Source: Escherichia phage MN04. Taken from it: a stretch of 64,000 nt of DNA. The translations under genes were made by a program, and so were the position numbers. The notes beneath the pieces were generated by a model, which had not been told where the DNA came from, searched no databases, and was given only the letters and a program-made list of their open reading frames with translations. Shown one piece after another: positions 1 through 64,000 of the stretch. The DNA lies in the sequence record MT129654.1. One strand, given 5' to 3'. Numbering within the stretch: the first letter of the stretch is position 1; every line of letters begins with the position of its first letter.

Positions 1-869
1 GCAAGTCCACCTAAACCCATTTGGAAAGCCATGTTTTCAAGAGCCATTTGTCTTGAACGGTTTTCTTTATTGTAAACCGGACCTACAACACTATGCCTGC
101 CTATATCGTTTTGAACTTTTTTAAGGTCTTCTTGGAATAACTTGGAAGCCTCGTCCATTGATATTGCACCCGGGTTTCCTTTAACTTCACGACCTATTTG
201 ATTAGATAATATTTTGTTTATCTGATTCATATCTCTAATAGGTTGTGGTGTAATAAGGTGACCTATACCAATAGTAGGGTATCCTTCGGTATCCCAATAT
301 ACCTTCAGTCTAAGCCCTTCATCACGATGAAGCATGTTTTCTATTGTGAAATTAGGATTATCATCAGGCTTAACTTGGCTTAAATCTAATCCATCCGGAT
401 TAATACCTACATCAGTGTTTGCATCTTGTATTACGTTAGAAGTGGCATCATATCCAACTTCACCACCTCGGTTTAGTGCAGCGGCATCATTACCTAAATA
501 AAGCGGATACTGTCCTGTCGGGTCACTAAAACCTTCGTTTGGATTTGCCTTTTGTTTTGAAGCCGAACCGTATGTACCGAGGACAAGCCCGTTTAATTTC
601 CACTTATCAAGAAAGTGTCCGTAAACTTGTGTACCTGGGACCATACCAGTCATAGCGGTTTGGATACCTGAAACAGAGGCAGAAGATGTAGGCATTAATA
701 CCGACATCCATGGTAAATCTTCTGTACGAAGGCCTTTTACAGGACCTTGTACTTTTTCATATGGATGCATACCCCAGACGCGTACGCGTACTCGGCCTTG
801 TTTGAGTGGGTCCATTCGGTCTTCAACTACACCGACGAACCAACTTAAATTATCAGACATGTTAATCAT
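1..869 (-). CDS. 5: baseplate hub subunit and tail lysozyme gp5, N-terminal portion (gene continues beyond window start)
   Basis: Minus-strand reading from ATG at 869 gives MINMSDNLSWFVGVVEDR... and a T4-lysozyme-like block RDEGLRLKVYWDTEGYPTIGIGHLI; start overlaps gp53 stop (TAATG); T4 order 53-5. Confidence 0.85.
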   Translation of the reverse strand, partial: MINMSDNLSWFVGVVEDRMDPLKQGRVRVRVWGMHPYEKVQGPVKGLRTEDLPWMSVLMPTSSASVSGIQTAMTGMVPGTQVYGHFLDKWKLNGLVLGTYGSASKQKANPNEGFSDPTGQYPLYLGNDAAALNRGGEVGYDATSNVIQDANTDVGINPDGLDLSQVKPDDNPNFTIENMLHRDEGLRLKVYWDTEGYPTIGIGHLITPQPIRDMNQINKILSNQIGREVKGNPGAISMDEASKLFQEDLKKVQNDIGRHSVVGPVYNKENRSRQMALENMAFQMGLGGL

Positions 870-1471
870 TAGAGGGCTTTCTCCATTTCGCGAATAAGAG
901 CAGAAATAAAAGACTCAATATCATTAGGGTCTATAATTTTTATTTCGCGCTTATATTCATTTTTGCGAATAGCATCCTCGTAAATATCTACTGCGGCCAA
1001 TGGGCCTTCGTATTGAGGATAACGTTTTTCTGTATCGCCTTTATCATACCAAGTATATGGATTTTCTGGTGTGTTGACAAGATTCCAGAATTTCTCGCCT
1101 TTTTCGTTTACATGGTAAAGGACCTGGTTTCCACCAGCGGTAGAATATCTTTGGATGGCTGCTTGGTAGGCGGCTTCTTGGCCGGTAATCCATCCATAAT
1201 ACGGGTCGTATATATTATTACACATCAGTAGAACCCAATATAATTGGACATTGCCATAAAGAAGATGGGCTAATTCTTCCGGACGCGGGGCTCCATTGAT
1301 ATAATAAGTTTTTAGTGTATAATTTTTAGCCACTCTATCAAAGTATTCTTTATAATTTCTAAATATATCAGTCATCGGCACGCTCAATACATCGGCATTT
1401 GTTAATGAGCCGGAATCTGGCTTGACTGTTTTTGATTCGTAATCGATAGGATCGAAAAATGAGAAGAGCAT
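869..1471 (-). CDS. 53: baseplate wedge subunit gp53 (assigned by synteny and size, 200 aa)
   Basis: ORF track 200 aa; directly upstream of and translationally coupled to gp5; late promoter upstream. Confidence 0.65.
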   Translation of the reverse strand: MLFSFFDPIDYESKTVKPDSGSLTNADVLSVPMTDIFRNYKEYFDRVAKNYTLKTYYINGAPRPEELAHLLYGNVQLYWVLLMCNNIYDPYYGWITGQEAAYQAAIQRYSTAGGNQVLYHVNEKGEKFWNLVNTPENPYTWYDKGDTEKRYPQYEGPLAAVDIYEDAIRKNEYKREIKIIDPNDIESFISALIREMEKAL

Positions 1472-1483
1472 AGGGCCTCCGAG

Positions 1484-1491
1484 TATAAATA
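1484..1491 (+). promoter_or_regulatory. T4-type late promoter TATAAATA for the gene 4 operon
   Basis: Exact TATAAATA about 27 nt upstream of ATG 1518. Confidence 0.6.
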
Positions 1492-1498
1492 ATATTAA

Positions 1499-1506
1499 TA
1501 TTTATA
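1499..1506 (-). promoter_or_regulatory. T4-type late promoter TATAAATA on minus strand for genes 53-5
   Basis: Plus-strand tatttata is TATAAATA on the minus strand, about 28 nt upstream of the minus-strand ATG at 1471. Confidence 0.6.
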
Positions 1507-1517
1507 AGGAGGCAACT

Positions 1518-1967
1518 ATGGCTTACTCAGGGAAATTTAAACCTACCAACTTACAAAAATATAAAGGTGACTGGAAGAAAATCCAATATCGTTCCTCATG
1601 GGAAGCATGGCTCATGCGTTGGCTTGACAATCATCCTAACGTAGTCCAATGGAACTCTGAAGAGGTAGTTATTCCGTATTTTAGTAATGCTGATGGAAAG
1701 AAACGTCGATATTTTATGGACTTCTGGGTTAAGTTTGATAACGGCCAACAATTCTTTTTTGAAGTCAAACCTTTTAAAGAAACCCATCCTCCAGCGGCTC
1801 CTGCTAAAATGACTACAGCCGCTAAAAAGAGATATATCAACGAACATTATACATGGAGTGTAAATAAAGATAAATGGAAAGCTGCTAAAGCTACAGCAGA
1901 TAAAATGGGAATCAATTTTAGATTGATAACTGAAAACTCACTGAAAAAATTAGGATGGAAAGGATGA
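1518..1967 (+). CDS. 4: head completion protein gp4 (149 aa)
   Basis: ORF with SD aaggagg; size and position match T4 gene 4 (divergent from 53, followed by 2-3-1). Confidence 0.7.
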
Positions 1968-2791
1968 GTATATTTTCCTACATCAATGAGGCTACTGAAA
2001 CCACAAAAGGTTCTAAGCCTACTCGTTCAGAACAACAATGGATAACTTTAGGCGTTGAATATGCCAAAGCTAAGGCCAAAGGTGTCTCGGCTAAGAAATT
2101 CGCTGAAGATAAAGGCATCAAGTATTCTAGCTTTACATCTGCGATGTCTCGATACTCGAGTCGAATTAAAACTGCTGTACAGGTTGAAAAGCTTCAGAAT
2201 AAACCTGGCAATAAATTGACCAAAGCCGAACGTCAATTAATTTTGGTGAATAGTTTTAGAAAGAGTATTCGTGATAAGATTGCTAACGAAGGCGCTGCTG
2301 TAAACAATAAATCAGCTAAATGGTTTACAGAAACATTAAAGAAAGGAATTCGTGGACACCAGGTATCTAAACCATCTCCTGGTAAGCTTTATGCTTATAT
2401 CTATGATGCTAAACACAAGGACACATTACCCTACTGGGACAAATATCCTTTAATCATTTATCTTGGGCTTGGTAAGCATAATCTGATGTACGGGTTGAAC
2501 TTACACTATATTCCGCCTAAAGCACGCCAGCAATTTCTAGAAGAATTGCTGAAGCAATACGCGAGTACGCCTACCATTACGAACTCGACTAAATTAAAAA
2601 TCGATTGGAGTAAGGTAAAAGGATTCGCTGGCGCTGACGTGATGATTAAGGCTTATATCCCTGGAAATATCAAGGGTCCTTTAGTAGAGATAAAACCTTC
2701 TGATTGGGCTAATGTAGTCATGCTTCCGCTTCAGCAATTTGTATCTAAAGGTAAGCGTTACTCAGCTCAGAAAGTATGGAAGAACGCATAA
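1955..2791 (+). CDS. 2: DNA end protector protein gp2 (278 aa; start may be the second ATG at 1964)
   Basis: ORF overlapping gp4 stop; size close to T4 gp2 (274 aa); synteny 4-2-3-1. Confidence 0.7.
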
Positions 2792-2876
2792 TAATCTATT
2801 ATCCCAGCCAGTTATTGAATGGAACAGACCTAGGACCATTATACACTGGCTAGGACTTAAGCAATATAGGAATCCT

Positions 2877-3467
2877 ATGAACGGTTTATTTAACCAAACT
2901 AACACTACCAACTTTATCTTAGAGGTTAGTGACTCAGGAATGACGCAGTCATTCAAATTGAACGTACAAGATGTAACACTACCAGGTATCCATATTCCGG
3001 TCTCAGACGTCCCAGGATCGACCCAAGGTATAAACCGTGCTAAACTGCCAGGTTCTACTGTAGAATTCGACCCTTTGATTGTGAACTTTCTTGTAGACCG
3101 CGAATTGAAATCATGGCTGGACGTTTATAAATGGATGCTATCATTAAACAACTATGTAACACATGAATCCGAAGCCTGGCATCCTAAAGGTCAGCCTGAG
3201 GCTATCACCCTCCACATCCTTGATAACAACAAACAGAAAATCGTAATGAGCATTCATTACTACGGTGGTTGGCCATCAGACCTTTCCGAGATTCAGTACT
3301 CTTATAAAGAAGATTCCGACCCTGCGATAATCGCTACAGCAACATTCAACTTCAAATCGTTTGCTGTAGAAATAGATGGTACAATAGTTACAGGTCGTCC
3401 ACAAATTGATTCGTATGCCGAACAACGTGTGGCTCGTATGTCTATGCATCCATCTATGAGAAAATAA
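2877..3467 (+). CDS. 3: tail completion and sheath stabiliser gp3 (196 aa; alternative start at 2937 would give 176 aa)
   Basis: ATG 2877 preceded by SD tagga; stop overlaps gp1 start; synteny. Confidence 0.65.
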   Translation: MNGLFNQTNTTNFILEVSDSGMTQSFKLNVQDVTLPGIHIPVSDVPGSTQGINRAKLPGSTVEFDPLIVNFLVDRELKSWLDVYKWMLSLNNYVTHESEAWHPKGQPEAITLHILDNNKQKIVMSIHYYGGWPSDLSEIQYSYKEDSDPAIIATATFNFKSFAVEIDGTIVTGRPQIDSYAEQRVARMSMHPSMRK

Positions 3468-4220
3468 TGAAACTAATATCAATTGTAGGAATCAAACGTA
3501 GCGGTAAGGATACCGTTGCTAACTATGTAATTGAGAATATGGATTCCGTAAAATTCCAACTCGCTGGTCCTATTAAAAAGTATCTGGCTGAAGCTTATGA
3601 ATACATATCTGATGACCCTGTATTCGACCGTAGCTATATGCCTAAACTTGATTTTAACTGTTTTGAAGGTATCGGTTACGACCGTGAAGAAATCCTTCCT
3701 TTAAAACCATATGATGTGGTTGATATTTTTGAACATGCTATTGTTAAACTGAATAATATCCTTCCTATTCCAGGAATTGATGTTCTTACCGCATATCATT
3801 ATGGTCTTACCCCGGTCCAGTATCTGTCTGAAGAAACAAAAGACCAGCTATTTGAAGTAATAAATAAAAATAACAATTGGTCAGTACGTCGTCTCATGCA
3901 GACCCTTGGGACTGATATTATTGTTAACCAATTTGATAAGATGTATTGGGTTAAGTTGTTCGCTTTAGACTATTTTGATAAAATATACTCTGATGCGAAA
4001 TACTATGTCGTACCTGATGTTCGTCAAACACATGAAATTGATTCGCTCAGAGCGATGGGTGCTACGATTATTCATGTAGTTCGCGCTGAAACCGGTCAAG
4101 TACAAGACTCGCACATCACTGAAGCGGGTCTACCAATTTTACCTGGTGACGTTGTTGTTGAAAATAACGGCACTCTTTCTGAACTATACACCACTATTGA
4201 TAAATTATTAGGAAATAAAA

Positions 4221-4228
<8 letters not shown>
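3467..4228 (+). CDS. 1: deoxynucleoside monophosphate kinase gp1 (253 aa)
   Basis: N-terminus MKLISIVGIKRSGKDTVANYV...QLAGPIKK matches remembered T4 gp1 (P-loop GxKRSGKDT). Confidence 0.9.
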
Positions 4229-5127
<899 letters not shown>

Positions 5128-5139
5128 TTTAAAAAAGAT

Positions 5140-5180
5140 GTTTACAAGGTCTATAGACATGATACTATAGACCTATCAAA
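5140..5180 (+). promoter_or_regulatory. T4-type early promoter within a promoter/stem-loop cassette
   Basis: GTTTAC at 5140-5145, -10 region within the inverted repeat ggtctatag/ctatagacc, conserved core gatactatagacctatcaa. Confidence 0.6.
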
Positions 5181-5208
5181 ACAAACCCAACCTAACGGAA
5201 ACAAAAAA

Positions 5209-5502
5209 ATGAAAACTTATCAAGAATTTATCAAAGAATCGACAGATTTGTATTCCATTAACAAAGCGGCTATGGCCGATATTAGTAGCGATATTAAAAG
5301 AGCCTTTGGCTCAGGTGATGTTGATAAGGCTCAGCAAATTACTATTACAGTAAATGGTAAACCTGTTAGTATAGCATTCAATACGGTTAAAAAGAAATAT
5401 TATATTAATCTTGGTGATGATATCCACTTTACAAAATATAAGACTTTTTCCGGTCTTACCAAAGATAAAGTAGTTTCTAAAATCAAAGAAATTACAAAAT
5501 AA
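5209..5502 (+). CDS. internal protein with capsid targeting sequence MKTYQEFIKES (97 aa)
   Basis: N-terminal CTS as in T4 IPI/IPII/IPIII; position next to 57B as for T4 ipI. Confidence 0.65.
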   Translation: MKTYQEFIKESTDLYSINKAAMADISSDIKRAFGSGDVDKAQQITITVNGKPVSIAFNTVKKKYYINLGDDIHFTKYKTFSGLTKDKVVSKIKEITK

Positions 5503-5504
5503 TT

Positions 5505-5548
5505 GTTTACAACGGGCTTTAGTTGATGATACTATAGCCCTATCAAAA
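5505..5548 (+). promoter_or_regulatory. T4-type early promoter cassette
   Basis: GTTTAC 5505-5510 plus conserved gatactatagccctatcaa core. Confidence 0.6.
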
Positions 5549-5571
5549 CAAATGAGTGATTGGAGAATAAA

Positions 5572-5757
5572 ATGAAACGTTGTGAATTAATTAGAAATGT
5601 TACTGCACTGACCGCCGTTACTGCTTTTGGCTTTAGTATGTTTGCAGGATTCATGTTGGATTTGCTTACAACTTCCGAGAATACAATCTCTTTAGTAGTG
5701 GCATTCTTAATTGGTTCAATCTCTTTCGTTATGGATAAAATCTCTAAAGGTGAATAA
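5572..5757 (+). CDS. small membrane protein (61 aa)
   Basis: ATG 5572 with SD ggag; hydrophobic helix; ATGA-coupled to the next gene. Confidence 0.5.
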   Translation: MKRCELIRNVTALTAVTAFGFSMFAGFMLDLLTTSENTISLVVAFLIGSISFVMDKISKGE

Positions 5758-6158
5758 TGAACGTTGAATATTATGTATATGCGGATTACGAAAATAATCC
5801 GTCTAAAGATGAAGATAATCGTTTAGGTGTTGATGCTTTTGAATCCCCTGCAGCAGCATGGCAATGGGTTGAAAGTACTGATATTCCTTACCGTTATATT
5901 GAAGTGGTAGACCATGCAGGAAACAAGTATCCTAAGGAAGCATATGTTCCTTCCGGAAAGGTAAATTTCCTTTTGTTTGCGGGTGATAATTATTATCCAC
6001 GCGGTGGGTATACTGATTTAATCGCTAAAGCCTTCTCTGAAGATGAACTGCACGATATCATTAAAGAAAACGAGAATAAGCCTCTTTACGGTTCTAATCG
6101 TTTTGGTTGGTGGCAGATTGTTAATGCCAATACCCACACTATTGTAGACGAGGGTTAA
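5757..6158 (+). CDS. hypothetical protein (133 aa)
   Basis: ORF, translationally coupled (TAATG). Confidence 0.5.
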   Translation: MNVEYYVYADYENNPSKDEDNRLGVDAFESPAAAWQWVESTDIPYRYIEVVDHAGNKYPKEAYVPSGKVNFLLFAGDNYYPRGGYTDLIAKAFSEDELHDIIKENENKPLYGSNRFGWWQIVNANTHTIVDEG

Positions 6159-6449
6159 ATGTTATACGTTAAGGTTACTAATCCAGAGAATGGCTATAAA
6201 TCCGATCAGGTTGCAGCTGAGTTGTTGATTCGAAATTACGGCAAAGATGCTGTGCTTGATGTTCAACAGGTTAATATTGGCCGTAGTTCAAGCGATGTTA
6301 AACTCAAAGTTAACGGCCATCGCTATAATTCTGTTAACTTTACTTTTTATACTGCAACTGAAAATGGATTGGTCGAATACGACATCTTTAAAAATCCTTT
6401 GAAGATTGCTTCTATTAAACTTGATTATATTAATATGTGGCCACAATGA
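6159..6449 (+). CDS. hypothetical protein (96 aa)
   Basis: ORF immediately after upstream stop. Confidence 0.45.
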   Translation: MLYVKVTNPENGYKSDQVAAELLIRNYGKDAVLDVQQVNIGRSSSDVKLKVNGHRYNSVNFTFYTATENGLVEYDIFKNPLKIASIKLDYINMWPQ

Positions 6450-6922
6450 ATATTAAATTCGGACAAGTTATTCCTAAAGGTTATGCGATTGAAATTGAAA
6501 CCTGGGAAAATGATGGCGATAACTATAAAACCCAGACTATATTTGGCGTAGAAGAACAAGAAATCCAACAGTACAAATATATCCTAGAACTTTTCCATGG
6601 TTCGCATTGCAACAACCCGGATAAATGCGGTAATTCGGAATGGGACGTAGTTAAGCATTTGGTTATTGCTCACATTGAATCCGGTGTAAAATCAGGCCAA
6701 TTGACTCCTGAATTTTTAGATAAAGTCCTCGGTATCCAAGACTTAGAAGCCTTGCTGAACGATGACGAAGAAGAATACTACTTGAATGAAGCCCTTACTG
6801 AGCTCCTTGGTATGGCTTGTGAATATGGTGGCGATTTTATCCGTGCAATTTCTTATGTCAAGCTGTATATCATTGAAGAAGAAATTAAAATCCCTGATGT
6901 GAAAGCACTTGATATGCTTTAA
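6437..6922 (+). CDS. hypothetical acidic protein (161 aa)
   Basis: ORF overlapping upstream gene end. Confidence 0.5.
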   Translation: MATMNIKFGQVIPKGYAIEIETWENDGDNYKTQTIFGVEEQEIQQYKYILELFHGSHCNNPDKCGNSEWDVVKHLVIAHIESGVKSGQLTPEFLDKVLGIQDLEALLNDDEEEYYLNEALTELLGMACEYGGDFIRAISYVKLYIIEEEIKIPDVKALDML

Positions 6923-7045
6923 GAATTATGTGATATTATTACTCTATCATTAATACCCTCTATTACCAAAGGTTCTTCCCTCAAAGAGCCTTTCATAATA
7001 GACAAGGTCTATTAATCAAACTTACTTTACTTAATTTTATTTGAG

Positions 7046-7318
7046 GTGTTTATGTTAGTATTAAAATTAGCTTTTTATGACCCAGAAACCAAGACAACAA
7101 CTACTAAACGTTGTTCTATTTCATATGAATGCCAATTTGGCGAAGTTGAGACCGACGGCGAGCCCTTTATGGCAATTGCCGATAGCACATTCGCTAAACC
7201 AAAAATAATTCCACTAGTTAACGCTGCGGCTTATCTGGTTGCTCCTGAAGAAATGACTTATCATACAATTCAGCACATGGCTAAAGACGATAATGCTCCT
7301 GCTGGATTTGTAATTTAA
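7046..7318 (+). CDS. hypothetical protein (90 aa)
   Basis: ORF with SD gaggtg upstream. Confidence 0.45.
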   Translation: MFMLVLKLAFYDPETKTTTTKRCSISYECQFGEVETDGEPFMAIADSTFAKPKIIPLVNAAAYLVAPEEMTYHTIQHMAKDDNAPAGFVI

Positions 7319-7323
7319 ATTAA

Positions 7324-7397
7324 GGCCCTGTAGCTGGACGGTCAAGCGAGCGACTCATAATCGCTGGATGGTGGTTCGATTCCACCCAGGGCCACCA
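7324..7397 (+). tRNA. tRNA with anticodon CAU (Met, or Ile2 if lysidine-modified), CCA encoded
   Basis: Acceptor stem GGCCCTG/CAGGGCC, anticodon stem AGCGA/TCGCT with loop CTCATAA, T-arm GGTGG-TTCGATT-CCACC. Confidence 0.8.
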
Positions 7398-7401
7398 ATT
7401 T

Positions 7402-7476
7402 GGATGTGTAGCTCAGTGGTAGAGCAGTTGACTGTTAATCAATTGGTCCATGGTTCGAATCCATGCATGTCCGCCA
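7402..7476 (+). tRNA. tRNA-Asn (anticodon GTT), CCA encoded
   Basis: D-arm GCTCAGTGGTAGAGC, anticodon loop CTGTTAA, T-arm CATGG-TTCGAAT-CCATG, acceptor with two G-U pairs. Confidence 0.75.
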
Positions 7477-7480
7477 AATA

Positions 7481-7556
7481 CGAGGCATAGCTCAGAAGGA
7501 AGAGCAACGGTCTTCTAAACCGTAGGTCGTAGGTTCGATCCCTACTGTCTCGACCA
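7481..7556 (+). tRNA. tRNA-Arg (anticodon TCT), CCA encoded
   Basis: D-arm GCTCAGAAGGAAGAGC, anticodon stem ACGGT/ACCGT with loop CTTCTAA, T-arm GTAGG-TTCGATC-CCTAC; T4 also carries tRNA-Arg(UCU). Confidence 0.75.
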
Positions 7557-7559
7557 AAC

Positions 7560-7860
7560 AAGAAACCGGGTCGCTACCGGTAAGCCGTCGGACTGATGTT
7601 CCCTGAGTAAGGACTGACATTAACAAATCTTTACGATCTGTTAACGTCCCCTTACATCACAGCAGAAACGGCGCACCGAATTATCGATTCGAGGAAATAT
7701 CTTTGCCGTAAGCCGAGTAGCGTTTTTGACGGAACGTTCGGATATGGTCGAGATATGGCCTTTTAAAAATATTGAGTAGCGTCAACTACTTAATAACCGG
7801 GTTCGAATCCTGGCGTTTCGTACAAACACTTGCCTAGCAGGTGGAACCCCGACAAGGTTA
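7560..7860 (+). ncRNA. structured non-coding region with a tRNA-like 3' T-arm; possible small stable RNA(s) analogous in position to T4 rnaC/rnaD
   Basis: No ORF; T-loop-like CCGGG-TTCGAAT-CCTGG at 7797-7813 and a long imperfect hairpin at about 7609-7660; sits between the tRNAs and a terminator. Confidence 0.3.
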
Positions 7861-7871
7861 CCCTAGGTTAA

Positions 7872-7900
7872 AGGCCCTTCCGAAAGGTTGGGCCTTTTTT
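7872..7900 (+). terminator. rho-independent terminator
   Basis: Hairpin aggccc-ttccgaaaggtt-gggcct followed by a T-run. Confidence 0.7.
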
Positions 7901-7901
7901 G

Positions 7902-7909
7902 TATAAATA
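7902..7909 (+). promoter_or_regulatory. late promoter TATAAATA
   Basis: Exact TATAAATA right after the terminator, 27 nt upstream of ATG 7936. Confidence 0.55.
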
Positions 7910-7935
7910 TACAGTAAACTAACTTAGGAAATAAT

Positions 7936-8490
7936 ATGAAACTTTTAAAATATTTGAGTTGGATTCTGTTGGTCCCACTAGATTTTATCTCTATGGTTCT
8001 AGCCGTTATCCTTGCGCCTTTTGTGGTTCCTTTCCACAATAAAAAGACTGGTAAATTGCCGTACGGTTTTGATTGGATGATGACATACGATAATCCAATT
8101 GACGGTGACAAAGGTCATATTAAACGTTGGGCTAAAATCAGGAAAATGCCTGGCGGTGTTTATCTCCAGAGGGTAGCTTGGCTATGGCGAAATAAAGCTT
8201 ATAACTTTGCTTACCATAAACTCGGTCGCGATTGTAGCTCAGAATTCCATTATCGTGGTAATCCTGATGTGGAATCAGGTTCTCCTGATAAAGCTCACCA
8301 TGGTTGGTTGTGGATGTGGAATGATGACGCCTGGGGTGTATTTGCTTCAGTTCCTTATCTTAAGGTCGGTGGAATCACATTTTACCTTCGCGTGTACTGT
8401 GGCTGGAAGCTTAAGAGTCTTTTGTCTCGTAAAATCCCTAAAGCTATGTTAGCCTTCCACGTGAACCCGTTCCGGTTCTACAAGAACTGA
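7936..8490 (+). CDS. membrane protein (184 aa, N-terminal transmembrane helix)
   Basis: ORF flanked on both sides by identical terminator plus late-promoter cassettes. Confidence 0.55.
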   Translation: MKLLKYLSWILLVPLDFISMVLAVILAPFVVPFHNKKTGKLPYGFDWMMTYDNPIDGDKGHIKRWAKIRKMPGGVYLQRVAWLWRNKAYNFAYHKLGRDCSSEFHYRGNPDVESGSPDKAHHGWLWMWNDDAWGVFASVPYLKVGGITFYLRVYCGWKLKSLLSRKIPKAMLAFHVNPFRFYKN

Positions 8491-8495
8491 TTTAC

Positions 8496-8522
8496 GGCCC
8501 TTCCGAAAGGTTGGGCCTTTTT
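8496..8522 (+). terminator. rho-independent terminator (second copy of the cassette)
   Basis: Same hairpin ggccc-ttccgaaaggtt-gggcc plus T-run as at 7872. Confidence 0.7.
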
Positions 8523-8523
8523 G

Positions 8524-8531
8524 TATAAATA
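8524..8531 (+). promoter_or_regulatory. late promoter TATAAATA
   Basis: Exact TATAAATA, 28 nt upstream of ATG 8560. Confidence 0.55.
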
Positions 8532-8559
8532 GATAAGTTAATTAACACAGGAAACAATA

Positions 8560-9177
8560 ATGAAAACTTACAATGAATTTTTGAACGAAAGCGTTCTGAC
8601 TGAAGCCAGCGTGCGCATGACTAAAGATATGTGGCAAGCTGCTTATGATAAAATTTCCGGGACTAAAACCACTACCGAGTTCTTTAAAAACGTTTATGAT
8701 ATGTATGGTTTTGATACTAGTAGCCAGAAAGAATATTACAAAGCTTCCAAAGCTTTTAAAGATATCGTAGCCGGTGGCGCTACTAAGCCTGCTAAACCAG
8801 CTAAAGCTCCTGTTTCTAAACCCGTGGCTCAGACCAAAGTTGCAGCACCGAAACCGACACCTAAAGCAGAGCCTGTAAAAGAAGCTCCTAAACCTAAAAT
8901 CAAGTTCGACACCAGCACTATTGTTAAAAAATATAACCAGCTGGCTTCTTTGGTTTCTGAAATCGAATCCGAAACTAAACAACTCGTTCGAGAATTCAAC
9001 GCCCTTCGTAATGGGCAGCACATTAACAACCTGGATACCCCAGACCTCTATCGTCTTTACCTGACGGTTGAAGGCCTTAAGTATACCCAGCCTATGCACG
9101 AAGAAATTGATAACAAACTTCGTCAAGCCCGCCGCCTTGCAGGTGACGCAGCACAGTTCGAAAAGACCCGTAAATAA
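8560..9177 (+). CDS. internal protein, IPIII-like (205 aa, Lys/Ala/Pro-rich, CTS MKTYNEFLNES)
   Basis: CTS N-terminus; basic AKPAKAP repeats; late promoter upstream. Confidence 0.65.
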   Translation: MKTYNEFLNESVLTEASVRMTKDMWQAAYDKISGTKTTTEFFKNVYDMYGFDTSSQKEYYKASKAFKDIVAGGATKPAKPAKAPVSKPVAQTKVAAPKPTPKAEPVKEAPKPKIKFDTSTIVKKYNQLASLVSEIESETKQLVREFNALRNGQHINNLDTPDLYRLYLTVEGLKYTQPMHEEIDNKLRQARRLAGDAAQFEKTRK

Positions 9178-9182
9178 TGAAA

Positions 9183-9202
9183 GGAGACTTTGGTCTCCTT
9201 TT
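9183..9202 (+). terminator. rho-independent terminator
   Basis: Hairpin ggagac-ttt-ggtctcc followed by TTTT. Confidence 0.6.
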
Positions 9203-9236
9203 AGGGGGTTTAAACTAAAAATAATTTCACAAAGTT

Positions 9237-9280
9237 GTTTACACCTCCTTTAAATATGATACTATAGACCTATCAAAACA
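9237..9280 (+). promoter_or_regulatory. T4-type early promoter cassette
   Basis: GTTTAC 9237-9242 and conserved gatactatagacctatcaa. Confidence 0.6.
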
Positions 9281-9300
9281 ACAGTGTGAAGGAGAGTAAA

Positions 9301-9564
9301 ATGGATAATTATGGTGAATTGTTTAATTTCTTTATGAAATGCGTTCCTGAAGAATTTGGTGCTACTGTTAACGATATTAAGGTTATCGGTCCTGAACACC
9401 CAGTGTATGAAACCTATGCAGTAATGGGTAACGAAGATGGACAGTGGTATACAATTAAAGTTGTGATTAATATGTTCTCAGCTGAAGGCTACGCCAAAAC
9501 GTCTACCAAAGTTTACCATGATAACGATTTTGATGCAGAAGATTATTTCAATAATATGAAATAA
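9301..9564 (+). CDS. hypothetical protein (87 aa)
   Basis: ATG 9301 with SD ggagag. Confidence 0.5.
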   Translation: MDNYGELFNFFMKCVPEEFGATVNDIKVIGPEHPVYETYAVMGNEDGQWYTIKVVINMFSAEGYAKTSTKVYHDNDFDAEDYFNNMK

Positions 9565-9566
9565 TT

Positions 9567-9605
9567 GTTTACATGGGCCCATGATTGAGATATTATGAGC
9601 CCATA
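9567..9605 (+). promoter_or_regulatory. T4-type early promoter with stem-loop around the -10
   Basis: GTTTAC 9567-9572, -10 TATTAT 9591-9596 flanked by the imperfect inverted repeat gggcccat/atgagccc. Confidence 0.55.
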
Positions 9606-9621
9606 ATTTGAGGAGAGCATA

Positions 9622-10020
9622 ATGAATATCGAAGATAAAGAAATGCAAGAGTTATATAATTCATTAACACCTGAACAACAAAAAGCTGCCAAAGAATTAG
9701 AGAAAGCTCTTGCTTTCAACTTGGCAAAAACCGATTGGGCCGCCATGTATGAAGAAAAAAGGAGATCGGAAATTGAAGCTGCCGAGAGAAATGAATGGAT
9801 TGTAGAAACCAAGATTTCTGATGGTGGTTGCTCTGTTGAGGTGTCAGCTGTGGTTAAAGGTAGTCATGGCGAAAAATCACTAGGTTGGCATAATGAGGCA
9901 AACAAATATATTGTTCTCTCAACGTCAAAAACTTATGGTCAAAAGGTTCCTGTATCCAAAGCTATTATTAAGCAAGCTCAATGGGAAGCCAATGAAATCT
10001 GCCTCACCAAAATGAAATAA
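9622..10020 (+). CDS. hypothetical protein (132 aa)
   Basis: ORF with SD gaggagag. Confidence 0.5.
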
Positions 10021-10023
10021 AAT

Positions 10024-10060
10024 GTTTACAACCCTCAGAGGACGGGGTATAATGTCCTCA
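10024..10060 (+). promoter_or_regulatory. T4-type early promoter, -10 inside a hairpin
   Basis: GTTTAC 10024-10029, TATAAT 10048-10053 between inverted repeats GAGGAC and GTCCTC. Confidence 0.6.
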
Positions 10061-10096
10061 TGGATTACAAAATACCAACCGACTGAAGGAAATACT

Positions 10097-10690
10097 ATGA
10101 ATACTTTAAAGAAAATTGTTGAGTTCATCCGTTCTAAACTGGGTACCGCAATGACTCAGAACCTGTCAATCGAAGACCAGTATACTAAAGCTGCTTCTAC
10201 CCTGATTGATAAAATTACTGAACTCCAGACTGCTCATGTTAAGTCTGTGAATGAAGAAAAACGCATTCGTGCATTGGCAAATGAAAAAGACCAACTGGCT
10301 GCTTCTAAAGAACGTGAAATTCGTAAACTGATTGCCGAAGGCGCCGATGTTCAGGTACATGCTAAACTCGGCCTCCTTTATCGTCGTACAGCCACTCAAC
10401 TTCGTAAGAAAGCTGACGATTATATCGAAATGCGTAATGAAATTAAACTGAAGGTCAAGGAACTTGATGACTCTCGCCAGGAACTGGCTGTTAAGCTCGA
10501 GTACATCCGTGAAACTCGTAATATGGCTGCCCTTGGTATTGCTACTGCCGATGATGTGGTTGAAATCGCTGCACTGACTAAGATTGATATTGAAGACACT
10601 CTGATGCGTGTAGAAACGTTTAAAGGCCCACAAGTTGGAATGGATACGACTTCAGCTGATATCGAAGACTACATTAATTCACTTAAGTAA
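10097..10690 (+). CDS. coiled-coil protein (197 aa)
   Basis: ATG 10097 with SD gaagga; heptad-rich sequence. Confidence 0.5.
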
Positions 10691-10696
10691 TGTTAC

Positions 10697-10720
10697 CCGG
10701 AGACTTCGGTCTCCCTATTT
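10697..10720 (+). terminator. hairpin, weak terminator candidate
   Basis: ggagac-ttcg-gtctcc, but the downstream T-run is interrupted. Confidence 0.35.
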
Positions 10721-10738
10721 GGAGGAGAGGAGAATATT

Positions 10739-11284
10739 ATGAGTTTATATGATGACCTGATATCAAATGTTGGCTGGTTTAAAAATAGTGGTCTTTCCCA
10801 TGAAACTAATTCGGTTCTTTATAGAATTCGCCAAGACCTAGGTTATTCTAATGATTTCTTAAGTCGAACAAGTAGCAGCCGTGGATATACTACCAAATTA
10901 CCCTTTATCTTTGCTTTAGCTGAAGACCTTTCTTTTGCAGAAGCTTTAGAAATTATTGACGTAAATCTGGGTATTCAACGGGTGGAATTCGCTGGACTAC
11001 GTTATTCAGTATACTCTTTAAATGAACCAAGCGATTATAAACAGCTTGTTGATGCTGATGATGATTATCACTTGGTATGCTATTTGATGTTAGAAAACGG
11101 TGACCACTTTGGTATGGTCGACCGCCGTCCGAGTTATTCGGATATAAAAAACTATGATAAAGATGAGCTTATTATTTTAGCCAACGAATACACATCAGAG
11201 AGTCGTAAACAGCAACGTAAACTTAATCGTTTTATTAAAGAATGCCGTGAATACGCTAAAGAGGTTCAAAATGGAGCGGCCTAG
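10739..11284 (+). CDS. hypothetical protein (181 aa)
   Basis: ORF with SD ggaggag. Confidence 0.5.
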   Translation: MSLYDDLISNVGWFKNSGLSHETNSVLYRIRQDLGYSNDFLSRTSSSRGYTTKLPFIFALAEDLSFAEALEIIDVNLGIQRVEFAGLRYSVYSLNEPSDYKQLVDADDDYHLVCYLMLENGDHFGMVDRRPSYSDIKNYDKDELIILANEYTSESRKQQRKLNRFIKECREYAKEVQNGAA

Positions 11285-11624
11285 TCTTGCATCACATGTT
11301 TATCAATTGGCTGAATATAATATTGGTGACAATTTATTATTAGGGATTGCCACCGGTATGCTTGGTGGTTTGGTTGGTCTGGTAATGACCACGGTTATGG
11401 CTGCAATCGAAGGAGTCATGCCCGTTGAGATGGGTTTCTATATGATAATCGCTCCGGCTGTCGTGGCTTATTTTATCCCTCTCGTGTATGATATTTGCCA
11501 TACAAATGCTTTGAATGCTCCCATCCGTAAGAGATATGCTTTAGAGATGGCTAATTATAATGAGTATGTAAAACAAACCAAACGTAATGACCTTGAAACC
11601 TTTATTAAGGAATGTAAATCATGA
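11271..11624 (+). CDS. membrane protein (117 aa)
   Basis: ATG 11271 with SD aagagg; two hydrophobic helices; C-terminal FIKEC motif. Confidence 0.5.
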   Translation: MERPSLASHVYQLAEYNIGDNLLLGIATGMLGGLVGLVMTTVMAAIEGVMPVEMGFYMIIAPAVVAYFIPLVYDICHTNALNAPIRKRYALEMANYNEYVKQTKRNDLETFIKECKS

Positions 11625-11911
11625 ATAAAATTGAAATTGAAATCCCTGAATACAACGACGAGAAATCTGCAGAAAAAGCTATCTATGCTCTTCTGAATAA
11701 AGTAGATACCATCGAACATGAATGTGAAGCTATTGCCGATAAGTACGGTATTCAATTCGGAACAGGTGATTATGGCTCAGGACGTACATACTACCCCGTT
11801 GGTTATGAATGCTCACAGTGGTTTAAAGATGAAATTGAAAACAATGGTGGTGAAGTTGAAAATGGCGTCGTTACAGTTGGTGCCTGGGTCTCCTCTTCAG
11901 CATTATGCTAA
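11621..11911 (+). CDS. small protein, member 1 of a tandem W-x-S-S-x-x-C family (96 aa)
   Basis: ORF ends ...AWVSSSALC; followed by TAAGGA and the next paralog. Confidence 0.55.
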   Translation: MNKIEIEIPEYNDEKSAEKAIYALLNKVDTIEHECEAIADKYGIQFGTGDYGSGRTYYPVGYECSQWFKDEIENNGGEVENGVVTVGAWVSSSALC

Positions 11912-11920
11912 GGAAACGCT

Positions 11921-12202
11921 ATGATGAATGATAATCATAACCACCCAGAGCTTCTGGCCGCAGTAAAAGAAATTCATGAAGCTATTCGTCGTGCCGAGGA
12001 AATTGCAGACAAATATGAGTCCCATTTTAATATATACCCTGCTCGCGGTATGGGCGGCGACTATTATTCTCCTGGTGCCTTGAAAGCTGACCTTGCCCAT
12101 TGGGAAGAAGATGGTCATCCTGAATGGGCTATTGTTAATACTCATGACTATACAACTGACCTGGAAAATGGTGGTTGGGTGTCCTCTTCTTCTGAATGTT
12201 AA
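11921..12202 (+). CDS. small protein, member 2 of the tandem family (93 aa)
   Basis: Ends ...GWVSSSSEC; SD taaggaa upstream. Confidence 0.55.
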   Translation: MMNDNHNHPELLAAVKEIHEAIRRAEEIADKYESHFNIYPARGMGGDYYSPGALKADLAHWEEDGHPEWAIVNTHDYTTDLENGGWVSSSSEC

Positions 12203-12211
12203 GGAAATATT

Positions 12212-12409
12212 ATGTCTCGTGAATTAGATTGTGCAATCCGAACTGCCGCCGCAGCTATTGAAAACGTTATCCAGATTTGTAAAGAAGAACGCGAAGAAGC
12301 TGATATCTATATCGATGGTGTTCGTGACTTAGAACGACATATCACGCTTTATAATGGTTGTATTACTATTAGTGGTACCTCTTGGGTATCATCCTCTTAC
12401 GAATGCTAA
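12212..12409 (+). CDS. small protein, member 3 of the tandem family (65 aa)
   Basis: Ends ...SWVSSSYEC. Confidence 0.55.
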   Translation: MSRELDCAIRTAAAAIENVIQICKEEREEADIYIDGVRDLERHITLYNGCITISGTSWVSSSYEC

Positions 12410-12418
12410 GGTAATAAA

Positions 12419-12631
12419 ATGACTATTGATGAAATCGAAAAACAAATCCGTGAATTAGTACGTAAAGGCCAGTCCGTGGCTGACGAAACAGGTGAAGAGT
12501 TCCATGTTTCCGGACGTGGACAATACATTTCTCCAAAGAATCCGGAATATGATGATTACGAATGGGTCCGTGACGATTACGGTATCCCAGATGGTGAAGG
12601 TTTCTGGTTTACATCCTCTATGTCTTGCTAA
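12419..12631 (+). CDS. small protein, member 4 of the tandem family (70 aa)
   Basis: Ends ...FWFTSSMSC. Confidence 0.55.
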   Translation: MTIDEIEKQIRELVRKGQSVADETGEEFHVSGRGQYISPKNPEYDDYEWVRDDYGIPDGEGFWFTSSMSC

Positions 12632-12642
12632 GGAATAAAAAA

Positions 12643-12867
12643 ATGACCGATATTGATGAATTAGAAAAAGCTGCCCTTGAACTGGCTGCCCTGTATAAGA
12701 AAGTAAAAGATATGGCTTCTGCTCAGGATTTTGGTGTTGAGCTAGATGATTATGACGGTGAAGTTCGTCTTGAAGATTGGCTGAATAGTTCTTGTTATGG
12801 TGAAGAAGCTGGTCGTACCTTCGTTGCTCGTCCCGATGGTAAAATCTGGTACCCGAGCTCATGCTAA
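12643..12867 (+). CDS. small protein, member 5 of the tandem family (74 aa)
   Basis: Ends ...KIWYPSSC; ATG 12643 after SD taaggaa. Confidence 0.5.
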   Translation: MTDIDELEKAALELAALYKKVKDMASAQDFGVELDDYDGEVRLEDWLNSSCYGEEAGRTFVARPDGKIWYPSSC

Positions 12868-13088
12868 AATTAAAGAAAAGATATATTCGTAAAATAAACG
12901 GTCTTCGTGATTATGCCAAAGGTTGGCCGTTAAGTATTATTATGGCCGATAGACACCCACGTTATAATACTGAGATGACTTATTACAAAAAGTATGATTC
13001 ATATTGTCGGTCTAAAGCTGGTCGTTTAGATGGTTCTTATGAAGAATATTTTGGCAAAAAACCTACTCGTATTTCGTTAGGAAAATAA
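12861..13088 (+). CDS. hypothetical basic protein (75 aa)
   Basis: ORF overlapping upstream stop by 7 nt. Confidence 0.35.
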   Translation: MLKLKKRYIRKINGLRDYAKGWPLSIIMADRHPRYNTEMTYYKKYDSYCRSKAGRLDGSYEEYFGKKPTRISLGK

Positions 13089-13118
13089 TTTAACCACAAG
13101 GATGTGGTAGGAGGACTT

Positions 13119-13448
13119 ATGCACAAAGATTCAGTATTCAAATACCTTTTGAAAACAGATAAAGAATTCTATATGAATGGACAAGCTTTCTTGTTCATTC
13201 GTGGTAAACGTGAGATGTTTTATAAATGCGACCTCTCAATGCATCATCATATGTATCATACTCATGGTGAGCCTATACTAGGGTTTTCTGGTGACGAGAC
13301 TAGACGCATAGCTATGTACTACGACCATTTTAAGCTCAATGATTGTGGTGACAACGCTTTGGTCTGGAACCCGTCTTGGCGTCGTTGGGATACAGTAGAC
13401 AACGATAAATTATTTTTAGAATATTGCAGAAGTGATGTACAACTCTAA
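13119..13448 (+). CDS. hypothetical His-rich protein (109 aa)
   Basis: ATG 13119 with SD gtaggagga; HHHMYHTHGE stretch. Confidence 0.5.
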   Translation: MHKDSVFKYLLKTDKEFYMNGQAFLFIRGKREMFYKCDLSMHHHMYHTHGEPILGFSGDETRRIAMYYDHFKLNDCGDNALVWNPSWRRWDTVDNDKLFLEYCRSDVQL

Positions 13449-13492
13449 AAATACGTGTTACTATTACCGTACACCAACATGAGGAGAACATT

Positions 13493-13732
13493 ATGTGGTA
13501 TTACTCTCCACTGTCTGATAAGTCTGATGAGCCGGTACGAATTAGTCGTGCTAAGTTTAAAAAGATTTATGGCTTTGCCTATAAGAAGTCTGATTACGGC
13601 GTTCGTTTTGAAGATGCCCACTGTATCAATGACCCTTATGCAGAAGAAATCTCTAATGAGATAATTCCTATCATTAAGAATAATTCTGATGATATGTGGG
13701 AGTTGCATAACGATTATGTTGCTGAAATTTAA
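13493..13732 (+). CDS. hypothetical protein (79 aa)
   Basis: ORF with SD gaggag. Confidence 0.5.
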   Translation: MWYYSPLSDKSDEPVRISRAKFKKIYGFAYKKSDYGVRFEDAHCINDPYAEEISNEIIPIIKNNSDDMWELHNDYVAEI

Positions 13733-13753
13733 GTTTACTCTGAGGAAAATATT

Positions 13754-13921
13754 ATGTATAATGTTCTTATTGTTTTTGTTACTCACCCACAAGGTGGCGT
13801 AAGGCAGAATACTTCCCAAGTGGTCCAATTTTCTTCGGTAGAGGCTGCTAATCTAGCCGCAACGCGTATTGAAGCAAAAAAATCTGAACTGGGTAAATAT
13901 GAAGTAACTCGTCTTTATTAA
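13754..13921 (+). CDS. small protein (55 aa)
   Basis: ATG 13754 preceded by the conserved gaggaaaatattatg initiation region; not in the ORF track because under 60 aa. Confidence 0.4.
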   Translation: MYNVLIVFVTHPQGGVRQNTSQVVQFSSVEAANLAATRIEAKKSELGKYEVTRLY

Positions 13922-13934
13922 TGAGGAAAATATT

Positions 13935-14894
13935 ATGATGTTAGTTATTGGTTCTCGTGCACTGCACCAAGCTGGTCTGATTGAAAGTAAGTATATCGAA
14001 AATTCTGATTGGGATTTCATTGCCGACCAAGGCTCATGGAATCACTTTAAAGCCCGGATGTTCGGCGCTCATGTTCCTGTGGATAATCCTGATGTCCAGG
14101 CCTTTAAATGTATGTACAATGGTAAAGAAACCTATTTTGAAGCTTATATCGTCCGTGCCCTGACTAACGTACGAGAAATCACCGGCGAGCTTCAGGACGA
14201 AGATTTCACCTCAAGTTATCGTCTCCTGAAATATGCCGAAAATCATATTAAAAAGGACCGTCTTACGGGTTTCTATTGGGCCACACCTGATATCTGTCTG
14301 GCCATCAAAATGAGCCATCGTTATCTGAAGAATAACCCTTTCTTTTTGAAGACGATGTCCCACATCAAATACCTTCGTAATAAAGGTGTAACCCTGAATG
14401 AAGAGCTCCAAGAAATCATGCTGCAACGTCAGAAAGAAACGTTGAGCTATTCTCATCCTAAATTGGATGTAAACAAATCATCATTCTTTAATGACACCAT
14501 TTATACGCTAGACCATGACTCTATCCACGAAGCTGTGGCATTGGCTGGACGCCCTGCATATACCTTTTATATGAAAGATGGTTCTGAAGTCATGACCTCA
14601 CGTGAGAAGTTTGAAGCTTTGCCTGAAGCTATTAAACTGGCTGGCGTATATGAAGAAACTTGTGTGTTGGCCCTAGAACGTTCACAGGTTCCTAATGACT
14701 TCAATATTTCACCATCATTAAGTTTCTATATGGCTCTTGAGAAAGTGTGTACCTCAATCACTTCAGGCTGGTTCCGCGAGTATGCCTGGGAAAACTACCA
14801 AGCTGTAGTGAATATGTATAAGACGCTAGGTGAAAATGACTACATCAAGCGATTCCAAGATAACCAACATTTAATTCGTCCTTTCACAAAATAA
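13935..14894 (+). CDS. hypothetical protein with possible nucleotidyltransferase-fold motif (319 aa)
   Basis: Conserved initiation region; N-terminal GS...x16...SDWD pattern. Confidence 0.55.
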   Translation: MMLVIGSRALHQAGLIESKYIENSDWDFIADQGSWNHFKARMFGAHVPVDNPDVQAFKCMYNGKETYFEAYIVRALTNVREITGELQDEDFTSSYRLLKYAENHIKKDRLTGFYWATPDICLAIKMSHRYLKNNPFFLKTMSHIKYLRNKGVTLNEELQEIMLQRQKETLSYSHPKLDVNKSSFFNDTIYTLDHDSIHEAVALAGRPAYTFYMKDGSEVMTSREKFEALPEAIKLAGVYEETCVLALERSQVPNDFNISPSLSFYMALEKVCTSITSGWFREYAWENYQAVVNMYKTLGENDYIKRFQDNQHLIRPFTK

Positions 14895-14906
14895 TTGCAT
14901 AAAACA

Positions 14907-14950
14907 GTATACAAGGTCTATAGGTGTGATACTATAGACCTATCAAAACA
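14907..14950 (+). promoter_or_regulatory. T4-type early promoter cassette
   Basis: GTATAC -35 variant, inverted repeat ggtctatag/ctatagacc, core gatactatagacctatcaa. Confidence 0.55.
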
Positions 14951-14972
14951 ACAGAGTGAAATGGAGAATAAA

Positions 14973-15185
14973 ATGAAACTTTCTAACCAAGCAATCAACA
15001 TGTTAAACGAAGTTCGTGCAGCTGGTGCTAAATGTCTGATGGTTAACACTCGTGACGGTGACCTTCGTCAAGCATTTGGTGAATTGAAATCTGCTGACCT
15101 GGTTAAATGTTCAGTTGGTATTGGTAACGCACTTCGTGTATCCTTATCCCCTAAAGGTAAAATGTACTTTTTCAACAAAAAGTAA
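14973..15185 (+). CDS. hypothetical protein (70 aa)
   Basis: ATG 14973 with SD ggag. Confidence 0.5.
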   Translation: MKLSNQAINMLNEVRAAGAKCLMVNTRDGDLRQAFGELKSADLVKCSVGIGNALRVSLSPKGKMYFFNKK

Positions 15186-15199
15186 TTGAGGAAAATATT

Positions 15200-15886
15200 A
15201 TGAACAGCCCGAAAACTTTTAATTCTCAAGCTCGTGCAGTAGGCGGTTTCGCCGGTAAAATTTCTAACGATAAAATCAAAAATGAAACTATGTTCTTCAA
15301 CAGCTCATTGGCTTTCGCTTTTGATAATGGTGGTCCTATTACTCGCAGCTTCATCATGAACCTGCCAGATGGGTGGAACACCGACCAGGTTGTATTTGAT
15401 TCTCGGGTTCATATGCTGATGCCTGGTTGGTATCCTGCTATCCCAGGTTATCACCATGATGATGTACCACGTCCGGATATTCCGGTTGGTCAACACTTTA
15501 TTACTGCAGGGCAACCTGATTATGATAATCCTCGATACCATTCTGAACATATTCTTGGTCTTGTTAACGCTGATGTGTGTCCTACTTATTTTGCAACCGG
15601 AACTGCGCAATTTAGCCAGATTCCTGAAGGCGAACTTATCTATCGCCAGTGGCATAAAGAAGTTCTGGAAAAAATCGAGTCCAATGAATTAACCAAGTGG
15701 GATGCTCCTGACCGCACATTGCTCCAGTTTGATTGGCAGACATGGCATACAGGTTCTCGTGCAGTAAGTAACGGTTGGCGCTGGTTTGGTCGTGTGTCTC
15801 GTAATACTGACCGTGTTAAAAAGATTACAAATGAAATCCGCGTTAATGCTCAAGTATATCTGGAATTCCCTATGGAGGGCTGGTAA
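15200..15886 (+). CDS. hypothetical protein (228 aa)
   Basis: Conserved initiation region gaggaaaatattatg; coupled to the downstream gene. Confidence 0.55.
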   Translation: MNSPKTFNSQARAVGGFAGKISNDKIKNETMFFNSSLAFAFDNGGPITRSFIMNLPDGWNTDQVVFDSRVHMLMPGWYPAIPGYHHDDVPRPDIPVGQHFITAGQPDYDNPRYHSEHILGLVNADVCPTYFATGTAQFSQIPEGELIYRQWHKEVLEKIESNELTKWDAPDRTLLQFDWQTWHTGSRAVSNGWRWFGRVSRNTDRVKKITNEIRVNAQVYLEFPMEGW

Positions 15887-16473
15887 TGGCCCTTTATGAA
15901 CCAGGTTGTATGGGTGTTGATGTAAACTTCATCCGTCGGTCTGAAAATGCCGGAATCATTATCCCAAGTGGTGAGAATATGATTATTAAAAAGTCCTGGC
16001 GAAATATTGATGATGGTGATGAAGGAATTTCAGCCAGTACAATAGATTGGTCAGGTTGTACTGCTGAAATGAAACAACTTTTAATTGAGGAATATAAAAT
16101 GGGTTATATCGTAAATGGTTGGCAACCAGAACCTCATAAAGAACAGACTCCAGACCCATTGATTTGTTATAGCAAAAAATATGGCTTTCGTGCATGGAGT
16201 GATGAATACGACAAATTGGTGAGTTCTAGGTTCTATGTTTGGATGGGTATATTATTTTTCCCACTCCTAGGGTTTTTCCTGACAACAGATAATGACCTGC
16301 CTATTACTGTATTCGCTTCGGCCATGTCTGCAGCTATCTTAGGTCTTATTGCATCATTTTTATGGACCTCTGTTATCGAAGTACCTTTTCGTATTTCTAA
16401 AGTTAAAAAGGTGTATGACGATATAACCAAGAAAAATACATTAAACTCTTTTATTGAGGAATGCCGTAAATGA
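15886..16473 (+). CDS. membrane protein (195 aa) with C-terminal FIEEC motif
   Basis: TAATG coupling; hydrophobic segments; C-terminus resembles those of the ORFs ending at 11284 and 11624. Confidence 0.5.
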   Translation: MALYEPGCMGVDVNFIRRSENAGIIIPSGENMIIKKSWRNIDDGDEGISASTIDWSGCTAEMKQLLIEEYKMGYIVNGWQPEPHKEQTPDPLICYSKKYGFRAWSDEYDKLVSSRFYVWMGILFFPLLGFFLTTDNDLPITVFASAMSAAILGLIASFLWTSVIEVPFRISKVKKVYDDITKKNTLNSFIEECRK

Positions 16474-16706
16474 GTATTGCAATTTATATTAAATCTGAGT
16501 CGTGTGATTCTTATCTGTATTCCTATGATACGGGTACATCAGAAGAGAAAATCAAAGAAGATTTAGAAAGCGACTTGGATATGTTCCGCCCTATTTCTGA
16601 CTATATGGTCCAAATATCTGATAGTGAAAGTCCGTCAACAGAAACGTGTGTTGAAATTATTATACGAGATATTTTTGAACAATCATGGAAACGAGACGAT
16701 GAGTAA
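16470..16706 (+). CDS. small acidic protein (78 aa)
   Basis: ATGA-coupled ORF. Confidence 0.45.
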   Translation: MSIAIYIKSESCDSYLYSYDTGTSEEKIKEDLESDLDMFRPISDYMVQISDSESPSTETCVEIIIRDIFEQSWKRDDE

Positions 16707-17145
16707 AGTTAAAGAATTATCCGCAGGTATTTTGTTCATGACCGCCGATAAAGAATTGGTTATGGGTCGTGTAACAGGCTCTCGTAATCCAGAGAACATG
16801 CGTCATAAATGGGACATTCCTAAAGGTCATGTCGAACCAGGCGAAGAGCCTATTCAAGCAGCAATGCGTGAAACCGAAGAAGAGATTGGATTCACGGCAT
16901 ACGACCCTGCGTTCCTGAAAGACCTAGGTGAGTTCAAATATTCAAGCAATAAGAATCTACACCTGTTCTTATATACTGTGCCTGTCGAACACGAGCAGTT
17001 CAAGAATTGCAAATGTACAGCTTACCATACGTTCCCTGATGGTCGTACGATTCCGGAATTCGACGCTTTCGCTTTGATTAAACGTCCGCAATGGGAATAT
17101 GTCATGGGCCCGTCGATGTTTAAGGTTTTAGATTCGCTCTTTTGA
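16699..17145 (+). CDS. Nudix hydrolase (148 aa), counterpart of T4 e.1/NudE
   Basis: Nudix box GHVEPGEEPIQAAMRETEEEIGF; located just upstream of endolysin e as in T4. Confidence 0.8.
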   Translation: MSKVKELSAGILFMTADKELVMGRVTGSRNPENMRHKWDIPKGHVEPGEEPIQAAMRETEEEIGFTAYDPAFLKDLGEFKYSSNKNLHLFLYTVPVEHEQFKNCKCTAYHTFPDGRTIPEFDAFALIKRPQWEYVMGPSMFKVLDSLF

Positions 17146-17175
17146 TATAAATACCTCCTATAATCAGGAGGTATT
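17146..17175 (+). promoter_or_regulatory. late promoter TATAAATA fused to an RBS-sequestering hairpin for gene e
   Basis: TATAAATA 17146-17153; hairpin acctcc-tataatc-aggagg places the SD in the 3' arm; same arrangement is known for T4 gene e. Confidence 0.6.
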
Positions 17176-17664
17176 ATGGATATTTTTGATATGTTACGTC
17201 AAGACGAAGGTCTTGATTTAAATCTTTATAAAGACACTGAAGGTTATTGGACTATTGGTATTGGCCAGTTAGTTACCAAGAACCCATCTAAAGATGTTGC
17301 TCGCGCTGAACTTGATAAGCTTATGGGCCGAGTTTGTAATGGTCGTATTACTATGGCTGAAGCTGAACAACTCTTTAATCGTTCAGTGGAAAATGCTCGT
17401 AGAGCTATAATGCGTAATCCTAAATTGAAACCGGTTTATGATGTGCTGGACGAAGTTCGTCGTTGCGCATTGATTAATATGGTCTTCCAAATGGGCGAAG
17501 CTGGTGTAGCAGGATTTACCAACTCTCTGCGTATGCTCCAACAGAAACGTTGGGATGATGCCGCAGTTAACCTGGCGCAGTCTCGTTGGTACAAGCAAAC
17601 CCCGAATCGTGCCAAGCGTGTTATCGCCACTTTTAAAACAGGTACTTGGGCTGCTTATAGATAA
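17176..17664 (+). CDS. e: endolysin (T4 lysozyme e, 162 aa)
   Basis: [32 protein letters not shown]... is near-identical in pattern to T4 lysozyme. Confidence 0.95.
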
Positions 17665-17669
17665 AAGCA

Positions 17670-17705
17670 GTTTACATCTCCTAGAATTGTGATAGTATAT
17701 CTACA
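17670..17705 (+). promoter_or_regulatory. T4-type early promoter
   Basis: GTTTAC 17670-17675, -10 TAGTAT 17694-17699. Confidence 0.5.
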
Positions 17706-17748
17706 GTTACTTGAACAGACTAATTAAATTTACATTTGAAGGACCCGT

Positions 17749-18345
17749 ATGAAAACGTATAAAGAATTTATCACCGAAGCTACTGCAGGAAAGGTCAAAG
17801 GCATTAATAAAGATGAGTGGACCTACCGAGGAAACGGCGTTGACAACCCAGGAAACGGCTTTGACGCTAAAACAGCTCCTATTGAACGGTATTTAGCTAC
17901 AAAAGCTTCCGACTTTAAAGCTTTCGCCTGGGAAGGACTTCGCTGGCGTAACGACCTAAATATTGAAGCTGATGGACTTAAATTTGCTCATATTCAGGAT
18001 GTTGTTGCTAGTAACTTAGACGCAGCTTTTGTTAAAGCTGACAGCGACCTTCGTCGCTGGAATTTAAAACTGTTCTCTAAACAGAAAGGTCCGGTATTTG
18101 TACCTAAAGCAGGTAAATGGACTATTGATAATAAATTGGCTAAAGCAGTCAACTTCGCTGGTCTTGAATTTGCCAAGCATAAATCAGCATGGAAAGGTCT
18201 TGATACAATGGCTTTCCGTAAAGAATTTGCCGATGTTATGACTAAAGCCGGCTTTAAGGCAGAGCTAGATACCTCTAAAGGTACGTTTAAAGACGCTAAT
18301 ATTCAGTACGCTTACGCCGTTGCTAATGCCGCTCGTGGTAATTAA
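17749..18345 (+). CDS. internal protein with CTS MKTYKEFITEA (198 aa)
   Basis: CTS N-terminus; SD gaagga. Confidence 0.65.
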   Translation: MKTYKEFITEATAGKVKGINKDEWTYRGNGVDNPGNGFDAKTAPIERYLATKASDFKAFAWEGLRWRNDLNIEADGLKFAHIQDVVASNLDAAFVKADSDLRRWNLKLFSKQKGPVFVPKAGKWTIDNKLAKAVNFAGLEFAKHKSAWKGLDTMAFRKEFADVMTKAGFKAELDTSKGTFKDANIQYAYAVANAARGN

Positions 18346-18405
18346 TAAAGCCTATACTGACCCTTAAATCCGTGATAGAATACTTCTATCAACTTAAGGA
18401 ATAAT

Positions 18406-18705
18406 ATGAAAACTTATCAAGAATTTATTACAGAAGCCAAAGCTCCTAAAGCATTCCAAATAGGTGTCCAAGGCACCTTAGACCAAGAATATGTTGATGC
18501 TATTGTAGCAAGCCTCGGTAAACAGGGTGTACAAGTGGATTTGGTTGATTTTACTAAAGGTAATACTTTTAATATTGTTACATCTAAAGGCTCTTTAGCT
18601 AAAGTTAAAAAGGCCTTTGGTGTAGCCCAAGCATACGAAATCGACCACTCCGAATTGGAAAATAAAGGTCGCCAGAACACAATTAAAGGTTCTGGTTCTT
18701 TCTAA
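18406..18705 (+). CDS. internal protein with CTS MKTYQEFITEA (99 aa)
   Basis: CTS N-terminus; SD taaggaa. Confidence 0.65.
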   Translation: MKTYQEFITEAKAPKAFQIGVQGTLDQEYVDAIVASLGKQGVQVDLVDFTKGNTFNIVTSKGSLAKVKKAFGVAQAYEIDHSELENKGRQNTIKGSGSF

Positions 18706-18801
18706 TAAAGGCAAGCCGGCCCTCTCCTCATGAACGTCGCGTCCTCTGAGTGATGGACCTTTCCCTACCTGTAATAAGGTCGAGCCCAAGTGCGGTAAAG
18801 G

Positions 18802-18835
18802 GTTTACATACGGATACATGGATGAATTATGTGCC
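18802..18835 (+). promoter_or_regulatory. candidate early promoter
   Basis: GTTTAC 18802-18807 with AATTAT 17 nt downstream. Confidence 0.4.
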
Positions 18836-18865
18836 AAGGAATGGCCCCACAACTAAGAGACAATT

Positions 18866-19411
18866 ATGAAAACGTTTTTAACCGGTAGTTATCTATCCCT
18901 GATGAATGCTTTTGCAAACCATTCTGATGCTAGAGTAGAACACATTTGTAATAGTGGGTTTTATGTACCCGATTCACCAACCCTGTTTAAAGAATGCTGC
19001 ACCTTAAAACTTGACGGCGGACGCCAATCTGGCAAAACAAGGGCAGTATCCATTTTTGCTACAGAATGGTTAGCTAATGGTGGCTCTATTGTTATTTTGT
19101 CTAATAACACGGCGTATGCTAATGTTTCGGCTACTGCAATCCGAAAAGAATATTTTAATAACCATACAGAAAGTATTAAGTACCGTTTGTACACTGATTC
19201 TGTTCGTAGTTTTATTGGTAACACTGCATGCAAATTCCGTGGATTATCACTTTCACGGGTTCTGTATATAATTGATGAGCCTGTTAAAACACCTGATATG
19301 GATAAGATTTATGATGCTCATATAAAGGTAGTCCAGAATTGCTGCCGAGCTCAATGCGTAGAAAGAAATCAAACCGCAAGACCTTTGTTTTTTGTGATAG
19401 GAATGCAATGA
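18866..19411 (+). CDS. P-loop-containing protein (181 aa)
   Basis: Walker A-like GGRQSGKT; ORF with SD aagagac. Confidence 0.5.
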   Translation: MKTFLTGSYLSLMNAFANHSDARVEHICNSGFYVPDSPTLFKECCTLKLDGGRQSGKTRAVSIFATEWLANGGSIVILSNNTAYANVSATAIRKEYFNNHTESIKYRLYTDSVRSFIGNTACKFRGLSLSRVLYIIDEPVKTPDMDKIYDAHIKVVQNCCRAQCVERNQTARPLFFVIGMQ

Positions 19412-19704
19412 TGACTGATGAAGAGCTTTTTGAGTTCTGTTATTTCTCACGTAAGGTTCGAAGAGAGGACCTTACTGCAAATTTCGAATATGCTTATTTC
19501 TATCCATTAGAATATGTATTCATGTCAGGGCCCTTTAAGGGCTCTCGTTTTAGATGCCATGCCCCAAGCATCCGATTAATGAAACAGGTTCCTTACTTCA
19601 CTCTCGAGTTCATCTCTGGGCCGTGTAAGGGTATTATTACTCGCAGTCTCTTGACGTATGACCAAGAGATTCATATGATTTCTGACTGGAAAAAATATGT
19701 CTAA
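19408..19704 (+). CDS. hypothetical protein (98 aa)
   Basis: ATG 19408 overlaps upstream TGA. Confidence 0.45.
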   Translation: MMTDEELFEFCYFSRKVRREDLTANFEYAYFYPLEYVFMSGPFKGSRFRCHAPSIRLMKQVPYFTLEFISGPCKGIITRSLLTYDQEIHMISDWKKYV

Positions 19705-19915
19705 ATTGACAATTGAAGGCTCTGATGAAGCCCTGAAGATGTTTGTTGACTGGTTCCACGAACAGGGCGAACAAGGCTTTATGGAATGTTGGGACGGTGG
19801 CCAATGGAATGGTAAAGAAATTGTTTACCCGACTACGTATATCTCTGTTAGTGGTGGATACGATGGCCTTCGTTTTGTAGAATATGATATTGCATCTGAT
19901 GAGGAAGTGAAATGA
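19697..19915 (+). CDS. hypothetical protein (72 aa)
   Basis: Overlapping coupled ORF. Confidence 0.45.
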   Translation: MSKLTIEGSDEALKMFVDWFHEQGEQGFMECWDGGQWNGKEIVYPTTYISVSGGYDGLRFVEYDIASDEEVK

Positions 19916-20190
19916 TTGAAGATATCAAGGGTTACAAGCCACATACCGACGATAAAATCAGTAAAGTGAATGCCATTAAAGATGCTGAAGTTCGATTAGG
20001 CTTAATCTTTAAAGCATTAGAAGAAGAATACGTTGAAGCCTTTACATGCTCAGGTGTTGATAAAATGAGTGATGAAGAATTCGACCTCACTCATGAACGT
20101 CTCGCCCAGATTCGTACGGCAATCGAACGCTTGAAAGAAGCCTCCATGTGGGCCTGTCGTTCTGTTTTCCAACCCGAAGAAAAATACTAA
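19912..20190 (+). CDS. hypothetical protein (92 aa)
   Basis: ATGA-coupled ORF. Confidence 0.45.
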   Translation: MIEDIKGYKPHTDDKISKVNAIKDAEVRLGLIFKALEEEYVEAFTCSGVDKMSDEEFDLTHERLAQIRTAIERLKEASMWACRSVFQPEEKY

Positions 20191-20195
20191 AAGCA

Positions 20196-20240
20196 GTTTA
20201 CATCTCCTGTAGACGTGGTACTATAGACCTATCAACTACA
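20196..20240 (+). promoter_or_regulatory. T4-type early promoter cassette
   Basis: GTTTAC 20196-20201; inverted repeat tctcctgtag/ctacaggaga flanks the core ggtactatagacctatcaa. Confidence 0.6.
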
Positions 20241-20252
20241 GGAGATTACAAA

Positions 20253-20711
20253 ATGTCAGAAATTAATTCAGAAGTATTCATCCGCCGCAACAAATTACGT
20301 CGTCAGTTCGAAACCGAATTTCGTGAACTTAACGCGTCCATCAAAAAAGCCGCCATCAAGAGCGGTGTCCCAGCTTTCTTTATTAAGTACTCTAATCACT
20401 TGTTGGACCGTGCTATCCAACGTGAAATTGACGAAAAATATGTTTTCTCTTTGTTCAAGAAGCTCCATAATCATGTTAAAGAAATCCATGAATTTTTAAT
20501 CCAGGAGCCTCTTCCTGACATAGAATCTGAAATTGTCCCAGGTAAAGTGTATCGTCCACTGCGTCTCGAGATTACCGATAAAACCTTATGGTTGGGTATG
20601 ACCGTAGATCGTAAACATCCTGATAAAGGATATTCATTAAAATGTCGTATGGCATTTGTTAACTCTAAACGTTTAGAAGGTAAAACCAGCACGAAAGTAA
20701 TCTATCTTTAA
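20253..20711 (+). CDS. hypothetical protein (152 aa)
   Basis: ATG 20253 with SD ggag. Confidence 0.5.
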   Translation: MSEINSEVFIRRNKLRRQFETEFRELNASIKKAAIKSGVPAFFIKYSNHLLDRAIQREIDEKYVFSLFKKLHNHVKEIHEFLIQEPLPDIESEIVPGKVYRPLRLEITDKTLWLGMTVDRKHPDKGYSLKCRMAFVNSKRLEGKTSTKVIYL

Positions 20712-20723
20712 TAATGAGGTCTC

Positions 20724-21263
20724 ATGAAAAAAGTATTAGCCACTTTACTATTGACAGTTAGTATGTCTGCCTATAGCGTAGAGCCTACTTTCAGTAATGA
20801 ACAACTCGATAATTTACATTATGCGTATGCTTTCGGTGAACAATACCAAAAGTCGGGAAAGTTCAAAGAAAACCCTAATCAAAAAGGATTAGGATATATA
20901 ATGGCCGGATTATTATGGCAGGAATCATCTGCTGGAATTAATCAAGGTTTAAATAAAGATAAGCACCATGCTTATGGCATGTTCCAAAATTACTTGCCTA
21001 CGTTAAGAAGTCGTGTTCAACAGGTAGGTTGGAAGATGTCAGACAAAGAAATAATTCGTATGGTCCAAAAACGACAGAACAGTGCCTCTTGGGCCTACAT
21101 TGAGCTGTCTTATTGGATTAATGTTCACAAAGGTGACCTGAGAAAAGCGATTGCTTCTTATAATGCGGGCTGGAATGTCAAAGCAGGCAGTAAATATGCT
21201 TCCGAAGTTCTAGAAAAGGCCAATTACCTAAAATCTAAAAAGATGTTTGAGGCGGTATATTAA
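20724..21263 (+). CDS. secreted lytic-transglycosylase-like protein (SLT domain, 179 aa)
   Basis: Signal peptide MKKVLATLLLTVSMSAYS; motifs WQESSAG, GMFQ, SYNAGWN typical of SLT/goose-type lysozyme folds. Confidence 0.6.
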   Translation: MKKVLATLLLTVSMSAYSVEPTFSNEQLDNLHYAYAFGEQYQKSGKFKENPNQKGLGYIMAGLLWQESSAGINQGLNKDKHHAYGMFQNYLPTLRSRVQQVGWKMSDKEIIRMVQKRQNSASWAYIELSYWINVHKGDLRKAIASYNAGWNVKAGSKYASEVLEKANYLKSKKMFEAVY

Positions 21264-21620
21264 ATGATTAAACAGATGACTATAGCGCTTATGTTGATTG
21301 CTCCGGGAGTATTAGCATCACAGGTTGATGATACAAATAATTCAATTGTCGAGTATGCCACCCGTACAGCAAAAGATTATTGTCATCCAAGTAATACTGA
21401 ATGTGTTATTGAATTCAGTTCAAAAATAACAGCTGCTTTTAAAGATGGGCAGAACGACGTCGAGCATCGCCGAATGAAAGAGAAAACTCTTTCTAAAAGA
21501 TACGAGCAACGTCTAAACGTTACTGAATGTGTTCCGTCTGATAAAAAGTACAAAGAAATGTGCGCGTCTATGGTAGACAGACTCGTTGACTCTTACAACC
21601 GAGGGCTAAACTCTAAATGA
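21264..21620 (+). CDS. secreted Cys-containing protein (118 aa)
   Basis: Signal peptide MIKQMTIALMLIAPGVLAS; coupled to the SLT gene. Confidence 0.5.
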   Translation: MIKQMTIALMLIAPGVLASQVDDTNNSIVEYATRTAKDYCHPSNTECVIEFSSKITAAFKDGQNDVEHRRMKEKTLSKRYEQRLNVTECVPSDKKYKEMCASMVDRLVDSYNRGLNSK

Positions 21621-22096
21621 TTATTGATTATATTAAGGGCGATATCGTCGCCCTGTTTCTCCAAGGTAATATTATTGCACATGGGTGTAACTGCTTTCAC
21701 ACAATGGGTTCAGGTGTAGCGGGTCAATTAGCAAGAGCTTATCCTAAAATTTTAGAAATTGATAAGACTACTACCGAATACGGCTCTCGTGATAAATTAG
21801 GTGATATGTCTATTGTTTTTAAACATAAGCCTAATGGATTTGCAATGTGCTATAATTTATACACCCAATACGAACCAGGCCCTAATCTTGATTACGGTGC
21901 TTTAGTAAACTGTATGATAGAATTAAATCTACAAGCAAATGACCTTTTGTTTAAACCAAGAATTTATATTCCTCGTATAGGTTGTGGTATTGCTGGTGGC
22001 GATTGGGACAAGGTTTCTCAATTAATTGATATGTTTACCCCTGATATTGATTTAATAGTGGTGGATTATGAAAGCACATTACCCACATCCGTTTGA
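21617..22096 (+). CDS. macro-domain protein (ADP-ribose binding/processing fold, 159 aa)
   Basis: Motifs HGCNCFHTMGSGVAGQL and IPRIGCGIAGGDW resemble the macro-domain glycine-rich loops; ATGA coupling. Confidence 0.6.
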   Translation: MIIDYIKGDIVALFLQGNIIAHGCNCFHTMGSGVAGQLARAYPKILEIDKTTTEYGSRDKLGDMSIVFKHKPNGFAMCYNLYTQYEPGPNLDYGALVNCMIELNLQANDLLFKPRIYIPRIGCGIAGGDWDKVSQLIDMFTPDIDLIVVDYESTLPTSV

Positions 22097-22280
22097 CCCT
22101 AAAAACAAAGCGGAAATTATTCGGAGTTGGACCGAAACCCGAGTAACTAAATGCCCTATAAAAAGTCAGCATAACACCGATAAATGGTATATTGGTGAAT
22201 ACGTTGAATATACTTTTATAGATAAAAATAAACGTAAACAGCATGTAGAAGAATATTGCTTAAAGGTGCAATGGTTATGA
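22068..22280 (+). CDS. hypothetical protein (70 aa)
   Basis: ORF overlapping the macro gene end. Confidence 0.35.
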   Translation: MKAHYPHPFDPKNKAEIIRSWTETRVTKCPIKSQHNTDKWYIGEYVEYTFIDKNKRKQHVEEYCLKVQWL

Positions 22281-22483
22281 GCCAAGCCCGAATTCTTAAA
22301 ACGGCTAAATGTGAAAAATGTGAATGGCCGGTAATCGCAGCTTTATGCAACGATGAAATGGAATGTGAATTTGATTACTGGTGGTACTGTTCTAATAAAG
22401 GATGTTCTAATCATAAGGGTGAAGGTTTTCATTCTGGTTATTGCGAACATCCTAAATTTGTGCGATATGGTGAACCTAAATGA
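22271..22483 (+). CDS. Cys-rich small protein (about 70 aa)
   Basis: CEKCEW...CNDEMEC...CSNKGC...CEH pattern. Confidence 0.45.
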   Translation: MVMSQARILKTAKCEKCEWPVIAALCNDEMECEFDYWWYCSNKGCSNHKGEGFHSGYCEHPKFVRYGEPK

Positions 22484-22665
22484 GTTTAAGTATTAGTCAG
22501 AAAAGTAGATTGTTTGAGCTTATTCATGAGCTTTTGGATGAACATACCGAAGCAAACGCTTTTTACGATGAATATGGCCCGCTATCCCCCGAACAGCAAG
22601 AAGAATTTGCTGATCGGTTTGATGAGAAAGAAAACGAATTAATTGCTTATGTGAATACGCTTTAA
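22480..22665 (+). CDS. hypothetical acidic protein (61 aa)
   Basis: ATGA-coupled ORF. Confidence 0.4.
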   Translation: MSLSISQKSRLFELIHELLDEHTEANAFYDEYGPLSPEQQEEFADRFDEKENELIAYVNTL

Positions 22666-22674
22666 GAAGGTAAT

Positions 22675-23247
22675 ATGGCTCAACTTTATTTTCATTATGC
22701 GGCAATGAACTCAGGTAAGACCGCTTCATTGCTAACGGCCGCTCATAACTACAAAGAACGCGGTATGGGCGTGCTCCTTTTAAAGCCTGCGATAGACAAT
22801 AGAGAATCAAGCCATACCATTTCGTCTCGTATAGGGATTAGTCAAGAGGCCAATGCGGTGACTCCGGATATGGACCTATACGAGTTCTATCGTTGGGCTG
22901 AATCTCAAAAAGATATCCACTGTGTGTTTGTGGATGAAGCACAGTTCTTAGAACCTGCACAGATAAAACAACTGGCAAAGATAGTAGACAATTATAATGT
23001 TCCGGTTATGTGTTACGGGCTAAGAACTGATTTTCAGGGTAAACTGTTTCCTGGTTCTGCTGAATTACTCGCTACGGCAGATAAACTCGTTGAGTACAAA
23101 GGTGTGTGCCATTGCGGCCGTAAAGCTACTATGACTGCTAGGGTCCAAGATGGTGTCGCAATTAAGGACGGAGCCCAAGTTTCTATAGGTGGCAACGATT
23201 CTTACGTGTCATTGTGCAGGAAGCACTGGATAGAAATAACGAGTTGA
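22675..23247 (+). CDS. tk: thymidine kinase (190 aa)
   Basis: MAQLYFHYAAMNSGKTASLL...CHCGRKATMTAR...SLCRKHW matches remembered T4 tk (P-loop plus zinc-binding Cys motifs). Confidence 0.9.
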   Translation: MAQLYFHYAAMNSGKTASLLTAAHNYKERGMGVLLLKPAIDNRESSHTISSRIGISQEANAVTPDMDLYEFYRWAESQKDIHCVFVDEAQFLEPAQIKQLAKIVDNYNVPVMCYGLRTDFQGKLFPGSAELLATADKLVEYKGVCHCGRKATMTARVQDGVAIKDGAQVSIGGNDSYVSLCRKHWIEITS

Positions 23248-23254
23248 GGGTACT

Positions 23255-23533
23255 ATGGACCTAAATTCAAAGATTTTAATTCTAGCGTTCGCTGTGGCCA
23301 TCTCTTATATTGTTCTTTTGCCCATCATGGATGATGCGGCTTACAAAAGAGAGATAGAAGTTGTAGCAGCGACGTATAATGCTAATAATAAAGAATGTCC
23401 TAATAAAAATGGAATGGATTTAATTAAAGCGCATTATATGCTTTCCATTACCTCGCCTATACAGAGGAATTGGGTTGAATATAATTTTAACGACGTGTTC
23501 TATTCTTATTGTCGTAAGCTTAAAAAGCTATAA
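23255..23533 (+). CDS. membrane protein (92 aa)
   Basis: ORF with N-terminal hydrophobic helix. Confidence 0.45.
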   Translation: MDLNSKILILAFAVAISYIVLLPIMDDAAYKREIEVVAATYNANNKECPNKNGMDLIKAHYMLSITSPIQRNWVEYNFNDVFYSYCRKLKKL

Positions 23534-23626
23534 ATAGTAATACTAACCGTAGAGCTTTAGCTTTTGGTAATCGCTATCGGTTAAGGCCGAAAGGCAAATT
23601 CGTATAAAATAACAAAGGACTTTTGT

Positions 23627-23920
23627 ATGGGTATTTTCCGTACAGTGGCTTGTATCCTTATGATTGGATGTTTAAGCCCAACATCTTCACTAGCAAACAA
23701 ATCCGACCCTAAATTGATGGACGCCTTTGCTAGTAGTGCGATGCCAGTTTATGCGCAAATGAGTAAACCTAGTGTAAAGGCCTCCGAAGACTACTGGGCT
23801 TATGTAACTGCTTCTTGGAAAATTTCAAATTGCAATACAATAGAGTCTTGCTCGATTGAAGGTCGGGCTATCGGAGAACGATACGCTAAACTAATGAAGG
23901 TAGATGATGAAATTCAATGA
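23627..23920 (+). CDS. putative lipoprotein or secreted protein (97 aa)
   Basis: Signal-like N-terminus ending MIGC; TATAAATA at 23529-23536 upstream. Confidence 0.45.
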   Translation: MGIFRTVACILMIGCLSPTSSLANKSDPKLMDAFASSAMPVYAQMSKPSVKASEDYWAYVTASWKISNCNTIESCSIEGRAIGERYAKLMKVDDEIQ

Positions 23921-24290
23921 TTTCGTACTTAGTCGAGGGACTGAAGTAGATTCTTATATTGGTTGGCTGTTGGTTTCTTTAGCCTATTTTAAGTCAGCCC
24001 ATTTGGAAACCAAAAGCTATGCAAGACACAAAGCATATGACTTCTATTATACAGAAGTTCAAGGACCACTAGACCAGTTCAGTGAACAGTATTTAGGATT
24101 TAGTGGCAAAGAATATAAAGCATCACTACCATCTGCTTCAGAACTGCCTAAAGACCCCATAGATTTTCTTGATGAACTTATTAAAGCGTCTGATAAAATC
24201 TACAAAAATCTTCCTAAGGCCATCCAATCGACTTTGGACGACATCACTGGTGTCTTTTACCAGACTAAGTATTTGTTAACGTTAGAATAA
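23904..24290 (+). CDS. hypothetical protein (128 aa)
   Basis: Overlapping coupled ORF. Confidence 0.45.
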   Translation: MMKFNDFVLSRGTEVDSYIGWLLVSLAYFKSAHLETKSYARHKAYDFYYTEVQGPLDQFSEQYLGFSGKEYKASLPSASELPKDPIDFLDELIKASDKIYKNLPKAIQSTLDDITGVFYQTKYLLTLE

Positions 24291-24294
24291 TCAA

Positions 24295-24321
24295 AGGTCT
24301 CACTTCGGTGGGACCTTTTTT
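24295..24321 (+). terminator. rho-independent terminator
   Basis: Hairpin ggtctcac-ttcg-gtgggacc followed by TTTTTT. Confidence 0.7.
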
Positions 24322-24330
24322 CGTTTTAGT

Positions 24331-24375
24331 GTTTACATCCTCTAGGAACGTGATACTATAGACCTATCAACTAAT
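24331..24375 (+). promoter_or_regulatory. T4-type early promoter cassette
   Basis: GTTTAC 24331-24336 and core gatactatagacctatcaa. Confidence 0.6.
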
Positions 24376-24387
24376 GAGGAGAACAGT

Positions 24388-24624
24388 ATGAAACTTACAA
24401 GTACTACGGTTTCATTGGAATATGAAATCAATAACCGCCTCCTTGAGATTAAGATATTCGACGACCGAAGTATCTTTGCTGACTACCGAGGGTACAGAAT
24501 TCGTCTAGAAAAGGACGAGCTCAAGGAACCATGGCTCCTTAAAGACACATTAAAGGGTTGTGGGTGTAAGCTGAAGACCACTCAAGCCCAAGAATTAATT
24601 TCTACTATCAACAAATACTGGTGA
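24388..24624 (+). CDS. hypothetical protein (78 aa)
   Basis: ORF with SD gaggag. Confidence 0.5.
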   Translation: MKLTSTTVSLEYEINNRLLEIKIFDDRSIFADYRGYRIRLEKDELKEPWLLKDTLKGCGCKLKTTQAQELISTINKYW

Positions 24625-24628
24625 TATT

Positions 24629-24811
24629 ATGTTAACTACCGAACAGATTGAGAAAATTATCAAACTCGCCCAGCATATTGAAAACGCATCCAATGACCTA
24701 GCTGTTGAATATTGCGAAGGTTATTCATATTCCGGAATAGAGCAGTGTAAACGAGATTTGGCTAACTCTAAAGCAGCCTTGGCTGAGTATCTTAATGAGT
24801 TGAAAGCATAA
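24629..24811 (+). CDS. hypothetical protein (60 aa)
   Basis: Short coupled ORF. Confidence 0.4.
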   Translation: MLTTEQIEKIIKLAQHIENASNDLAVEYCEGYSYSGIEQCKRDLANSKAALAEYLNELKA

Positions 24812-25068
24812 TGGCCGTTGGATTTGCTAAGGACGGAGCCGAACAGCTCGAAATGGAAGCGGTCGTTCAGGCCGCTATAGTACACGCCCGTAAGCAAGTA
24901 GCAGTTGAACGTGAATCGGCTAAATATTGTTTTGATTGCGATGAAGAGATTCCTGAAGCACGACGTCAAGCTATCAAAGGTGTGATATATTGTATAGGTT
25001 GTCAGTCAATGCATGATGAAATTTTTAAACGTGAGCCACGTAACTGTTGGCACAGGAGCATGAGATGA
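24811..25068 (+). CDS. TraR/DksA-family C4 zinc-finger protein (85 aa)
   Basis: CFDCDEEIPEARRQAIKGVIYCIGCQ gives the CxxC-x17-CxxC signature. Confidence 0.65.
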   Translation: MAVGFAKDGAEQLEMEAVVQAAIVHARKQVAVERESAKYCFDCDEEIPEARRQAIKGVIYCIGCQSMHDEIFKREPRNCWHRSMR

Positions 25069-25159
25069 TTTACTATCTTGAACCTTGGGCTTGGCTTACA
25101 ATGCTTATTGGTCCAGTTTTAATAGGTTTATTCTTTTCATGGCTAGCGAGGAAACTGTA

Positions 25160-25357
25160 ATGTTATACGACCCAAGTGGTAATTCTGAAGACGGTATTAT
25201 TGTCCTTTTGGCAGATGTTGAAGAGTCTGACGATGACATTTTTGTTAAAGATTGGGAAGAAAAAGGCGGAATCACAATCCAGCAAGAAAATGATATGATT
25301 TGTCTGAATGCAAGCCAAGTCGAAGAACTTTATAGTATTTTAAAACATAACCGTTGA
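25160..25357 (+). CDS. hypothetical acidic protein (65 aa)
   Basis: ATG 25160 with SD gaggaaa. Confidence 0.45.
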   Translation: MLYDPSGNSEDGIIVLLADVEESDDDIFVKDWEEKGGITIQQENDMICLNASQVEELYSILKHNR

Positions 25358-25367
25358 GGAACAGAAA

Positions 25368-25928
25368 ATGATTATTGAAACAACTGAATTGTTTGGTGAA
25401 CTGACCGCTGAAGTAGTTGATAATGCAATTGTGCTTTCACAAGAAGACGATAAAATCGTACTAACTATCCAAGATATTAAACCACTTTATGATTTAAAGG
25501 TTTTGGATAAAGATGGGTATCTTGATGGACGCCATAGAGCATCGTTTGATATTAACGACGATGTATGGGCCCAGATTTATAAAAATGAAGACGGGTTTAA
25601 TATCGAAACTGATACGGAATGTCTAAGCATTAGGAATTCTAGTAATTTCTTTAAATGTATTTTTAAACTGTTCCAGGAAGAATGCAAGCCTGAAGTTGAA
25701 TGGAAAGTTCCAGGTCAAGATGCGGTGATTCGTTCTAGTGAAACATTCGAAGGTGATGAAGAAGAACTGGATTATGATACCGAATTATCCGTGTATCAAC
25801 ACCAGGGTCGTGATTTGCTATCCTTGACCCAAAGACACGACGGTGAAAATGAAGTGGTATTTACTAAAGACGAGCTAAAAGTTTTAGTCTCTTATCTGAA
25901 CTCTGTTATCCCAACTATGAACCCTTAA
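25368..25928 (+). CDS. hypothetical acidic protein (186 aa)
   Basis: ORF with SD gaggaa. Confidence 0.5.
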   Translation: MIIETTELFGELTAEVVDNAIVLSQEDDKIVLTIQDIKPLYDLKVLDKDGYLDGRHRASFDINDDVWAQIYKNEDGFNIETDTECLSIRNSSNFFKCIFKLFQEECKPEVEWKVPGQDAVIRSSETFEGDEEELDYDTELSVYQHQGRDLLSLTQRHDGENEVVFTKDELKVLVSYLNSVIPTMNP

Positions 25929-25938
25929 GGAAAATATT

Positions 25939-26391
25939 ATGATTATCAATTCAAACTCTTGGCACGTTAAATTACACGACCGTTTTTATGACCGTCATTC
26001 TCGACCGCACTCTTTGTGTGCTTATTTCTGGAAAATGGTTTGGGCTTGTTTTGCTTGTGCCATTGTTGCAGGTAGTACGCTTTTTGGATTAACTGTTGCA
26101 GGCGCTGGTGTATTAGAGCATTTCTTTGTATTAAGTACTCCCGTTCTGTTGAGTCTAGGGTTTGTTTTAGGGTTGATTGCAATAGCTCTTATTATTGCTC
26201 TATCCATTGGTTTGGCATTAGGTGCGATGAATTTACACGCGTGGTATGATGCACGTAGAGAAGAAAAGGAATGGCAACGTATTCAAGCTGAGCGTGAAGG
26301 CCGAGAAACTAAAGAAAATATCGTCGTCCAATACATTAAAGCTCGTAAATCTAAGATGTGTCCTGTAATCCACTTCGAGAACAAAGAATGA
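25939..26391 (+). CDS. membrane protein (150 aa)
   Basis: Conserved initiation region; multiple hydrophobic helices. Confidence 0.5.
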   Translation: MIINSNSWHVKLHDRFYDRHSRPHSLCAYFWKMVWACFACAIVAGSTLFGLTVAGAGVLEHFFVLSTPVLLSLGFVLGLIAIALIIALSIGLALGAMNLHAWYDARREEKEWQRIQAEREGRETKENIVVQYIKARKSKMCPVIHFENKE

Positions 26392-27398
26392 GAACTGTTA
26401 TGAAAGGCTACTTCGGTAGCCACCTTTATGGAACAAGTACTCCGGAATCTGATGTCGATTTTAAAGAAATCTTTGTTCCACATCCGCGTGATATTCTGTT
26501 AGGTACGGCTATGAACCATACCAACCTGAACACGAATAACACTGCTTCCAAAAACACTAAAGATGATGTTGACCATGAGCTTTATAGTCTGAAATATTTC
26601 TTTAAACTGGCTGCTGAAGGCGAAACCGTTGCTCTGGATATGCTCCACACTCCGCCTGAAATGGTGGTTAAATCTGATTTACCTGATGTATGGAAATTTA
26701 TCCAAGACAACCGTTCTCGGTTCTATACAACCAACATGAAAGCCTATTTAGGGTACGTCCGTAAGCAAGCTTCTAAATATGGTGTTAAGGGTTCTCGACT
26801 GGCTGCTCTGCGTGGTGTACTGGCTATTGTTAACCAGATTCCTGAACAATGGGTCGATTATCAAGAAGACGGTTCGACTAAGCAACGTCGCACTAAGGTA
26901 GAAGATATCAAACATCGACTCCCTGAAAATGAGTTCTGTGAATGGGTATTCCATAACCATGAGAAAACAGGACCTCAAACGTTCTATACTGTTCTCGGAC
27001 GTAAGTACCAAACCACTTTGTCATTAATCGAGCTCAAGCAATCTCTGAATAAGCTCGATGCGGAATATGGTGAACGCGCTCGTAAAGCTGAAGCTAACGA
27101 AGGTATTGACTGGAAAGCTCTGAGCCATGCTTATCGTGCTGGTTATCAGTTGAAGGAAATCTATCAAACTGGTGACCTCCAATATCCTTTACGTACAGCA
27201 CCGTTTATCCTTGAAATCAAACAAGGGCTTCATGCTTTTAAAGATGTACAGGCCGAACTTGAAGCTATCGTTGATGAAGTCGAAACCAATGCTATCTGGG
27301 CCGCTAAGAACGGCATGCCTGAGAAGGTAGACATGAAGTTCTGGGACAAGTTCGTTGAAGAGGTGTACCTTGACAACCACAACGCTTATTACCGCTAA
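26388..27398 (+). CDS. Pol-beta-superfamily nucleotidyltransferase (336 aa)
   Basis: N-terminal GSHLYGTSTPESDVD fits the GS-x9-13-Dh[DE] NTase signature; ATGA coupling. Confidence 0.6.
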   Translation: MRTVMKGYFGSHLYGTSTPESDVDFKEIFVPHPRDILLGTAMNHTNLNTNNTASKNTKDDVDHELYSLKYFFKLAAEGETVALDMLHTPPEMVVKSDLPDVWKFIQDNRSRFYTTNMKAYLGYVRKQASKYGVKGSRLAALRGVLAIVNQIPEQWVDYQEDGSTKQRRTKVEDIKHRLPENEFCEWVFHNHEKTGPQTFYTVLGRKYQTTLSLIELKQSLNKLDAEYGERARKAEANEGIDWKALSHAYRAGYQLKEIYQTGDLQYPLRTAPFILEIKQGLHAFKDVQAELEAIVDEVETNAIWAAKNGMPEKVDMKFWDKFVEEVYLDNHNAYYR

Positions 27399-27594
27399 AG
27401 AAGAAATTAACGTCTTTCTATCGTATGGAAGACCTCATAAAACTCGACGTTGGTATCTTGAAGCTGTCTGTAAAGAAACCGGACGTCGAGTCAATGTCAA
27501 ATACGTATGTAAACCGTCTCCCAAACAAACTCGCAGGTTTGTTAACTGGGCTATCAATACTATAAGATTCCATAATTTTTGGAGTGCAATATAA
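27355..27594 (+). CDS. uncertain small ORF (79 aa, non-ATG start in track)
   Basis: ORF track only; overlaps NTase 3' end; no convincing RBS. Confidence 0.25.
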   Translation: MKRCTLTTTTLITAKEEINVFLSYGRPHKTRRWYLEAVCKETGRRVNVKYVCKPSPKQTRRFVNWAINTIRFHNFWSAI

Positions 27595-27616
27595 GGGCCG
27601 TATGGCCCTTTTTTTG
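27594..27616 (+). terminator. rho-independent terminator at a convergent gene junction
   Basis: Hairpin gggcc-gtat-ggccc followed by TTTTTTT. Confidence 0.7.
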
Positions 27617-27617
27617 T

Positions 27618-28373
27618 TTACGAAGTCACTGTTTGTTCGGCTACTAACAATGCAGAGGTTATTGTAAAGTTGCCGCCATTTGGCGTAACAGTTATAGCTG
27701 TACCATTGGTTGCCATTGGCCCATCTTTATCAATGCTAAAGAACGTCGTAAAAGACAAAATATCTGTAGCATTTTCTGGACGGTTCTGTATATAGGAGTT
27801 TCCGTTGGTTCCAACGAAATTTAATGTTATACTTCGAGCTTGCGAGACTCCTGTAAAATTACCAATAAGGTTGAGTTTAAACATTAGGCTTCTGTCTTGC
27901 TTATATGGCCACATCTTATCATCAGCGGTTCTAAAAAACGGAGATAGAGTCCCTGCTGTCGGCGGAATCCCCTTTAAAATACTAATTATGTTTGAAGCCG
28001 CACCATTAGTTAATAGAACGTTTATACCACTCCAAAACACTTCTGATTTTCTTCTCTTTCCTGCTGTTGCAGTCAAAAAATCATCTACTGTTCCACTATT
28101 ACCCTCATCAATCCATAATTGGTATGAAGACTTTCCTGGTTCACCTTGAACTCCCGGGTCGCCAGGATTTCCCGGGTCACCTTTATCACCTTTTTGTCCA
28201 GGAGGTCCTGGAATCTGGGTAACTGATTTTGACATCGTTTGAAAGAACCGTTCGCTGTTATCAGTTACGGTATTAGGAAGGACTACCGTTGAACCAAAAA
28301 GATGCCAGTTATCGTCTAATGCTAACTGGACCTTCTCGTTCAATTCATCGATGGTTTTTGCTGATAAAATCAT
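27618..28373 (-). CDS. collagen-like repeat protein, probable late structural or fibre-like protein (251 aa)
   Basis: Eight G-X-Y triplets PGPPGQKGDKGDPGNPGDPGVQGEPG then a Asn/Thr/Gly-rich C-terminal domain; strong SD AAGGAG and late promoter on the minus strand. Confidence 0.65.
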   Translation of the reverse strand: MILSAKTIDELNEKVQLALDDNWHLFGSTVVLPNTVTDNSERFFQTMSKSVTQIPGPPGQKGDKGDPGNPGDPGVQGEPGKSSYQLWIDEGNSGTVDDFLTATAGKRRKSEVFWSGINVLLTNGAASNIISILKGIPPTAGTLSPFFRTADDKMWPYKQDRSLMFKLNLIGNFTGVSQARSITLNFVGTNGNSYIQNRPENATDILSFTTFFSIDKDGPMATNGTAITVTPNGGNFTITSALLVAEQTVTS

Positions 28374-28395
28374 AAACCTTCTCCTTTAAATAAAA

Positions 28396-28403
28396 TATTT
28401 ATA
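28396..28403 (-). promoter_or_regulatory. late promoter TATAAATA (minus strand) for the collagen-like gene
   Basis: Plus-strand tatttata is TATAAATA on minus, about 22 nt upstream of ATG at 28373. Confidence 0.55.
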
Positions 28404-28409
28404 AAAGTA

Positions 28410-28450
28410 GTTTACACTTTCGTAGAGCATGTTATTATGGACCTATCAAA
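28410..28450 (+). promoter_or_regulatory. T4-type early promoter cassette
   Basis: GTTTAC 28410-28415, -10 TATTAT 28433-28438, then ggacctatcaaa. Confidence 0.55.
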
Positions 28451-28475
28451 TCTACTGAGTGAAACGGAGAATATA

Positions 28476-29456
28476 ATGTTAACTATCAAAATCAACAAAG
28501 GTATCTATCGCGGTAATGAAATCTCTGGTACGTTCATGAGTTCAGGTAAAACCTGGTTCCCTAATAAAATTCATGAATCCGAAGCTCATCTCGGTGATGG
28601 CAAGGTATTTGTACAGATTGATGGTGTTGAACGTGGTGTATGGGTGTTCAAATGTGACGTTGAAATGGAAGGTGTTGAAGCTCCTGCAATGGTTACTGAA
28701 TCCGCTGAAGAAATGAAACATCGCATCAACAAACGTTTTAAAGTAATGAACATGATGACTAACGGAATCATTGATGGTAAAATTCGTTCCCTTATCATCT
28801 CTGGTGCCGCAGGTATCGGTAAAACGTATTCTTTGGATAAAGCATTACAAAATGCCCACGAAAATGAAACTATCGAATATAAATCAATCAACGGAAAGAT
28901 TAGTGGAATCGGTCTTTACGAGCAGCTTTGGAATAACCGCGGCCCTAATAGTGTTCTTCTTATTGATGATGTTGATGTATTCTCTGACATGGATATCCTG
29001 AACCTTCTTAAAGCTGCATTGGATACCGGTGAGAAACGTAAGGTGTGCTGGAGCACTTCAAGTTCTTATCTCGATGATAAAAATATCGATAAAGAATTCG
29101 AATACGAAGGCACCATCGTGTTCATCACCAACGTTGATATTGATCGTGAATTAGAGCGTGGAACTAAACTTGCTCCACACCTCCAAGCTTTAGTATCTCG
29201 TTCAGTTTACTTAGACCTCGGAGTTCACTCGAATGAAGAGATTATGGTTCGTGTTGAAGACGTTATCCTGTCCACCGATATGATGCAAAACCGAGGTCTG
29301 ACTGATGCTGAGACTTATCAAGCTCTAGCATGGATGAAGGCCAATGTATCTCGTCTTCGTAACGTATCATTACGTACAGCTCTTTATCTGGCGGACTTCA
29401 TTGCCACCGATAAAAATGACTGGAGCGAAATCGCCGAAGTTACACTTCTGAAATAA
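28476..29456 (+). CDS. AAA+/P-loop ATPase (326 aa)
   Basis: Walker A GAAGIGKTYS and Walker B LLIDDVD; ATG 28476 with SD ggag. Confidence 0.6.
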   Translation: MLTIKINKGIYRGNEISGTFMSSGKTWFPNKIHESEAHLGDGKVFVQIDGVERGVWVFKCDVEMEGVEAPAMVTESAEEMKHRINKRFKVMNMMTNGIIDGKIRSLIISGAAGIGKTYSLDKALQNAHENETIEYKSINGKISGIGLYEQLWNNRGPNSVLLIDDVDVFSDMDILNLLKAALDTGEKRKVCWSTSSSYLDDKNIDKEFEYEGTIVFITNVDIDRELERGTKLAPHLQALVSRSVYLDLGVHSNEEIMVRVEDVILSTDMMQNRGLTDAETYQALAWMKANVSRLRNVSLRTALYLADFIATDKNDWSEIAEVTLLK

Positions 29457-29466
29457 AGGTGAAATT

Positions 29467-29808
29467 ATGTTCGAACAATTTATTTACAATCTTTTTAATG
29501 CAGGCCAAACTTTTTCCAAAGCCATGAAACAGTCCGTCGAGGACTATGATAAAGAAGTTATCGACGGATATACCAATAGAGTTTATAAAACGGATTGTGA
29601 AGAAGGAGACTACAGGAGACTGCTCTTGGCAGCGAAGACCCAAGCCTTAATAAATCTAGACCGTAAGCAGGTTAAGTTGGCAGGCGACTTCAGAGATGAA
29701 CTCTGTGCCATCAGGAACGAATACCTTATTCGTATTAAACACCAACGGAAAGAGAACACACAATCCGCCTGGTTTAGTGGGCAAGCCGGTGAAAAAAGTT
29801 TTTATTAG
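29467..29808 (+). CDS. hypothetical protein (113 aa)
   Basis: ORF with SD aaggtg. Confidence 0.45.
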   Translation: MFEQFIYNLFNAGQTFSKAMKQSVEDYDKEVIDGYTNRVYKTDCEEGDYRRLLLAAKTQALINLDRKQVKLAGDFRDELCAIRNEYLIRIKHQRKENTQSAWFSGQAGEKSFY

Positions 29809-29810
29809 TT

Positions 29811-29855
29811 GTTTACATCTCCAGTAGAAATGATACTATAGACCTATCAACTACT
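29811..29855 (+). promoter_or_regulatory. T4-type early promoter cassette
   Basis: GTTTAC 29811-29816; inverted repeat ctccagtag/ctactggag flanks the core gatactatagacctatcaa. Confidence 0.6.
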
Positions 29856-29865
29856 GGAGGTTATC

Positions 29866-30390
29866 ATGAACGCTAAAGATATTTTTTCATTGATTAATTT
29901 TAACAATGGTAATTTCAAATCTGAAAAACAAAGCAAGTTCTTTAACGACGTTGCTTGTGGTAATGAGATTACCGTATCTGGAGGAGAGATTTACAAAAGC
30001 CGTTGGAACTGGATTGCTATCATCGATTCAGTTGGTATTGTAGAGCTCTATAAAAACACCAACAAAAAACGTACTCTTCACTGGAGTCGTGAAACCAACC
30101 AAGCTTATCAAGCTGAGCGTAATAAACGTTTAATGCCTACTGAATCTGACCTGGCAAACGTTAAATCAGATATCGCTTATTTTGATAACTTGATTGCCGA
30201 ACAACAAGCGGTTATTGATAAGTTTGACGAAATCAAAGCTTGTAAAGAGATTCCTGAATTCATGCGGGAATCAGTAAACGAACAGTACGCCCTCACTTCA
30301 GGTCGTATTGAGCAGTACAAATCACAACGAGCTGAACGCCAAGCTCTGCTTCAGAAATTTGAAGAGCGTTTAAAGACGGTTCTCGCATAA
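29866..30390 (+). CDS. hypothetical protein with C-terminal coiled coil (174 aa)
   Basis: ORF with SD ggaggt. Confidence 0.5.
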   Translation: MNAKDIFSLINFNNGNFKSEKQSKFFNDVACGNEITVSGGEIYKSRWNWIAIIDSVGIVELYKNTNKKRTLHWSRETNQAYQAERNKRLMPTESDLANVKSDIAYFDNLIAEQQAVIDKFDEIKACKEIPEFMRESVNEQYALTSGRIEQYKSQRAERQALLQKFEERLKTVLA

Positions 30391-30416
30391 ACGCTTTATA
30401 CCAAGGATGGTATAAT
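30389..30416 (+). promoter_or_regulatory. candidate MotA-dependent middle promoter
   Basis: MotA-box-like aaCGCTTTA then TATAAT 12-13 nt downstream; no -35 hexamer. Confidence 0.45.
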
Positions 30417-30453
30417 GGTTCTAGGTTCTTAATTACTTACTGAGGAAATTATT

Positions 30454-31299
30454 ATGTCACAAGCAATTAATCAAATTCGTTCTGAAGTTAAAAAAGTTGT
30501 TAAATTTGGTCGTATTCCGAGTTCTAAAGAAGTGGTTGAAAAGGTCCTATATATGATGTGGGACAAGTTCAACGTTTGTACTGTTAAAGATGACTTCACT
30601 AAAATCTTTGACAAGACTAAAGGTTCGTTTACGTTAGAAGACCGAGTCATGAAAACTCTTCGTAAAACAGGTATGTTGTCTCGTGCTAATGCCAAAATTA
30701 TTCTTAAAAATTATAACAAAGGCTACGACCTCTATGGTCGTTTAATCCCGGCGATGACATTTGATGAAGTTGTTAAAGACCTTAATACTAATCAACGTCG
30801 TCTACTGGCCCTTGGTGCTCGCCTTGCAAAAGGTCAAGATAAACAAATGACCTTTAAAACCAATGGTTCAGGCGATTGGATTATCTTTAATATTGTTAAC
30901 CATCCAAGAAATGAAAACGAGTATACTATTTCCCATTACAGTGGGTGTCAATATGACAACTGGAAGTTCCATCTCCGATTAGCCCTGTCTGAATTAGAAC
31001 AGCACGGTGTTCTTAGTTTTGGTGATGCTGAAACTGGAATGGGTCAGCGTATTAAACTTTATAAAATTAAAGACCTGGCTGAAGAGCATTCAGAACAAGC
31101 TCCTAAAATGGAACCTGTACCAGTGCGCAGCAATGAGAAACATCAAGCCCAGATTGAGTATTTTAGCAATTTGCTTACTTGCTTGAATGTTACAATCCAA
31201 CAACAAGATGATGAGATTTTCCGACTCTCTGGTCTGAATGCCAAAGCTAAGGCTGAACGCCAGAAATATATCGATATCCTAAATCTTCTTAAGGATTAA
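30454..31299 (+). CDS. hypothetical protein (281 aa)
   Basis: Conserved initiation region ctgaggaaattattatgtcacaagc. Confidence 0.55.
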   Translation: MSQAINQIRSEVKKVVKFGRIPSSKEVVEKVLYMMWDKFNVCTVKDDFTKIFDKTKGSFTLEDRVMKTLRKTGMLSRANAKIILKNYNKGYDLYGRLIPAMTFDEVVKDLNTNQRRLLALGARLAKGQDKQMTFKTNGSGDWIIFNIVNHPRNENEYTISHYSGCQYDNWKFHLRLALSELEQHGVLSFGDAETGMGQRIKLYKIKDLAEEHSEQAPKMEPVPVRSNEKHQAQIEYFSNLLTCLNVTIQQQDDEIFRLSGLNAKAKAERQKYIDILNLLKD

Positions 31300-31383
31300 T
31301 TATGGAATGGCTCACTGTTCTTGGTTATGTAATCGTAGCCACGGGTGTTCTGTGGCTAATTTTCTCAAACATTATAGGTTAAT

Positions 31384-31599
31384 ATGGAAATCTTAGGTTT
31401 TATTCTCCTTTACTTTGTGCTAGGATTTATGACGACCTTTATCATTCATAAATCGGGTGATTGGAATCCAATCGAAATTGAATCAAGCTATGATGCAGTA
31501 TTCATTACACTAGTATGGCCTATGTTTTGGATAGTGGGCATTATAATGTGTATCGCATGGCCTTTCGCTAAATTCTATGAAAAATTATTTGGACTTTAA
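31384..31599 (+). CDS. membrane protein (71 aa)
   Basis: Two hydrophobic helices. Confidence 0.45.
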   Translation: MEILGFILLYFVLGFMTTFIIHKSGDWNPIEIESSYDAVFITLVWPMFWIVGIIMCIAWPFAKFYEKLFGL

Positions 31600-32482
31600 T
31601 ATGAACATTAAAACACGTAAAGAATATTCTATATATGACCATGACACGACTCGTCGTATCGCTATTGACCGGCTGGCCGACTTTGGTTATATTTGTAATG
31701 GTAATTATACTTATGGTGTAGGCCATAAAGGAACTTATATCGGTTCTTTGAACGATTATTGCCGTTGCCCAGCCCACCTGTTTGGTGCAACATTGCGAGC
31801 TAATATCAAAGACCTCTTGGCTACTGCAGGACGTATTTCTACGGTTCCTGTTAATATCAAAAGTATTAATTTTACGGCTCGTAACCTGGTCATTAATATT
31901 CTGGCTGAGGGTATTCAAGTTCGTTTCCGTCCTACCTCAAAAGGTAATAAGGCCCTTCGTGAAGCATTCGAAACCTTATTCAGAGAAGCAATGACTCGTA
32001 TTAAGGCCGTAGAATCATATAAAGTTACAACCGATGAATATGCTGATTGTTCTGGGCGAGCCGATGCGGTGTATTTTAATGTTAAACTAACTCGTGAATA
32101 TCTTTTGTCTTATGCCCCTTACCAATCCCAACAAAAGGACCCACAAATGGAACGTCGTATATCTATCGCTACCTCCACAGTATCATGTGACAGCGTAGGC
32201 CAGTATGCAGCCTATGACAAATTCAAAACCACGGCTGTGCCTAGTCCATTCAATTCCGAACCGTATCATTGGAAAATTAAACCCGATAATTCTTTGGTTG
32301 TTACTAACCCTACGATGAAACCTATTGAGACCTATTATGCAGATAGCATTCAGGAATCAATCCACCGTTTAAATGGTCAGATTGAAGATGAGAAAAAGAG
32401 TATTCAAGACGTATTGATTCGCATCAAGAATATGGAAAACCAGCGTGACAAGCTCAGCGCGGCCCTATTAGCTCTAAAATAG
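31577..32482 (+). CDS. hypothetical protein (301 aa; alternative start ATG 31601 gives 293 aa)
   Basis: ORF track; C-terminal coiled coil. Confidence 0.5.
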   Translation: MKNYLDFNMNIKTRKEYSIYDHDTTRRIAIDRLADFGYICNGNYTYGVGHKGTYIGSLNDYCRCPAHLFGATLRANIKDLLATAGRISTVPVNIKSINFTARNLVINILAEGIQVRFRPTSKGNKALREAFETLFREAMTRIKAVESYKVTTDEYADCSGRADAVYFNVKLTREYLLSYAPYQSQQKDPQMERRISIATSTVSCDSVGQYAAYDKFKTTAVPSPFNSEPYHWKIKPDNSLVVTNPTMKPIETYYADSIQESIHRLNGQIEDEKKSIQDVLIRIKNMENQRDKLSAALLALK

Positions 32483-32483
32483 T

Positions 32484-32520
32484 GTTTACATCCAAGGACG
32501 GATGGAGTATAATCCTTTTA
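32484..32520 (+). promoter_or_regulatory. T4-type early promoter
   Basis: GTTTAC 32484-32489, TATAAT 32508-32513. Confidence 0.6.
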
Positions 32521-32541
32521 TCAACTACTGAGGAGAATATC

Positions 32542-33552
32542 ATGACCCGTACTGAATACATTAATGCCTTTACTACGTATATCACTGCCAACACCCCTCC
32601 ATTAACCCCATATGTGGTAATAGTTTCTAATATCAATAAATGGGTCGACCAAATTGATGATGCATTATCGCGCTGTTTCAAAGCTGAAATCGAAAAGATA
32701 GCGGGTCGTTTGTTTATTCCTGATATCGTAGATACATTTAAAGGTTCTCGACTGCTTTCTCGACTGGTCAATAAGGACATCCTTTCTGAGTTCGGTAAAG
32801 AGAAATATCCGGGTTCTAGCCATGTTGTTAGCTACAAATGGTTTGGTGATACCATAAAAGATTATGTCAAAATTAAAGGTATGGACCCTAGTAGTTTATT
32901 TCCGCAACGTTGGGTTAGCGAATTCAAGGCTAACTCTGCATTAATTCTCAAAGCGGCCTCTAAAACTATAGTTTCCGGTGATTGTCGTACTATTCACCCG
33001 ATGGCTAATTGCATGATTAAAACAAATAGTTATAAAGGAAAAGCTATTATTTCTGTTATTTGGTCACCTAATAGGAAACCTAAAGATGATGCGGAAGTTG
33101 TAAAGTATCAAGATATTGCTTACGATACCTTGAATACTATCGAACAAGCCTTAGCTTTGATGAATACAGTAGAGAAATATGAGACCCAAGAAGTTAAACA
33201 CCACTTAGGCTGGAAAGGATATGAAGTTTTAGTAACAGTTCGCGAAATCAAATACCCTGTTCTAAAAACTGACGCTGAAATTTACCAAGAAAAATGTGAG
33301 GAAATTGTGAATACTGATAAAGAGCCTGCTACATTAGAAGACTTGATTAACGACTTGAACAGCCCTATCATGGCCCATACACCAATTACTAAATCCAAGT
33401 TACCGGAAATCGTTGCCTTAGAAAAAGCGTATAAAGATGCCTTGGCTATTAACAAAAAACTGACTGGCCAATATACTGCTGCCAAGAAACTTTGGGAAGA
33501 GTCTACCAATCGTTTAGACCGTCTTGAACAAGCCCTGGAGCTGTTGAAATGA
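32542..33552 (+). CDS. hypothetical protein (336 aa)
   Basis: ATG 32542 with SD gaggag; C-terminal coiled coil. Confidence 0.55.
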   Translation: MTRTEYINAFTTYITANTPPLTPYVVIVSNINKWVDQIDDALSRCFKAEIEKIAGRLFIPDIVDTFKGSRLLSRLVNKDILSEFGKEKYPGSSHVVSYKWFGDTIKDYVKIKGMDPSSLFPQRWVSEFKANSALILKAASKTIVSGDCRTIHPMANCMIKTNSYKGKAIISVIWSPNRKPKDDAEVVKYQDIAYDTLNTIEQALALMNTVEKYETQEVKHHLGWKGYEVLVTVREIKYPVLKTDAEIYQEKCEEIVNTDKEPATLEDLINDLNSPIMAHTPITKSKLPEIVALEKAYKDALAINKKLTGQYTAAKKLWEESTNRLDRLEQALELLK

Positions 33553-33770
33553 AATACCAATTAGCTGACGATATTGACCAAACTATTCCTGATTGGAATG
33601 CTGTTATTAAAATTGTCGAACGCCGTGAAAAAGCTTCTAAGAATGTTCCGAACTGTCCGGAATGTGGTACTGAACAGGTTCAGTTAGTCCAATGGCGACA
33701 TAATCCGCTTCAGTACAAATGCCGACATTGTAAGCACAAATTTGAGCGAGATGAAAATGGCAAAGCGTAA
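33549..33770 (+). CDS. zinc-ribbon protein (73 aa)
   Basis: CPECG...CRHCKH pair of CxxC motifs; ATGA coupling. Confidence 0.5.
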
Positions 33771-33993
33771 AGAATATGTAGAGGCTGCCGATAAGGCAGT
33801 CCGCGAACTCACCGTAGCTTATTATAAAGAGCATGGTAAATTCCCGGACAGTTATTCAGTATTGAAATCTGCTTTAACTCGTTCGTATAATAATATACTA
33901 TCTGATGTGTATGATTTAAAATACGAACACCTAGAAAAATATGGAACGGAACTTGACCGTTCTGAAGCATTCAAACAAGTATTAGGAATTTAA
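33742..33993 (+). CDS. hypothetical protein (83 aa)
   Basis: Overlapping ORF. Confidence 0.45.
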
Positions 33994-33994
33994 A

Positions 33995-34258
33995 ATGTTT
34001 AAAGTTTATGGGTATGATTCAAATATTCACCGTTGTGTTTTCTGTGATAATGCTAAACGACTACTTGATGTTAAGAAACAACCTTACGAATTCATTAACG
34101 TGATGCCGGAAAAAGGTGTATTTGATGATGAGAAGATTGCTGAACTCTTGGCTGCACTTGGTCGTGAATCTCAAGTAGGTTTGACTATGCCTCAGGTATT
34201 TGCTCCTGATGGAACTTCTATTGGTGGCTTTGACCAACTGCGAGCATATTTCAAATGA
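33995..34258 (+). CDS. nrdC: thioredoxin/glutaredoxin NrdC (87 aa)
   Basis: MFKVYGYDSNIHRCVFCDNAKRLL...MPQVFAPDGTSIGGFDQLRAYFK closely matches remembered T4 NrdC. Confidence 0.9.
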   Translation: MFKVYGYDSNIHRCVFCDNAKRLLDVKKQPYEFINVMPEKGVFDDEKIAELLAALGRESQVGLTMPQVFAPDGTSIGGFDQLRAYFK

Positions 34259-34416
34259 TTGAATTATTGTTGGGTGTTTTGTATCTTATCATCGGCATTG
34301 GTTATGCTAAGACTCTAGCTAAATTAGATGATTCCGGTGACTTTTGTTCGTGGCTGACGTCTATGATTTGTTGGCCTTTATTTCTGGTTGGTGCTTCATT
34401 CTGGAACTTTAAATGA
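34255..34416 (+). CDS. small membrane protein (53 aa)
   Basis: ATGA-coupled at both ends; hydrophobic; under the ORF-track size cutoff. Confidence 0.4.
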   Translation: MIELLLGVLYLIIGIGYAKTLAKLDDSGDFCSWLTSMICWPLFLVGASFWNFK

Positions 34417-34601
34417 CTGAATTTGATATGGCTTATGGAACCTGCGCAAGAGAGTTTGCAAGTGAGTTTGATACTCCCGCGCCTAGTAAAGAAACCGTAT
34501 TGGCAAATCTCCCGGATTGGTTAAAAGAAGAAGCCACTGAATGGGGTTGGACTGATACTTGTGTACGTGACCAGCTATTTGAATTTATGGTGGAATTATG
34601 A
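34413..34601 (+). CDS. hypothetical protein (62 aa)
   Basis: Coupled ORF. Confidence 0.45.
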   Translation: MTEFDMAYGTCAREFASEFDTPAPSKETVLANLPDWLKEEATEWGWTDTCVRDQLFEFMVEL

Positions 34602-34906
34602 TTGAATTAAACGAACAGACCATTTTTCTAGGTGATGGCACCGAAGATGACCTAGAATATAAACTATACGAATATATGGTTTGGTTGGCTAAAGCAGAAG
34701 GTATTGACTTTGTTGTGGCTAATCCGTATGGTGAGAATACTGTTGTAATCGGTGACATTGCTTATGAAGTCCAATGGCAATACGTTGGGCTTGAATCTGA
34801 AGAATTTGAAGAAGATGAACATGGCGATTGGCATCCGGTTGGTCCTTGGTACTGGGACGACGGTGAGCCTGATTTTGAAGTATCAAGCTATTGGAGTGAC
34901 CAATGA
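34598..34906 (+). CDS. hypothetical acidic protein (102 aa)
   Basis: ATGA-coupled ORF. Confidence 0.45.
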   Translation: MIELNEQTIFLGDGTEDDLEYKLYEYMVWLAKAEGIDFVVANPYGENTVVIGDIAYEVQWQYVGLESEEFEEDEHGDWHPVGPWYWDDGEPDFEVSSYWSDQ

Positions 34907-35223
34907 CTATTGAAAATGAATTAGATGTTGATGCTGTTTTAAGCGAAATCATTGAAGACCATGATGCGTTTACTGAATCATACGAGTTTGAATTTTCGGA
35001 CTACCTGGTTCCGGTTGAATTAGGCGAATGGACACAAACCGGCAAATACCAATATCGCCAGGCAATTTATTTCAGCAAAAAACATAATGTGCATGTGGCT
35101 GTAAACGAAACTCGTACCGGCTCTTATCATACCGACTGGGACCATATGGTCCCGACTGTTGAACTGGTTAAGCTCCAAGAACGTGTCGTAACCCAAACTA
35201 TCCGAGAATGGATTACGCTATAA
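34903..35223 (+). CDS. hypothetical protein (106 aa)
   Basis: ATGA-coupled ORF. Confidence 0.45.
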   Translation: MTIENELDVDAVLSEIIEDHDAFTESYEFEFSDYLVPVELGEWTQTGKYQYRQAIYFSKKHNVHVAVNETRTGSYHTDWDHMVPTVELVKLQERVVTQTIREWITL

Positions 35224-35340
35224 AACCATGGTATACCGCTCGATGGGAAACCGTCGAGCCAGAGGAACCGGTTTACAACGATTCCGAAATAGAGTATAAT
35301 GAACCTTCAAACAATGATTTAATCGATATGGAGTTTGGAT

Positions 35341-35514
35341 ATGAGTACCAAAATTGAAATTGGCCGTCATAAAGGCCGTCTGATTGAACATTCGCTTTAC
35401 GAGTTATCGGATTCAGGTTCTTTACCTGACCTAGAGTCTGATTTGATTAAAGCTGCAGCCGATTATATCCATTGGCTTGAAGCGCAACTCCGCTTTGCTG
35501 ATAAGGCGTTCTGA
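35341..35514 (+). CDS. small protein (57 aa)
   Basis: ATG 35341; stop overlaps next ATG; under the ORF-track cutoff. Confidence 0.4.
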   Translation: MSTKIEIGRHKGRLIEHSLYELSDSGSLPDLESDLIKAAADYIHWLEAQLRFADKAF

Positions 35515-35699
35515 TGAAAACTGTATTAGTCTATACTGAAAAGTTAAATGGCGACAAGGTATGGAAACTTCTTATCAAAGGAAGTCCTAATGACCAGTTT
35601 ATGGCTACCTGCGTAGGATTATACACTCGTCCTACCAAAAAGATGATTCGTCAATTTAAACGGTTACACCGTATGTTTTACGGTACATTTGAAAAATAA
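35514..35699 (+). CDS. hypothetical protein (61 aa)
   Basis: Coupled ORF. Confidence 0.45.
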   Translation: MKTVLVYTEKLNGDKVWKLLIKGSPNDQFMATCVGLYTRPTKKMIRQFKRLHRMFYGTFEK

Positions 35700-35703
35700 T
35701 AAA

Positions 35704-35730
35704 TACCCTTATCTAATAATGGTAAGGGTT
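35704..35730 (+). promoter_or_regulatory. hairpin immediately upstream of gene 49 (possible translational control or terminator)
   Basis: Inverted repeat accctta/taagggt 5 nt before ATG 35735; T4 gene 49 is known to be regulated by RNA structure. Confidence 0.4.
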
Positions 35731-35734
35731 TATT

Positions 35735-36208
35735 ATGTTGTTGACCGGCAAATTATACAAAGAAGAAAAACAAAAACTTTATGATGCACAATGTGGTAAG
35801 TGTTTGATTTGTAAACGTGAATTAAACCCTGATGTTCAAAGTAACCACCTTGACCACGACCATGAATTGAGCGGGCCAAAAGCTGGTAAGGTTCGTGGTT
35901 TACTATGTAACCTGTGCAATGCTGCAGAAGGACAAATGAAGCATAAGTTCAACCGTTCTGGTCTTAAAGGTCAAAACGTTGACTACCTCGAATGGTTAGA
36001 GAATTTGCTGGTCTATCTGAAATCTGATTACACTGAAAACAATATCCATCCTAATTTCGTTCCTGATAAAACCAAAGAGTTCAGTAGATTAGGTAAGGAA
36101 GAAATGATTGCTGAAATGCTTTCGCATGGAATGACTTATAATGAATCTGACACAAAGAAACAAATGGTCGATTCATTTAAAAAACAACTGAGGAAATCGC
36201 TTAAATGA
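35735..36208 (+). CDS. 49: endonuclease VII, Holliday-junction resolvase gp49 (157 aa)
   Basis: MLLTGKLYKEEKQKLYDAQCGKCLICKRELNPDVQSNHLDHDHE... near-identical in pattern to remembered T4 gp49. Confidence 0.92.
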   Translation: MLLTGKLYKEEKQKLYDAQCGKCLICKRELNPDVQSNHLDHDHELSGPKAGKVRGLLCNLCNAAEGQMKHKFNRSGLKGQNVDYLEWLENLLVYLKSDYTENNIHPNFVPDKTKEFSRLGKEEMIAEMLSHGMTYNESDTKKQMVDSFKKQLRKSLK

Positions 36209-36302
36209 TTAATTTTTATGCCTTAACCGAATCTATGAATGATATTATCCGGCGCATGGGTGTTGAGTATCCTGCTCAATGGTTATTTGTTGTAACTAAT
36301 AC

Positions 36303-36530
36303 ATGGACTATCGTATGAATAAATTTCGTAATGCTGCTTCTGATATCCTGGCCAATATTACATTTGTCCTGTTTATTGTGTGCCTTTTAATCCTGGTTAT
36401 CCCATTTGGATTGCTGTTTGTAATGATTGGTGCGCTGAGTACTGAAAAGGGTCTTGAAGGGTCTGAGTTCGAAAAACGAATCCAGGCTGTGCATAGTGTT
36501 ATTGCTAAAATGATGAAGGTGAAAGAATGA
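36303..36530 (+). CDS. membrane protein (75 aa)
   Basis: Hydrophobic ORF. Confidence 0.45.
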   Translation: MDYRMNKFRNAASDILANITFVLFIVCLLILVIPFGLLFVMIGALSTEKGLEGSEFEKRIQAVHSVIAKMMKVKE

Positions 36531-36823
36531 AACGTTTTGAAGAGTATGTAGCTACTGATTGGGCGGCTTGGGACAAGTTTGGCCAAGAATGGTACTTCCA
36601 TGACTGTGACCTGAACCCGGAATTCTTTATCGGTAAGGAAGATGACCTTAAAGATATCTATGCTCTGTCAGAGATTCACGGTATTAAACCTACCGTCTAC
36701 TTCTCTTTTGATGATATGGGATTCCTTATCCAGATTTACATCCCGTATGGAACTAATGAAGACGAAGTTATCAAAACTTGGGACTACCAAGGAGTTATTT
36801 CCTGTGGACCAAAAGTTAACTAA
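36527..36823 (+). CDS. hypothetical protein (98 aa)
   Basis: ATGA-coupled ORF. Confidence 0.5.
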   Translation: MKRFEEYVATDWAAWDKFGQEWYFHDCDLNPEFFIGKEDDLKDIYALSEIHGIKPTVYFSFDDMGFLIQIYIPYGTNEDEVIKTWDYQGVISCGPKVN

Positions 36824-37121
36824 AATTGAGATTTATGGTATCCCTGAGACAGTCATGCGCTGTCCAGGGTGCATTGCAGTTCTATCGCTCCTAAATTCCC
36901 TTTCTATCCCACATACTTTCTATCCTGTGATTAACCAGACGCCGTCAGGCGCAGTATATGACAAGCCTCTTATAGTATCATTGGCCAAACGTGCTGGCTT
37001 CAAGAGCTTAGCTATACGCTATCCTGTAATCTTTGTTGATAATAAGAAAATAGAAAATATTCCTGCCTTCAAATCCCTTTTGATTGAGCTTGGCTATGAC
37101 CGAGATTTAATTGAAGATTAG
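36804..37121 (+). CDS. glutaredoxin/thioredoxin-fold protein (NrdH/NrdC-like, about 105 aa, probable GTG start)
   Basis: IEIYGIPETVMRCPGC...YPVIFVDNKKI...FKSLLIELG; GTG 36804 preceded by SD ccaaggag; no in-frame ATG before the CxxC motif. Confidence 0.5.
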   Translation: MDQKLTKIEIYGIPETVMRCPGCIAVLSLLNSLSIPHTFYPVINQTPSGAVYDKPLIVSLAKRAGFKSLAIRYPVIFVDNKKIENIPAFKSLLIELGYDRDLIED

Positions 37122-37122
37122 T

Positions 37123-37165
37123 ATTTACTTCCTCTCCTCATGTGTTATAGTCTATCCTATCAACA
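37123..37165 (+). promoter_or_regulatory. early promoter variant with long hairpin
   Basis: ATTTAC -35, TATAGT -10, inverted repeat cctcatgtgtt/aacacatgagg, cctatcaa core. Confidence 0.45.
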
Positions 37166-37180
37166 CATGAGGAGAACATT

Positions 37181-37363
37181 ATGACCATCCAAGATAAAGA
37201 AATTAAAGCCGACCAGTATTATTTGGTAAATGGACGTGCGGTTCGTGTAATTGCTGCTAGTGATTCAGACGTATGGTATCGTGTACTAGACCATAAAAAT
37301 ATTCCATTGATGGTATGTGACGGTAGCTTGTTTTGTTCGATAGCTAAGGAAATTAAATTATGA
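37181..37363 (+). CDS. hypothetical protein (60 aa)
   Basis: ORF with SD gaggagaa. Confidence 0.45.
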   Translation: MTIQDKEIKADQYYLVNGRAVRVIAASDSDVWYRVLDHKNIPLMVCDGSLFCSIAKEIKL

Positions 37364-37614
37364 GCCTGAAATTACATTCAATGAAAAATGTCATCACCCT
37401 TAATCTTGATGATGAGCGCCTGATTTTTCTCACCGTCACTGATAAGAATATTGAAATTGCAAATGGTCCTAAGACTTATTGCTGCCCAGTGAAGAATTGG
37501 AAGCATGTAACCTTTTTGACCCTGGCCGACCGTCTGAAAGACCTTAAGTTGGATTTGGATATCAAAGATATCCAGTACATTAAAAATCTTATTGGATACA
37601 AACTGTTGAGGTAA
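37360..37614 (+). CDS. hypothetical protein (84 aa)
   Basis: ATGA-coupled ORF. Confidence 0.45.
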   Translation: MSLKLHSMKNVITLNLDDERLIFLTVTDKNIEIANGPKTYCCPVKNWKHVTFLTLADRLKDLKLDLDIKDIQYIKNLIGYKLLR

Positions 37615-37616
37615 CT

Positions 37617-37910
37617 ATGGGTAAAACTATCCGTCGTAAAGAATTGCCATCTAGAGATTTTAATTGCATTGCTAGACGTAAAGCACCTGATGGCGTATCG
37701 GAAGAAACTTTGAATGAAAATATCTTCCGGTCAGATAAATGGAAACGCTTTAGCGGTGTTGATTCTGAAGTTAAGAATGAAATGAATCGCCAACTTCGTA
37801 AAGAAGTGAGAAAGCTGAAAAAAGATGTTTACAACGACGATGAACCTGATTACAATACTTCTCATCGAGTTGCAAAACGTAAATCAAACGAGTGCTATCG
37901 TTACAGCTGA
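37617..37910 (+). CDS. hypothetical basic protein (97 aa)
   Basis: ORF with SD gaggt. Confidence 0.45.
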   Translation: MGKTIRRKELPSRDFNCIARRKAPDGVSEETLNENIFRSDKWKRFSGVDSEVKNEMNRQLRKEVRKLKKDVYNDDEPDYNTSHRVAKRKSNECYRYS

Positions 37911-37917
37911 GGAAAAT

Positions 37918-38049
37918 ATGAATATCAAACGTATGCTTTTTAAACAAGGATTATACACCTTAAATGTTGCTCCAAAAGGCGATACGACTAAGTGGTCAGT
38001 AAATGACTGGATTGAATTTATTGATGAAAACGGCAACTGGAAAATTTAA
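37918..38049 (+). CDS. small protein (43 aa)
   Basis: ATG 37918 after the conserved ctgaggaaaatatg initiation region. Confidence 0.4.
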   Translation: MNIKRMLFKQGLYTLNVAPKGDTTKWSVNDWIEFIDENGNWKI

Positions 38050-38250
38050 ATGAATCCTGAATCTAAATTATCACAACGAATTGCTGAAGCCCGTCGTCAG
38101 TTCTTTGAAAATATGGTAGCTCAAGGTATTGATGACGAAGTTTTTCTAAACTGGTTTTGGAATAACAAATATTCAAAATGTGCAGGAGCAATATTAATAT
38201 CGGCCGCAATGATGTATGAAGGTTGGAAAGGCGCACTAGCACAAAAATAG
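38050..38250 (+). CDS. hypothetical protein (66 aa)
   Basis: TAAATG-coupled ORF. Confidence 0.45.
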   Translation: MNPESKLSQRIAEARRQFFENMVAQGIDDEVFLNWFWNNKYSKCAGAILISAAMMYEGWKGALAQK

Positions 38251-38285
38251 TTTACAAACTCTTGGGACCAGAGTATAATGGTCCC
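38250..38285 (+). promoter_or_regulatory. T4-type early promoter, -10 inside a hairpin
   Basis: GTTTAC 38250-38255, TATAAT 38274-38279 flanked by gggacc/ggtccc. Confidence 0.6.
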
Positions 38286-38319
38286 CACGGATTATAAATT
38301 TTAAACTGAGGAAATTATT

Positions 38320-38649
38320 ATGTCACAAGCTATTAAAAACGTACTGAACTCTTTCGCTTTCGATAAAGTTAATGAACTGATGAAAACTGGCTTTGTAACT
38401 CCTCAGGTTCTTGACCAATGGGTTGCTGAACTGTTACCAATCATGCACTCTAAAGACCAAAAAATTGGTAAGAACGGTATTCGTGAAATCCTGGTTCAAT
38501 ATATTCTTGATGAGTTTGATGTTGCTGCCTTCGGTGTTGAATCTAAAGCTTGGCACCCAGGTGAAATCACAGACAAAACCATCCGTCGTATGAAGAACCA
38601 ACGTAAGAAAAAATTCGTTGACCTGAAAATTGTTAAGGCTGCGAAATGA
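38320..38649 (+). CDS. hypothetical protein (109 aa)
   Basis: Same 25-nt initiation region as the gene at 30454. Confidence 0.5.
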   Translation: MSQAIKNVLNSFAFDKVNELMKTGFVTPQVLDQWVAELLPIMHSKDQKIGKNGIREILVQYILDEFDVAAFGVESKAWHPGEITDKTIRRMKNQRKKKFVDLKIVKAAK

Positions 38650-38912
38650 TTAAAATAAAACTCTCTAATTACGATAAAAACTTGGAAATGATTGCTATGA
38701 AAGAAGAACTCCTGAATGATGTCCGCTTTACAGGTTATGCAGTCCAATTTAATGGTGATGGGGCTCTCCAGATTGAAGGTGACCACTTTATTATCGAATA
38801 TGAATTTAAACGGTACTGGCTATACGCTAAAGATGAAGTTGGCGGTATTGATTACGTCGATGAGTTTGATAATCTTGATGATGCATTAGAAGGAGCTCGA
38901 TTCCTACAATGA
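38646..38912 (+). CDS. hypothetical protein (88 aa)
   Basis: ATGA-coupled ORF. Confidence 0.45.
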   Translation: MIKIKLSNYDKNLEMIAMKEELLNDVRFTGYAVQFNGDGALQIEGDHFIIEYEFKRYWLYAKDEVGGIDYVDEFDNLDDALEGARFLQ

Positions 38913-39172
38913 AACCCATATCCACCACCCTCGCTTATGAAGGTCTCGGATTTTTCTTAATAGATAACTGTATGGATGTTGAGTTTGTTTGTGGTGAGAC
39001 TTCTTTAGTATGGAAGTCTCATATTTCCAAATACAACCATCGGGATTATCCGGAACTTTTTAAAGAATTTTGCGGATATATGTCCGAACATGGATGTACT
39101 GATACAATTTCTTATCCCGAGTTCATACAAATCCTTGAAACAGTATTTCAGGCTTATTGCTTACTCCGTTGA
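38909..39172 (+). CDS. hypothetical protein (87 aa)
   Basis: ATGA-coupled ORF. Confidence 0.45.
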   Translation: MKPISTTLAYEGLGFFLIDNCMDVEFVCGETSLVWKSHISKYNHRDYPELFKEFCGYMSEHGCTDTISYPEFIQILETVFQAYCLLR

Positions 39173-39200
39173 TGCTTTAAACGGGTCTCCAAATACTATG
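39173..39200 (+). promoter_or_regulatory. candidate MotA-dependent middle promoter for gene 55
   Basis: MotA box aTGCTTTA 39172-39179 with TACTAT about 14 nt downstream. Confidence 0.45.
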
Positions 39201-39238
39201 ATATAATAGACCTATGATTTGAGTTATCTGAGGTAACA

Positions 39239-39796
39239 ATGACCGAAATTAAACTGACTAAAAATAACTATGTAAATAATAAGGAGCTTCTGAAAGCCAT
39301 TACCCAGTGGAAAACGGAACTCCGAGAAAATACCGACCCTAATAAAATAGTTCGTCAGAACGACGTTATCGGCTTGGCTATTATGCTCATTGCTGAAGGC
39401 CTTTCTAAGCGTTTCAACTTCTCCGGATATACCCAATCTTGGAAGCAAGAAATGATTGCTGATGGAATCGAAGCCTCTATTAAAGGTCTTCATAACTTCG
39501 ACGAAACAAAATACGACAACCCACATGCATATATCACTATGGCTTGTTTTAATGCCTTTGTTCAGCGTATCAAGAAAGAACGTAAAGAAATGGCAAAGAA
39601 ATACAGCTACTTCGTCCATAACGTTTATGACGCCAATGACGACGACATGGTAGGTATCGCAGATGAAACTTTTATCCAGGATATTTACGACAAAATGACT
39701 CAGTATGAAACCTCTTTAGTTAAAGCGCCAGGGTCTGATAAGAGCGCTGAATCTAAAGTTGGTGAGCTGGATTTTTTATATGGAACTCAAGATTAA
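39239..39796 (+). CDS. 55: late-transcription sigma factor gp55 (185 aa)
   Basis: ...[55 protein letters not shown]... matches remembered T4 gp55. Confidence 0.92.
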
Positions 39797-40007
39797 CCTG
39801 GTAGGCCTTTTAGAAGAAGTAGATGGAGAGTATTCGGCAATTCCTTATGTTCTTAAAATGTATCTTAAGGATATTGCCAAGCTTCCTATTGTAATAGACC
39901 CAAAACACCCTGATTCGGTAGAAATTAAAGCTGAAAAAGGAACATTAACTTATAACTATCACGTTACCGACGAAGATTTTTATATAAAACTGAATTACAA
40001 GGATTAA
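39780..40007 (+). CDS. hypothetical protein (75 aa)
   Basis: ATG 39780 overlapping gp55 3' end. Confidence 0.4.
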
Positions 40008-40008
40008 T

Positions 40009-40320
40009 ATGCAAAGCCATGACATTTCTCAATTGACTGATGAGCAAATTGAAGAAGCCCAGCAACGTTTAGAAGAGCACAATATTAAAGAAGCCAATTC
40101 GCAAGCGGCTAAGATTCTTAAGAAGAATGCTCGTGAAATCCGTCGTTTAAATCTCCATGCCCAAGGCGCTGTACTTGAAAACAACTTTGAAGCATATAAG
40201 TACGCTTTAATTAAATTACGCGGTATTTACCGTCAACCTGTTACTGATGAACTTGTTCAATTGATGTGGGAATCTACCCGCAAACAAATTTGGGAAATCG
40301 TCAATGGCTCTAGTAAATAA
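40009..40320 (+). CDS. hypothetical protein (103 aa)
   Basis: TAATATG-coupled ORF. Confidence 0.45.
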   Translation: MQSHDISQLTDEQIEEAQQRLEEHNIKEANSQAAKILKKNAREIRRLNLHAQGAVLENNFEAYKYALIKLRGIYRQPVTDELVQLMWESTRKQIWEIVNGSSK

Positions 40321-40504
40321 ACCCTTTAAACGGCTTCTTATTGGAGCCGCCTTCAGACTTCGCTCATACGGTAATATTTGTATTAAGCAGACCGAAACCG
40401 AATATAAAATGGTTGGGCAGTATTCCGATGAAATTTTTCGGATTGAGCCTGTAGCCAAGGTTTGGGTGGATTCACATCAACTTAAGAAGTGGTGGCAACG
40501 ATGA
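40304..40504 (+). CDS. hypothetical protein (66 aa)
   Basis: Overlapping ORF. Confidence 0.4.
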   Translation: MALVNKPFKRLLIGAAFRLRSYGNICIKQTETEYKMVGQYSDEIFRIEPVAKVWVDSHQLKKWWQR

Positions 40505-40592
40505 TAACATGGACAGGTGGCTAATGAAAGACGAACATCCGGATTTTTAAGCTATGAATGACGAATACGAAAAAGTTTAAGAGGTTTTATGA

Positions 40593-40766
40593 ATGACGAA
40601 TTCGATGGATTTTGATAAGATTAAATCTGACAAAAATGAGATGATACTTAAATTTGAAGCTGCTCGTATTAAAGCGGAAAATGAAGGTATTATTACCTAT
40701 AAGCCTATCAAGTTCAGGTCTTCTCATGAACCTCTGTATGGTGTATTAATTGGTAAAGGAGCTTAG
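40593..40766 (+). CDS. small protein (57 aa)
   Basis: ATG 40593 after SD gaggtt; followed by terminator; under the ORF-track cutoff. Confidence 0.35.
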   Translation: MTNSMDFDKIKSDKNEMILKFEAARIKAENEGIITYKPIKFRSSHEPLYGVLIGKGA

Positions 40767-40778
40767 GCTCCTTTTTTG
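40757..40778 (+). terminator. rho-independent terminator
   Basis: Hairpin ggagc-tta-ggctcc followed by TTTTTT. Confidence 0.65.
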
Positions 40779-40820
40779 CTTTATATTCGGATGATAAAAT
40801 GAACCAACTGAGGAGAACAT

Positions 40821-40964
40821 ATGGAATTACTTTTAGGATATGTCGTGTTATTCATGGCATTCTACACATTCACACGAGCCTGTTGGATAGGATTCTTTTC
40901 TACTCCTGATGGGTTCATCTCAATAATTTTATTTTGCATTGCGATAACGGTGCTCGGCTTATGA
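40821..40964 (+). CDS. small membrane protein (47 aa)
   Basis: ATG 40821 after SD gaggagaa; hydrophobic; stop overlaps gp47 ATG. Confidence 0.4.
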   Translation: MELLLGYVVLFMAFYTFTRACWIGFFSTPDGFISIILFCIAITVLGL

Positions 40965-41983
40965 AAATATTAAACACAGGTGACTGGCACCTTGGAGTGA
41001 AGGCTGATGATGTGTGGGTACAAAATATCCAACGTCAAGGTATCCAAGACGCTATCAATTATTCTAAAGCAAATGGTATTACCGTGTGGATTCAATACGG
41101 TGATATCTTTGACGTTCGTAAAGCAATTACTCATAAGTGTATGGAATTCGCTCGCGAAATCTCTGATTTGCTTAAAGCTAATGGCATTACCATGTATACC
41201 ATTGTTGGTAATCATGATATGCACTACAAAAACACCCTAACTCCTAACGCTGCTTCTGAAGTTCTCGGTAAATACGACCATATCAAGGTTATTGAGAAAC
41301 CTACTACGGTTAACTTTGATGGCACCGAAATTGATTTGATTCCATGGATATGTGAAGAAAACACGACTGATATCATGGACCATATCAAAAATACCACAGC
41401 AGATTTCTGTATTGGACATTGGGAATTAAATGGTTTCTATTTCTATAAAGGAATGAAATCTCATGGTTTAGAACCTGATTTCCTTAAAAAGTATAAGCAA
41501 GTTTGGTCAGGCCACTTCCACACTATTTCTGATGCAGCAAACGTCAAGTACATTGGTACTCCATGGACCCTGACTGCAGGTGATGAGAACGACCCTCGTG
41601 GTTTCTGGATTTTCGATACCGAAACTCATAAAATGGATTTCATCATTAATGAAACCTGTTGGCATCGTAAGATTCATTATCCTAATGCGACTATCGATTA
41701 CAAAGATTTTACAAATATCGCAGTTCGTGTTATAGTCGATAAAATCGATGACGGCCTTACTAAGTTCGAATCAGAGCTTGAAAAGGTTGTTCACTCTTTA
41801 CGTATTGTGTCTAAGGTAGATAATAGTGTTGATATCGATGATTCTGAAGAGGAAGATGAAGTTAAATCCCTCTTGGATATGATGTATGATTATATCGACG
41901 CCCTTCCTGATGGCCACACTGAAGAAGACGTTAAAGCCCTTAAGACTATGGCCGCACAACTTTATAATGAGGTTACACGATGA
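40961..41983 (+). CDS. 47: recombination endonuclease subunit gp47 (Mre11-like, 340 aa)
   Basis: MKILNTGDWHLGVKADD...GNHDMHYKN...GHWELNGFYFYKGMKSHG matches remembered T4 gp47. Confidence 0.92.
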   Translation: MKILNTGDWHLGVKADDVWVQNIQRQGIQDAINYSKANGITVWIQYGDIFDVRKAITHKCMEFAREISDLLKANGITMYTIVGNHDMHYKNTLTPNAASEVLGKYDHIKVIEKPTTVNFDGTEIDLIPWICEENTTDIMDHIKNTTADFCIGHWELNGFYFYKGMKSHGLEPDFLKKYKQVWSGHFHTISDAANVKYIGTPWTLTAGDENDPRGFWIFDTETHKMDFIINETCWHRKIHYPNATIDYKDFTNIAVRVIVDKIDDGLTKFESELEKVVHSLRIVSKVDNSVDIDDSEEEDEVKSLLDMMYDYIDALPDGHTEEDVKALKTMAAQLYNEVTR

Positions 41984-42243
41984 CTTTAGATGAATTCAAA
42001 AAATCGGGACTTGAACTGGAACACGACTGTATAGTTATTGACGATGATGGGCAACCTAGTACAATTAAGTTCTGGTTTGAAGCCGTGAGCACTCGTGATA
42101 CCGGCGAGCTTATTAAAGTTTATGTTGCTACCGATTGGGCTGTAGAATTTAGCTTTAATGTAATGGTAGATGATACTCCAGAAACATTAATTCATATGGC
42201 TGAATCATGCATCAAGGATGCTTATAACGATGAAGACTTTTAA
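41980..42243 (+). CDS. hypothetical protein between 47 and 46 (87 aa)
   Basis: ATGA-coupled ORF. Confidence 0.45.
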   Translation: MTLDEFKKSGLELEHDCIVIDDDGQPSTIKFWFEAVSTRDTGELIKVYVATDWAVEFSFNVMVDDTPETLIHMAESCIKDAYNDEDF

Positions 42244-43912
42244 GTTAAAAAAAGTAACGTATAAAAATATTATGTCGGTAGGGCAGCAGCCCATTACAAT
42301 CCAACTTGACAAGGTCCAAAAGACCTTAGTCACTGGTAAAAATGGTGCAGGGAAATCAACATTCCTTGAAGCTGTAACATTTGCTCTGTTCGGTAAGCCT
42401 TTTCGTGATGTTAAGAAAGGGCAGTTGATTAACTCAAGTAACAAGAAAGACCTTTTGGTCGAACTGTGGATGGAATATGATGGCAAAGAATACTATATCA
42501 AACGCGGGCAAAAACCCAACGTTTTTGAAATCTCTTGTGACGGTGAACGTCTTGATGAATCTGCCAGCAGTAAAGACTTCCAAGCGGAATTTGAACAGCT
42601 TATCGGAATGTCCTATGCAAGCTTCAAACAAATTGTCGTACTCGGCACAGCTGGATATACCCCTTTTATGGGCCTATCCACTCCTGCAAGAAGAAAACTC
42701 GTCGAAGACCTGTTAGAGGTTTCTGTATTAGCGGATATGGATAAGTTGAACAAATCTTTAATTCGTGAGACTAATAGCCAAATCCAAGTAATAGACGTTA
42801 AGCAAGATTCTATTACCCAACAAATTAAAATTTATAATGACAACGAAGAACGTCAACGTAAATTATCCGGCGAGAACGCCGCCCGCCTACAATTAATGTA
42901 TGATGAGCTCGTTAAAGAAGCCAGGACTGCGAAGGCGAGCATAGAATCCCTGACTGATGAATTACTCAATGTTATCGTAGATGATGACCCTAGCGACTCC
43001 ATGAGTGACCTGAGTAATAAAGGATTTGCAATCAAAAATGATATGGCAACCTTTACAAAGGTGGTTAAGTTATACGAAACTGGTGGTCACTGCCCTACGT
43101 GTATGCAAGGGTTAGAAGAGCACGGTAATATCCTTACTAAAATTAAGGATAAAAACTTTGAGCTTCAAAAATCTTTGGATAAGATTAATGAGCAATACCA
43201 AGAACTCAAGCTCATTAAGGACCAAGTAACCGAACAACGCAATAAAGCGTTGGCTATTAAATCTCAGATAGCTACTCATAAGCAGCAAGCCATTACTGCT
43301 GTAGAGAAAGCCAAAAAGGTTAAGGTATTAATTGACCAAGCGGCAGCTGAGTTCGTAAGTAATGCCGAAGAGATTGCTGTGCTTCAAGCAGAGCTTGATA
43401 AAATCGTCTCTACCAAATCGTCCTTGGTAATGGAAAAATATCATCGTGGAATTCTGACAGAAATGTTGAAGGATACTGGTATTAAAGGTTCCATTATTAA
43501 GAAATACATTCCTATCTTTAATAAGCAGATTAATTCTTATTTGAAGATTATGGAAGCGGACTACGTCTTTACCTTAGACGAAGAATTCAACGAGACGATT
43601 AAATCACGTGGACGTGAAGACTTTAGTTATGCTTCATTTTCACAGGGTGAGAAAGCACGTATTGATATCGCACTTCTTTTTACATGGCGTGATATTGCTT
43701 CTAAGGTATCAGGTGTTAATATCAGCACGTTAATTCTTGATGAAGTTTTTGATAGTGCCACGGATTCTGAAGGCGTTAAGAGCATTGCAACCATCTTGAA
43801 TAGCCTTGAGGATACGAACGTGTTCATTATCTCTCACCGAGACCATGACCCACAAGCTTATGGCCAACATCTTCAAATGAAGAAAGTTGGGCGATTCACG
43901 GTGTTAGAATGA
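42230..43912 (+). CDS. 46: recombination endonuclease subunit gp46 (Rad50-like ATPase, 560 aa)
   Basis: MKTFKLKKVTYKNIMSVGQQPITIQLDKVQKTLVTGKNGAGKST...; Walker A, CPTC zinc hook, C-terminal signature/Walker B region. Confidence 0.92.
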   Translation: MKTFKLKKVTYKNIMSVGQQPITIQLDKVQKTLVTGKNGAGKSTFLEAVTFALFGKPFRDVKKGQLINSSNKKDLLVELWMEYDGKEYYIKRGQKPNVFEISCDGERLDESASSKDFQAEFEQLIGMSYASFKQIVVLGTAGYTPFMGLSTPARRKLVEDLLEVSVLADMDKLNKSLIRETNSQIQVIDVKQDSITQQIKIYNDNEERQRKLSGENAARLQLMYDELVKEARTAKASIESLTDELLNVIVDDDPSDSMSDLSNKGFAIKNDMATFTKVVKLYETGGHCPTCMQGLEEHGNILTKIKDKNFELQKSLDKINEQYQELKLIKDQVTEQRNKALAIKSQIATHKQQAITAVEKAKKVKVLIDQAAAEFVSNAEEIAVLQAELDKIVSTKSSLVMEKYHRGILTEMLKDTGIKGSIIKKYIPIFNKQINSYLKIMEADYVFTLDEEFNETIKSRGREDFSYASFSQGEKARIDIALLFTWRDIASKVSGVNISTLILDEVFDSATDSEGVKSIATILNSLEDTNVFIISHRDHDPQAYGQHLQMKKVGRFTVLE

Positions 43913-44100
43913 GTGATTTTATAACAGGCCAGCATTTGTTGGCCGTTCCAGAAATAAAGAGATATGTTTTAGTTAACAACTTCTCTGGAGACGAACATCT
44001 TGTTACTGAAGATTATCTCCAAAATGCTTTTAAGTCAGAATATGTTACAATCATGTCAAATAGAAATCCATCATGGTTTGTCTATGAGTACTTTGATTAA
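43909..44100 (+). CDS. 45.2: gp45.2-like small protein (63 aa)
   Basis: ATGA-coupled to gene 46; position and size as T4 45.2. Confidence 0.45.
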   Translation: MSDFITGQHLLAVPEIKRYVLVNNFSGDEHLVTEDYLQNAFKSEYVTIMSNRNPSWFVYEYFD

Positions 44101-44156
44101 ATTGCTTTAAAATATTGATTTATAATACATTTACCAACTAAATGAGAGAAAATATT

Positions 44157-44576
44157 ATGTTTGCTACTTCTAATGGCGTTACCGTTAAAGATATCCAAGT
44201 TAAAACCATCCGTACTGATTCCAACCCACATAATCAGAACCGTATCCGTAAATCATGGGTACTGAATATTGATACCGACTCTGCACGCCGATTGCAGTCT
44301 CTTCCACAAGAAACCAAGTTTATGCTGTACAGTATCATCGATAATGATGTATCTGATAAGTGGATTGAAATCATGCGTAAACACTTTAAAGATTCTTTGG
44401 CTGCAGGTGCTAAACTTGTTATCGACCGCGACGGTTCTGAACGTTTAGAAGATGATTATTGCGTCGACCCTGATGAGCAGTTGCTTGAAGCCGGTTCTAT
44501 TATTGCTTCCAAGATTCCAGAGTATATTGAATCTCTGCCTGAATCAATCCGTAAACAAATGATCGTAATTGCTTAA
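44157..44576 (+). CDS. rpbA: RNA polymerase-binding protein RpbA (by synteny, 139 aa)
   Basis: ATG 44157 after the conserved gagagaaaatattatg initiation region; between 45.2 and 45 as in T4. Confidence 0.5.
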   Translation: MFATSNGVTVKDIQVKTIRTDSNPHNQNRIRKSWVLNIDTDSARRLQSLPQETKFMLYSIIDNDVSDKWIEIMRKHFKDSLAAGAKLVIDRDGSERLEDDYCVDPDEQLLEAGSIIASKIPEYIESLPESIRKQMIVIA

Positions 44577-44601
44577 TAATTTGACTTGATAAGGAAACAT
44601 T

Positions 44602-45300
44602 ATGAAATTCTCTAAAGAAACCCTGAACATTCTTAAAAACTTCTCTGGTATTAACCCAGGCATTATGCTTAAACCAGGTAACACCATTCTGACCCGATCT
44701 GTTACCGGTGCAAGTTATGGTGAAGCTACTGTAAGTGATACCTTCGATATCGAAGCAGCAATCTATGATTTGAATGGCTTCTTAAGTATTCTGTCTTTGG
44801 TATCGGAAAGTGCTGAAGTTTCGGTAAGTGAAGACCAAACCACGTTAATTATTAAAGACCAACGTTCAACAATTAAGTGGCCTATTGCTGACCCAAGCAC
44901 AATCGCATTCCCAAGTAAAGCTATTCCGTTCCCTGTGGCTGAAGTTATTTTCGACCTGAAAGCCGAAGATTATCAACAGTTGATGCGTGTGTCCTCTGGT
45001 CTGAGTATTGATACATTTGCAATCACTGTAGACGATGGTAAAATTGTTATCAACGGTTATAAACAAGTCGACGATAAAGAATTAACTCGTCCATTGTATT
45101 CTCTGGTCGTGGCTGACCATGATGGTCCTGACTTTAAGTTCATCATTAACAAAACTAATATGAAAATGATGCCAGCCGATTATCATGTGTTGTTATGGGC
45201 GCGCGGTGAAGGCCAGGATGCTCGATTTGCAGCTAAGTTTGAAGGTACACAAGCTTCTTACGTATTAGCTATGGAAGCAGGCTCAAGCCACTCGTTCTAA
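44602..45300 (+). CDS. 45: sliding clamp gp45 (232 aa)
   Basis: MKFSKETLNILKNFSGINPGIMLKPGNTILTRSVTGASYGEATVSD... matches remembered T4 gp45. Confidence 0.92.
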   Translation: MKFSKETLNILKNFSGINPGIMLKPGNTILTRSVTGASYGEATVSDTFDIEAAIYDLNGFLSILSLVSESAEVSVSEDQTTLIIKDQRSTIKWPIADPSTIAFPSKAIPFPVAEVIFDLKAEDYQQLMRVSSGLSIDTFAITVDDGKIVINGYKQVDDKELTRPLYSLVVADHDGPDFKFIINKTNMKMMPADYHVLLWARGEGQDARFAAKFEGTQASYVLAMEAGSSHSF

Positions 45301-45361
45301 AGCATAGGGAGGAATTTCCTCCCTTGGAGTATAATGTAAAAACAAACCTGAGGAAATTAAT

Positions 45362-46321
45362 ATGCTTACAGTAAATAATAATGAATTCATGTGGGAACAG
45401 AAATATCGTCCAGGTACTTTATCTGAATGTATTCTGCCTGCTCATGATAAAGAAACTCTCCAAGCCATTGTTAATAAGGGCCTAATCCCTAACATTATCC
45501 TAGTCTCTGCTTCACCAGGCACAGGTAAAACTACCGTGGCTAAAGCATTGTGTGCCGATACAAATTCAGACATGTTGTTTGTTAACGGTTCCGACTGTCG
45601 TATTGATTTCGTTCGTAACGAACTTACTCGTTTTGCATCTTCTAAATCTATCGAAGGTAAACGTAAGGTAATTGTTATTGACGAATTCGACCGTGCTGGT
45701 GTTGCTGAAGCTCAACGCCACCTTCGTTCATTCTTAGAGGCCTATTCCTCAAACTGTTCTGTAATTATTACAGCAAACAATATTGATGGTATCATTGGTC
45801 CACTTCAATCCCGTTGTCGTGTAATTAAATTTGGTGAAGCCACTCCAGCTGACCAAACAGCCATGATGAAAGAAATGATTCATCGTGCAGTAGCAATTTG
45901 TAAAAATGAAAATGTTGAAGTCGAAGACCTTAAAGTTATTGCGGCTTTAGTTAAACAAAACTTCCCTGACTTCCGTAAAACAGTTAACCAACTGGACCGT
46001 TATTCCTCAAGTGGTAAAATCGATACAGGCATTTTGAGTATTGTAATGAATACCAATTCGCCTATTGATGAAGTAGTGGCTGCACTGAAAGATAAAAACT
46101 TTAAAGAACTCCGTGCATTAGCTCCACGTCATGTCAATGATTATGCCAACTTTATTATGACATTGGCTAACGAACTCTATGGTAAATTGCCTGGGCCGAG
46201 CATTGTTAGAATGTATGAAATCGTCGGTGAAAATAACCAATACCATGGTATTGCTGCTAACCCAGAAATTCACCTGACTTATCTGTTTATCCAACTTGCT
46301 CTGGAGCTCCAATGGCTATAA
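45362..46321 (+). CDS. 44: clamp loader large subunit gp44 (319 aa)
   Basis: Walker A SPGTGKTT, DEFD Walker B, SRC motif; length equals T4 gp44. Confidence 0.92.
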   Translation: MLTVNNNEFMWEQKYRPGTLSECILPAHDKETLQAIVNKGLIPNIILVSASPGTGKTTVAKALCADTNSDMLFVNGSDCRIDFVRNELTRFASSKSIEGKRKVIVIDEFDRAGVAEAQRHLRSFLEAYSSNCSVIITANNIDGIIGPLQSRCRVIKFGEATPADQTAMMKEMIHRAVAICKNENVEVEDLKVIAALVKQNFPDFRKTVNQLDRYSSSGKIDTGILSIVMNTNSPIDEVVAALKDKNFKELRALAPRHVNDYANFIMTLANELYGKLPGPSIVRMYEIVGENNQYHGIAANPEIHLTYLFIQLALELQWL

Positions 46322-46884
46322 GTCTTTTTGATGATGACGTTGAACTGAATGAACATGAAGTTGCTTGGAAACAACGTAACGACGCTGCTATTCAAGCCTT
46401 GGCCGATTCATTTAAAGAAAAGGCTGAAAACGAATTGTTTGCCATTATGAACGATATCACATACGGTAAAAAACAACGTAACTTGGCTCAATCAGAAAAC
46501 TATAACCAATTTTGGCTAGATAATAGTTTGAGCCAACACGTAGATTGCATTATGCAAGCCGCGATGGTTAACTGTCTTAAACTTGACGACCAAAGTCACT
46601 TCAATTATCTTTTACATGCTGTTCCTAAGGGTAAGAGATTTGGTAAATGGGCTAAGGCCCATGATGATGAAGTTAGTGTAGTTTTTATTACTCGTTTATT
46701 GATGAAATACCATTCAATTAATAATGATGACGCTTATCGTTATCTCGAGACTTATAAAATTAAAGGCCATCTTCCGGCAATGCTTAAGAAGATGAAAGGG
46801 TTGGTTACGGACGAGTTCCTGAAATCCGTAACTAAAAATGTGAAAGAACAAAAAGACTTGAAAAAGAAAGCATTGGAATGGTAA
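46312..46884 (+). CDS. 62: clamp loader small subunit gp62 (190 aa)
   Basis: MAISLFDDDVELNEHEVAW...GLVTDEFLKSVTKNVKEQKDLKKKALEW matches remembered T4 gp62. Confidence 0.85.
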   Translation: MAISLFDDDVELNEHEVAWKQRNDAAIQALADSFKEKAENELFAIMNDITYGKKQRNLAQSENYNQFWLDNSLSQHVDCIMQAAMVNCLKLDDQSHFNYLLHAVPKGKRFGKWAKAHDDEVSVVFITRLLMKYHSINNDDAYRYLETYKIKGHLPAMLKKMKGLVTDEFLKSVTKNVKEQKDLKKKALEW

Positions 46885-46890
46885 ATTAAA

Positions 46891-47253
46891 ATGATTGAAA
46901 TTACTCTGAAGCAACCTGAAGACTTCCTAAAAGTGAAAGAGACCCTGACTCGTATGGGTATCGCTAATAATAAAGAAAAGAAACTATATCAATCCTGTCA
47001 CATTTTGCAAAAGCAAGGACGGTATTATATTGTCCACTTTAAAGAGATGTTGCGTATGGACGGTCGCCAGGTAGATATCGATGGTGAAGACTACCAACGC
47101 CGCGATTCTATCGCCCAGCTTCTTAAGGATTGGGGACTTATTGATATTGTAGACGATTCTGAATTGTTCGAAATTACTAATAATTTCCGTGTCATTTCCT
47201 TTAAACAAAAAAATGACTGGGAACTATTGTCTAAGTATACCATTGGTAATTAA
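46891..47253 (+). CDS. regA: translational repressor RegA (120 aa)
   Basis: MIEITLKQPEDFLKVKETLTRMGIANNKEKKLYQSCHILQKQGRYYIVHFKEMLRMDGRQV... near-identical to remembered T4 RegA. Confidence 0.92.
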   Translation: MIEITLKQPEDFLKVKETLTRMGIANNKEKKLYQSCHILQKQGRYYIVHFKEMLRMDGRQVDIDGEDYQRRDSIAQLLKDWGLIDIVDDSELFEITNNFRVISFKQKNDWELLSKYTIGN

Positions 47254-47254
47254 T

Positions 47255-47455
47255 ATGATTCTTGAAATTGAAACGTGTGAACGTCTTAAAGAGGTGTACG
47301 GGCTTTCACCAACTCAAACTGTTTTTGACCTTTCCGAAGAGCTCCAAATAGAATTTCAAAAGGACCTCCATAAGTTACTACATCCAGGTCAGCAAGTCTT
47401 CCAGGCTATGATTAGAACTAAGGCGAAGATGGCAATCCGACTATTAAACGTTTGA
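47255..47455 (+). CDS. small protein (66 aa)
   Basis: ATG 47255 right after regA stop. Confidence 0.4.
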   Translation: MILEIETCERLKEVYGLSPTQTVFDLSEELQIEFQKDLHKLLHPGQQVFQAMIRTKAKMAIRLLNV

Positions 47456-47472
47456 CAATAGAAATTTAAGCA

Positions 47473-47494
47473 AAGGGACTTCGGTCCCTTTTTG
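47473..47494 (+). terminator. hairpin plus T-run upstream of gene 43 (terminator and/or part of the gp43 translational operator)
   Basis: agggac-ttcg-gtccct followed by TTTTT. Confidence 0.55.
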
Positions 47495-47551
47495 GAGTAT
47501 AATTATTCATCAACAAACAAAAGACAATCACTCGTCTATAAAGGAAATGAA

Positions 47552-50263
47552 ATGCAAGAATTCTATTTGACAGTCGAACAAATCGGTGATAATATTCTCG
47601 AACGTTACATCGATAAAAATGGTAAAGAACGTAGTCGTGAAGTTCCTTACAAGCCTACAATGTTTATGCATGCCAACCCAGAGCAAGCCGTAAAATATAT
47701 TGACATCTACGGTAAGGGCTGTGTTAAGAAAGAATTCGATTCAATGCGCGATGCTTCTCAGTGGATGAAGCGCATGGACGATATGGGTCTCGAAGCCCTT
47801 GGTATGGACGACTATAAATTAGCCTATTTGTCTGATACCTATCGTAAAGAAATCAAGTATGATTCTTCCAAGATTCGTATTGCTAACTTCGACATCGAGG
47901 TAACATCTCCTGATGGATTCCCTGAACCTGCTCAGGCTAAACATCCTATCGATGCCATTACTCACTACGACTCGATTGATGATAAATTCTATGTATTTGA
48001 CCTTTTAGTTTCACCTTATGGTACGGTCGAAGAGTGGTCGATTAAAATCGCTGAGAAACTCCAAGACGAAGGTGGTGACGAAGTTCCACAAGAAATCATT
48101 GACAAAATCGTTTATCTTCCGTTTAATTCTGAAGAAGAAATGATGCTTGAGTATCTGAATTTCTGGCAACAGAAAACTCCTGTGATTTTGACTGGATGGA
48201 ATGTTGAATCATTTGACGTGCCATACGTTTATAACCGTCTTAAAAATCTGTTTGGCGAGAACACTGCTAAGCGATTAAGCCCACATCGTAAGACTCGTGT
48301 TAAAGTTATCGAGAATATGTACGGTGTTCGTGAAATTATTACACTGTTCGGTATCTCTGTTCTGGATTATATCGACCTTTATAAAAAATTCAGCTTTACC
48401 AACCAGCCTTCTTATTCTCTGGATTATGTTTCTGAATATGAATTGAAAGTAGGTAAGTTGAAATATGATGGTCCTATCTCCAAGTTACGTGAGACGAACC
48501 ACCAACGATATATTTCCTATAACATTATCGACGTATATCGTGTTGTACAGATTGATATGAAACGCCAGTTCATTCTTCTGAGTTTGGACATGGGTTACTA
48601 TGCCAAGATGCAGATTCAGTCGGTGTTCAGTCCAATTAAGACTTGGGACGCTATTATCTTTAATAGCCTTAAAGAACAGGGTAAAGTTATTCCTCAGGCC
48701 AAATCGCATGCGGTTCAACCTTATCCGGGTGCTTTCGTTAAGGAACCGATTCCTAACGCGTACAAATATGTAATGAGTTTCGACCTTACATCTCTGTACC
48801 CGAGTATCATTCGACAAGTGAATATAAGCCCAGAGACCATCGCAGGGACATTCGCTAACGCACCGATACATGAATATATTGCCGGAACTGCTCCGCGTCC
48901 TAGCGACACCTACAGTTGCTCTCCTAACGGCATGATGTACTATAAAGACCGTGATGGTGTGATTCCTACAGAAATCACGAAGGTGTTCTTACAGCGTAAA
49001 GAACATAAAGGTTATATGCTTGCAGCTCAACGTAACGGTGAGTTAATTAAAGAAGCATTAGAAAATCCTAATCCGTCTGTTGATAGCCCACTGGATATCG
49101 ATTATCGTTTCGACTTCTCTGACGAAATCAAAGCCCAGATTAAAAAATTGTCAGCATCTTCTTTAAAAGAAATGTTATTCAAAGCCGAACGTACTGAAGT
49201 CGCAGGTATGACTGCTCAGATTAACCGTAAGTTGCTTATCAACTCCCTTTATGGTGCACTTGGTAACGTATGGTTCCGTTACTATGACCTCAGGAACGCA
49301 ACTGCAATCACATTGTTTGGTCAAATGGCCCTCCAATGGATTGAACGTAAGGTTAACGAATATCTGAATAGCGTGTGTAAGACTGAAAACCAGAAGTTCG
49401 TGCTTTATGGTGATACCGACTCCATTTATGTTAAGGCTGATGCAATTATCAATAAAGTAGGCGAAGATAAATTCCGTGATACTAACCACTGGGTTGACTT
49501 CTTAGATAAATTTGCACGTGAACGTATGGAACCAGCTATTGATGCAGGCTTCCGTGAGATGTGTGAATACATGAACAATAAACAGCACTTGATGTTCATG
49601 GACCGAGAAGCTATCGCTGGTCCTCCACTTGGTTCTAAAGGTCTTGGTGGATTCTGGACAGGCAAGAAACGTTATGCACTGAACGTTTGGGACATGGAAG
49701 GTACTCGTTATGCCGAACCACACTTGAAAATCATGGGTCTCGAAACCCAGAAATCAAGTACACCTAAAGCGGTTCAGAAAGCACTGAAAGAATGCATCCG
49801 TCGTATGCTTCAAGAAGGCGAGGCCTCTTTGCAAGAGTATTTCAAACAGTTTAATAAGGAATTTAACGAATTAGACTATGTAAGCATTGCTGCAGTATCC
49901 AGTGCTAACAACATTGAGAAATATAATGAAGGTGGTTTCCCTGGTTCTAAATGTCCGTACCACATCAAAGGTTGCTTAGCTTACATGCGTGCTTCTGCTG
50001 GTGATTTGACAATGCCTCGAATCGTTGATGGTGAAAAGGTATATGTACTGCCACTTAAAGAAGGCAACCCGTTCGGTGAAGCTTGTATGGCATGGCCGTC
50101 AGGTATTGAACTTCCGATTCAGATTCGTGACCAAGTCCTCCGTTGGATGGACTACAACGTACTGTTCCAAAAGACCTTTATCAAACCTCTGACCGGTTTT
50201 ACTGAGTCTGCTAAAATCGACTACGAGAAAAAAGCAACATTATTTGACATGTTCGACTTTTAA
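47552..50263 (+). CDS. 43: DNA polymerase gp43 (family B, 903 aa)
   Basis: MQEFYLTVEQIGDNILERYIDKNGKERSREV... plus exonuclease FDIEV and polymerase motifs SLYPSII, KILINSLYGALG, YGDTDS; closest to remembered RB69 gp43. Confidence 0.96.
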   Translation: MQEFYLTVEQIGDNILERYIDKNGKERSREVPYKPTMFMHANPEQAVKYIDIYGKGCVKKEFDSMRDASQWMKRMDDMGLEALGMDDYKLAYLSDTYRKEIKYDSSKIRIANFDIEVTSPDGFPEPAQAKHPIDAITHYDSIDDKFYVFDLLVSPYGTVEEWSIKIAEKLQDEGGDEVPQEIIDKIVYLPFNSEEEMMLEYLNFWQQKTPVILTGWNVESFDVPYVYNRLKNLFGENTAKRLSPHRKTRVKVIENMYGVREIITLFGISVLDYIDLYKKFSFTNQPSYSLDYVSEYELKVGKLKYDGPISKLRETNHQRYISYNIIDVYRVVQIDMKRQFILLSLDMGYYAKMQIQSVFSPIKTWDAIIFNSLKEQGKVIPQAKSHAVQPYPGAFVKEPIPNAYKYVMSFDLTSLYPSIIRQVNISPETIAGTFANAPIHEYIAGTAPRPSDTYSCSPNGMMYYKDRDGVIPTEITKVFLQRKEHKGYMLAAQRNGELIKEALENPNPSVDSPLDIDYRFDFSDEIKAQIKKLSASSLKEMLFKAERTEVAGMTAQINRKLLINSLYGALGNVWFRYYDLRNATAITLFGQMALQWIERKVNEYLNSVCKTENQKFVLYGDTDSIYVKADAIINKVGEDKFRDTNHWVDFLDKFARERMEPAIDAGFREMCEYMNNKQHLMFMDREAIAGPPLGSKGLGGFWTGKKRYALNVWDMEGTRYAEPHLKIMGLETQKSSTPKAVQKALKECIRRMLQEGEASLQEYFKQFNKEFNELDYVSIAAVSSANNIEKYNEGGFPGSKCPYHIKGCLAYMRASAGDLTMPRIVDGEKVYVLPLKEGNPFGEACMAWPSGIELPIQIRDQVLRWMDYNVLFQKTFIKPLTGFTESAKIDYEKKATLFDMFDF

Positions 50264-50265
50264 GT

Positions 50266-50300
50266 GTTTACATACCACATGGAACGTGGTAGTATCCTTC
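50266..50300 (+). promoter_or_regulatory. T4-type early promoter
   Basis: GTTTAC 50266-50271, hairpin accac/gtggt, -10 TAGTAT, cctatcaa core. Confidence 0.5.
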
Positions 50301-50325
50301 CTATCAACTACATGAGGAAATTATA

Positions 50326-50562
50326 ATGGAAGCTTTAATCGTTAGTGCTGGTGTTTTAGGATTTGGTTCTCTGGTTATTATGTTCATTGGTTACTTTTTA
50401 CCATGGATTCTGGCTCTTCTGCGAGGCACTCGTAGCAATGTTGGAATCTTCTTCCTTAATCTCCTGTTAGGATGGACTATGATTGGTTGGGTAGTGGCTT
50501 TAATCTGGGCTATCGTCGCTGAACGTAAATCAAACGCACAAATCATTATCGTTAAACAATGA
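50326..50562 (+). CDS. small two-helix inner-membrane protein (78 aa), positional counterpart of Imm
   Basis: Two hydrophobic helices; first gene after 43 as T4 imm. Confidence 0.45.
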   Translation: MEALIVSAGVLGFGSLVIMFIGYFLPWILALLRGTRSNVGIFFLNLLLGWTMIGWVVALIWAIVAERKSNAQIIIVKQ

Positions 50563-50696
50563 AGATAATTATTTTATTTCTTATAATGGCTGCCTTTACC
50601 ATTTATTGGGCAGTGGCAATTCCTCCAATGATTCCAACATTAATCATGGGATGGATTATTCTTATAGCACAAATTAAGTATAACTGTTTTAATTGA
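50559..50696 (+). CDS. small membrane protein (45 aa)
   Basis: ATGA-coupled; hydrophobic; under the ORF-track cutoff. Confidence 0.35.
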   Translation: MKIIILFLIMAAFTIYWAVAIPPMIPTLIMGWIILIAQIKYNCFN

Positions 50697-50703
50697 GGAT
50701 ATT

Positions 50704-51204
50704 ATGAAAAAGTTAATTATCGCAATGAGTATGCTCCTATCAGGTTGCGCAGTCCAATACGGTGATGCAGTTTCGGCTGATGAAGTTGGTAAAGCTCGTA
50801 TCGCAGCTGAACAGAAACAATTCGACGGCGAAATGAAATTCCGTGCCGGTTCTGGACTTGTGTATACCCGAGCTAATAATCAATGTGGTAATAACTGTGC
50901 AAAATATGCTCAAAGGGAAATCGAATTCCAACGTGAACAAGAGTCTAAGCGTGAAGCGGTACTAGCCAAACACCAGGCAGAAATGAAGCGCCAAGATGAT
51001 TTGTACAAAAAGCAGAAACTGTATTCTATGTGTGTAAACCATATCAATTTACAGATTTCTGTCCATGAGGCTCGTTATTACGAAATGCTCGAAACCGAGA
51101 GCTTCGATAAGGCTCGTGATTATAAGAAACAAATCAACAAGCTTAAGACCAAAGTGCCTGCTGCAGTAGAACAGTGCATGGAATACGGTAAAGATAAGAT
51201 TTAA
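50704..51204 (+). CDS. predicted lipoprotein (166 aa)
   Basis: Signal peptide with lipobox LLSGC; charged coiled-coil-like mature part. Confidence 0.55.
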   Translation: MKKLIIAMSMLLSGCAVQYGDAVSADEVGKARIAAEQKQFDGEMKFRAGSGLVYTRANNQCGNNCAKYAQREIEFQREQESKREAVLAKHQAEMKRQDDLYKKQKLYSMCVNHINLQISVHEARYYEMLETESFDKARDYKKQINKLKTKVPAAVEQCMEYGKDKI

Positions 51205-51240
51205 GCAATAGAAATTTATTAAAAATAGTGTATAATGTAC
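51200..51240 (+). promoter_or_regulatory. candidate promoter for the modification operon (-10 only)
   Basis: TATAAT at 51231-51236 preceded by TG; no clear -35. Confidence 0.3.
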
Positions 51241-51264
51241 CTACATTCACTTGAGGAACAGATA

Positions 51265-52938
51265 ATGAAAAAGGTTGTTATTTTAGGCGCAGGTCTTGGC
51301 TCACGGTTGTATCCAATTACTAACGAAATCCCGAAGGTATTGGTTAACTATAAACAACATACGGTATTAAAGCATTTGTATGATTTGTATAGTAACCAAT
51401 CAGATGAAATTATTCTGGTTATTCACAGCAAATTTAACGACCTCGTTAAAGGCTATATTAAATCCATTAACATGATTACTGGTGATAAGCCTAAATTCAC
51501 TATTCGTAACGTTGATGTTGCTAATGGTTCAGCTCATGCTATCGATTGCATTGCCGAAGATATCATTGGCCATAACGTCCTGTTTAACTGGTGTGACATC
51601 ATTCCTGAAGGTCATAAAGTTGAGTGGGGTAACGACTACTGTTATACCTATGGAACTGACTGTCGTTTTACATTTGAAGAACCGTACTTACGTGAAATTG
51701 GCACTGGTGGTGGCGTAGTTGGTTTATATCAGGTGGCTAATTGGACAGGTTTCGACCGTTCTAATTACGGTGAAGACCTTGCTGATAACCTGGATTCAAT
51801 GGTCTATTTGACTGAACGTAAACTGGACTTTGTAGTTGATGTCGGTGACAAATTGAAACTGGCTAAGGCCCATGAAGATTCTGAAATTAACCGTGAATTT
51901 AATAAATTAGAATTCACCGAGAATCTGGCTATTAAAGTACCAACTAACGAATTAGGTAAAGAAATTCAATCTAAAGAAATCAATTGGTATAATTCTATTG
52001 ATTCTGAATTCGTTCCTAGCATTGTAGACTTTTCTCCAGGCGAATTCATTAAAATGGAACGTATCTTTGGTCGGACCATGGCAGATGCCTACCGGTTTAT
52101 GTCCAAAGAAACTAAAGTCCTCATGGTTTATAAGGTCATTAGTGCATTACGTTCATTCGGTGGAACTATTGATAATCCGTCCGATGAACAATGGTATTCC
52201 GATGTTAAGAAAGAAGTATTGGACAAGGTCCTTATTCGTAATGCTTCTATTGCCGGATTGATTGAAGGCTTTGCTCCACAAGGCATTACCCATGTTAACG
52301 ATTTCAAAGTAGGCGACCCTGAAAAACTTCTCCGCCATGCACTAGAAATTCTGTCTGAACATAAAGAACCGTACCAACTTATTCATGGCGACCCACACTA
52401 CAGTAATATTATGCTGTCGGACGAAGGTGATATTAAAATCATCGACCCACGTGGTTATTTCGGTAATAGTTCTAAAGGCCCTGCGATTTATGATGAAGCT
52501 AAGGTGCTTTATTCTATCGATGGCTATGACAAATTTAACTCAGACCCTCTATGGGGTGGATTAACCCGTAACGGAACTCGTGTATTCGTTGATATTGAAA
52601 AGGTTATGCCTTTAGACGATATCCCTATGTGCACATTTAAGCACAAGCTCTGGATTGCTGTTATTTGGATGGCTCTGGCAGGTTACTTTAAGAATAACCC
52701 TCTGAAAGCTCTGGGTGCTTATTATAACGGTTTGTACCAACTGAGTGTGCTGCTGAAGCGGCATCCTCGTAAGCGTAAGCTTATTACAGGTGAATTTGTC
52801 GATGAAGTTCGTGACCCTATCACGGCCCAAATTATTACTCGTTGTCCTGATAAGTGGGTTTTGCTTGACCAGGAAACTGGTGTAAAATATAAACCTACAG
52901 GTTCTACTGAACTCCACAAACAATGGAAGAAAATTTAA
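51265..52938 (+). CDS. bifunctional sugar-1-phosphate nucleotidyltransferase (N-terminal) / APH-fold kinase (C-terminal), 557 aa
   Basis: N-terminus VVILGAGLGSRLYPITNEIPKVLV (GxGxRxxPxT...PKxLV signature of RmlA/LicC-type NTases); C-terminal HGDPHYSNIML and IIDPRGYFG (Brenner and DFG-like motifs of choline/aminoglycoside/anomeric-sugar kinases). Confidence 0.65.
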   Translation: MKKVVILGAGLGSRLYPITNEIPKVLVNYKQHTVLKHLYDLYSNQSDEIILVIHSKFNDLVKGYIKSINMITGDKPKFTIRNVDVANGSAHAIDCIAEDIIGHNVLFNWCDIIPEGHKVEWGNDYCYTYGTDCRFTFEEPYLREIGTGGGVVGLYQVANWTGFDRSNYGEDLADNLDSMVYLTERKLDFVVDVGDKLKLAKAHEDSEINREFNKLEFTENLAIKVPTNELGKEIQSKEINWYNSIDSEFVPSIVDFSPGEFIKMERIFGRTMADAYRFMSKETKVLMVYKVISALRSFGGTIDNPSDEQWYSDVKKEVLDKVLIRNASIAGLIEGFAPQGITHVNDFKVGDPEKLLRHALEILSEHKEPYQLIHGDPHYSNIMLSDEGDIKIIDPRGYFGNSSKGPAIYDEAKVLYSIDGYDKFNSDPLWGGLTRNGTRVFVDIEKVMPLDDIPMCTFKHKLWIAVIWMALAGYFKNNPLKALGAYYNGLYQLSVLLKRHPRKRKLITGEFVDEVRDPITAQIITRCPDKWVLLDQETGVKYKPTGSTELHKQWKKI

Positions 52939-53321
52939 TGTCGCATCGAGTAGAAAATAAGCCACATTTATGTTTTGATATCGATAACACAATCACGATT
53001 TGGAACCATGACCGTGATTATGAGAACTTTAAACCGGACACCGAAATGGTGTCCATGATTAATAAGCTTTATGATGAAGGGTACGAGATTACATTGTTCA
53101 CCGCGCGTGGCATGACTTCATGTGGCCCAGGTCGAATCTTGGTTGAAGTAGTTCCTGCATTGGTTAAGAACCTTGAAAAGATTGGATTGAAATATCATAA
53201 TCTGCTTACACATAAGCCGAGTTATACTTTTATCATCGATGACCGAGCAATCCGTCCCGACCACTTTAAAGAAATGGTTCGTGAAGGAACTCTTGATAGT
53301 TATAAGGCCTATCATCCATGA
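52938..53321 (+). CDS. HAD-superfamily phosphatase (127 aa)
   Basis: Motif I CFDIDNTIT (DxDxT), motif II TLFTAR, motif III HKPS, motif IV IIDDRA; TAATG coupling. Confidence 0.65.
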   Translation: MSHRVENKPHLCFDIDNTITIWNHDRDYENFKPDTEMVSMINKLYDEGYEITLFTARGMTSCGPGRILVEVVPALVKNLEKIGLKYHNLLTHKPSYTFIIDDRAIRPDHFKEMVREGTLDSYKAYHP

Positions 53322-53854
53322 ATCCAAAAATCATTGTTATAGACGGCCCGGATAATTCCGGGAAGTCCACTTTAATTAAAAATCTGTTATCCAATAAGAA
53401 ATACCGCCTTATTGATTTTCCTAAAAAGATTAATGGTAAGTGTATTTCATTAGGAACTGATAACGATAAGGCTTTAGTTGAAACTCTGTATAAGTTTTTA
53501 GACCCTAATTTCGTTTATATCCTTGACCGTGGTTATCCAAGTAATATTGTTTACTCAGGATTCCTTCGTGGTGAAATGGACCCTTATGTAGAACTGGAAG
53601 ATTGGAAAGGGTTTAAATCTGAATTTAACGTTATCGAGGTTATTTTAACTCGCAATCCATTAGACGAAGACTTCGAAGACGACCTTATTAAATTAACCAA
53701 AGATGAGTTCAACCTAACTATCCGGCAATACGAAACATGTTTTGAAAACGTGTTTAAAATCTTAAATCATGACGGCCATAATAATTTGCTTAATGTTGAT
53801 ATGGTAGAATTAAAACGTCTGAACGAATATATTGAAAATAAGGTGAATAGATGA
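53318..53854 (+). CDS. P-loop nucleoside monophosphate kinase, thymidylate-kinase family (178 aa)
   Basis: IVIDGPDNSGKSTL Walker A and ILDRGYPS...VYSG (DRY-like motif); ATGA coupling. Confidence 0.6.
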   Translation: MNPKIIVIDGPDNSGKSTLIKNLLSNKKYRLIDFPKKINGKCISLGTDNDKALVETLYKFLDPNFVYILDRGYPSNIVYSGFLRGEMDPYVELEDWKGFKSEFNVIEVILTRNPLDEDFEDDLIKLTKDEFNLTIRQYETCFENVFKILNHDGHNNLLNVDMVELKRLNEYIENKVNR

Positions 53855-54549
53855 AACACATTACCGCTGTTAGTTTTGAAAATGCATTTAAACAAATGAA
53901 CGAAGAAATCCTGGAAGCTCCACAGTTTGCAGTTGATTCTCGTATCGGACGTTGTTATGAAATTGGTTCTGCTTCGGTAGAAGTACTGGATGCAAGCACC
54001 TATAAATTCACCGATCCTCGTATTAATCGTATTAGTTATGAATATGCCGAATCTTTCTGGAAGTTTATGATTTCTGGTGGTACTGACGCCGCCGAAGCAT
54101 TTAAGGAATACCCTAATGTTGCTAAGTTCATTGATAAGCCGAAAAGTGACGTATTGCCTGCAAACTTCAACACTTTCTATGGACCTCGAATTGTGGCCCA
54201 ACTCCCAGCCTTACTTAAAGAGCTTAAAGAAAAGCCTAACTCAAGACGCGTTGTGTTCCAGATTCTCCAAGAACAAGACCAAGCCCTCCTTGATTCTGAC
54301 GAATCCTTAGAATATCCTTGCACCGATTCGGTAACGTATTATATTCGTGATGGACGTCTGTATGCACACACTCATATGCGTTCACAGAACTGTGCTATTG
54401 TTATGCAGCTGGATTTCTATCTGCAGGGTAAACTGATGGCATTTATTGCTGAACAGTGCGGTGTCGGTTTAGGTACATATTCCCACACCATGGTAAGTGC
54501 ACACGTGTTTGAACGTGATTTTGACTACGTCCGAGGTTTCCTGAAATGA
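53851..54549 (+). CDS. 42: pyrimidine hydroxymethylase of the thymidylate-synthase fold, positional and sequence counterpart of T4 gp42 dCMP hydroxymethylase (232 aa)
   Basis: NSRRVVFQI, YPCTDSV (catalytic Cys), MRSQNCAIVMQLDF with Asp at the position that is Asp in T4 dCMP hydroxymethylase and Asn in ThyA. Confidence 0.75.
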   Translation: MKHITAVSFENAFKQMNEEILEAPQFAVDSRIGRCYEIGSASVEVLDASTYKFTDPRINRISYEYAESFWKFMISGGTDAAEAFKEYPNVAKFIDKPKSDVLPANFNTFYGPRIVAQLPALLKELKEKPNSRRVVFQILQEQDQALLDSDESLEYPCTDSVTYYIRDGRLYAHTHMRSQNCAIVMQLDFYLQGKLMAFIAEQCGVGLGTYSHTMVSAHVFERDFDYVRGFLK

Positions 54550-55439
54550 GTTTGTTTATCGTTCCTATTTTCAGTATGCGTAGTTACGAAACAGGTGAAT
54601 ATGCCGTCCTTAAGGACGGCAATTTTCAACTCCATTTAAATCGTGCTCGTCCAGGTGATTATCTGGCTTATCCTAGAAATTCGAGCGATATCAAAGAATG
54701 CATTGAATTATTCCCAGATCTGAATTTCGTACCACTTTGGTATAAAGAAAATGCTTATGAAACCCGTAAACATTTCTGGTCTGAAAATGAGTTTGTAGTC
54801 GATTCACTAATCGAATACTACGATTGCTCAGGACTGGTAACCGATATCACTGGTTACGATGGTGCTCATACTGTACAATTCAACTTTAATATCACAATGG
54901 ACCCTGAAGTTCCTCGTTATTATATCGACGAGTTCATTGATATTGATGTGGCTTCAGTTGAACGTTCACTTTATACTACAGTCCTGAATCAATGCCAGAA
55001 AGACGTCTTGGTGTCACGAGGTGCATCCTCTGATAAGATTTTTGTAGACCAAAAGGTAATTAATCCTGCAGTAATTGAGCGTTACTCTGAAGGTCTAGCG
55101 CCTATTAAAATTGATGGTATTTTCCATCCATTCCGTATTTCAGATAAGTGTTATCAATTCGAAAGAGTTGTAGACCAAGCTGCCGCTGAAGGTGCTCGTC
55201 TTTATATCACCGATCCGAATGATTCATTTAAGCGCGAAGACTATCGTCCTGATGTAGAGATTATTAAATTCAAACCAAGTAAGGTTGAATATTATCAAAT
55301 TCTGAAATCAAGACCACATATCATTTATCATGAGAACCCAGGTTTAGTATTCCATCCTGGTCTGGCTGAATTCATTTATTTCGGTGCCAATATTCATTCT
55401 GAATACGAAATGCCACGTTATGAGGACGTAGTATGCTAG
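54546..55439 (+). CDS. unassigned 297-aa protein in the slot where T4 has beta-glucosyltransferase; candidate DNA sugar-transferase
   Basis: ATGA-coupled to the hydroxymethylase; no resemblance to remembered T4 bgt. Confidence 0.5.
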   Translation: MSLFIVPIFSMRSYETGEYAVLKDGNFQLHLNRARPGDYLAYPRNSSDIKECIELFPDLNFVPLWYKENAYETRKHFWSENEFVVDSLIEYYDCSGLVTDITGYDGAHTVQFNFNITMDPEVPRYYIDEFIDIDVASVERSLYTTVLNQCQKDVLVSRGASSDKIFVDQKVINPAVIERYSEGLAPIKIDGIFHPFRISDKCYQFERVVDQAAAEGARLYITDPNDSFKREDYRPDVEIIKFKPSKVEYYQILKSRPHIIYHENPGLVFHPGLAEFIYFGANIHSEYEMPRYEDVVC

Positions 55440-55564
55440 GTCCTCTATTGCTTTTTATAGGTTTGTTATTATTCTCTTTCGGAGCCTTGCTATTACTAGT
55501 GTGGCTCGAGAAACGAGAAGTTCGGAAGATAGTCGATAAGGCTATCAACCGAGGAATTAAGTAA
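55433..55564 (+). CDS. small membrane protein (43 aa)
   Basis: ATG overlapping upstream stop; hydrophobic; under the ORF-track cutoff. Confidence 0.3.
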   Translation: MLGPLLLFIGLLLFSFGALLLLVWLEKREVRKIVDKAINRGIK

Positions 55565-55590
55565 TGCTGTAGCTGTGAAGTGATATAATT
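55563..55590 (+). promoter_or_regulatory. MotA-dependent middle promoter for uvsX
   Basis: MotA-box-like aaTGCTGTA 55563-55571 and TATAAT 55584-55589, 12 nt apart; T4 uvsX has a classic middle promoter. Confidence 0.5.
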
Positions 55591-55642
55591 ACCCTATCTT
55601 AAAACGTGAGAAAAAATATAATGATGCCTATGGAAAAATATA

Positions 55643-56815
55643 ATGTCTGATTTAAAATCCCGTTTGATTAAAGCTTCTACTTCTAAAATGACTGCCGACC
55701 TGACCAAATCTAAATTGTTTAATGGTCGTGACGAAGTTCCTACTCGTATTCCTATGCTTAATATTGCATTGGGTGGTGCATTGAATGCAGGCTTACAATC
55801 AGGTTTGACAATCTTTGCTGCACCGTCTAAACACTTTAAAACGTTGTTTGGATTAACTATGGTTGCGGCGTATATGAAGAAATATCCAGACGCAATTTGC
55901 TTGTTCTATGACTCTGAGTTCGGTGCTTCAGAATCTTATTTCCGTTCAATGGGTGTTGACCTGGAACGTGTGGTTCATACGCCAATCCAGTCAGTCGAAC
56001 AACTGAAGGTTGACATGACCAACCAATTAGAAGAAATTACTCGTGGCGAAAAGGTTATTATCTTTATCGACTCCATCGGTAACACTGCTTCTAAGAAAGA
56101 AACCGAAGATGCTTTGAACGAGAAAGTTGTAGGTGATATGACTCGTGCTAAGTCTCTGAAATCTCTGTTCCGTATCGTAACACCTTATCTGACTATCAAG
56201 GATATTCCTTGTGTAGCAATTAACCATACGGCTATGGAAATTGGTGGAATGTATCCTAAAGAGATTATGGGTGGTGGTACTGGTATTCTGTACTCTGCTT
56301 CTACTGTGTTCTTTATCTCTAAACGTCAGGTTAAAGATGGCACCGAGCTCACTGGTTATGACTTCACCCTGAAGGCCGAAAAATCTCGTACTGTTAAAGA
56401 GAAATCAACGTTCCCAATTACTGTGAACTTTGAAGGTGGTATTGACCCATTCAGTGGATTGCTCGAAATGGCTACTGATATTGGCTTTGTTGTGAAACCT
56501 AAAGCTGGTTGGTATAATCGTGCATTCCTTGACGAAACCACAGGTGAAATGGTTCAAGAAGAAAAATCATGGCGTGCTAAAGCTACCGATTGTGTCGAGT
56601 TCTGGGGACCACTGTTTAAACATGCTCCATTCCGTGAAGCAATCGAGAATAAGTATAAGCTCGGTGCAATTAATTCTATTAAAGAAGTCGATGATGCGGT
56701 GAACGACCTTATTAACTCTCGTGTCTCTAAGAACGTTGCTGTTAAATTAGGTGGCAATGCCCAAAGTGCCGCTGATATCGAAAACGATTTAGAAGAGATG
56801 GATTTAGATGACTGA
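55643..56815 (+). CDS. uvsX: RecA-like recombinase UvsX (390 aa)
   Basis: Walker A-like APSKHFKT; overall match to remembered T4 UvsX including the acidic C-terminus. Confidence 0.92.
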   Translation: MSDLKSRLIKASTSKMTADLTKSKLFNGRDEVPTRIPMLNIALGGALNAGLQSGLTIFAAPSKHFKTLFGLTMVAAYMKKYPDAICLFYDSEFGASESYFRSMGVDLERVVHTPIQSVEQLKVDMTNQLEEITRGEKVIIFIDSIGNTASKKETEDALNEKVVGDMTRAKSLKSLFRIVTPYLTIKDIPCVAINHTAMEIGGMYPKEIMGGGTGILYSASTVFFISKRQVKDGTELTGYDFTLKAEKSRTVKEKSTFPITVNFEGGIDPFSGLLEMATDIGFVVKPKAGWYNRAFLDETTGEMVQEEKSWRAKATDCVEFWGPLFKHAPFREAIENKYKLGAINSIKEVDDAVNDLINSRVSKNVAVKLGGNAQSAADIENDLEEMDLDD

Positions 56816-57137
56816 TTTATCTGATTTAGATAATTTTGTTAAAGATACTGAAGAGGGTCCTAGTGACCCTCGTTATTATGAGAAATCGTTAGATATAATC
56901 CGTAAGTCAATGGGTTCTGTTAAGCAGGAAATTATGCTTACATTACCCGATGGCACTGCTCACATCGTTTATGTGATGAATATTGTTATTGAGAAAGATG
57001 GAAAAGTGTCGGTTGATTTCGGAACGCCTTCCGAAGACCGAAAAGAAGAGCTAGCGCTTCATGTAGAAAAATGTGTTACAATGCAAATACAAGAAGAACT
57101 GGATAAAATTAAATCTAAGAGGTGGTGGAAGTGGTAG
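56808..57137 (+). CDS. 40: gp40-like protein (head vertex assembly chaperone, by synteny; 109 aa)
   Basis: Between uvsX and 41 as in T4; ATGA coupling. Confidence 0.55.
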   Translation: MTDLSDLDNFVKDTEEGPSDPRYYEKSLDIIRKSMGSVKQEIMLTLPDGTAHIVYVMNIVIEKDGKVSVDFGTPSEDRKEELALHVEKCVTMQIQEELDKIKSKRWWKW

Positions 57138-58561
57138 AAACTATTTTGGCTCAACTGCTAGGCAATAGTGATTATTTCACTAAGGTCTGGCCTTATATGA
57201 ATGATTCTTATTTTGACCAGGGTCCGGCAAAGACCCTTTTCAAAGAAATCAAAAAACATGTCAATGAATATAATGCGGTGCCTTCTAAAAATGCTTTGAG
57301 TATTGCATTAGATAACAGCACCCTTTCAGAAGTTGAACACCAAGGAGCTAAAGAGCTTTTAAGTTCACTGAACGCTGGCCCTGAAGACCAAGAATGGTTG
57401 GTTAAAGAGACAGAGAAATATGTTCAGAAGGCAGCGATGTATAATGCCACTTCAAAAATTATTGAAATTCAAACTAATGCCGACCTTCCGGTTGAGCAAC
57501 AAAATAGAAAACTCCCAGGTATTGGTGCTATTCCAGATATCATGCGTGATGCATTATCGATTTGTTTCGATTCTGAATTAGGCCATGACTGGATGGATGA
57601 CTATGAAGAACGTTTTAAAAGTTATTCCGATAAAGCACGTAAGGTTCCATTCCGTCTTAATATTCTGAATAAGATTACTAAGGGTGGCGCTGAGTTTGGT
57701 ACTGAAAACGTATTGTTGGCAGGAACAAACGTAGGTAAGTCTCTGGGTCTGTGTTCATTGGCTGCTGATTACCTTCAATCCGGTTACGATGTTCTTTATA
57801 TCTCCATGGAGATGGCAGAGGAAGTATGCGCTAAGCGTATCGATGCTAACCTTCTAGATGTATCACTGGATGATATTGATGATGGTCACGTCTCATGGCC
57901 TGAATATAAAGCTAAGATGGATAAGTGGCGTTCAACTGCTACTTTAGGTCGTTTAAAGATTAAACAGTATCCTACTGGTGGTGCTAATGCCGATACATTC
58001 CGTGCATTATTAAACGAATACAAGCTCAAACAAAACTTTGTCCCACAGGTCGTTATCGTCGACTACTTGGCTATCTGTGCTTCATCCCGTACGAAAGTTT
58101 TCTCTGAAAACAGTTATGGATTGATTAAGATGGTTGCCGAAGAACTACGTGGACTTGCAGTAGAGAAGAAATTATTGTTGTGGACTGCAGCCCAGACTAC
58201 TCGTGGTGCGAACGTTGCCGCCGAAATCGATATGGCTGATATCGCTGAATCCTTTGGTATTGCACATACTGCAGACTTCATGTTAGGTGTGGTCGAGACA
58301 GAAGAGTTTGCTCAGATGGGTATGCAGATGGTTAAGCAGCTTAAATCTCGTTATGGTGATAAGAGCTACTACAACAAATTTAAGATTGGTGTTAAGAAAG
58401 GAAACCAGCGTTGGTATGAAGTTGAAGACGATTCTAACCCAGGCCCAGTGAACACCGTTCGTGAGGCTACAGGTGAAATGAACCGCCAAGCAGAGGTCAA
58501 TCGCCAGTCGCGTGTTAATAGAAGCGATTTAGACGATTTAGCAGCATCTATCAAATTTTAA
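57122..58561 (+). CDS. 41: replicative DNA helicase gp41 (DnaB-like, 479 aa)
   Basis: MVEVVETILAQLLGNSDYFTKVWPYM...; Walker A GTNVGKS, ISMEM, VIVDYL match remembered T4 gp41. Confidence 0.95.
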   Translation: MVEVVETILAQLLGNSDYFTKVWPYMNDSYFDQGPAKTLFKEIKKHVNEYNAVPSKNALSIALDNSTLSEVEHQGAKELLSSLNAGPEDQEWLVKETEKYVQKAAMYNATSKIIEIQTNADLPVEQQNRKLPGIGAIPDIMRDALSICFDSELGHDWMDDYEERFKSYSDKARKVPFRLNILNKITKGGAEFGTENVLLAGTNVGKSLGLCSLAADYLQSGYDVLYISMEMAEEVCAKRIDANLLDVSLDDIDDGHVSWPEYKAKMDKWRSTATLGRLKIKQYPTGGANADTFRALLNEYKLKQNFVPQVVIVDYLAICASSRTKVFSENSYGLIKMVAEELRGLAVEKKLLLWTAAQTTRGANVAAEIDMADIAESFGIAHTADFMLGVVETEEFAQMGMQMVKQLKSRYGDKSYYNKFKIGVKKGNQRWYEVEDDSNPGPVNTVREATGEMNRQAEVNRQSRVNRSDLDDLAASIKF

Positions 58562-58584
58562 GGAGCTTCGGCTCCTTTTTTTTG
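58561..58584 (+). terminator. rho-independent terminator
   Basis: Hairpin ggagc-ttcg-gctcc followed by a T8 run. Confidence 0.75.
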
Positions 58585-58592
58585 TTTTAAGG

Positions 58593-58635
58593 GTTTACTT
58601 CTCCTGTAGGCATGATACTATAGACCTATCAACTT
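58593..58635 (+). promoter_or_regulatory. T4-type early promoter cassette
   Basis: GTTTAC 58593-58598 and core gatactatagacctatcaa. Confidence 0.6.
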
Positions 58636-58645
58636 GGAGAACAAA

Positions 58646-58963
58646 ATGAAAACCATCGACTGTAAAGCGGAATATAAAGTGTATTACCATGGAAGTTGTA
58701 GTGTTGCTAATATTGGTAATATGCTTTGTCCTCCTGAGGAAACAGGAGTTCTGTCTGAAACTGGTCGTAAGAAAAACCTAAATCGTGTGTTCTTTACTGA
58801 AGATATCGGTTTGGCTAAGATTTATGCTGGACGAGCTGCTCGTTCGGTGGGAGGAGAACCTCGTCTTTATCGTGTAATTGCTCCGGTAGATGTGGTTTGT
58901 TTAAATGATACCAAAGGCGCTACGGTTTATCACGCTGAATGGGCCTTCTGTGAGGAAATCTAA
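58646..58963 (+). CDS. hypothetical Cys-containing protein (105 aa)
   Basis: ATG 58646 with SD ggag. Confidence 0.5.
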   Translation: MKTIDCKAEYKVYYHGSCSVANIGNMLCPPEETGVLSETGRKKNLNRVFFTEDIGLAKIYAGRAARSVGGEPRLYRVIAPVDVVCLNDTKGATVYHAEWAFCEEI

Positions 58964-59167
58964 ATGTATAAATTAGAGAACGTAGTGTTTATTGGTTGGT
59001 TTGAAAATGGTAATATGTTTACCAAAGAAACTGCGCTGGATGTTAGTGACCAAAAAATGATTGAATGGGTTACAGTGCAGTATGCAGAAGTGAATAATGC
59101 ACTGGTGAAAGCCTTTGTTAATGACAATAAAGTTTTTGAATATGATGCCCGCATTGAGGAAATCTAA
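58964..59167 (+). CDS. dmd: Dmd antitoxin (discriminator of mRNA degradation, 67 aa)
   Basis: NVVFIGWFENGNMFTKE...VQYAEVNNALVKAFVNDNKV matches remembered T4 Dmd (61.5). Confidence 0.8.
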   Translation: MYKLENVVFIGWFENGNMFTKETALDVSDQKMIEWVTVQYAEVNNALVKAFVNDNKVFEYDARIEEI

Positions 59168-59308
59168 ATGGAAGAGGTTGAATGTGTAGTATGTGGTTGT
59201 TCGGTATGTGAAGACCAGGCAGTATTTGATGCTTGGGACAACGCAACTTGTTTAGACTGCGATAGCGAATACGAAGAAATTGCTCATAAACATGAAGACG
59301 AGGAATAA
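59168..59308 (+). CDS. small zinc-ribbon protein (46 aa)
   Basis: CVVCGCSVC...CLDC; TAAATG coupling at both ends; under the ORF-track cutoff. Confidence 0.4.
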   Translation: MEEVECVVCGCSVCEDQAVFDAWDNATCLDCDSEYEEIAHKHEDEE

Positions 59309-59548
59309 ATGAATATTGTATTAATGAAGCCAACCCCTAGCTCTTTTTGGAATAAATCTTTTGGTAAGCATAATATGTTTATCCAACGCACCGTAAGCAG
59401 CTGGGAACTAGTTCTTTCAGTAGGTCATAATGATTATGAACAGGAATATGTAGAGTTCTTCGAATTTCCTGTGAAGCCTACTAAGCGTCAGATTCGTCAG
59501 ACCAAACGTAAATTCCGTAAAATTTATTTGGAAGATTCGTTAAAATAA
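59309..59548 (+). CDS. small protein with basic C-terminal tail PTKRQIRQTKRKFRK (79 aa)
   Basis: ORF; paralogous tail to the ORF at 60339. Confidence 0.5.
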   Translation: MNIVLMKPTPSSFWNKSFGKHNMFIQRTVSSWELVLSVGHNDYEQEYVEFFEFPVKPTKRQIRQTKRKFRKIYLEDSLK

Positions 59549-59549
59549 A

Positions 59550-59595
59550 GTTTACATCGGTCTATGGTAGTGATACTATAGACCTATCCACTAAT
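59550..59595 (+). promoter_or_regulatory. T4-type early promoter cassette
   Basis: GTTTAC 59550-59555; inverted repeat ggtctatgg/ctatagacc; core gatactatagacctatcca. Confidence 0.6.
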
Positions 59596-59607
59596 GAGGA
59601 GTTAAAA

Positions 59608-59901
59608 ATGAAAAAGTTATTAATCGCAGCAATCCTTACAGTAGCATCATGTGGCACGGCTCCGGTAACTGCCGGATTGGATAAAGACCTTTGTGAATGG
59701 TCTATGACTGCAGACCAAGAGTCAGTTGAACATCAGATTTATGCCGATATCATGAACATCACTAAACGTGACCGTCCTGACATGGTTAAAGAAGTGTCCG
59801 ACCAATTAGCTTCAACCGGTGTTATGCAGTACAACTATGTTTTGTATTGTGACGCTAATTTCGATAACAAAAACATTGTTAAAGAGGTTACAGGTGAGTA
59901 A
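59608..59901 (+). CDS. sp: Spackle, periplasmic superinfection-exclusion protein (97 aa)
   Basis: Signal peptide plus DKDLCEWSMTADQ...VMQYNYVLYCD matches remembered T4 Sp (61.3); length identical. Confidence 0.8.
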   Translation: MKKLLIAAILTVASCGTAPVTAGLDKDLCEWSMTADQESVEHQIYADIMNITKRDRPDMVKEVSDQLASTGVMQYNYVLYCDANFDNKNIVKEVTGE

Positions 59902-59902
59902 A

Positions 59903-60337
59903 ATGATTAACAGAACTTTGGTTATTAAAAAGCTTCGTTGTAAAAATCCAAACGCACAAGCATACAGGATGTTTTGGAGCGACGACCATCAGTACCTAGG
60001 TTATTTTATTGTTGATAGCGACGATAGAATTGTATTCGCTCATAAACTTCTTAACAGAGAATTAAACCATTGGCAAGAACTTATTGCTGTTAAGTCTAAA
60101 TTATTTTCGCTCAATGCAATGCACCAATTGGTTTATTTTTTCGCTGACGGGTTTCCGGACAAGGTTGAATTTGAAGGATTCGAATTTAAAGATATCCACC
60201 CGGGCAACGAATTGAACGACCGCGTTAATATGGATATCCCTAGCAAGTATATCAAAAACAGTCTGTTGAAAATTCTGGAAGCTCCGGTTTATTCAATTGA
60301 CGACCAGATTTTTAATGCCTTTATGAACCGAGGTTGA
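59903..60337 (+). CDS. hypothetical protein (144 aa)
   Basis: ATG 59903 after SD ggtgag. Confidence 0.45.
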   Translation: MINRTLVIKKLRCKNPNAQAYRMFWSDDHQYLGYFIVDSDDRIVFAHKLLNRELNHWQELIAVKSKLFSLNAMHQLVYFFADGFPDKVEFEGFEFKDIHPGNELNDRVNMDIPSKYIKNSLLKILEAPVYSIDDQIFNAFMNRG

Positions 60338-60338
60338 T

Positions 60339-60560
60339 ATGTTTGTCTTAACTCAATTCTCTAAAGCAGTGTATAGTTACTCTTGTCAGTGGGAAGTCTT
60401 TATTGATTCTCCTTCGCCCAAGTACGGCGTTTTTGGACGAGTAACTACTCAGGCTTACGTTGCACGACCTACTAAAAGACAGATTCGTAAGCTTAAAAAG
60501 GCACACCGTCAACTGATTAAAAGAAGGGAACAATATGAGTGCAATGTGTACGGGCTCTAA
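60339..60560 (+). CDS. small protein with basic tail PTKRQIRKLKKAHRQ (73 aa)
   Basis: ORF; paralogous tail to the ORF at 59309. Confidence 0.5.
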   Translation: MFVLTQFSKAVYSYSCQWEVFIDSPSPKYGVFGRVTTQAYVARPTKRQIRKLKKAHRQLIKRREQYECNVYGL

Positions 60561-60726
60561 GATTTCTGTATTCGAACTGTTCGAAGAATATGAAATCGTA
60601 TCAAAAGACCAAGAAGCTATCCATATTATTGCAGGTGATGGCGTAACTTGGATTATCCCACTTTACCACGAAGATACGTATGAAGTCACTGATGCAAATG
60701 GTGATAAAGCTATTTTCGTAATATAA
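60535..60726 (+). CDS. hypothetical protein (63 aa)
   Basis: Overlapping ORF. Confidence 0.4.
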   Translation: MSAMCTGSKISVFELFEEYEIVSKDQEAIHIIAGDGVTWIIPLYHEDTYEVTDANGDKAIFVI

Positions 60727-60729
60727 ATA
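60722..60729 (+). promoter_or_regulatory. candidate late promoter TATAAATA
   Basis: Exact TATAAATA 14 nt upstream of ATG 60743. Confidence 0.35.
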
Positions 60730-60742
60730 AGGCCAGGAGCCT

Positions 60743-60904
60743 ATGAAATCTTTTAAAGAAGTTATGAACGAAGATATGGTCGCAGGCGATGCTGGTGGAA
60801 ATCCATCTAATATTGCCTCCGGAACTACCTCAGGCGCAGTCGTCAACAAAGGGCCTGAACAAATCCCATCTAAAAAGCGTAAAGAAAAATCCGAAAACGA
60901 ATGA
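60743..60904 (+). CDS. small protein with CTS-like N-terminus MKSFKEVMNED and basic tail (53 aa)
   Basis: ATG 60743 with SD ggccaggag; under the ORF-track cutoff. Confidence 0.35.
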   Translation: MKSFKEVMNEDMVAGDAGGNPSNIASGTTSGAVVNKGPEQIPSKKRKEKSENE

Positions 60905-60942
60905 TATAATGGCTCTATTAATTTAGAGCCCAAGGAAAAATA

Positions 60943-61971
60943 ATGTCATATGTCGATAGAGAATTTGCTGTACGTGCCTTGAATTACCAACCTAAATTCA
61001 GACAAGTAACTGGTAGTGATTTTAAATTAAATTGTCGTTGCCGTGTATGTGGTGACTCCCAAAAAGATGAAAACAAAGCTCGATTCTGGGCCTATCCGGC
61101 CAATGACGGCTCTGTAATGCTACACTGTTTTAACTGTGATTATTCGGCAGGAATTAAGAAGTACCTATACGAATATGAGCCTGATTTATATCGCGAATAT
61201 ATTCTTGAGAAACATAAAGAGCAATCGTTCGGGAGACAAGCTGCACCTAAGGTGGAGATATCTGAAAAAATTAAAGCTAAGATGCCTGTCATTGAAAAGC
61301 TTAATTTCTGTGAACGATTAGATAGAATGCCGAAAGACCATCCTATTATTAAGTATGTAACTCTGCGGTGCATTCCTGAAAATAAATGGAATCGGTTATG
61401 GTTTACTAAAGAATGGCCTGCATTGGTGAATTCTGTTAATCCAGGGACCTATTCCAAAGAAATGCCTGAACCACGTTTGGTTATTCCAATTTTCAATAAG
61501 AATAAGCAAATTGAAAGTTTTCAGGGCCGAGCCTTACGTAAAGATGCTCCACAAAAATATATTACAATAAAAGCTCATGACCAAGCTACAAAAATATATG
61601 GAATGGATACAGTTGACGAACGTCAATTGGTGTGGGTAATGGAAGGTCCTATTGATTCATTATTCGTACCTAATGCAATAGCAATTACTGGTGGGTCGTT
61701 GGACTTGGCTATGGTTCCGTGTAAAGAAACTCGTGCCTGGGTAATGGACAATGAACCCCGTCATCCTGACACAATTAAGCGTATGCAACGATTAGTTGAT
61801 GCCGGCGAAAGGGTCCTATTCTGGGACAAGGCTCCATGGCCTTCTAAAGATATAAATGATATGGTTATGAAAGATAAAGCTGATATAAATGATATATTGA
61901 CGTATATGAAAGCTAATATAGCCCAAGGGTTAATGGCAAAAATGAGGCTTTCAAAATATTCTAAAATTTAG
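60943..61971 (+). CDS. 61: DNA primase gp61 (342 aa)
   Basis: N-terminal zinc ribbon CRCRVCGDS...CFNC, TOPRIM-like core, length equal to T4 gp61; synteny 41...61-56. Confidence 0.85.
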   Translation: MSYVDREFAVRALNYQPKFRQVTGSDFKLNCRCRVCGDSQKDENKARFWAYPANDGSVMLHCFNCDYSAGIKKYLYEYEPDLYREYILEKHKEQSFGRQAAPKVEISEKIKAKMPVIEKLNFCERLDRMPKDHPIIKYVTLRCIPENKWNRLWFTKEWPALVNSVNPGTYSKEMPEPRLVIPIFNKNKQIESFQGRALRKDAPQKYITIKAHDQATKIYGMDTVDERQLVWVMEGPIDSLFVPNAIAITGGSLDLAMVPCKETRAWVMDNEPRHPDTIKRMQRLVDAGERVLFWDKAPWPSKDINDMVMKDKADINDILTYMKANIAQGLMAKMRLSKYSKI

Positions 61972-62168
61972 ACAGGAACTCCGCTAAAGAATCCAATTAT
62001 GCTTAATACGTGTTCCATTGTAACCGCTGGTAAAATTACCCCTTGGCTAGCGGCTACAGGAACTACTAAAAGATTCCAAAGGAATACGTCTAGCGCAAGA
62101 AAACCTAACATCATTTTCTTGTCTTTCTTTTCAGCCAATTTCCAGATTTGGTAAAAAATACTACCCAT
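61968..62168 (-). CDS. small membrane protein on minus strand (66 aa)
   Basis: Strong SD AGGAGG 5 nt upstream of minus-strand ATG at 62168; hydrophobic; tail-to-tail with gene 61. Confidence 0.5.
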   Translation of the reverse strand: MGSIFYQIWKLAEKKDKKMMLGFLALDVFLWNLLVVPVAASQGVILPAVTMEHVLSIIGFFSGVPV

Positions 62169-62262
62169 GTTATCCTCCTGTTAAATTAATATTTATTCGC
62201 TTTAATCTAGCAGTTTATAATTATCTAACTTACTAACAAATGAATTGATAAGGAAAAATATA

Positions 62263-62784
62263 ATGGCTCATTTTAATGAATGTTCTCAACTGATTGCCGG
62301 TGCCGATAAAGCTGAAGAAGCTTATTTTAATGCTCTGATTCACGAAGATAAAGACCCTCTGCAGGTTATGCTTGATATGCAGAAATCTTTGCAGGTTCGT
62401 TTAGCTAAAGATAAGCCTGAATATAATCGTCATCCTGATGATTTGGCCACTGCGGGTGAAGTTGTCGATTGGCTTCGCAACCAGAAAGATTATATTGATG
62501 ACGAATTCCGTGAACTTCTGACTTCTCTTGGTGGTATGAGTAATGGTGAAAAAGATGCATCTGCAGTATGGAAGCCTTGGAAAGCTCAACATGCTGAACG
62601 TCGTGAAACCCTGATTAACGATTTGTCTCCTGAAGACCAGCTCGAAATTAAATTCGAAATGATTGATATTCTGCACTTTGTTCTGAATATGTTCCAGGGT
62701 CTTGGACTGACCGCTGAAGAAATCTTTAAACTGTATTACCTTAAAAATGCCGAGAACTTTGCTCGTCAAGACCGAGGTTATTAA
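62263..62784 (+). CDS. 56: dCTP pyrophosphatase gp56 (MazG-like, 173 aa)
   Basis: MAHFNECSQLIAGADKAEEAY...PLQVMLDMQ...DDEFRELLTSLG...EEIFKLYYLKNAENFARQDRGY matches remembered T4 gp56. Confidence 0.92.
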   Translation: MAHFNECSQLIAGADKAEEAYFNALIHEDKDPLQVMLDMQKSLQVRLAKDKPEYNRHPDDLATAGEVVDWLRNQKDYIDDEFRELLTSLGGMSNGEKDASAVWKPWKAQHAERRETLINDLSPEDQLEIKFEMIDILHFVLNMFQGLGLTAEEIFKLYYLKNAENFARQDRGY

Positions 62785-62825
62785 GTTATAAATACACCTG
62801 TAATTAAACAACAAAGGAGTTAATT

Positions 62826-63059
62826 ATGGGTGGTTTCGTTAATATCAAAACCTTTACGCATCCAGCTGGTGAAGGTAAAGAAGTTAAAGGTACTGAGGTT
62901 TCAGTCCCGTTTGAAATCTATTCAAATGAGCATCGTATTGCCAATGCTCATTATCAGACTTTCCCTTCGGCCGTTGCAGCCTATACTACTGTAGTGACTG
63001 ATGCAGCCGATTGGCGAACTAAGAACGCGGCGATGTTTACGCCAACTGATATTGTTTAA
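62826..63059 (+). CDS. hypothetical protein (77 aa)
   Basis: ORF with SD aaggag. Confidence 0.5.
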   Translation: MGGFVNIKTFTHPAGEGKEVKGTEVSVPFEIYSNEHRIANAHYQTFPSAVAAYTTVVTDAADWRTKNAAMFTPTDIV

Positions 63060-63065
63060 TTATAA

Positions 63066-63087
63066 GGAACCTTCGGGTTCCTTTTTT
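63066..63087 (+). terminator. rho-independent terminator
   Basis: Hairpin ggaacc-ttcg-ggttcc followed by TTTTTT. Confidence 0.75.
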
Positions 63088-63097
63088 CGTTTTAGTA

Positions 63098-63135
63098 GTT
63101 TACTTTACGAGTAGGCCATGTTAAGATAGATGTAT
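63098..63135 (+). promoter_or_regulatory. early promoter candidate
   Basis: GTTTAC 63098-63103; hairpin aagata/tatctt in the -10 region. Confidence 0.45.
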
Positions 63136-63153
63136 CTTATAGAGGAGAACACT

Positions 63154-63363
63154 ATGTTAAATCGTTGGATTAAACCAAATAAAACTTTGGATGAAATTAT
63201 CGCTAATCACGTATTGAAAAAGTACTTCTATACTCCTTGGTATACCGAAGTTATTGTCCATTCATTTATGATGCATGAAGACGGTTCTATCGAATTTAAT
63301 GCCGAAATCCGTCACGAGACTGATGATATTGATAAGGTTGAATTTAAACGAGGTTTCCTATGA
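63154..63363 (+). CDS. hypothetical protein (69 aa)
   Basis: ATG 63154 with SD gaggag. Confidence 0.45.
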   Translation: MLNRWIKPNKTLDEIIANHVLKKYFYTPWYTEVIVHSFMMHEDGSIEFNAEIRHETDDIDKVEFKRGFL

Positions 63364-63677
63364 TTCGTTGGCTTAAGAATTTTTTCAAGACCACTCCTGG
63401 TGAAGGTGTAGTTCCTATCTCAGGTCCGAAGGAATATGTTTATGTAGGCGATGGTATGATGGAAGAAGTTACCCGTCAACCTGAAAAGGCGGGTAATGTG
63501 GATGCCAAGGCTATTCCTTTGAATTCTAAAAAGTTTAAAGAACATCTAGAAGCTAGTCGAACAAGCCATATTGATACCACTCCTATTATGGTTGCGGCTG
63601 CCGTTAGTTCTTGGACCGGCGATTCGTCTTATTCTGACTCAGGAAGCTGTGACTCATCGTCCGGCTCGTGTGATTAA
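63360..63677 (+). CDS. protein with Ser/Cys-rich C-terminal tail (105 aa)
   Basis: ATGA coupling; C-terminus SSWTGDSSYSDSGSCDSSSGSCD. Confidence 0.5.
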   Translation: MIRWLKNFFKTTPGEGVVPISGPKEYVYVGDGMMEEVTRQPEKAGNVDAKAIPLNSKKFKEHLEASRTSHIDTTPIMVAAAVSSWTGDSSYSDSGSCDSSSGSCD

Positions 63678-63877
63678 TGAAACCTTTATCATGGCTTAAA
63701 GATTGGCTAGACCGTCCTGGTGATTATCTTGATGACGGTTGGTTAGACCAAGCTAATGCAGAAATGAAACGTGAATCCGAGGAATGGATTCTTAAAGGCA
63801 TCCGTGACGAACGCGAAAAGAAATTAGAACGCGAGGCCCTTAGGATTATGCGTGATATCTATGGGGATAAATCATGA
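63677..63877 (+). CDS. hypothetical protein (66 aa)
   Basis: TAATG-coupled ORF. Confidence 0.45.
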
Positions 63878-64000
63878 CTATTGAAGAAGCTGAAGCACGT
63901 ACTAAAGAGGCAATGGATTTGCTTCTTAAAATTGGTAGTAAAATGATGGAAGAAAACGAGAAATACATCCAGGAAAATAAAATTCCGGATGGTCCTTTAG
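63874..64000 (+). CDS. hypothetical protein, N-terminal fragment (runs off window end)
   Basis: ATGA-coupled ATG at 63874; open to the end of the window. Confidence 0.35.

Follow-up and report, generated by a model that had tools for sequence, protein, structure and literature searches.

What kind of protein is encoded by the lone minus-strand gene that interrupts an early-gene block of Escherichia phage MN04, and where might this protein act? The gene lies between nrdC.11 and nrdC.10 of this Dhakavirus-type T4-like phage, within a stretch of 64,000 nucleotides (sequence record MT129654.1) that we analyzed as a whole and refer to as the window. An earlier note on this DNA had reported a minus-strand reading frame of 251 codons at 27618-28373; this frame is present and begins with an ATG. 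The following features are used below:

869-1471, minus strand: gp53-like baseplate gene, with family support
27399..28409, no strand assigned: insertion relative to phage IME08 (approximate), comprising a small DUF7279 ORF, a hairpin, the 251-aa gene and a late promoter
27593..27610, no strand assigned: GC-rich hairpin AAGGGCC-GTAT-GGCCCTT, in the 23-nt gap between convergent stop codons
27618..28373, minus strand: coding sequence of 251 aa, ATG start, stop codon at 27618-27620
27621..28058, minus strand: Sf6-type tail-needle knob domain (TNF/C1q-like jelly roll), aa 106-251
28059..28127, minus strand: two-helix neck motif SxYQLWxxxGNxGTxxDFL (GKSSYQLWIDEGNSGTVDDFL from G80), aa 83-105
28128..28208, minus strand: nine uninterrupted Gly-X-Y triplets, collagen-like stalk, aa 56-82
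28209..28373, minus strand: DUF1737-type alpha/beta domain, putative capsid anchor, aa 1-55
28381..28386, minus strand: Shine-Dalgarno sequence AAGGAG, 7 nt before the ATG
28396..28403, minus strand: T4-type late promoter motif TATAAATA, with 22 nt between it and the ATG

The orientation of the gene is as rare as the note had stated: the only family-supported minus-strand ORFs in the 64 kb are the 251-aa gene and the gp53-like gene, and a PHROG search yielded no match for the four other minus-strand ORFs of at least 100 aa in the window. A chance ORF could be ruled out because the protein is conserved. It shares 97% identity with the ORF96 protein of Escherichia phage C6 and 84-80% with the proteins of Gaprivervirus RZ and Dhakavirus AnYang. 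Copies with at least 80% identity were found in only about 12 records; an intact reading frame is present in more than 40 phage records, which represent at least five Straboviridae genera and one siphophage.

Both the late promoter motif and the Shine-Dalgarno sequence noted previously in front of the ORF were recovered. The 22-nt distance between TATAAATA and the ATG compares with 22-28 nt at those known late genes of the window that share this geometry (gp53-like, gp4-like and endolysin). The motif as such is not enriched in the window (nine copies versus 7.1 +/- 2.3 expected); its placement is non-random, with seven of the nine copies located 22-31 nt upstream of a Shine-Dalgarno sequence and an ATG opening an ORF of at least 77 aa, the three canonical late genes just named among them. 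The late motif, conserved in three other genera, is retained in front of the C6, AnYang, fHe-Yen9-01 and PEi20 orthologs; the RB43 ortholog has CATAAATA at the promoter position, and the canonical motif was not found upstream of the RZ ortholog. Judged from these sequence features, the 251-aa gene would be expressed late from its TATAAATA promoter. The hairpin that the gene was said to have in common with the convergent operon is likewise present, with folding energies of -15.5 kcal/mol on the plus strand and -12.9 on the minus strand (z about -3). A clean T-run follows it on the plus strand only, the minus-strand tail being UUAUAUUG; as a terminator, the hairpin is therefore good on the side of the nrdC.11 operon and weaker on that of the 251-aa gene. 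It is the terminator of the former and probably also marks the end of the transcript of the latter. In C6, RZ, fHe-Yen9-01, PEi20 and RB43, the homolog is followed by a hairpin with an A-run on one side and a T-run on the other, and the AnYang and Carvaje copies terminate at GC-rich hairpins as well.

Alignment with IME08 and AnYang revealed how the gene is inserted. In IME08, the nrdC.11 stop codon is followed by the operon's own terminator, an early promoter (GTTTACAC...TATTAT) and nrdC.10; MN04 and IME08 have the same promoter in front of nrdC.10, and the cassette lies between the terminator and this promoter. The gene is absent from IME08 and the JS10-type Dhakaviruses, in which nrdC.10 directly follows nrdC.11. 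With its own promoter and terminator, and with its presence or absence in otherwise collinear genomes, the locus resembles a moron, but the base composition of the gene (40.6% GC versus 39.1% in the window) carries no foreign signature. The proposal of an independently acquired late module therefore stands in as far as an optional, self-contained cassette is embedded in an early block, whereas composition gives no sign of a foreign origin, so that any acquisition was either from related phages or old. In five Straboviridae genera the gene recurs close to nrdC.11, again as a single late gene on the opposite strand; a scan of IMG/VR with the N-terminal profile gave no genomes beyond the known PEi20, CfP1 and fHe-Yen9-01.

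The most readily identified part of the protein is its C-terminal domain. The Pfam model PF16532 (Phage_tail_NK) matches aa 103-247 with 111.4 bits against a cut-off of 27 bits (5e-32), phrog_1030 matches the knob at 8e-64, and the PDB matches (3RWN, E 9.6e-31; 4K6B, 5e-30) cover aa 93-247 only. Structure prediction confirmed the fold: in an AF2 monomer model, the knob (pLDDT 85-96) aligns with 3RWN at a Foldseek TM of 0.87 and an rmsd of 2.2 A over 153 columns, and remote Foldseek matches include PRD1 P5, ExsFA, C1q-like proteins and the lectins BC2L-C and PLTL. Twenty-four core positions are invariant across the family, including those of the motifs ATNG, AEQ and others. The solved Sf6 and HS1 knobs are trimeric, and the MN04 protein would be expected to trimerize likewise; a homotrimer of the PF16532 class would have ligand (glutamate) pockets at its subunit interfaces. 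The C-terminal 170 residues, previously described as rich in Asn, Thr and Gly, are no more than moderately rich in T, S, G and N (T 12%, S 9%, G 9%, N 8%), and they belong to a recognizable domain and not to a low-complexity tail; their perceived likeness to fibre or receptor-binding domains can be narrowed down to a fibre-type knob and, more specifically, to the Sf6 needle-knob domain. The RefSeq label "tail needle knob" names this domain and not a function; knob homologs found outside their usual setting, in T4-like phages, have already been listed, with function unknown (Leavitt et al., 2013).

The knob is preceded by a collagen-like stalk. We counted nine uninterrupted Gly-X-Y triplets, where the earlier note had given eight; the tract is rich in Pro and charged residues, leads into the neck and then the knob of trimeric type, and would be about 8 nm long if triple-helical. 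Uninterrupted Gly-X-Y triplets thus stand next to a globular domain of a trimerizing type, and the PF01391 score of 22.9 remains under the cut-off of 27.2 because the tract is short. The monomer model gives it a pLDDT of less than 50, as expected. The number of triplets ranges from 0 to 22 among the homologs, and Tandem Repeats Finder detected no DNA-level repeat in the MN04 collagen tract, where changes in triplet number hence do not show up as a simple array of repeats. The neck, with helices at residues 83-89 and 96-104 in the AF2 model, is conserved in every DUF1737-bearing full-length homolog, occurs three times in the protein P0012 and more often still in P0040, and may have a role in trimerization.

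The main new point of our analysis concerns residues 1-55, which sequence comparison identifies as a DUF1737 domain. The Pfam model PF08410 scores this segment of the MN04 protein at 18.1 bits (E 2.5e-3), below the cut-off of 24 bits, which is passed by other members of the family (RB43-type, 26.0 bits; P0040, 26.2 bits). An hhalign comparison with DUF1737, including phi24B gp84, gave 99.1% (E 1.4e-18) over 50 of 55 columns, and in reciprocal searches the N-terminal family profile retrieved proteins above the Pfam DUF1737 threshold. The AF2 model of aa 1-55 is a beta-alpha-beta-beta arrangement (pLDDT about 80), and the predicted secondary structure (E2-5, H8-20, E30-32, E42-49) would fit the helix and three antiparallel strands of DUF1737. 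A Foldseek search with the isolated N-terminal model found nothing significant among PDB entries that include no DUF1737 chain (best E 0.17, generic alpha/beta), and the N-terminal family HMM gave only chance coiled-coil matches among PDB sequences. In phi24B gp84, the DUF1737 domain binds capsid hexon pores as a hexamer, with Tyr42 of the beta2-beta3 loop as an aromatic "tooth" wedged between helices of the capsid protein; the protein beyond the capsid-bound DUF1737 domain is not seen on the capsid and was proposed to be cleaved off (cryo-EM, 2026 preprint). The equivalent loop in the MN04 copy reads NTVTDNS and has no aromatic residue, in an alignment that is uncertain at this loop; Y or F is present in fHe-Yen9-01, the PEi20-like metagenomic P0009 and the RB43-type copies. 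By analogy with this one preprint, which concerns the very different T=9 capsid of a podophage, the domain may bind the capsid in MN04. Our literature search retrieved no proteomic or functional paper on any DUF1737-bearing member of the fibre family.

Comparison across relatives showed that the gene is optional and that its two ends have different histories. The identity of the anchor follows the genus (98% to AnYang, 78% to RZ), whereas that of the knob crosses it (68% to AnYang, 92% to RZ); the knob has been exchanged between lineages while the anchor tracks the phage genus. The anchor of the siphophage Carvaje is 40% similar to that of MN04, on par with RB43 or PEi20, which is not what one would expect of an anchor that had co-evolved tightly with a single capsid protein.

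Homologs bear on the location of the protein. Knob-only homologs are virion proteins: ORF169 of LIMEstone1 is annotated as "confirmed structural protein," and gp119 of Sajous1 was detected in CsCl-purified virions. This supports reading the MN04 protein as a probable virion component. Gene neighborhoods elsewhere point to the head: the genes for the Carvaje copy and for a protein with two DUF1737 domains (P0041) each stand immediately behind terL and ahead of the portal gene, and the knob protein of Aeromonas phage 31 is encoded between gp23 and gp24. Among the options offered by the earlier note, a decoration protein finds the best support, because the N-terminal domain is a homolog of DUF1737, which is capsid-binding elsewhere; the fibre-like build is borne out by domain and fold matches, which point to a trimeric-fibre-type layout with a distal binding knob. 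Nothing speaks specifically for a whisker, and RB43 possesses a homolog alongside its own wac gene.

Hoc occupies the hexon centre in T4. It is also encoded by the carriers C6 and AnYang (282 aa); RB43 has only fragmentary hoc ORFs, and IME08, which lacks the 251-aa gene, has two Hoc-like genes. We dropped the idea that the two proteins exclude each other, as no clean pattern emerges across these four phages. A collagen-like protein encoded next to gene 24 of IME08 was considered as a candidate reciprocal alternative to the MN04 protein; the distal domain of this IME08 protein turned up in just 13 records, from IME08 and Certrevirus-like phages.

We propose that the optional late cassette provides a homotrimeric accessory fibre on the virion, most probably on its head, a reading to which we assign a probability of about 0.5. 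The TATAAATA promoter would drive late expression of the fibre protein; DUF1737 would dock it on the particle, at a site that homology to phi24B gp84 suggests to be the capsid hexon pore. The collagen triple helix, short and variable in length, would serve as a spacer, the two-helix neck would probably register the three chains, and the Sf6-type TNF-like knob displayed at the tip would be an exchangeable module that may bind a surface ligand on host cells or in their surroundings. Such a fibre would behave like Hoc, SPP1 gp12 and the phi29 head fibres as a non-essential adhesin, which may raise rates of encounter or retention and would not trigger infection.

A virion fibre with this build could instead be attached to a six-fold part of the tail, neck or baseplate, with DUF1737 as a general ring-docking or oligomerization module and the knob aiding adsorption near the tail. 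The only characterized setting of the knob, the tail tip of P22-like phages, speaks for such a position, as do weak matches of the collagen and neck region to many PHROG "tail fiber" families and the fact that the hexon centres of T4-type heads already bear Hoc, which the carriers encode. Against this, the sole structural data for DUF1737 come from capsid hexons, the homologs elsewhere adjoin terminase, portal or capsid genes and not tail genes, and no recognized baseplate- or collar-binding domain was found in the protein; we therefore regard a tail position as unlikely, albeit worth keeping in view. The literal reading of the RefSeq label, a true tail needle or tail-tip plug, can draw on aa 106-247, which are strongly homologous to the knobs of Sf6 gp9 and HS1, and is nevertheless very improbable. 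This homology is confined to the knob, the N-terminus consists of DUF1737 and collagen in place of a long coiled coil, and the gene lies apart from the tail genes in the genome of a T4-like myovirus; in such phages, a gp5/gp27-type spike forms the tail tip. We rejected the tail needle, since neither an N-terminal tail-hub segment with a coiled coil nor a location in the tail module was found.

The protein might also leave the cell without joining the particle, as a soluble, trimeric, lectin-like late factor that is freed at lysis and coats host surfaces or debris, for instance masking receptors against unproductive adsorption of progeny or superinfection. The isolation of the gene from all structural modules in T4-like genomes would suit this idea, two TNF-like lectins that are soluble (BC2L-C, PLTL) are among the remote fold matches, and gp84 of phi24B sets a precedent with its proposed cleavage. 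It is rather improbable nonetheless, given that the knob-only homologs reside in purified virions, that a conserved anchor with a swappable tip is typical of virion fibres, that no obvious signal-peptide-like hydrophobic stretch is apparent by eye at the N-terminus and that family-specific evidence for a free form is lacking. Least credible of all is a decaying or non-functional remnant without a current role: most close relatives do without the gene, yet the frame is intact across the family, the promoter, Shine-Dalgarno sequence and terminator are conserved and the knob core is invariant.

Few viruses have been studied as thoroughly as the T4-like phages, which are also a major platform in display and phage therapy. 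Hoc and Soc are regarded as the only accessory proteins on their heads. If the MN04 protein is a head fibre, an optional, widespread adhesin whose tips can be exchanged has gone unnoticed and been mis-labelled in RefSeq, DUF1737 becomes a general module for docking on capsids, T4-type ones included, where one podophage had been the only example, and anchor, collagen spacer and trimeric knob together form a compact natural scaffold for capsid display. Tentatively, and with more doubt than confidence, one may go further and envisage that, in T4-type phages, Hoc and Soc are joined by a third, hitherto unrecognized class of head decorations: trimeric, collagen-stalked, lectin-like fibres seated through DUF1737 on the pores of gp23 hexons, where they share the Hoc site or compete for it, with knobs that are swapped among phage lineages and stalks whose length changes by gain or loss of triplets, and mediating adhesion of the capsid to host envelopes, mucus or particles. 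Were the protein tail-borne or soluble, it would still document clear shuffling of the Sf6-knob domain across podo-, sipho- and myophages.

Several known systems resemble the protein in part. The closest one for the N-terminus is phi24B gp84, a larger late protein that begins with a homologous domain of some 55 aa; the predicted order of elements is beta-alpha-beta-beta in both. Its cargo, in contrast, is a NanS-p esterase and not a collagen stalk with a TNF-like knob, its anchor residue Tyr42 is not conserved in MN04, and its T=9 capsid differs from the prolate T4-type head, to which binding is putative. For the C-terminal 145 aa, the counterparts are the knobs of Sf6 gp9 and HS1 (3RWN, 4K6B; E 1e-30, about 39% identity, TM 0.87), which form the C-terminal end of fibrous trimers, as the MN04 knob probably does. 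The remainder of those proteins is unrelated to that of MN04, which has neither the needle's N-terminal tail-binding domain nor its long coiled coil, and the P22/Sf6 needle is encoded in the tail module of P22-like podophages.

SPP1 gp12, which is about 64 aa long and is not known to have a distal globular knob or DUF1737, works in the mode proposed for the MN04 protein. It is an auxiliary collagen-like trimer on hexon centres, at the quasi-6-fold site, and thereby sets a precedent (review). T4 Hoc and the gp8.5 head fibres of phi29 are non-essential, late-expressed adhesins displayed on the capsid (review). With these two the analogy is functional only, as their folds differ (an Ig-like monomer and a helix-turn-helix supercoil, respectively). 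PRD1 P5 follows the same design, reportedly with an N-terminal part that attaches to the capsid, a collagen-like shaft that is short, and a trimeric, TNF-like knob at the C-terminus. Although P5 stands at the five-fold vertices of a tailless, membrane-containing phage and its knob is only about 9% identical in sequence, its knob (PDB 1YQ8) matches that of the MN04 protein in its TNF-like fold.

The phage that the window derives from is T4-like and belongs to the Dhakavirus group; across 26300-29500 the window shares 97% identity with Escherichia phage C6, and the flanks of this region share 92-96% with AnYang, IME08, JS10 and others. The 251-aa minus-strand ORF that the earlier note had read as a collagen-repeat gene is real, and it is situated between nrdC.11 and the AAA-type gene nrdC.10, both of them on the plus strand. 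Its GC content (40.6% vs. 39.1%) is not unusual. The locus contains the following features:

26358-27398 (+), nucleotidyltransferase gene nrdC.11, with a small DUF7279 ORF behind it that ends at 27594
27593-27610, GC-rich hairpin (7 bp) taking up the space that separates the two convergent stop codons
27618-28373 (-), coding sequence of the 251-aa protein
28373 (-), its ATG start codon
28386-28381 (-), Shine-Dalgarno sequence AAGGAG
28403-28396 (-), late promoter motif TATAAATA
28411-28438 (+), sigma-70-like promoter TTTACA-16-TATTAT with upstream TG, divergent from the late promoter

The hairpin folds with -15.5 kcal/mol in plus-strand RNA and with -12.9 kcal/mol in minus-strand RNA (z about -3). 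Since its U-run is confined to the plus strand, it would primarily terminate the nrdC.11 operon; the terminator proposed to be shared by both convergent units hence holds for this operon, while it is a weaker stop for the minus-strand gene. The DUF7279 ORF separating nrdC.11 from the hairpin (27355-27594, +; phrog_8921, E 4e-36) occurs in the window as well as in C6, and apparently in RZ as judged from flanking sequence; its absence from AnYang and IME08 indicates that this site carries a second indel. The TTG listed as its start overlaps nrdC.11; the actual start probably lies further downstream. Likewise, nrdC.10 (28437-29456, +) probably starts at the ATG at 28476, as indicated by an SD sequence (GGAG), a PHROG alignment beginning at residue 14 and the C6 annotation; the intergenic region would then span 102 nt and contain divergent promoters.

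In IME08, JS10 and most relatives the gene is absent between nrdC.11 and nrdC.10, so that the proposed comparison of presence and absence reveals an optional gene. IME08 has the nrdC.11 stop codon, its own terminator hairpin, a sigma-70-like early promoter as in the window, and nrdC.10. A three-way alignment of the window, IME08 and AnYang shows that about 1 kb of extra DNA (27399-28409) separates the terminator position from the early promoter in the window relative to IME08; the cassette thus made use of a pre-existing gap and disturbed neither flank. A lone opposite-strand gene adjoining or near nrdC.11, with a GC-rich hairpin at its end, recurs in Gaprivervirus RZ, Kanagawavirus PEi20, Pseudotevenvirus RB43 (ORF128w), a metagenomic T4-like contig and, a few genes further along and adjoining rI, Tegunavirus fHe-Yen9-01. 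Except in AnYang, these hairpins are bordered by an A-run and a T-run.

The motif TATAAATA is not enriched in the 64-kb window (nine copies on both strands vs. 7.1 +/- 2.3 in shuffled sequences); its positions are highly non-random. Seven copies lie 22-31 nt upstream of an SD sequence and ATG that open a real ORF, among them:

869-1471 (-), gp53-like baseplate wedge gene, served by the motif at 1499-1506 (-)
1518-1967 (+), gp4-like head-closure gene, served by the motif at 1484-1491 (+)
7936-8490 (+), protein of unknown function (phrog_2143)
8560-9177 (+), protein of unknown function (phrog_2280)
17176-17664 (+), endolysin

The gp53-like and gp4-like genes and the endolysin gene are canonical T4 late genes. 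The gene studied here shares their promoter geometry (gap of 22 nt), and TATAAATA also precedes its orthologs in C6, AnYang, fHe-Yen9-01 and PEi20; the RB43 ortholog has CATAAATA upstream, and the upstream region of the RZ ortholog contains no canonical TATAAATA copy. Taken together, motif placement, geometry and conservation in orthologs make late expression well predicted, in keeping with the late-type promoter that the earlier note had assigned. The motifs at 1484-1506 stand back to back and form a divergent late promoter pair. On the plus strand, TATAAATA stands 22-28 nt ahead of the ATG of the phrog_2143 and phrog_2280 genes (within 7902-9177) and of the endolysin gene (within 17146-17664); the phrog_2143 and phrog_2280 products are therefore candidate late proteins within the 'early' strand. 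Three tRNA genes (Met-CAT, Asn-GTT, Arg-TCT) are clustered at 7324-7556 (+).

The protein comprises four modules. Residues 106-247, within the C-terminal region that the earlier note had called Asn/Thr/Gly-rich, form a defined domain and not a tail of biased composition: the Sf6-type needle knob (Pfam PF16532, 111 bits; phrog_1030, 8e-64; PDB 3RWN, E 1e-30; 4K6B, 5e-30), whose AlphaFold model (pLDDT 85-96) superimposes on 3RWN with a TM-score of 0.87 and an rmsd of 2.2 A. More remotely, the model matches other trimeric jelly rolls of the TNF/C1q type (PRD1 P5, ExsFA, C1q-like proteins, the lectins BC2L-C and PLTL, and the central spike knob of phi812). Residues 83-105 constitute a two-helix neck motif (SSYQLWIDEGNSGTVDDFL, inside GKSSYQLW..., which begins at G80) that is kept in all full-length homologs bearing DUF1737 and is repeated in two proteins (P0012, P0040). 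The collagen tract (residues 56-82) has nine Gly-X-Y triplets, not the eight first counted; homologs contain none (RB43, Carvaje), six (RZ), eight to nine (Dhakaviruses), 10-14 (PEi20-like and fHe-Yen9-01 copies) or 22 (a metagenomic variant with an N-terminus almost identical to that in the window). Residues 1-55 are a DUF1737 domain (PF08410) with a predicted beta-alpha-beta-beta fold (pLDDT about 80); this copy scores 18 bits, below the cut-off of 24 bits, which RB43-type members and P0040 exceed. When searched against 1.8 billion proteins, the N-terminal profile of the family retrieves small proteins that are themselves clear DUF1737 members, and profile-profile comparison with DUF1737, including phi24B gp84, yields 99.1% probability (E 1.4e-18, 50 of 55 columns). 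In two knob proteins from Enterobacter and metagenomic contigs (P0024, P0027), long collagen tracts come after another short N-terminus (MVAATTGVAGVIYGRTLVSQKTGKK...), so that collagen-stalked Sf6 knobs arose on at least two different anchors.

These modules have distinct histories. Relative to AnYang (same genus), identity is 98% in the anchor, 93% in the collagen tract, 100% in the neck and 68% in the knob; relative to RZ (different genus), the values are 78, 59, 78 and 92%. In the DNA alignment, the breakpoint falls close to codon 112. The C-terminal variability for which a comparison of relatives had been proposed is therefore present, and a lineage-following proximal part combined with an exchanged distal part is the classic signature of virion fibres with a variable tip ligand. 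In IME08 (NC_014260), a duplicated gene 24 is immediately followed on the late strand by the gene of another collagen-like protein (108415-109602; 395 aa; Pfam Collagen, 4e-29; about five Gly-X-Y blocks). This protein has a CBM5/12-like insert, similar to one in P0027, and a 160-aa distal domain found elsewhere only in Certrevirus-type phages. It is absent from C6 and AnYang; Dhakaviruses thus sporadically carry differing collagen-stalked proteins.

A candidate role for the N-terminus is provided by the Stx phage phi24B, where cryo-EM and proteomics identified DUF1737 of the NanS-p esterase gp84 as a capsid-binding domain (bioRxiv preprint, April 2026). This domain (one helix and three antiparallel strands) docks as a hexamer onto the pore in the middle of face-centre hexons, and its Tyr42 reaches between helices of the capsid protein (bioRxiv preprint, April 2026). 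Residues 1-55 may therefore represent a capsid anchor. Several independent observations hint at such a role as well. Siphophage Carvaje has its complete DUF1737-neck-knob gene directly behind the large terminase gene and ahead of the portal gene; at this place, a related metagenomic contig encodes a protein in which DUF1737 occurs twice and the distal part differs. The genes for the major capsid protein and the vertex protein of Aeromonas phage 31 flank one for a knob protein whose N-terminus is of another type. Among the Ackermannviridae, homologs consisting of the knob only belong to the virion: LIMEstone1 ORF169 carries the annotation "confirmed structural protein", and Sajous1 gp119 was detected in CsCl-purified particles. 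SPP1 gp12, a collagen-like trimer at the quasi-6-fold hexon centre, offers a precedent. In the protein with two DUF1737 copies (P0041; L015 10001-11563, L016 7651-9213; 520 aa), the tandem domains precede a W-rich repeat region (phrog_19976), and the C-terminal domain is of another kind.

We estimate a probability of about 0.5 that the product is a late, virion-attached, capsid-borne fibre. The putative capsid role of DUF1737 comes from one preprint and a capsid very different from the T4 type; the position of Tyr42 is non-aromatic here (aligned loop NTVTDNS) and is Y or F in several other genera. The Carvaje anchor is 40% identical to that in the window, on a par with distant T4-likes, which counts against tight co-adaptation to one capsid protein. 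T4 Hoc occupies hexon centres (T4 annotation), and the carriers C6 and AnYang also encode Hoc (282 aa). Across C6, AnYang, RB43 and IME08 no exclusion pattern between Hoc and the knob protein is apparent. In RB43 (NC_007023, 142397-143855; L017 24398-25856), hoc is annotated only as two fragmentary ORFs (61 and 47 aa) preceded by two further short ORFs, and the gene may thus be degenerate in this carrier; IME08 has two Hoc-like genes. A fibre borne by the tail or neck instead of the head is rather improbable, and a soluble lectin-like late factor is somewhat less probable still. Homologs of the knob in RB43 and further large T4-like phages had already been listed as N-terminally extended proteins whose function was unknown (Leavitt et al., 2013), and RefSeq and PHROGs presently label them "tail needle knob", a term that names one domain. 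The protein has neither the N-terminus nor the coiled coil of a needle, and neither a podophage tail context nor linkage to tail genes; a literal tail needle and a dead gene are, even combined, very improbable.

The earlier reading was broadly right, and the identification of the anchor turns the capsid-borne fibre into a specific, cheaply testable prediction on T4-type heads. Judged from its sequence, the protein is best described as a new architecture (DUF1737 anchor, collagen stalk, neck and Sf6 knob) among the optional virion fibres and decoration proteins, and its proposed mode of working would be closest to that of SPP1 gp12, PRD1 P5 or Hoc.

Follow-up and report, generated by a model that had tools for sequence, protein, structure and literature searches.

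The window, that is, the whole 64-kb stretch of DNA analysed here (~38% of a ~170-kb genome), belongs to a Dhakavirus, a T4-like coliphage of the JS98 group. Its content is probably best explained jointly by a JS98-type block extending from gene 49 to gene 47, without the nrdDG and a-gt cassettes, and by an arabinosylation pathway of the RB69/HY126 type, so that cytosines are very probably arabinosylated via 5-hydroxycytosine. The main points have already been published (Petrov et al., 2010; Dwivedi, 2013; Lee et al., 2026). Some small details appear to be new: the absence of nrdD and nrdG exactly between ATGA junctions, an unannotated 37-aa ORF, and the start of nrdH in JS98.

The flagged interval has 96.6% DNA identity to phage JS98, with the same gene order, and would represent the JS98-type (Dhakavirus) form of the T4 early/middle block. 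It is ~93% coding, on the + strand throughout, and 4752 bp separate the stop of gene 49 from the start of gene 47, versus 9934 bp in T4 and 7266 bp in RB69. Between these two genes lie gene 55 and 17 small ORFs, nearly all having counterparts in T4 or RB69 (55.8, nrdH, 55.6-55.1, a-gt.5-a-gt.2, 47.1):

35735..36208, +: gene 49, endonuclease VII, 157 aa; 88% aa identity to T4 gp49; Pfam Endonuclease_7 (E 3e-20) and Endonuc-dimeris (E 1.5e-26)
36205..36318, +: conserved 37-aa ORF in the place of nrdD-nrdG; phrog_3350 over its full length, E 8e-24
36315..36530, +: 55.8-like predicted membrane protein, 71 aa; 42% identity to T4 gp55.8
36527..36823, +: RB69 ORF082c-like ORF, 98 aa; 48% identity to RB69; phrog_2749, E 3e-47; no match in T4 (tblastn)
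36804..37121, +: nrdH, glutaredoxin/thioredoxin fold, CPGC motif, 105 aa, GTG start; 61% to T4 NrdH; phrog_22 thioredoxin, E 1.5e-13, Pfam Glutaredoxin just E 0.016
37181..39172, +: run of small early ORFs, the eight that follow (tblastn against T4/RB69; JS98 annotation); Pfam DUF matches, E 1e-20 to 1e-45
37181-37363, +: 55.6
37360-37614, +: RB69 ORF079c-like/DUF7290
37617-37910, +: 55.5/DUF5499
37918-38049, +: 55.4/DUF5484
38050-38250, +: 55.3/DUF5490
38320-38649, +: 55.2/DUF7570
38697-38912, +: 55.1/DUF5495
38909-39172, +: RB69 ORF072c-like/DUF7200
39239..39796, +: gene 55, late-transcription sigma factor, 185 aa; 78% identity to T4 gp55
39780-40007, +: a-gt.5 (T4 namesake; PHROG match)
40009-40320, +: a-gt.4 (T4 namesake; PHROG match)
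40304-40504, +: a-gt.3 (T4 namesake; PHROG match)
40593-40766, +: a-gt.2 (T4 namesake; PHROG match)
40755..40782, +: putative terminator-like hairpin, 8-bp stem and T-run (consensus scan and sequence), spanning the a-gt.2 stop codon (40764-40766)
40821..40964, +: 47.1, small predicted membrane protein, 47 aa; 80% to T4 gp47.1; phrog_6693, E 1e-30; its stop overlaps the start of gene 47
40961..41983, +: gene 47, SbcD/Mre11-like nuclease subunit, 340 aa, ATG start; 71% identity to T4 gp47

The 55.8-like ORF has an alternative ATG upstream, at 36303, and phrog_1930 starts at residue 5 of this longer version.

The backbone 49, 55.8, nrdH, 55.6-55.1, 55, a-gt.5-a-gt.2, 47.1, 47 is thus common to T4, with 41-93% aa identity (41-57% for a-gt.5 to a-gt.2). 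The T4 order assumed in the original prediction is correct, namely 49, nrdD (with its intron and I-TevII), mobC, nrdG, 55.8, nrdH and onwards to 55, then a-gt.2, mobB, a-gt, 47.1, 47 at the distal end. T4 has the class III reductase NrdD/NrdG, the a-gt and b-gt glucosyltransferases and the gp42 dCMP hydroxymethylase. In the window, the 12 ORFs located between 49 and 55 code for 37-109 aa and the five between 55 and 47 for 47-103 aa, making 109 aa the maximum, gene 55 excepted, whereas T4 a-gt has 400 aa and NrdD ~605 aa. Five ORFs, none large enough for a glucosyltransferase, is precisely what had been announced. When T4 a-gt, b-gt, NrdD and NrdG and RB69 NrdD and NrdG were used as tblastn queries against the window and the complete JS98 genome (E<=10 for JS98), the best E value was 0.027 and the others at least 0.5. 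These matches are noise, none being longer than 79 aa and none lying at the expected loci; nrdD, nrdG, a-gt and b-gt have no counterpart in either sequence, and the JS98 annotation does not contain the four genes either. The proposal that the interval differs from T4 in lacking these genes is borne out, with one correction: of the three nrd genes that T4 carries there, nrdD and nrdG only are missing, and nrdH is kept.

The T4 cassette nrdD (with intron and I-TevII)-mobC-nrdG is missing from a sharply delimited place. DNA homology to T4 and RB69 ends at 36208, the gene 49 stop, and picks up again at 36315, the 55.8 ATG; protein homology to RB69 restarts at the 37-aa ORF, which RB69 and EcS1 have just 3' of nrdG; nrdD and nrdG are thus exactly what is missing. 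The 37-aa ORF overlaps its neighbours at both ends, by ATGA with the gene 49 stop and by ATGA with the 55.8 start. The gap left by the two genes thus falls precisely between two 'ATGA(TTAA)' stop/start junctions, with translational-coupling overlaps retained. The ORF itself, without annotation in JS98 RefSeq, RB69 and T4, is found in 59 phage records with 58-100% aa identity. It is homologous to an unannotated RB69 ORF in the nrdG-55.8 gap (tblastn E 2e-4; gapless alignment), with which it shares the start ATGATTAA; EcS1 ORF071 and ORFs in kv_tblp5 and IME523 are further homologs.

Absence of nrdD and nrdG, for which the original prediction gave no explanation, is a trait of the JS98-type lineage, tabulated already in 2013, when JS98, JS10, IME08 and VR7 were listed with class I ribonucleotide reductase only (Dwivedi, 2013; PMC3653736 supplement). 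JS98, JS10 and IME08 (Dhakavirus, to which the VR5/VR7 group may be added) likewise have no nrdD, nrdG, a-gt or b-gt. JS98 has genes for the aerobic class Ia enzyme NrdAB, in a part of its genome that the window does not cover. With nrdD and nrdG missing, NrdAB would be the sole reductase of the phage, which, without oxygen, might depend on that of its host. The order lacking nrdDG (49, a short ORF overlapping the 49 stop, a 55.8-like ORF, glutaredoxin) is shared by Klebsiella phage kv_tblp5 and Enterobacter phage IME523 (Kanagawavirus), although these have other hosts and far lower DNA identity outside conserved genes.

We infer that the nrdDG event was a loss, from distribution rather than from a rooted phylogeny: nrdD-nrdG occupy the identical site beside gene 49 in Tequatrovirus, Mosigvirus and Kagamiyamavirus, being kept there in RB69, T4 and EcS1, and a direct junction from 49 to 55.8 is uncommon, occurring in 47 of 783 matching phage records. 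That the difference from T4 is due to genes gained by the T4 lineage, and not to losses in JS98-type phages, is possible, if somewhat doubtful. A gain is plausible for a-gt, which is confined to T-even-type phages (PMC2993671) and is flanked in T4 by the homing endonuclease gene mobB, while RB69 passes directly from 47 to a-gt.2; furthermore, mobB, mobC and I-TevII are mobile elements entirely absent from JS98 (PMC2993671).

Beyond the window, the absence of these genes from phage MN04 is deduced from the published tables and from JS98, to which the flagged region is 96.6% identical. T4-like genomes are mosaic, and the closest relative varies among parts of the window. A 251-aa ORF at 27618-28373, on the minus strand, faces only a short gap in JS98. 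Still, it is extremely improbable that nrdD/nrdG or a glucosyltransferase gene reside in the remaining part of the genome, since the complete JS98 genome has none, JS10, IME08 and VR7 have class I only, and the fixed syntenic sites of these genes in T4, RB69 and EcS1 all fall inside the window, where other sequence fills them.

At the other end of the interval, the mobB-a-gt cassette of T4 is missing between a-gt.2 and 47.1, which are ~54 bases apart, with the terminator-like hairpin at the site of mobB and a-gt in T4. The 47-55 stretch of RB69 is also free of a-gt, but RB69 retains nrdD and nrdG beside gene 49. Glucosyltransferase genes are absent from both JS98 and RB69 (Petrov et al., 2010; PMC2993671). 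Having neither a-gt nor b-gt nor a close relative of them, the phage would not make glucosyl-hydroxymethylcytosine of the T4 kind. The suggestion that its DNA is not glucosylated holds to this extent; the picture of an unglycosylated DNA is very probably wrong. Indeed, 10 kb downstream of the interval, the T4 42/b-gt locus (50586-55439, from imm to uvsX) carries an RB69-type arabinosyl-5-hydroxycytosine cluster, listed here with two genes located elsewhere in the window:

51235..52938, +: bifunctional sugar nucleotidyltransferase (N-terminal) and kinase (C-terminal), 567 aa, AfhE / RB69 gp52:53-like; 41-44% identity to RB69 p053 and p052; Pfam NTP_transferase (E 3e-8) and APH (E 1e-5); PDB 1jyk LicC match
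52923..53321, +: HAD-type phosphatase, DxDxT motif, 132 aa, AfhF / RB69 gp51-like (62%); PDB 9iqw (E 5e-54) and 1xpj (E 4.5e-12)
53318..53854, +: P-loop nucleotide kinase, 178 aa, RB69 gp45-like (38%); weak Pfam kinase/AAA matches
53851..54549, +: thymidylate-synthase homolog, predicted 5-hydroxy-dCMP synthase, 232 aa, in the T4 gene 42 position; PDB 9iqu/9iqc, E 2e-126
54546..55439, +: GT-B glycosyltransferase, 297 aa, RB69 gp46:47 'arabinosyltransferase 1'-like (65-69% identity), in the T4 b-gt position
62263..62781, +: gene 56, dCTPase/dUTPase; 68% to T4 gp56, 100% to JS98 gp56
3467..4228, +: gene 1, dNMP kinase; 100% to JS98 gp1

The same cluster is annotated as orf38-orf44 in JS98, and RB69 (Mosigvirus) and HY126 have homologs of all five of its proteins in the DNA polymerase-to-uvsX region, with 38-80% identity. 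Dhakaviruses have been placed by synteny among the carriers of 5hodC/arabinosylation clusters (PMC13326640). kv_tblp5 and IME523 have a cluster of this type too, and their MRSQN/EYPCT thymidylate-synthase homologs share 84-87% identity with that of the window; kv_tblp5 differs in retaining a gp50-like 'peptidase'.

Gene content, homology, signature residues and fold are here matters of observation, and they bear on the nature of the base. Plain 5-hydroxymethylcytosine without sugar was one option left open in 2010 for JS98 and RB69, JS98-type phages having a gene 42 allele and no glucosyltransferase (Petrov et al., 2010; PMC2993671). It would make the gp42-like protein a divergent dCMP hydroxymethylase, and this protein does match Pfam Thymidylat_synt, as well as T4 gp42 at E 2e-9. 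However, the sole gp42-like protein of the window is 79.7% identical to RB69 gp48, versus 25-27% to T4 gp42, and RB69 gp48 is a 5-hydroxy-dCMP synthase by experiment, with D169N as diagnostic (PMC13326640). Aligned with E. coli ThyA, it displays C146 and the diagnostic residues D169N, N177D and L143E, its signature residues being identical to those of RB69. Among assayed homologs, only 5hodCMP synthases had Asn at ThyA position 169, and each of a further nine D169N homologs yielded 5hodC when tested (PMC13326640). With sugar-activation genes and a GT-B transferase gene adjoining, sugar-free 5-hydroxymethylcytosine is very improbable.

A 5-hydroxycytosine pathway would share with T4 its logic, cytosine being altered as a mononucleotide and the sugar added afterwards. 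Activities being transferred from RB69, DLP3 and HY126, gp56 would yield dCMP while removing dCTP, and the thymidylate-synthase homolog, flavin- and O2-dependent, would convert dCMP to 5-hydroxy-dCMP. The product would be brought to the triphosphate for replication by gp1 and host kinases, as the gene 1 counterpart of RB69, gp159, phosphorylates 5-hydroxy-dCMP (PMC13326640). The kinase/uridylyltransferase and the HAD phosphatase would turn arabinose-5-phosphate into UDP-arabinofuranose, and the lone GT-B transferase, of GT-B fold in its predicted structure, might then add arabinose to the 5-hydroxyl. This protein is predicted to be a functional analogue of b-gt acting on another base with another sugar; homology between the two is not detectable by sequence.

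Arabinose, one per base, is what we infer for the sugar. RB69, with its gp55 arabinose-5-phosphate isomerase, gp50, gp49 and second transferase gp3, has mono- and di-arabinosylated bases; the lineage of the window is without these genes, no homolog of gp55, gp50 or gp3 (p055, p050 and p003) being present in the window or JS98, and a single arabinose is predicted. In phage Thanatos, one syntenic ara-GT accompanies mono-arabinosylation (PMC13326640). These absences, together with an AfhE-like protein merely 41-44% identical to that of RB69, mean that the base could be 5-hydroxycytosine bearing a sugar other than, or not only, arabinose. E. coli, however, produces arabinose-5-phosphate via KdsD/GutQ for Kdo synthesis, so that a phage isomerase is not required; lacking one, the phage probably draws this compound from its host. 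With the phosphatase and transferase 62-69% identical to the RB69 enzymes (whose PDB series 9iqu/9iqc/9iqw is closely matched) and Dhakaviruses counted among the syntenic arabinosylation clusters, such a departure from arabinose is unlikely. The searched literature yielded no chemical analysis of DNA from a Dhakavirus, and the modification is predicted, not observed.

As for nrdH, the glutaredoxin-fold protein does start, as proposed, at GTG 36804. An AGGAG Shine-Dalgarno sequence lies at 36790-36794, 9 bases 5' of this codon; the whole of T4 NrdH (102 aa) can be aligned from 36813 onwards, with 61% identity over 103 aa; and T4 nrdH starts with GTG too (VKQNKIEVYGIP...). JS98 RefSeq, where the 37-aa ORF is unannotated, differs by placing the start at a downstream ATG, 36855 here, which would cut off the strand preceding the CPGC motif; the JS98 nrdH start thus appears to be truncated.

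Escherichia phage JS98 (Dhakavirus, Tevenvirinae) is the best megablast match to positions 35000-42000 (identity 96.6%, query coverage 97%), followed by JS10, IME281 and about 50 further JS98-type genomes; the JS98 counterpart of the window extends from roughly 78 kb down to 14 kb. The gene content between genes 49 and 47 was established from an ORF map, tblastn with T4 reference proteins, Pfam and PHROG scans, and a reverse search of the window ORFs against T4 and RB69. The plus strand carries every gene of this interval, as well as those of a cluster of RB69-type DNA modification genes at 50586-55439, the place of 42 and b-gt (the DNA beta-glucosyltransferase gene) in T4.

Genes of the interval between genes 49 and 47
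35735-36208, plus strand: gene 49
36205-36318, plus strand: ORF of 37 aa
36315-36530, plus strand: 55.8
36527-36823, plus strand: RB69 ORF082c-like ORF
36804-37121, plus strand: nrdH
nrdH to gene 55, plus strand, in order: 55.6, RB69 ORF079c-like, 55.5, 55.4, 55.3, 55.2, 55.1, RB69 ORF072c-like
39239-39796, plus strand: gene 55
gene 55 to gene 47, plus strand, in order: a-gt.5, a-gt.4, a-gt.3, a-gt.2, 47.1
from 40961, plus strand: gene 47

Five small ORFs, exactly the number originally proposed, lie in the stretch between genes 55 and 47. The distance separating the stop codon of gene 49 from the start codon of gene 47 is 4752 bp in the window; in T4 it is 9934 bp and in RB69 it is 7266 bp. 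The T4 surplus comprises nrdD (intron and I-TevII included), mobC, nrdG, mobB and a-gt (the DNA alpha-glucosyltransferase gene); three ORFs common to the window and RB69, but absent from T4, make up for part of the difference. A sigma-70 promoter scan of the interval returned fewer sites than shuffled sequence (10 vs 19.2). The start of 55.8 is ambiguous: the JS98 annotation takes an upstream ATG at 36303, whereas ATG 36315, which overlaps the stop of the 37-aa ORF as ATGA, is where both the PHROG profile match and the homology to T4 and RB69 set in. Upstream of gene 49, the 161-aa Lon protease inhibitor of T4, pin, has two short fragment matches only, at 35371-35505 and 35634-35687, in a region (35371-35687) broken into several small ORFs, as are orf76-orf78 of JS98; the pin proteins of RB69, EcS1, kv_tblp5 and IME523, at 138-150 aa, are shorter than that of T4.

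Genes for the anaerobic (class III) ribonucleotide reductase were said to be missing between genes 49 and 55, and this holds well beyond that stretch: with T4 and RB69 NrdD and NrdG as tblastn queries, neither the window nor the complete genome of JS98 gave a match better than E 0.5, and nrdA and nrdB are the only reductase genes annotated in JS98. A scan of the other large window ORFs likewise brought up no hidden reductase or glycosyltransferase. This agrees with an earlier survey, in which JS98, JS10, IME08 and VR7 have a class I enzyme only while T4 and RB69 have classes I and III (Dwivedi et al., 2013; PMC3653736).

At the gene 49 junction, DNA homology to T4 and RB69 ends exactly at the gene 49 stop (36208) and restarts at the 55.8 ATG (36315), and the 106 bases in between encode the 37-aa ORF, with an ATGA overlap at each end. 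Might this spacer be a vestige of the missing genes? When its DNA was aligned locally with the junctions of T4 and RB69, no nrdD or nrdG relics emerged, the scores being at shuffle level, and alignments of the 37-aa protein to NrdD and NrdG also stayed at that level. The spacer has another explanation, since the RB69 nrdG-55.8 gap contains an unannotated homolog of 37 aa (tblastn E 2e-4) that aligns without gaps, both proteins starting ATGATTAA. EcS1 ORF071, right after nrdG, is a further homolog, Klebsiella phage kv_tblp5 and Enterobacter phage IME523 have short homologs right after gene 49, and a one-base difference in a T-run splits the equivalent ORF of the T4 reference. The frame is open in 59 JS98/VR5/VR7-type genomes (amino acid identity 58-100%), and phrog_3350 covers it full length. 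Several Tevenvirinae genera keep in it the motif G-x-E-[FY]-[PY]-[AS], and keep its place, with 55.8 on one side and nrdG (or gene 49) on the other; the JS98, RB69 and T4 reference records leave it without annotation, the RB69 and T4 counterparts lying on the minus strand at about 44984-44871 and at 28330-28446, respectively.

Thus, T4, RB69 and EcS1 have the layout 49, nrdD, nrdG, small ORF, 55.8, whereas the window has 49, small ORF, 55.8. Compared in this way, the layouts differ by exactly nrdD plus nrdG, apparently removed between two junctions with ATGA as common microhomology. A gain in the other phages would account for the same difference. However, the direct junction of 49 to 55.8 is found in only 47 of the 783 phage records matching the query, and representatives of three genera (T4, RB69 and EcS1) carry the nrdD-nrdG cassette at gene 49, which favours loss in the JS98-type lineage as the inferred direction.

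The neighbouring nrdH was thought to start at GTG 36804, and AGGAG nine bases upstream supports this. The full-length alignment to T4 NrdH begins at 36813 (61% identity over 103 aa), and nrdH of both T4 and RB69 also starts with GTG, at the orthologous codon. The protein matches phrog_22 (E 1.5e-13), its E-value against Pfam Glutaredoxin (0.016) being below threshold, and it displays a CPGC motif, a CxxC preceded by the first beta strand of the fold. The JS98 RefSeq start, equivalent to ATG 36855 ('MRCPGC'), would remove that strand. The public JS98 annotation is therefore truncated, and the GTG start is the right one. The annotated RB69 NrdH stops early (…QRYCRV) when compared with T4, EcS1 and the window, as if frameshifted near its C-terminus, so that both public records look faulty.

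Coordinates of nrdH
36804-37121: window
40589-40855: JS98 annotation, NC_010105
44089-44361: RB69 annotation, NC_004928

As for glucosylation, the presence of agt or bgt elsewhere in the genome had been named as what would overturn the original prediction; tblastn recovered neither from the window or from complete JS98. T4 a-gt gave noise only (its best window match had E 0.027 over 36 aa, and its best JS98 match E 0.073), and the best E-values for b-gt were 3.0 and 4.4. The syntenic slot of a-gt, from the a-gt.2 stop to 47.1, is reduced to 54 bases, with a terminator-like hairpin and its T-run standing between the two genes; RB69, too, is without a-gt at the gene 47 end. The slot of b-gt is filled by a 297-aa protein (54546-55439) resembling RB69 gp46:47. 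No dCMP hydroxymethylase of the gp42 type, with Asp at the position of ThyA residue 169, was found: the sole homolog, matched by T4 gp42 in tblastn at 54106-54546 (25% identity), carries Asn at 169 and reaches only 25-27% identity to gp42. Next to these genes, an exact 13-base direct repeat, ATGAATGACGAAT, has one copy just before the a-gt.2 start (40554-40566) and a second one, 35 bases further on, that overlaps this start (40589-40601). The tblastn alignment of T4 a-gt.2 begins at 40524, upstream of the annotated ATG at 40593, and the arrangement suggests that a small duplication reshaped the 5' end of this gene.

The explanation for the missing glucosyltransferases resides in the modification cluster, between imm and uvsX: judging from its genes, the phage very probably arabinosylates 5-hydroxycytosine. 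The original prediction that its DNA is not glucosylated stands as far as genes for glucose transfer are concerned, and it missed this predicted system. Lee et al. (2026; Nucleic Acids Res, PMC13326640) reported that mono- and poly-arabinosylated 5-hydroxycytosine takes the place of cytosine in RB69 and in Acinetobacter phage DLP3, and that RB69 gp48 converts dCMP to 5-hydroxy-dCMP with oxygen from O2, as seen by 18O2 labelling. They found Asn at the position of Asp169 of Escherichia coli ThyA to be diagnostic of 5-hydroxy-dCMP synthases, proposed from synteny that Dhakaviruses are among the further groups with this pathway, and refer to a flavin mechanism for 5-hydroxy-dCMP synthesis in phage HY126 (PMC13326640).

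Main proteins of the modification cluster (plus strand, 50586-55439)
567 aa: N-terminal sugar nucleotidyltransferase (Pfam NTP_transferase) and C-terminal APH-type kinase
132 aa: HAD protein, AfhF/RB69 gp51-like, 62% identity to gp51, DxDxT motif
P-loop kinase: 38% identity to RB69 gp45
53851-54549, 232 aa: thymidylate-synthase homolog, 79.7% identity to RB69 gp48
54546-55439, 297 aa: 65-69% identity to RB69 gp46:47

Alignment of the synthase with E. coli ThyA (MG1655), T4 gp42 and RB69 gp48 places RSQN where ThyA has RSCD and gp42 RSND, i.e. the diagnostic D169N; N177D and L143E are also present, Cys146 is kept, and the motifs read MRSQN and EYPCT. The synthase matches PDB 9iqu/9iqc at E 2e-126; for the HAD protein, the PDB matches are 9iqw (E 5e-54) and 1xpj (E 4.5e-12). 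Entries 9iqu, 9iqc and 9iqw share a numbering series with 9iqz, labelled 'phage HY126 glycosyltransferase'. The 567-aa protein, AfhE/RB69 gp52:53-like, is 41-44% identical to both RB69 halves, and its activity is predicted from this likeness. The 297-aa protein had no Pfam family and no PDB match by sequence; structure prediction followed by fold search identifies it as a putative GT-B glycosyltransferase, kin to the T4 enzymes by fold alone, and its modelled fold and synteny with the synthase correspond to those of 'arabinosyltransferase 1'.

Three RB69 components, gp55 (arabinose-5-phosphate isomerase), gp3 (a second, chain-extending transferase) and gp50, lack homologs in the window and in JS98 alike; the rIIA.1-39 gap of JS98 measures about 590 bp. 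Phage Thanatos has one syntenic transferase and mono-arabinosylated DNA (PMC13326640); the isomerase and the second transferase are thus accessory rather than universal features of the pathway. By likeness to Thanatos, we predict one arabinose per base. Arabinose-5-phosphate would come from host KdsD/GutQ, a source well established in E. coli metabolism. The literature searched contained no chemical analysis of any Dhakavirus DNA, and Bas46 and Bas47, considered as experimentally characterised close relatives, are Mosigviruses, not Dhakaviruses. Inside the cluster, a 166-aa ORF (50704-51204, plus strand; JS98 orf43) with a lipoprotein-like N-terminus (…LLSGC…) lies between an RB69 ORF054c-like ORF and the kinase/nucleotidyltransferase gene; its JS98 annotation names no similar RB69 ORF.

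Could the oxygen-dependent base chemistry be linked to the loss of the anaerobic reductase? If all cytosine is replaced via an O2-requiring 5-hydroxy-dCMP, the phage would not replicate without oxygen, so that nrdD and nrdG would be jobless and free to be lost. Consistent with this, nrdDG is absent at the gene 49 junction in three of the five sampled 5-hydroxycytosine lineages (Dhakavirus/VR5-type, Kanagawavirus and Klebsiella kv_tblp5-type), and T4 keeps it; kv_tblp5 and the Kanagawavirus IME523 combine a D169N synthase with absence of nrdD and nrdG beside gene 49. By contrast, nrdDG persists alongside the cluster in RB69 and EcS1, which rejects a strict link. Moreover, synthases of the three nrdDG-less lineages are the most similar (84-87% identity, vs about 79% to RB69), and these lineages may descend from one loss. 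With these exceptions and a possible single event, we regard the connection as improbable.

To be sure, the finding is in itself of little weight, as both absences are known JS98-type traits. Petrov et al. (2010; PMC2993671) noted gene 42 and 56 homologs without glucosyltransferase genes in RB69 and JS98, raising the question of another modification, and Thomas et al. (2018) pointed out the IME08 homolog of RB69 ORF53_52c; with Dwivedi et al. (2013) and Lee et al. (2026), both absences and the true explanation of the second were already published. What appears new is minor and of annotation level: the apparent excision of exactly nrdD-nrdG between ATGA junctions, the conserved ORF of 37 aa left out of the annotations, and the correction to the start of nrdH, details which also inform how T4-like phages gain and lose cassettes at gene-junction microhomologies. 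More generally, unmodified or merely hydroxymethylated DNA should not be assumed for a T4-like genome devoid of a-gt and b-gt, an absence which here marks a predicted arabinosyl-5-hydroxycytosine system. This modification alters the set of restriction, CRISPR and type IV defences that a phage evades, and bears on the behaviour of its DNA in sequencing, cloning and phage therapy. JS98-type phages have been candidates for oral phage therapy, which makes a correct prediction of their DNA chemistry useful. Elsewhere in the window, a minus-strand ORF (27618-28373, 251 aa) combining a collagen-like repeat with an Sf6-type tail-needle knob (Pfam Phage_tail_NK, E 5e-32) has early genes of the other strand on either side, one nrdC.11-like and one nrdC.10-like; it looks like an insertion relative to JS98, which has only about 420 bp there.

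What the first reader, a model, noticed from the sequence alone, without database searches (positions are those of the whole stretch)
50326..51204. Imm-like membrane protein followed by a lipoprotein directly after the DNA polymerase gene
T4 has the superinfection-immunity gene imm after gene 43. Here a 78-aa two-helix membrane protein occupies that place, followed by a 45-aa hydrophobic peptide and a 166-aa lipoprotein (lipobox LLSGC). Phage lipoproteins in this kind of position often mask receptors or block DNA entry, so this pair may form a second exclusion system in addition to Spackle at 59608.
Basis: partly seen in the sequence, partly recalled or inferred. Interest (0 to 1): 0.45.

Follow-up and report, generated by a model that had tools for sequence, protein, structure and literature searches.

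The report
T4-type imm locus with Imm.1-like lipoprotein
This is the already-annotated superinfection-immunity gene (imm) of a JS98-like T4-type coliphage with two conserved small neighbours, a 45-residue membrane peptide and a lipoprotein related to T4 Imm.1; the locus is ordinary, but the untested lipoprotein keeps turning up next to imm.

Summary
The three ORFs exist exactly as described and are real genes (dN/dS 0-0.11 within the genus). The window is a Dhakavirus, 99.2% identical to phage JS98, where they are annotated as imm, orf44 and orf43.

- **78-aa protein:** a true Imm orthologue. It scores 65 bits on Pfam Imm_superinfect and is 43% identical to T4 Imm. R33 and W50, which T4 Imm needs to exclude T4, are conserved. 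A 2026 preprint shows T4 Imm binds the tape-measure protein gp29.
- **45-aa peptide:** the conserved 42.1/Y02C gene. It is present but unannotated in the T4 reference genome.
- **166-aa lipoprotein:** belongs to phrog_1754, as does T4 Imm.1, which is itself a lipoprotein lying directly after gene 43. Similarity to Imm.1 is detectable only over the N-terminal 31-42 columns.

T4 therefore carries the same trio in a different order, behind the same conserved promoter-like element. Lipoprotein and imm lie within one gene of each other in 7 of 10 contexts examined, and in Mosigvirus they sit together next to spackle.

No sequence or fold match suggests a function for the lipoprotein. Receptor masking is unlikely. 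An accessory role in exclusion is a reasonable but untested guess (about 0.3). Imm alone is sufficient in T4. Low novelty.

The parts
50267..50295 (+). Promoter-like element TTTACA-17 nt-TAGTAT, with TG before the -10 hexamer. It lies 4 nt after the gene 43 stop and is the putative early promoter of the imm / 42.1 / lipoprotein unit.
   Evidence: Consensus scan. The number of hits in the region is not above chance (7 found against 4.9 +/- 2.1 expected). The support is conservation: GTTTACA...TAnTAT plus ATCAACTAC aligns with the equivalent site after gene 43 in T4 (upstream of imm.1) and in VR7, and partly in CHI14 and PEi20. Function as a promoter is inferred.
50326..50562 (+). imm: 78-aa inner-membrane superinfection-immunity protein, with the RBS GAGGAA at 50314-50319.
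   Evidence: Pfam PF14373 Imm_superinfect scores 65.1 bits against a cutoff of 27.9. phrog_1039 'immunity to superinfection', 3e-32. 43% identical to T4 Imm over the full length, E 2e-22. R33 and W50 are invariant across five genera. Annotated as imm in JS98.
50559..50696 (+). Homologue of gene 42.1 (T4 Y02C): a 45-aa hydrophobic peptide, translationally coupled to imm through an ATGA overlap.
   Evidence: phrog_3610, 1.1e-21. 53% identical over 30 aa, E 2e-13, to an unannotated 49-aa ORF between T4 imm and 42. Named 42.1 in VR7. Precomputed Pfam hits label the homologue PF26865 Phage_T4_Y02C. 520 phage records. Invariant residues I15, Y16, P22, M24, P26, T27, W32, Q38, C43, N45. dN/dS 0.04.
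50704..51204 (+). 166-aa predicted lipoprotein (JS98 orf43), in phrog_1754, the PHROG family that also contains T4 Imm.1. The signal peptide and lipobox occupy 50704-50748 (Cys15).
   Evidence: phrog_1754, 1.9e-52; T4 Imm.1 matches the same PHROG at 6.1e-43. hhalign against the Imm.1 family gives probability 96% but covers only the N-terminal 31-42 columns. G51, Y54, C110 and C158 are invariant, and G14/C15 are kept in at least 90% of sequences. AF2 model (pLDDT 77.9): helix 25-38, beta-hairpin 42-56, long helix 63-131, helices 134-149 and 151-162. dN/dS 0.08-0.11.
51209..51236 (+). Next promoter-like element (TAGAAA-16 nt-TATAAT). It marks the downstream end of the three-gene unit, ahead of the 567-aa sugar-nucleotide gene.
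   Evidence: Consensus scan, 10 of 12 matches. Function not tested.
59608..59901 (+). sp (Spackle), the other known exclusion gene of the phage. Listed for context; it is not part of the locus.
   Evidence: Pfam PF25676 T4_Spackle, 143.8 bits.

Best explanation
The region is the Dhakavirus version of the T-even imm locus. A conserved promoter-like element just after DNA polymerase gene 43 is followed by three tightly packed genes.

1. imm. Its product sits in the inner membrane. By homology with T4 Imm, it binds the helical-bundle domain of the tape-measure protein (gp29) of a superinfecting phage. The phage then cannot open a conduit through the inner membrane, and its DNA is not delivered to the cytoplasm.
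2. 42.1/Y02C. A 45-residue membrane peptide of unknown role, translationally coupled to whichever gene precedes it.
3. A lipoprotein of the PHROG family that also contains T4 Imm.1. It is predicted to be exported, lipid-modified at Cys15 and, lacking Asp at +2, sorted to the inner leaflet of the outer membrane. That would leave a long helical stalk and a small, probably disulfide-stapled (C110-C158) helical head in the periplasm.

Shown here: gene identities, homology, conservation and synteny.

Inferred: the promoter function, the lipidation and sorting, the disulfide, and any function of genes 2 and 3.

My best guess for the lipoprotein, at about 0.3, is a non-essential periplasmic accessory of envelope-level exclusion or protection acting alongside Imm and Spackle. 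It would target a conserved tail-tip or envelope component rather than a receptor.
For: Genome identity:
- 99.2% nucleotide identity to JS98, where the genes are annotated imm, orf44 and orf43.

Imm:
- Pfam 65.1 bits (cutoff 27.9), phrog_1039 3e-32, and 43% identity to T4 Imm at E 2e-22.
- R33 and W50 are invariant across five genera. In T4, R33A and W50A weaken exclusion, and Imm co-purifies with the gp29 fragment (preprint 10.64898/2026.03.06.709160).

Same trio in T4:
- T4 order is 43, imm.1 (lipobox LAGC), imm, a 49-aa ORF, then 42.
- The small ORFs are homologous (E 2e-13).
- Both lipoproteins match phrog_1754 over their full length.
- hhalign gives probability 96%.
- A family profile built without Imm.1 scores T4 Imm.1 at 29.9 bits. 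A weak second segment aligns the Cys positions.

Shared promoter-like element after gene 43 in the window, T4 and VR7.

Linkage of the lipoprotein to imm in three arrangements:
- 43-imm-42.1-lipoprotein in the window/JS98, VR7 and the P0026 contigs.
- 43-lipoprotein-imm in T4, S16 and the P0019 contigs.
- Imm.1-like, imm and sp together at a different genome site in Mosigvirus ATK47.

Purifying selection on all three genes.
Against: Against full homology with Imm.1:
- Pairwise BLASTP gives E 6.2.
- The window protein has no hit to Pfam DUF5481 at E <= 1, whereas T4 Imm.1 hits it at 5e-72.
- hhalign covers only the signal peptide plus about 16-27 mature residues.
- A scan of 1.84 billion representatives with the family profile did not retrieve Imm.1-type proteins.

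Against functional coupling with Imm:
- Imm alone excludes T4.
- Imm-family genes occur in many siphoviruses and mycobacteriophages, whereas every lipoprotein-family hit listed was in a T4-like phage.
- CHI14, PEi20 and OL828291 carry the lipoprotein without an adjacent imm. The first 50 kb of CHI14 has no detectable imm.

Against any functional inference from structure or known systems:
- No PADLOC hit.

Caveats on lipidation:
- T4 Spackle is reported as a soluble 75-aa mature periplasmic protein. The window Spackle carries a lipobox-like VASC in its signal peptide, so the motif alone is not proof.
- One family member (P0028) has an ordinary signal peptide without the Cys.
Confidence: 0.8

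Rival explanations
1. The lipoprotein works in the envelope but has nothing to do with superinfection exclusion. It might act in lysis timing or lysis inhibition, outer-membrane or peptidoglycan stabilisation, or defence against a host or competitor envelope factor. On this view it lies near imm only because both sit in the variable stretch of early genes downstream of gene 43.
For: The lipoprotein occurs after gene 43 without an adjacent imm in CHI14, PEi20 and OL828291. No imm was detected in the first 50 kb of CHI14. Imm is sufficient on its own in T4. The region between 43 and 42/uvsX differs in gene content between genera. No homology to any exclusion protein was found.
Against: The Imm.1-like gene and imm lie side by side at a different site in Mosigvirus, next to spackle. 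Adjacency survives in three different gene orders. Chance co-residence in a variable region does not predict either.
Confidence: 0.35
2. The lipoprotein is a receptor-masking exclusion protein of the T5 Llp or phi80/N15 Cor type. Anchored in the outer membrane, it would bind the periplasmic face of the phage's outer-membrane receptor and block adsorption or triggering.
For: It has a lipobox and predicted outer-membrane sorting. There is a weak PHROG hit to Cor (phrog_1119, E 0.014). Llp is an established precedent (PMC9586334, listed).
Against: The Cor hit covers residues 1-18 only, which is the signal peptide. T4-type Imm.1 is at least 95% identical in 502 Tequatrovirus records, including T2 at 97.6%; from my own knowledge T2 and T4 use different receptors. 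The Dhakavirus protein is under plain purifying selection (dN/dS about 0.09). The mature protein is about 150 aa and mostly a long helix, unlike the small Llp and Cor proteins. From established T4 biology (my knowledge), superinfecting phage still adsorb to infected cells and eject DNA into the periplasm.
Confidence: 0.08
3. The 166-aa protein is not lipidated. Like Spackle, it would be a soluble periplasmic protein released by signal peptidase I, and the 'lipobox' would be incidental.
For: T4 Spackle is reported as a 75-aa mature soluble periplasmic protein, and the window Spackle has a lipobox-like VASC in its signal peptide. Family member P0028 has a signal peptide with no Cys. G-C-A would also fit a -3/-1 signal peptidase I site.
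Against: The Cys at the end of the hydrophobic core, preceded by Gly, is kept in at least 90% of 31 diverged family members. It is also kept in T4 and Mosigvirus Imm.1. That is hard to explain if the residue were discarded with, or irrelevant to, the signal peptide.
Confidence: 0.12
4. The lipoprotein is an outer-membrane spanin subunit, or another component of the lysis machinery.
For: It is a phage-encoded outer-membrane lipoprotein with periplasmic Cys residues.
Against: No inner-membrane spanin partner with a periplasmic coiled coil lies next to it. It sits behind an early-type promoter-like element among replication genes. It is large and helical, not short and proline-rich. From my own knowledge, T4 spanins are pseT.3/pseT.2, located elsewhere.
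Confidence: 0.03

Closest known systems
T4 Imm (superinfection immunity protein; Pfam PF14373 Imm_superinfect)
   Same: Full-length orthologue: 43% identity, the same length class, the same two hydrophobic blocks and the same genomic neighbourhood after gene 43. R33 and W50 are conserved. The expected mechanism is the same: binding the tape-measure protein to block DNA translocation.
   Different: Here it follows gene 43 directly, whereas T4 has imm.1 in between. Specificity for this phage's own gp29 is presumed and was not tested.
T4 Imm.1 (Pfam DUF5481, PF17578; phrog_1754), function unknown
   Same: Both are lipobox proteins in the imm locus downstream of gene 43 and behind the same promoter-like element, and both fall in the same PHROG. 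They share an N-terminal mature motif (GC-x-x-Q-G-x-x-V-x-x-x-x-V-G-K) and two conserved C-terminal Cys.
   Different: 166 aa against 125 aa. The window protein has no hit to the DUF5481 model. Similarity is undetectable beyond about 42 columns. It has an extra beta-hairpin (G-[ST]-G-x-x-Y) and a QCGNNC motif that T4 Imm.1 lacks. It lies downstream of imm, not upstream.
T4 42.1 / Y02C (PF26865; phrog_3610)
   Same: Clear homologue with an invariant P-x-M-x-P-T...W...Q-x-x-x-x-C-x-N core. It has the same ATGA coupling to the upstream gene.
   Different: None of note. No function is known for any member. In RB69, CHI14 and PEi20 it is coupled to an arabinose-5-phosphate isomerase gene instead of imm.
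T4 Spackle (gp61.3)
   Same: An early, exported, helical protein with a disulfide that acts in the periplasm. In Mosigvirus sp lies immediately after the Imm.1-like and imm genes.
   Different: No sequence similarity, and the window has its own Spackle at 59608. Spackle's target, the gp5 lysozyme, is known; the lipoprotein's target is not.
T5 Llp / Cor receptor-blocking lipoproteins
   Same: Phage-encoded outer-membrane lipoproteins made early.
   Different: No homology beyond the signal peptide. The window protein is much larger and helical. Its conservation pattern does not track receptor use.

Membership tests
Imm (PF14373 Imm_superinfect; T4 Imm orthologues) | Matches the Pfam model above the gathering score | tested here: met
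   65.1 bits against a cutoff of 27.9, E 5.1e-18, covering profile positions 2-42 of 42. phrog_1039, 3e-32.
Imm (PF14373 Imm_superinfect; T4 Imm orthologues) | Full-length similarity to the characterised T4 protein | tested here: met
   43% identity over 81 columns, E 2e-22. 66% identity to S16 Imm.
Imm (PF14373 Imm_superinfect; T4 Imm orthologues) | Residues needed for exclusion in T4 (R33 and W50) | tested here: met
   Both are invariant in the window, T4, S16, ATK47 and VR7. The mutant data come from the preprint.
Imm (PF14373 Imm_superinfect; T4 Imm orthologues) | Small integral membrane protein | tested here: met
   Two hydrophobic blocks, with Kyte-Doolittle 15-residue windows above 1.6 starting at residues 2-19 and 39-53. 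No dedicated topology predictor was available.
Imm (PF14373 Imm_superinfect; T4 Imm orthologues) | Confers exclusion and binds the tape-measure protein | not testable with these tools
   Needs plating, DNA-entry and pull-down experiments.
T4 Imm.1 / DUF5481 (PF17578) | Matches the DUF5481 Pfam model | tested here: not met
   No hit at E <= 1 for the window protein. T4 Imm.1 scores 239 bits.
T4 Imm.1 / DUF5481 (PF17578) | Remote homology by profile methods | tested here: inconclusive
   Same PHROG (phrog_1754: 1.9e-52 and 6.1e-43). hhalign probability 96% but over only 31-42 N-terminal columns. hmmsearch 29.9 bits. Not retrieved in the database-wide scan.
T4 Imm.1 / DUF5481 (PF17578) | Lipobox signal peptide | tested here: met
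   LLSGC in the window, LAGC in T4, LTGC in ATK47. Lipidation itself was not tested.
T4 Imm.1 / DUF5481 (PF17578) | Location in the imm locus | tested here: met
   Within one gene of imm in the window, VR7, T4, S16, ATK47 and two metagenomic lineages.
42.1 / Phage_T4_Y02C (PF26865, phrog_3610) | Family profile match and similarity to the T4 ORF | tested here: met
   phrog_3610, 1.1e-21. BLASTP against the T4 ORF, E 2e-13. The local Pfam copy gave no hit, but precomputed hits label a 47-aa homologue in the same gene position PF26865.
Llp / Cor receptor-masking lipoproteins | Sequence or fold similarity to Llp or Cor | tested here: not met
   Only phrog_1119 at E 0.014, over residues 1-18, which is the signal peptide. 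No structural match.
Llp / Cor receptor-masking lipoproteins | Specificity that follows the receptor the phage uses | tested here: inconclusive
   T4-type Imm.1 is 97.6% identical in T2 and at least 95% identical in 502 records. That argues against receptor tracking, but the receptor assignments come from my own knowledge, and the test was run on the T4 subfamily rather than the window protein.
Spackle (PF25676) | Matches the Spackle model | tested here: not met
   No hit for the lipoprotein. The true Spackle is at 59608-59901.
Known anti-phage defence proteins (PADLOC) | Match to any PADLOC model | tested here: not met
   No hit for any of the three proteins at E <= 1.

The most novel reading that the evidence does not exclude
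The Imm.1-family lipoprotein, possibly together with the 42.1 peptide, is an uncharacterised third component of T-even superinfection exclusion. It would be an outer-membrane-tethered periplasmic protein that cooperates with inner-membrane Imm, and with Spackle, to intercept the tail tip or tape-measure protein. Exclusion would then be a system spanning the whole envelope, not two independent single proteins.
Probability: 0.2. Interest if true: 0.6.

Novelty: already known. Interest (0 to 1): 0.27.

Why it matters
As it stands the finding re-discovers an annotated gene (imm) and two annotated hypothetical genes of a published phage, so it adds nothing new on its own.

The useful residue is a testable lead. 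A lipoprotein family that includes T4 Imm.1 stays within one gene of imm in several T-even genera, despite rearrangement. In Mosigvirus it sits with both imm and spackle. If it contributes to exclusion or envelope protection, it would add a component to a classic system whose mechanism is only now being solved.

The analysis also flags a conserved small gene (42.1/Y02C) that is missing from the T4 reference annotation.

Tried and rejected
- **Direct homology to T4 Imm.1.** BLASTP was not significant (E 6.2) and there was no Pfam DUF5481 hit. Only profile methods link the two, and only at the N-terminus.
- **PDB sequence search with the family profile.** Nothing below E 0.15.
- **Database-wide HMMER scan.** Only 22 clusters, of which 21 are short (89-192 aa); those examined look like T4-type phage proteins. 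No member is characterised.
- **PADLOC and NCBIfam.** No meaningful hits.
- **Literature.** No paper in the searchable library gives a function for imm.1. One paper speculates about exclusion and says Imm.1 is absent from the RB69 group (PMC5885020). Miller et al. 2003 was not held, and the CRISPRi-ART paper does not mention imm.1.
- **Rejected ideas.** Receptor masking, spanin and Spackle-like inhibitor are rejected as memberships. The reasons are given under the rival explanations and membership tests.
- **Promoter scan statistics.** Hit counts are not above the shuffled expectation. Only cross-genus conservation supports the site at 50267.
- **Minus-strand ORFs inside the region** (50391-50546 and 50740-50940). 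I treated these as spurious but did not search them.
Full report
**Observation.**
- They are tightly packed. The second start overlaps the first stop in an ATGA. The third start lies 7 nt after the second stop, which is overlapped by a GAGGA sequence.
- The 78-aa protein has two long hydrophobic blocks, and the 45-aa protein is almost wholly hydrophobic.
- The 166-aa protein starts MKKLIIAMSMLLSGC, a textbook lipobox with Ala at +2.
- All three are real genes. Each matches a PHROG family: 3e-32, 1.1e-21 and 1.9e-52. tblastn finds them in 1664, 520 and 131 phage records. Within the genus dN/dS is 0-0.11.

**What genome this is.** The 1.1-kb region is 99.2% identical to Escherichia phage JS98 and 95-99% identical to about 40 other records, those listed being Dhakavirus phages. 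In JS98 the three genes are annotated imm (gp045), orf44 ('similar to RB69 orf054c') and orf43 (hypothetical). They lie between DNA polymerase gene 43 and an RB69-like sugar-nucleotide/dCMP-modification cluster. The observation therefore re-discovers annotated genes.

**The 78-aa protein is Imm.**
- It scores 65.1 bits on Pfam Imm_superinfect against a cutoff of 27.9.
- It is 43% identical to T4 Imm over the full length (E 2e-22) and 66% identical to S16 Imm.
- A 2026 preprint (10.64898/2026.03.06.709160) reports that T4 Imm co-purifies with a fragment of the tape-measure protein gp29 and contacts its helical-bundle domain. The R33A and W50A mutants exclude T4 less well, and the 83-aa Imm expressed alone from a plasmid excludes T4.
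- R33 and W50 are invariant at the same positions in the window, T4, S16, ATK47 and VR7.
- By homology, the window protein blocks inner-membrane DNA translocation of superinfecting relatives through their tape-measure protein. This is inferred, not tested.

**The 45-aa peptide is gene 42.1/Y02C.**
- It belongs to phrog_3610.
- It is homologous to RB69 ORF054c and to a 49-aa ORF in the T4 imm-42 gap. That ORF is not annotated in NC_000866 or AF158101.
- VR7 names it 42.1. Precomputed Pfam hits call it Phage_T4_Y02C.
- Ten residues are invariant across six phages.
- Its start overlaps the stop of the upstream gene (ATGA) in every case examined. The upstream gene is imm in T4, VR7 and the window, but an arabinose-5-phosphate isomerase in RB69, CHI14 and PEi20. 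It is therefore a conserved gene of this position, not an obligate Imm partner.
- JS98 annotates it from an internal ATG (36 aa). The homologues and the ATGA overlap favour the 45-aa form.

**The lipoprotein: family.**
- It is a small family. A HMMER scan of 1.84 billion representatives found only 22 clusters; 21 of them are short (89-192 aa), and those examined look like T4-type phage proteins.
- In the phage collection it occurs in Dhaka-, Gapriver-, Kanagawa-, Winkler- and Gelderlandvirus, and in T4-like phages of Enterobacter, Kosakonia, Pectobacterium and Erwinia.
- Across 31 diverged members G51, Y54, C110 and C158 are invariant. G14 and C15 are kept in at least 90%.
- AlphaFold2 (pLDDT 77.9) predicts a flexible tether, a short helix, a beta-hairpin (42-56) and the QCGNNC motif. 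These are followed by a roughly 70-residue helix (63-131) and two helices that pack back on it. C110 and C158 are plausibly disulfide-linked; that is my inference.

**The lipoprotein: relation to T4 Imm.1.** In T4 the gene directly after 43 is imm.1, not imm. Imm.1 is itself a lipobox protein (MKIAILVIALGLAGC...).
- For homology:
  - T4 Imm.1 and the window protein both match phrog_1754 over their full length (6.1e-43 and 1.9e-52).
  - hhalign gives probability 96%.
  - A family profile built without Imm.1 scores it at 29.9 bits. A weak second segment aligns the Cys residues.
- Against, or limiting:
  - Pairwise BLASTP is not significant.
  - The window protein does not hit Pfam DUF5481, which T4 Imm.1 defines.
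  - The hhalign match covers only the signal peptide plus about 16-27 mature residues.
- I rate true, divergent homology at about 0.7. At minimum the two are positional and architectural counterparts.

**Synteny.** T4 carries the same trio in permuted order. The contexts examined are:

| Arrangement | Where seen |
|---|---|
| 43, imm.1, imm, 42.1, 42 | T4 |
| 43, lipoprotein, imm | S16, metagenomic P0019 lineage |
| 43, imm, 42.1, lipoprotein | window/JS98, VR7, metagenomic P0026 lineage |
| Imm.1-like, imm, sp (different genome site) | Mosigvirus ATK47 |
| lipoprotein after 43, no adjacent imm | CHI14, PEi20, OL828291 |

- In ATK47 the Imm.1 homologue is 122 aa, has the lipobox LTGC and is 32% identical to T4 Imm.1 (E 1e-18). 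It lies directly upstream of imm, and both lie next to sp. tblastn hit coordinates put the two genes side by side in vB_Eco_mar005P1 as well.
- This corrects the statement in PMC5885020 that Imm.1 is absent from the RB69 group.
- The first 50 kb of CHI14 has no detectable imm.
- Overall, lipoprotein and imm lie within one gene of each other in 7 of 10 contexts, in three different arrangements.
- A promoter-like element (GTTTACA, 17 nt, TAnTAT, then ATCAACTAC) directly after gene 43 is conserved between the window, T4 and VR7. That suggests one early transcription unit (inferred).

**Mechanism and rivals.**
- Imm needs no partner: it is sufficient in T4, and Imm-family genes occur in many phages outside the T4-like group.
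- For the lipoprotein, the repeated linkage to imm and the Mosigvirus imm.1-imm-sp cluster make an accessory periplasmic role in exclusion or envelope protection the best single guess (about 0.3).
- An unrelated envelope role is about as likely (0.35).
- Receptor masking of the Llp/Cor type is unlikely (0.08).
  - The Cor hit is signal peptide only.
  - T4-type Imm.1 is 97.6% identical in T2 and at least 95% identical in 502 records, although, from my own knowledge, these phages use different receptors.
  - dN/dS is about 0.09.
- Lipidation is itself unproven.
  - Spackle in this window has a lipobox-like VASC, yet T4 Spackle is reported as a soluble 75-aa mature protein.
  - One family member lacks the Cys.
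  - Near-universal conservation of G-C nevertheless argues that the Cys matters.

**Verdict.** It missed that this is simply the T4 imm.1/imm/42.1 locus in another order, that Imm is already the known partner of Spackle, and that nothing supports receptor masking. Novelty is low, since the genes are annotated in a 99%-identical published genome. The one lead worth an experiment is the Imm.1-family lipoprotein's persistent association with imm and sp.

Noticed in passing
L002 4228-4377 (-), which is NC_000866.4 26227-26376: The T4 reference genome does not annotate the conserved 49-aa ORF (42.1/Y02C) between imm and gene 42. tblastn shows 'none' under the match in many T4-like records.
   Followed up: yes
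window 50559-50696; JS98 locus L001 5387-5497; VR5 locus L010 551-691: JS98 annotates the small ORF from an internal ATG (36 aa). Homologues of 47-49 aa and the ATGA overlap favour the 45-aa start. VR5 does not annotate the gene at all, although an intact 46-aa ORF is present.
   Followed up: yes
L008 2035-2403 (Mosigvirus ATK47) and neighbours: A 122-aa Imm.1 homologue (32% identity, lipobox LTGC) lies directly upstream of imm and sp. A published statement that Imm.1 is missing from the RB69 group (PMC5885020) therefore appears to reflect divergence, not absence.
   Followed up: yes
window 59608-59901: Spackle is confirmed (PF25676, 143.8 bits). Its signal peptide contains a lipobox-like V-A-S-C, yet T4 Spackle is described as a soluble 75-aa mature periplasmic protein. 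This is a caution for calling lipoproteins from the motif alone.
   Followed up: partly
window 51235-54549: An RB69-like sugar-nucleotide/dCMP-modification cluster. It holds a 567-aa fusion of a nucleotidyltransferase and a kinase-like domain (phrog_4098), which is split into ORF053c and ORF052c in RB69. It also holds a 132-aa gene (JS98 product name 'phosphoheptose isomerase'), a 178-aa gene (JS98 product name 'thymidylate kinase') and a 232-aa gene like RB69 ORF048c ('similar to dCMP hydroxymethylase'). This suggests an arabinosyl-hmC-type DNA modification (from my own knowledge of RB69).
   Followed up: no
window 59309-59548: A 79-aa ORF just upstream of sp matches Pfam DUF7279 (70.8 bits). 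Function unknown.
   Followed up: no
Annotations of T4 imm.1 and of the lipoprotein in other records: Product names look like automatic mislabels with no support from any search here. T4 imm.1 is labelled 'iduronate sulfatase' in NC_000866 and IME340. The JS98-type lipoprotein is labelled 'capsid and scaffold protein' in PSD2001, and the same label appears among the features under the match in phage NC-G.
   Followed up: no
P0004 and P0005 compared with the window lipoprotein: Two metagenomic variants are nearly identical to the window protein over the first 100 or so residues. They diverge sharply in the C-terminal helical head, a mosaic pattern that hints at module exchange in that part of the protein.
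   Followed up: no
L002 5171-5184 (T4, just after gene 43): T4 has a terminator-like hairpin between gene 43 and the promoter-like element upstream of imm.1. No such hairpin was found in window 50000-51500.
   Followed up: no
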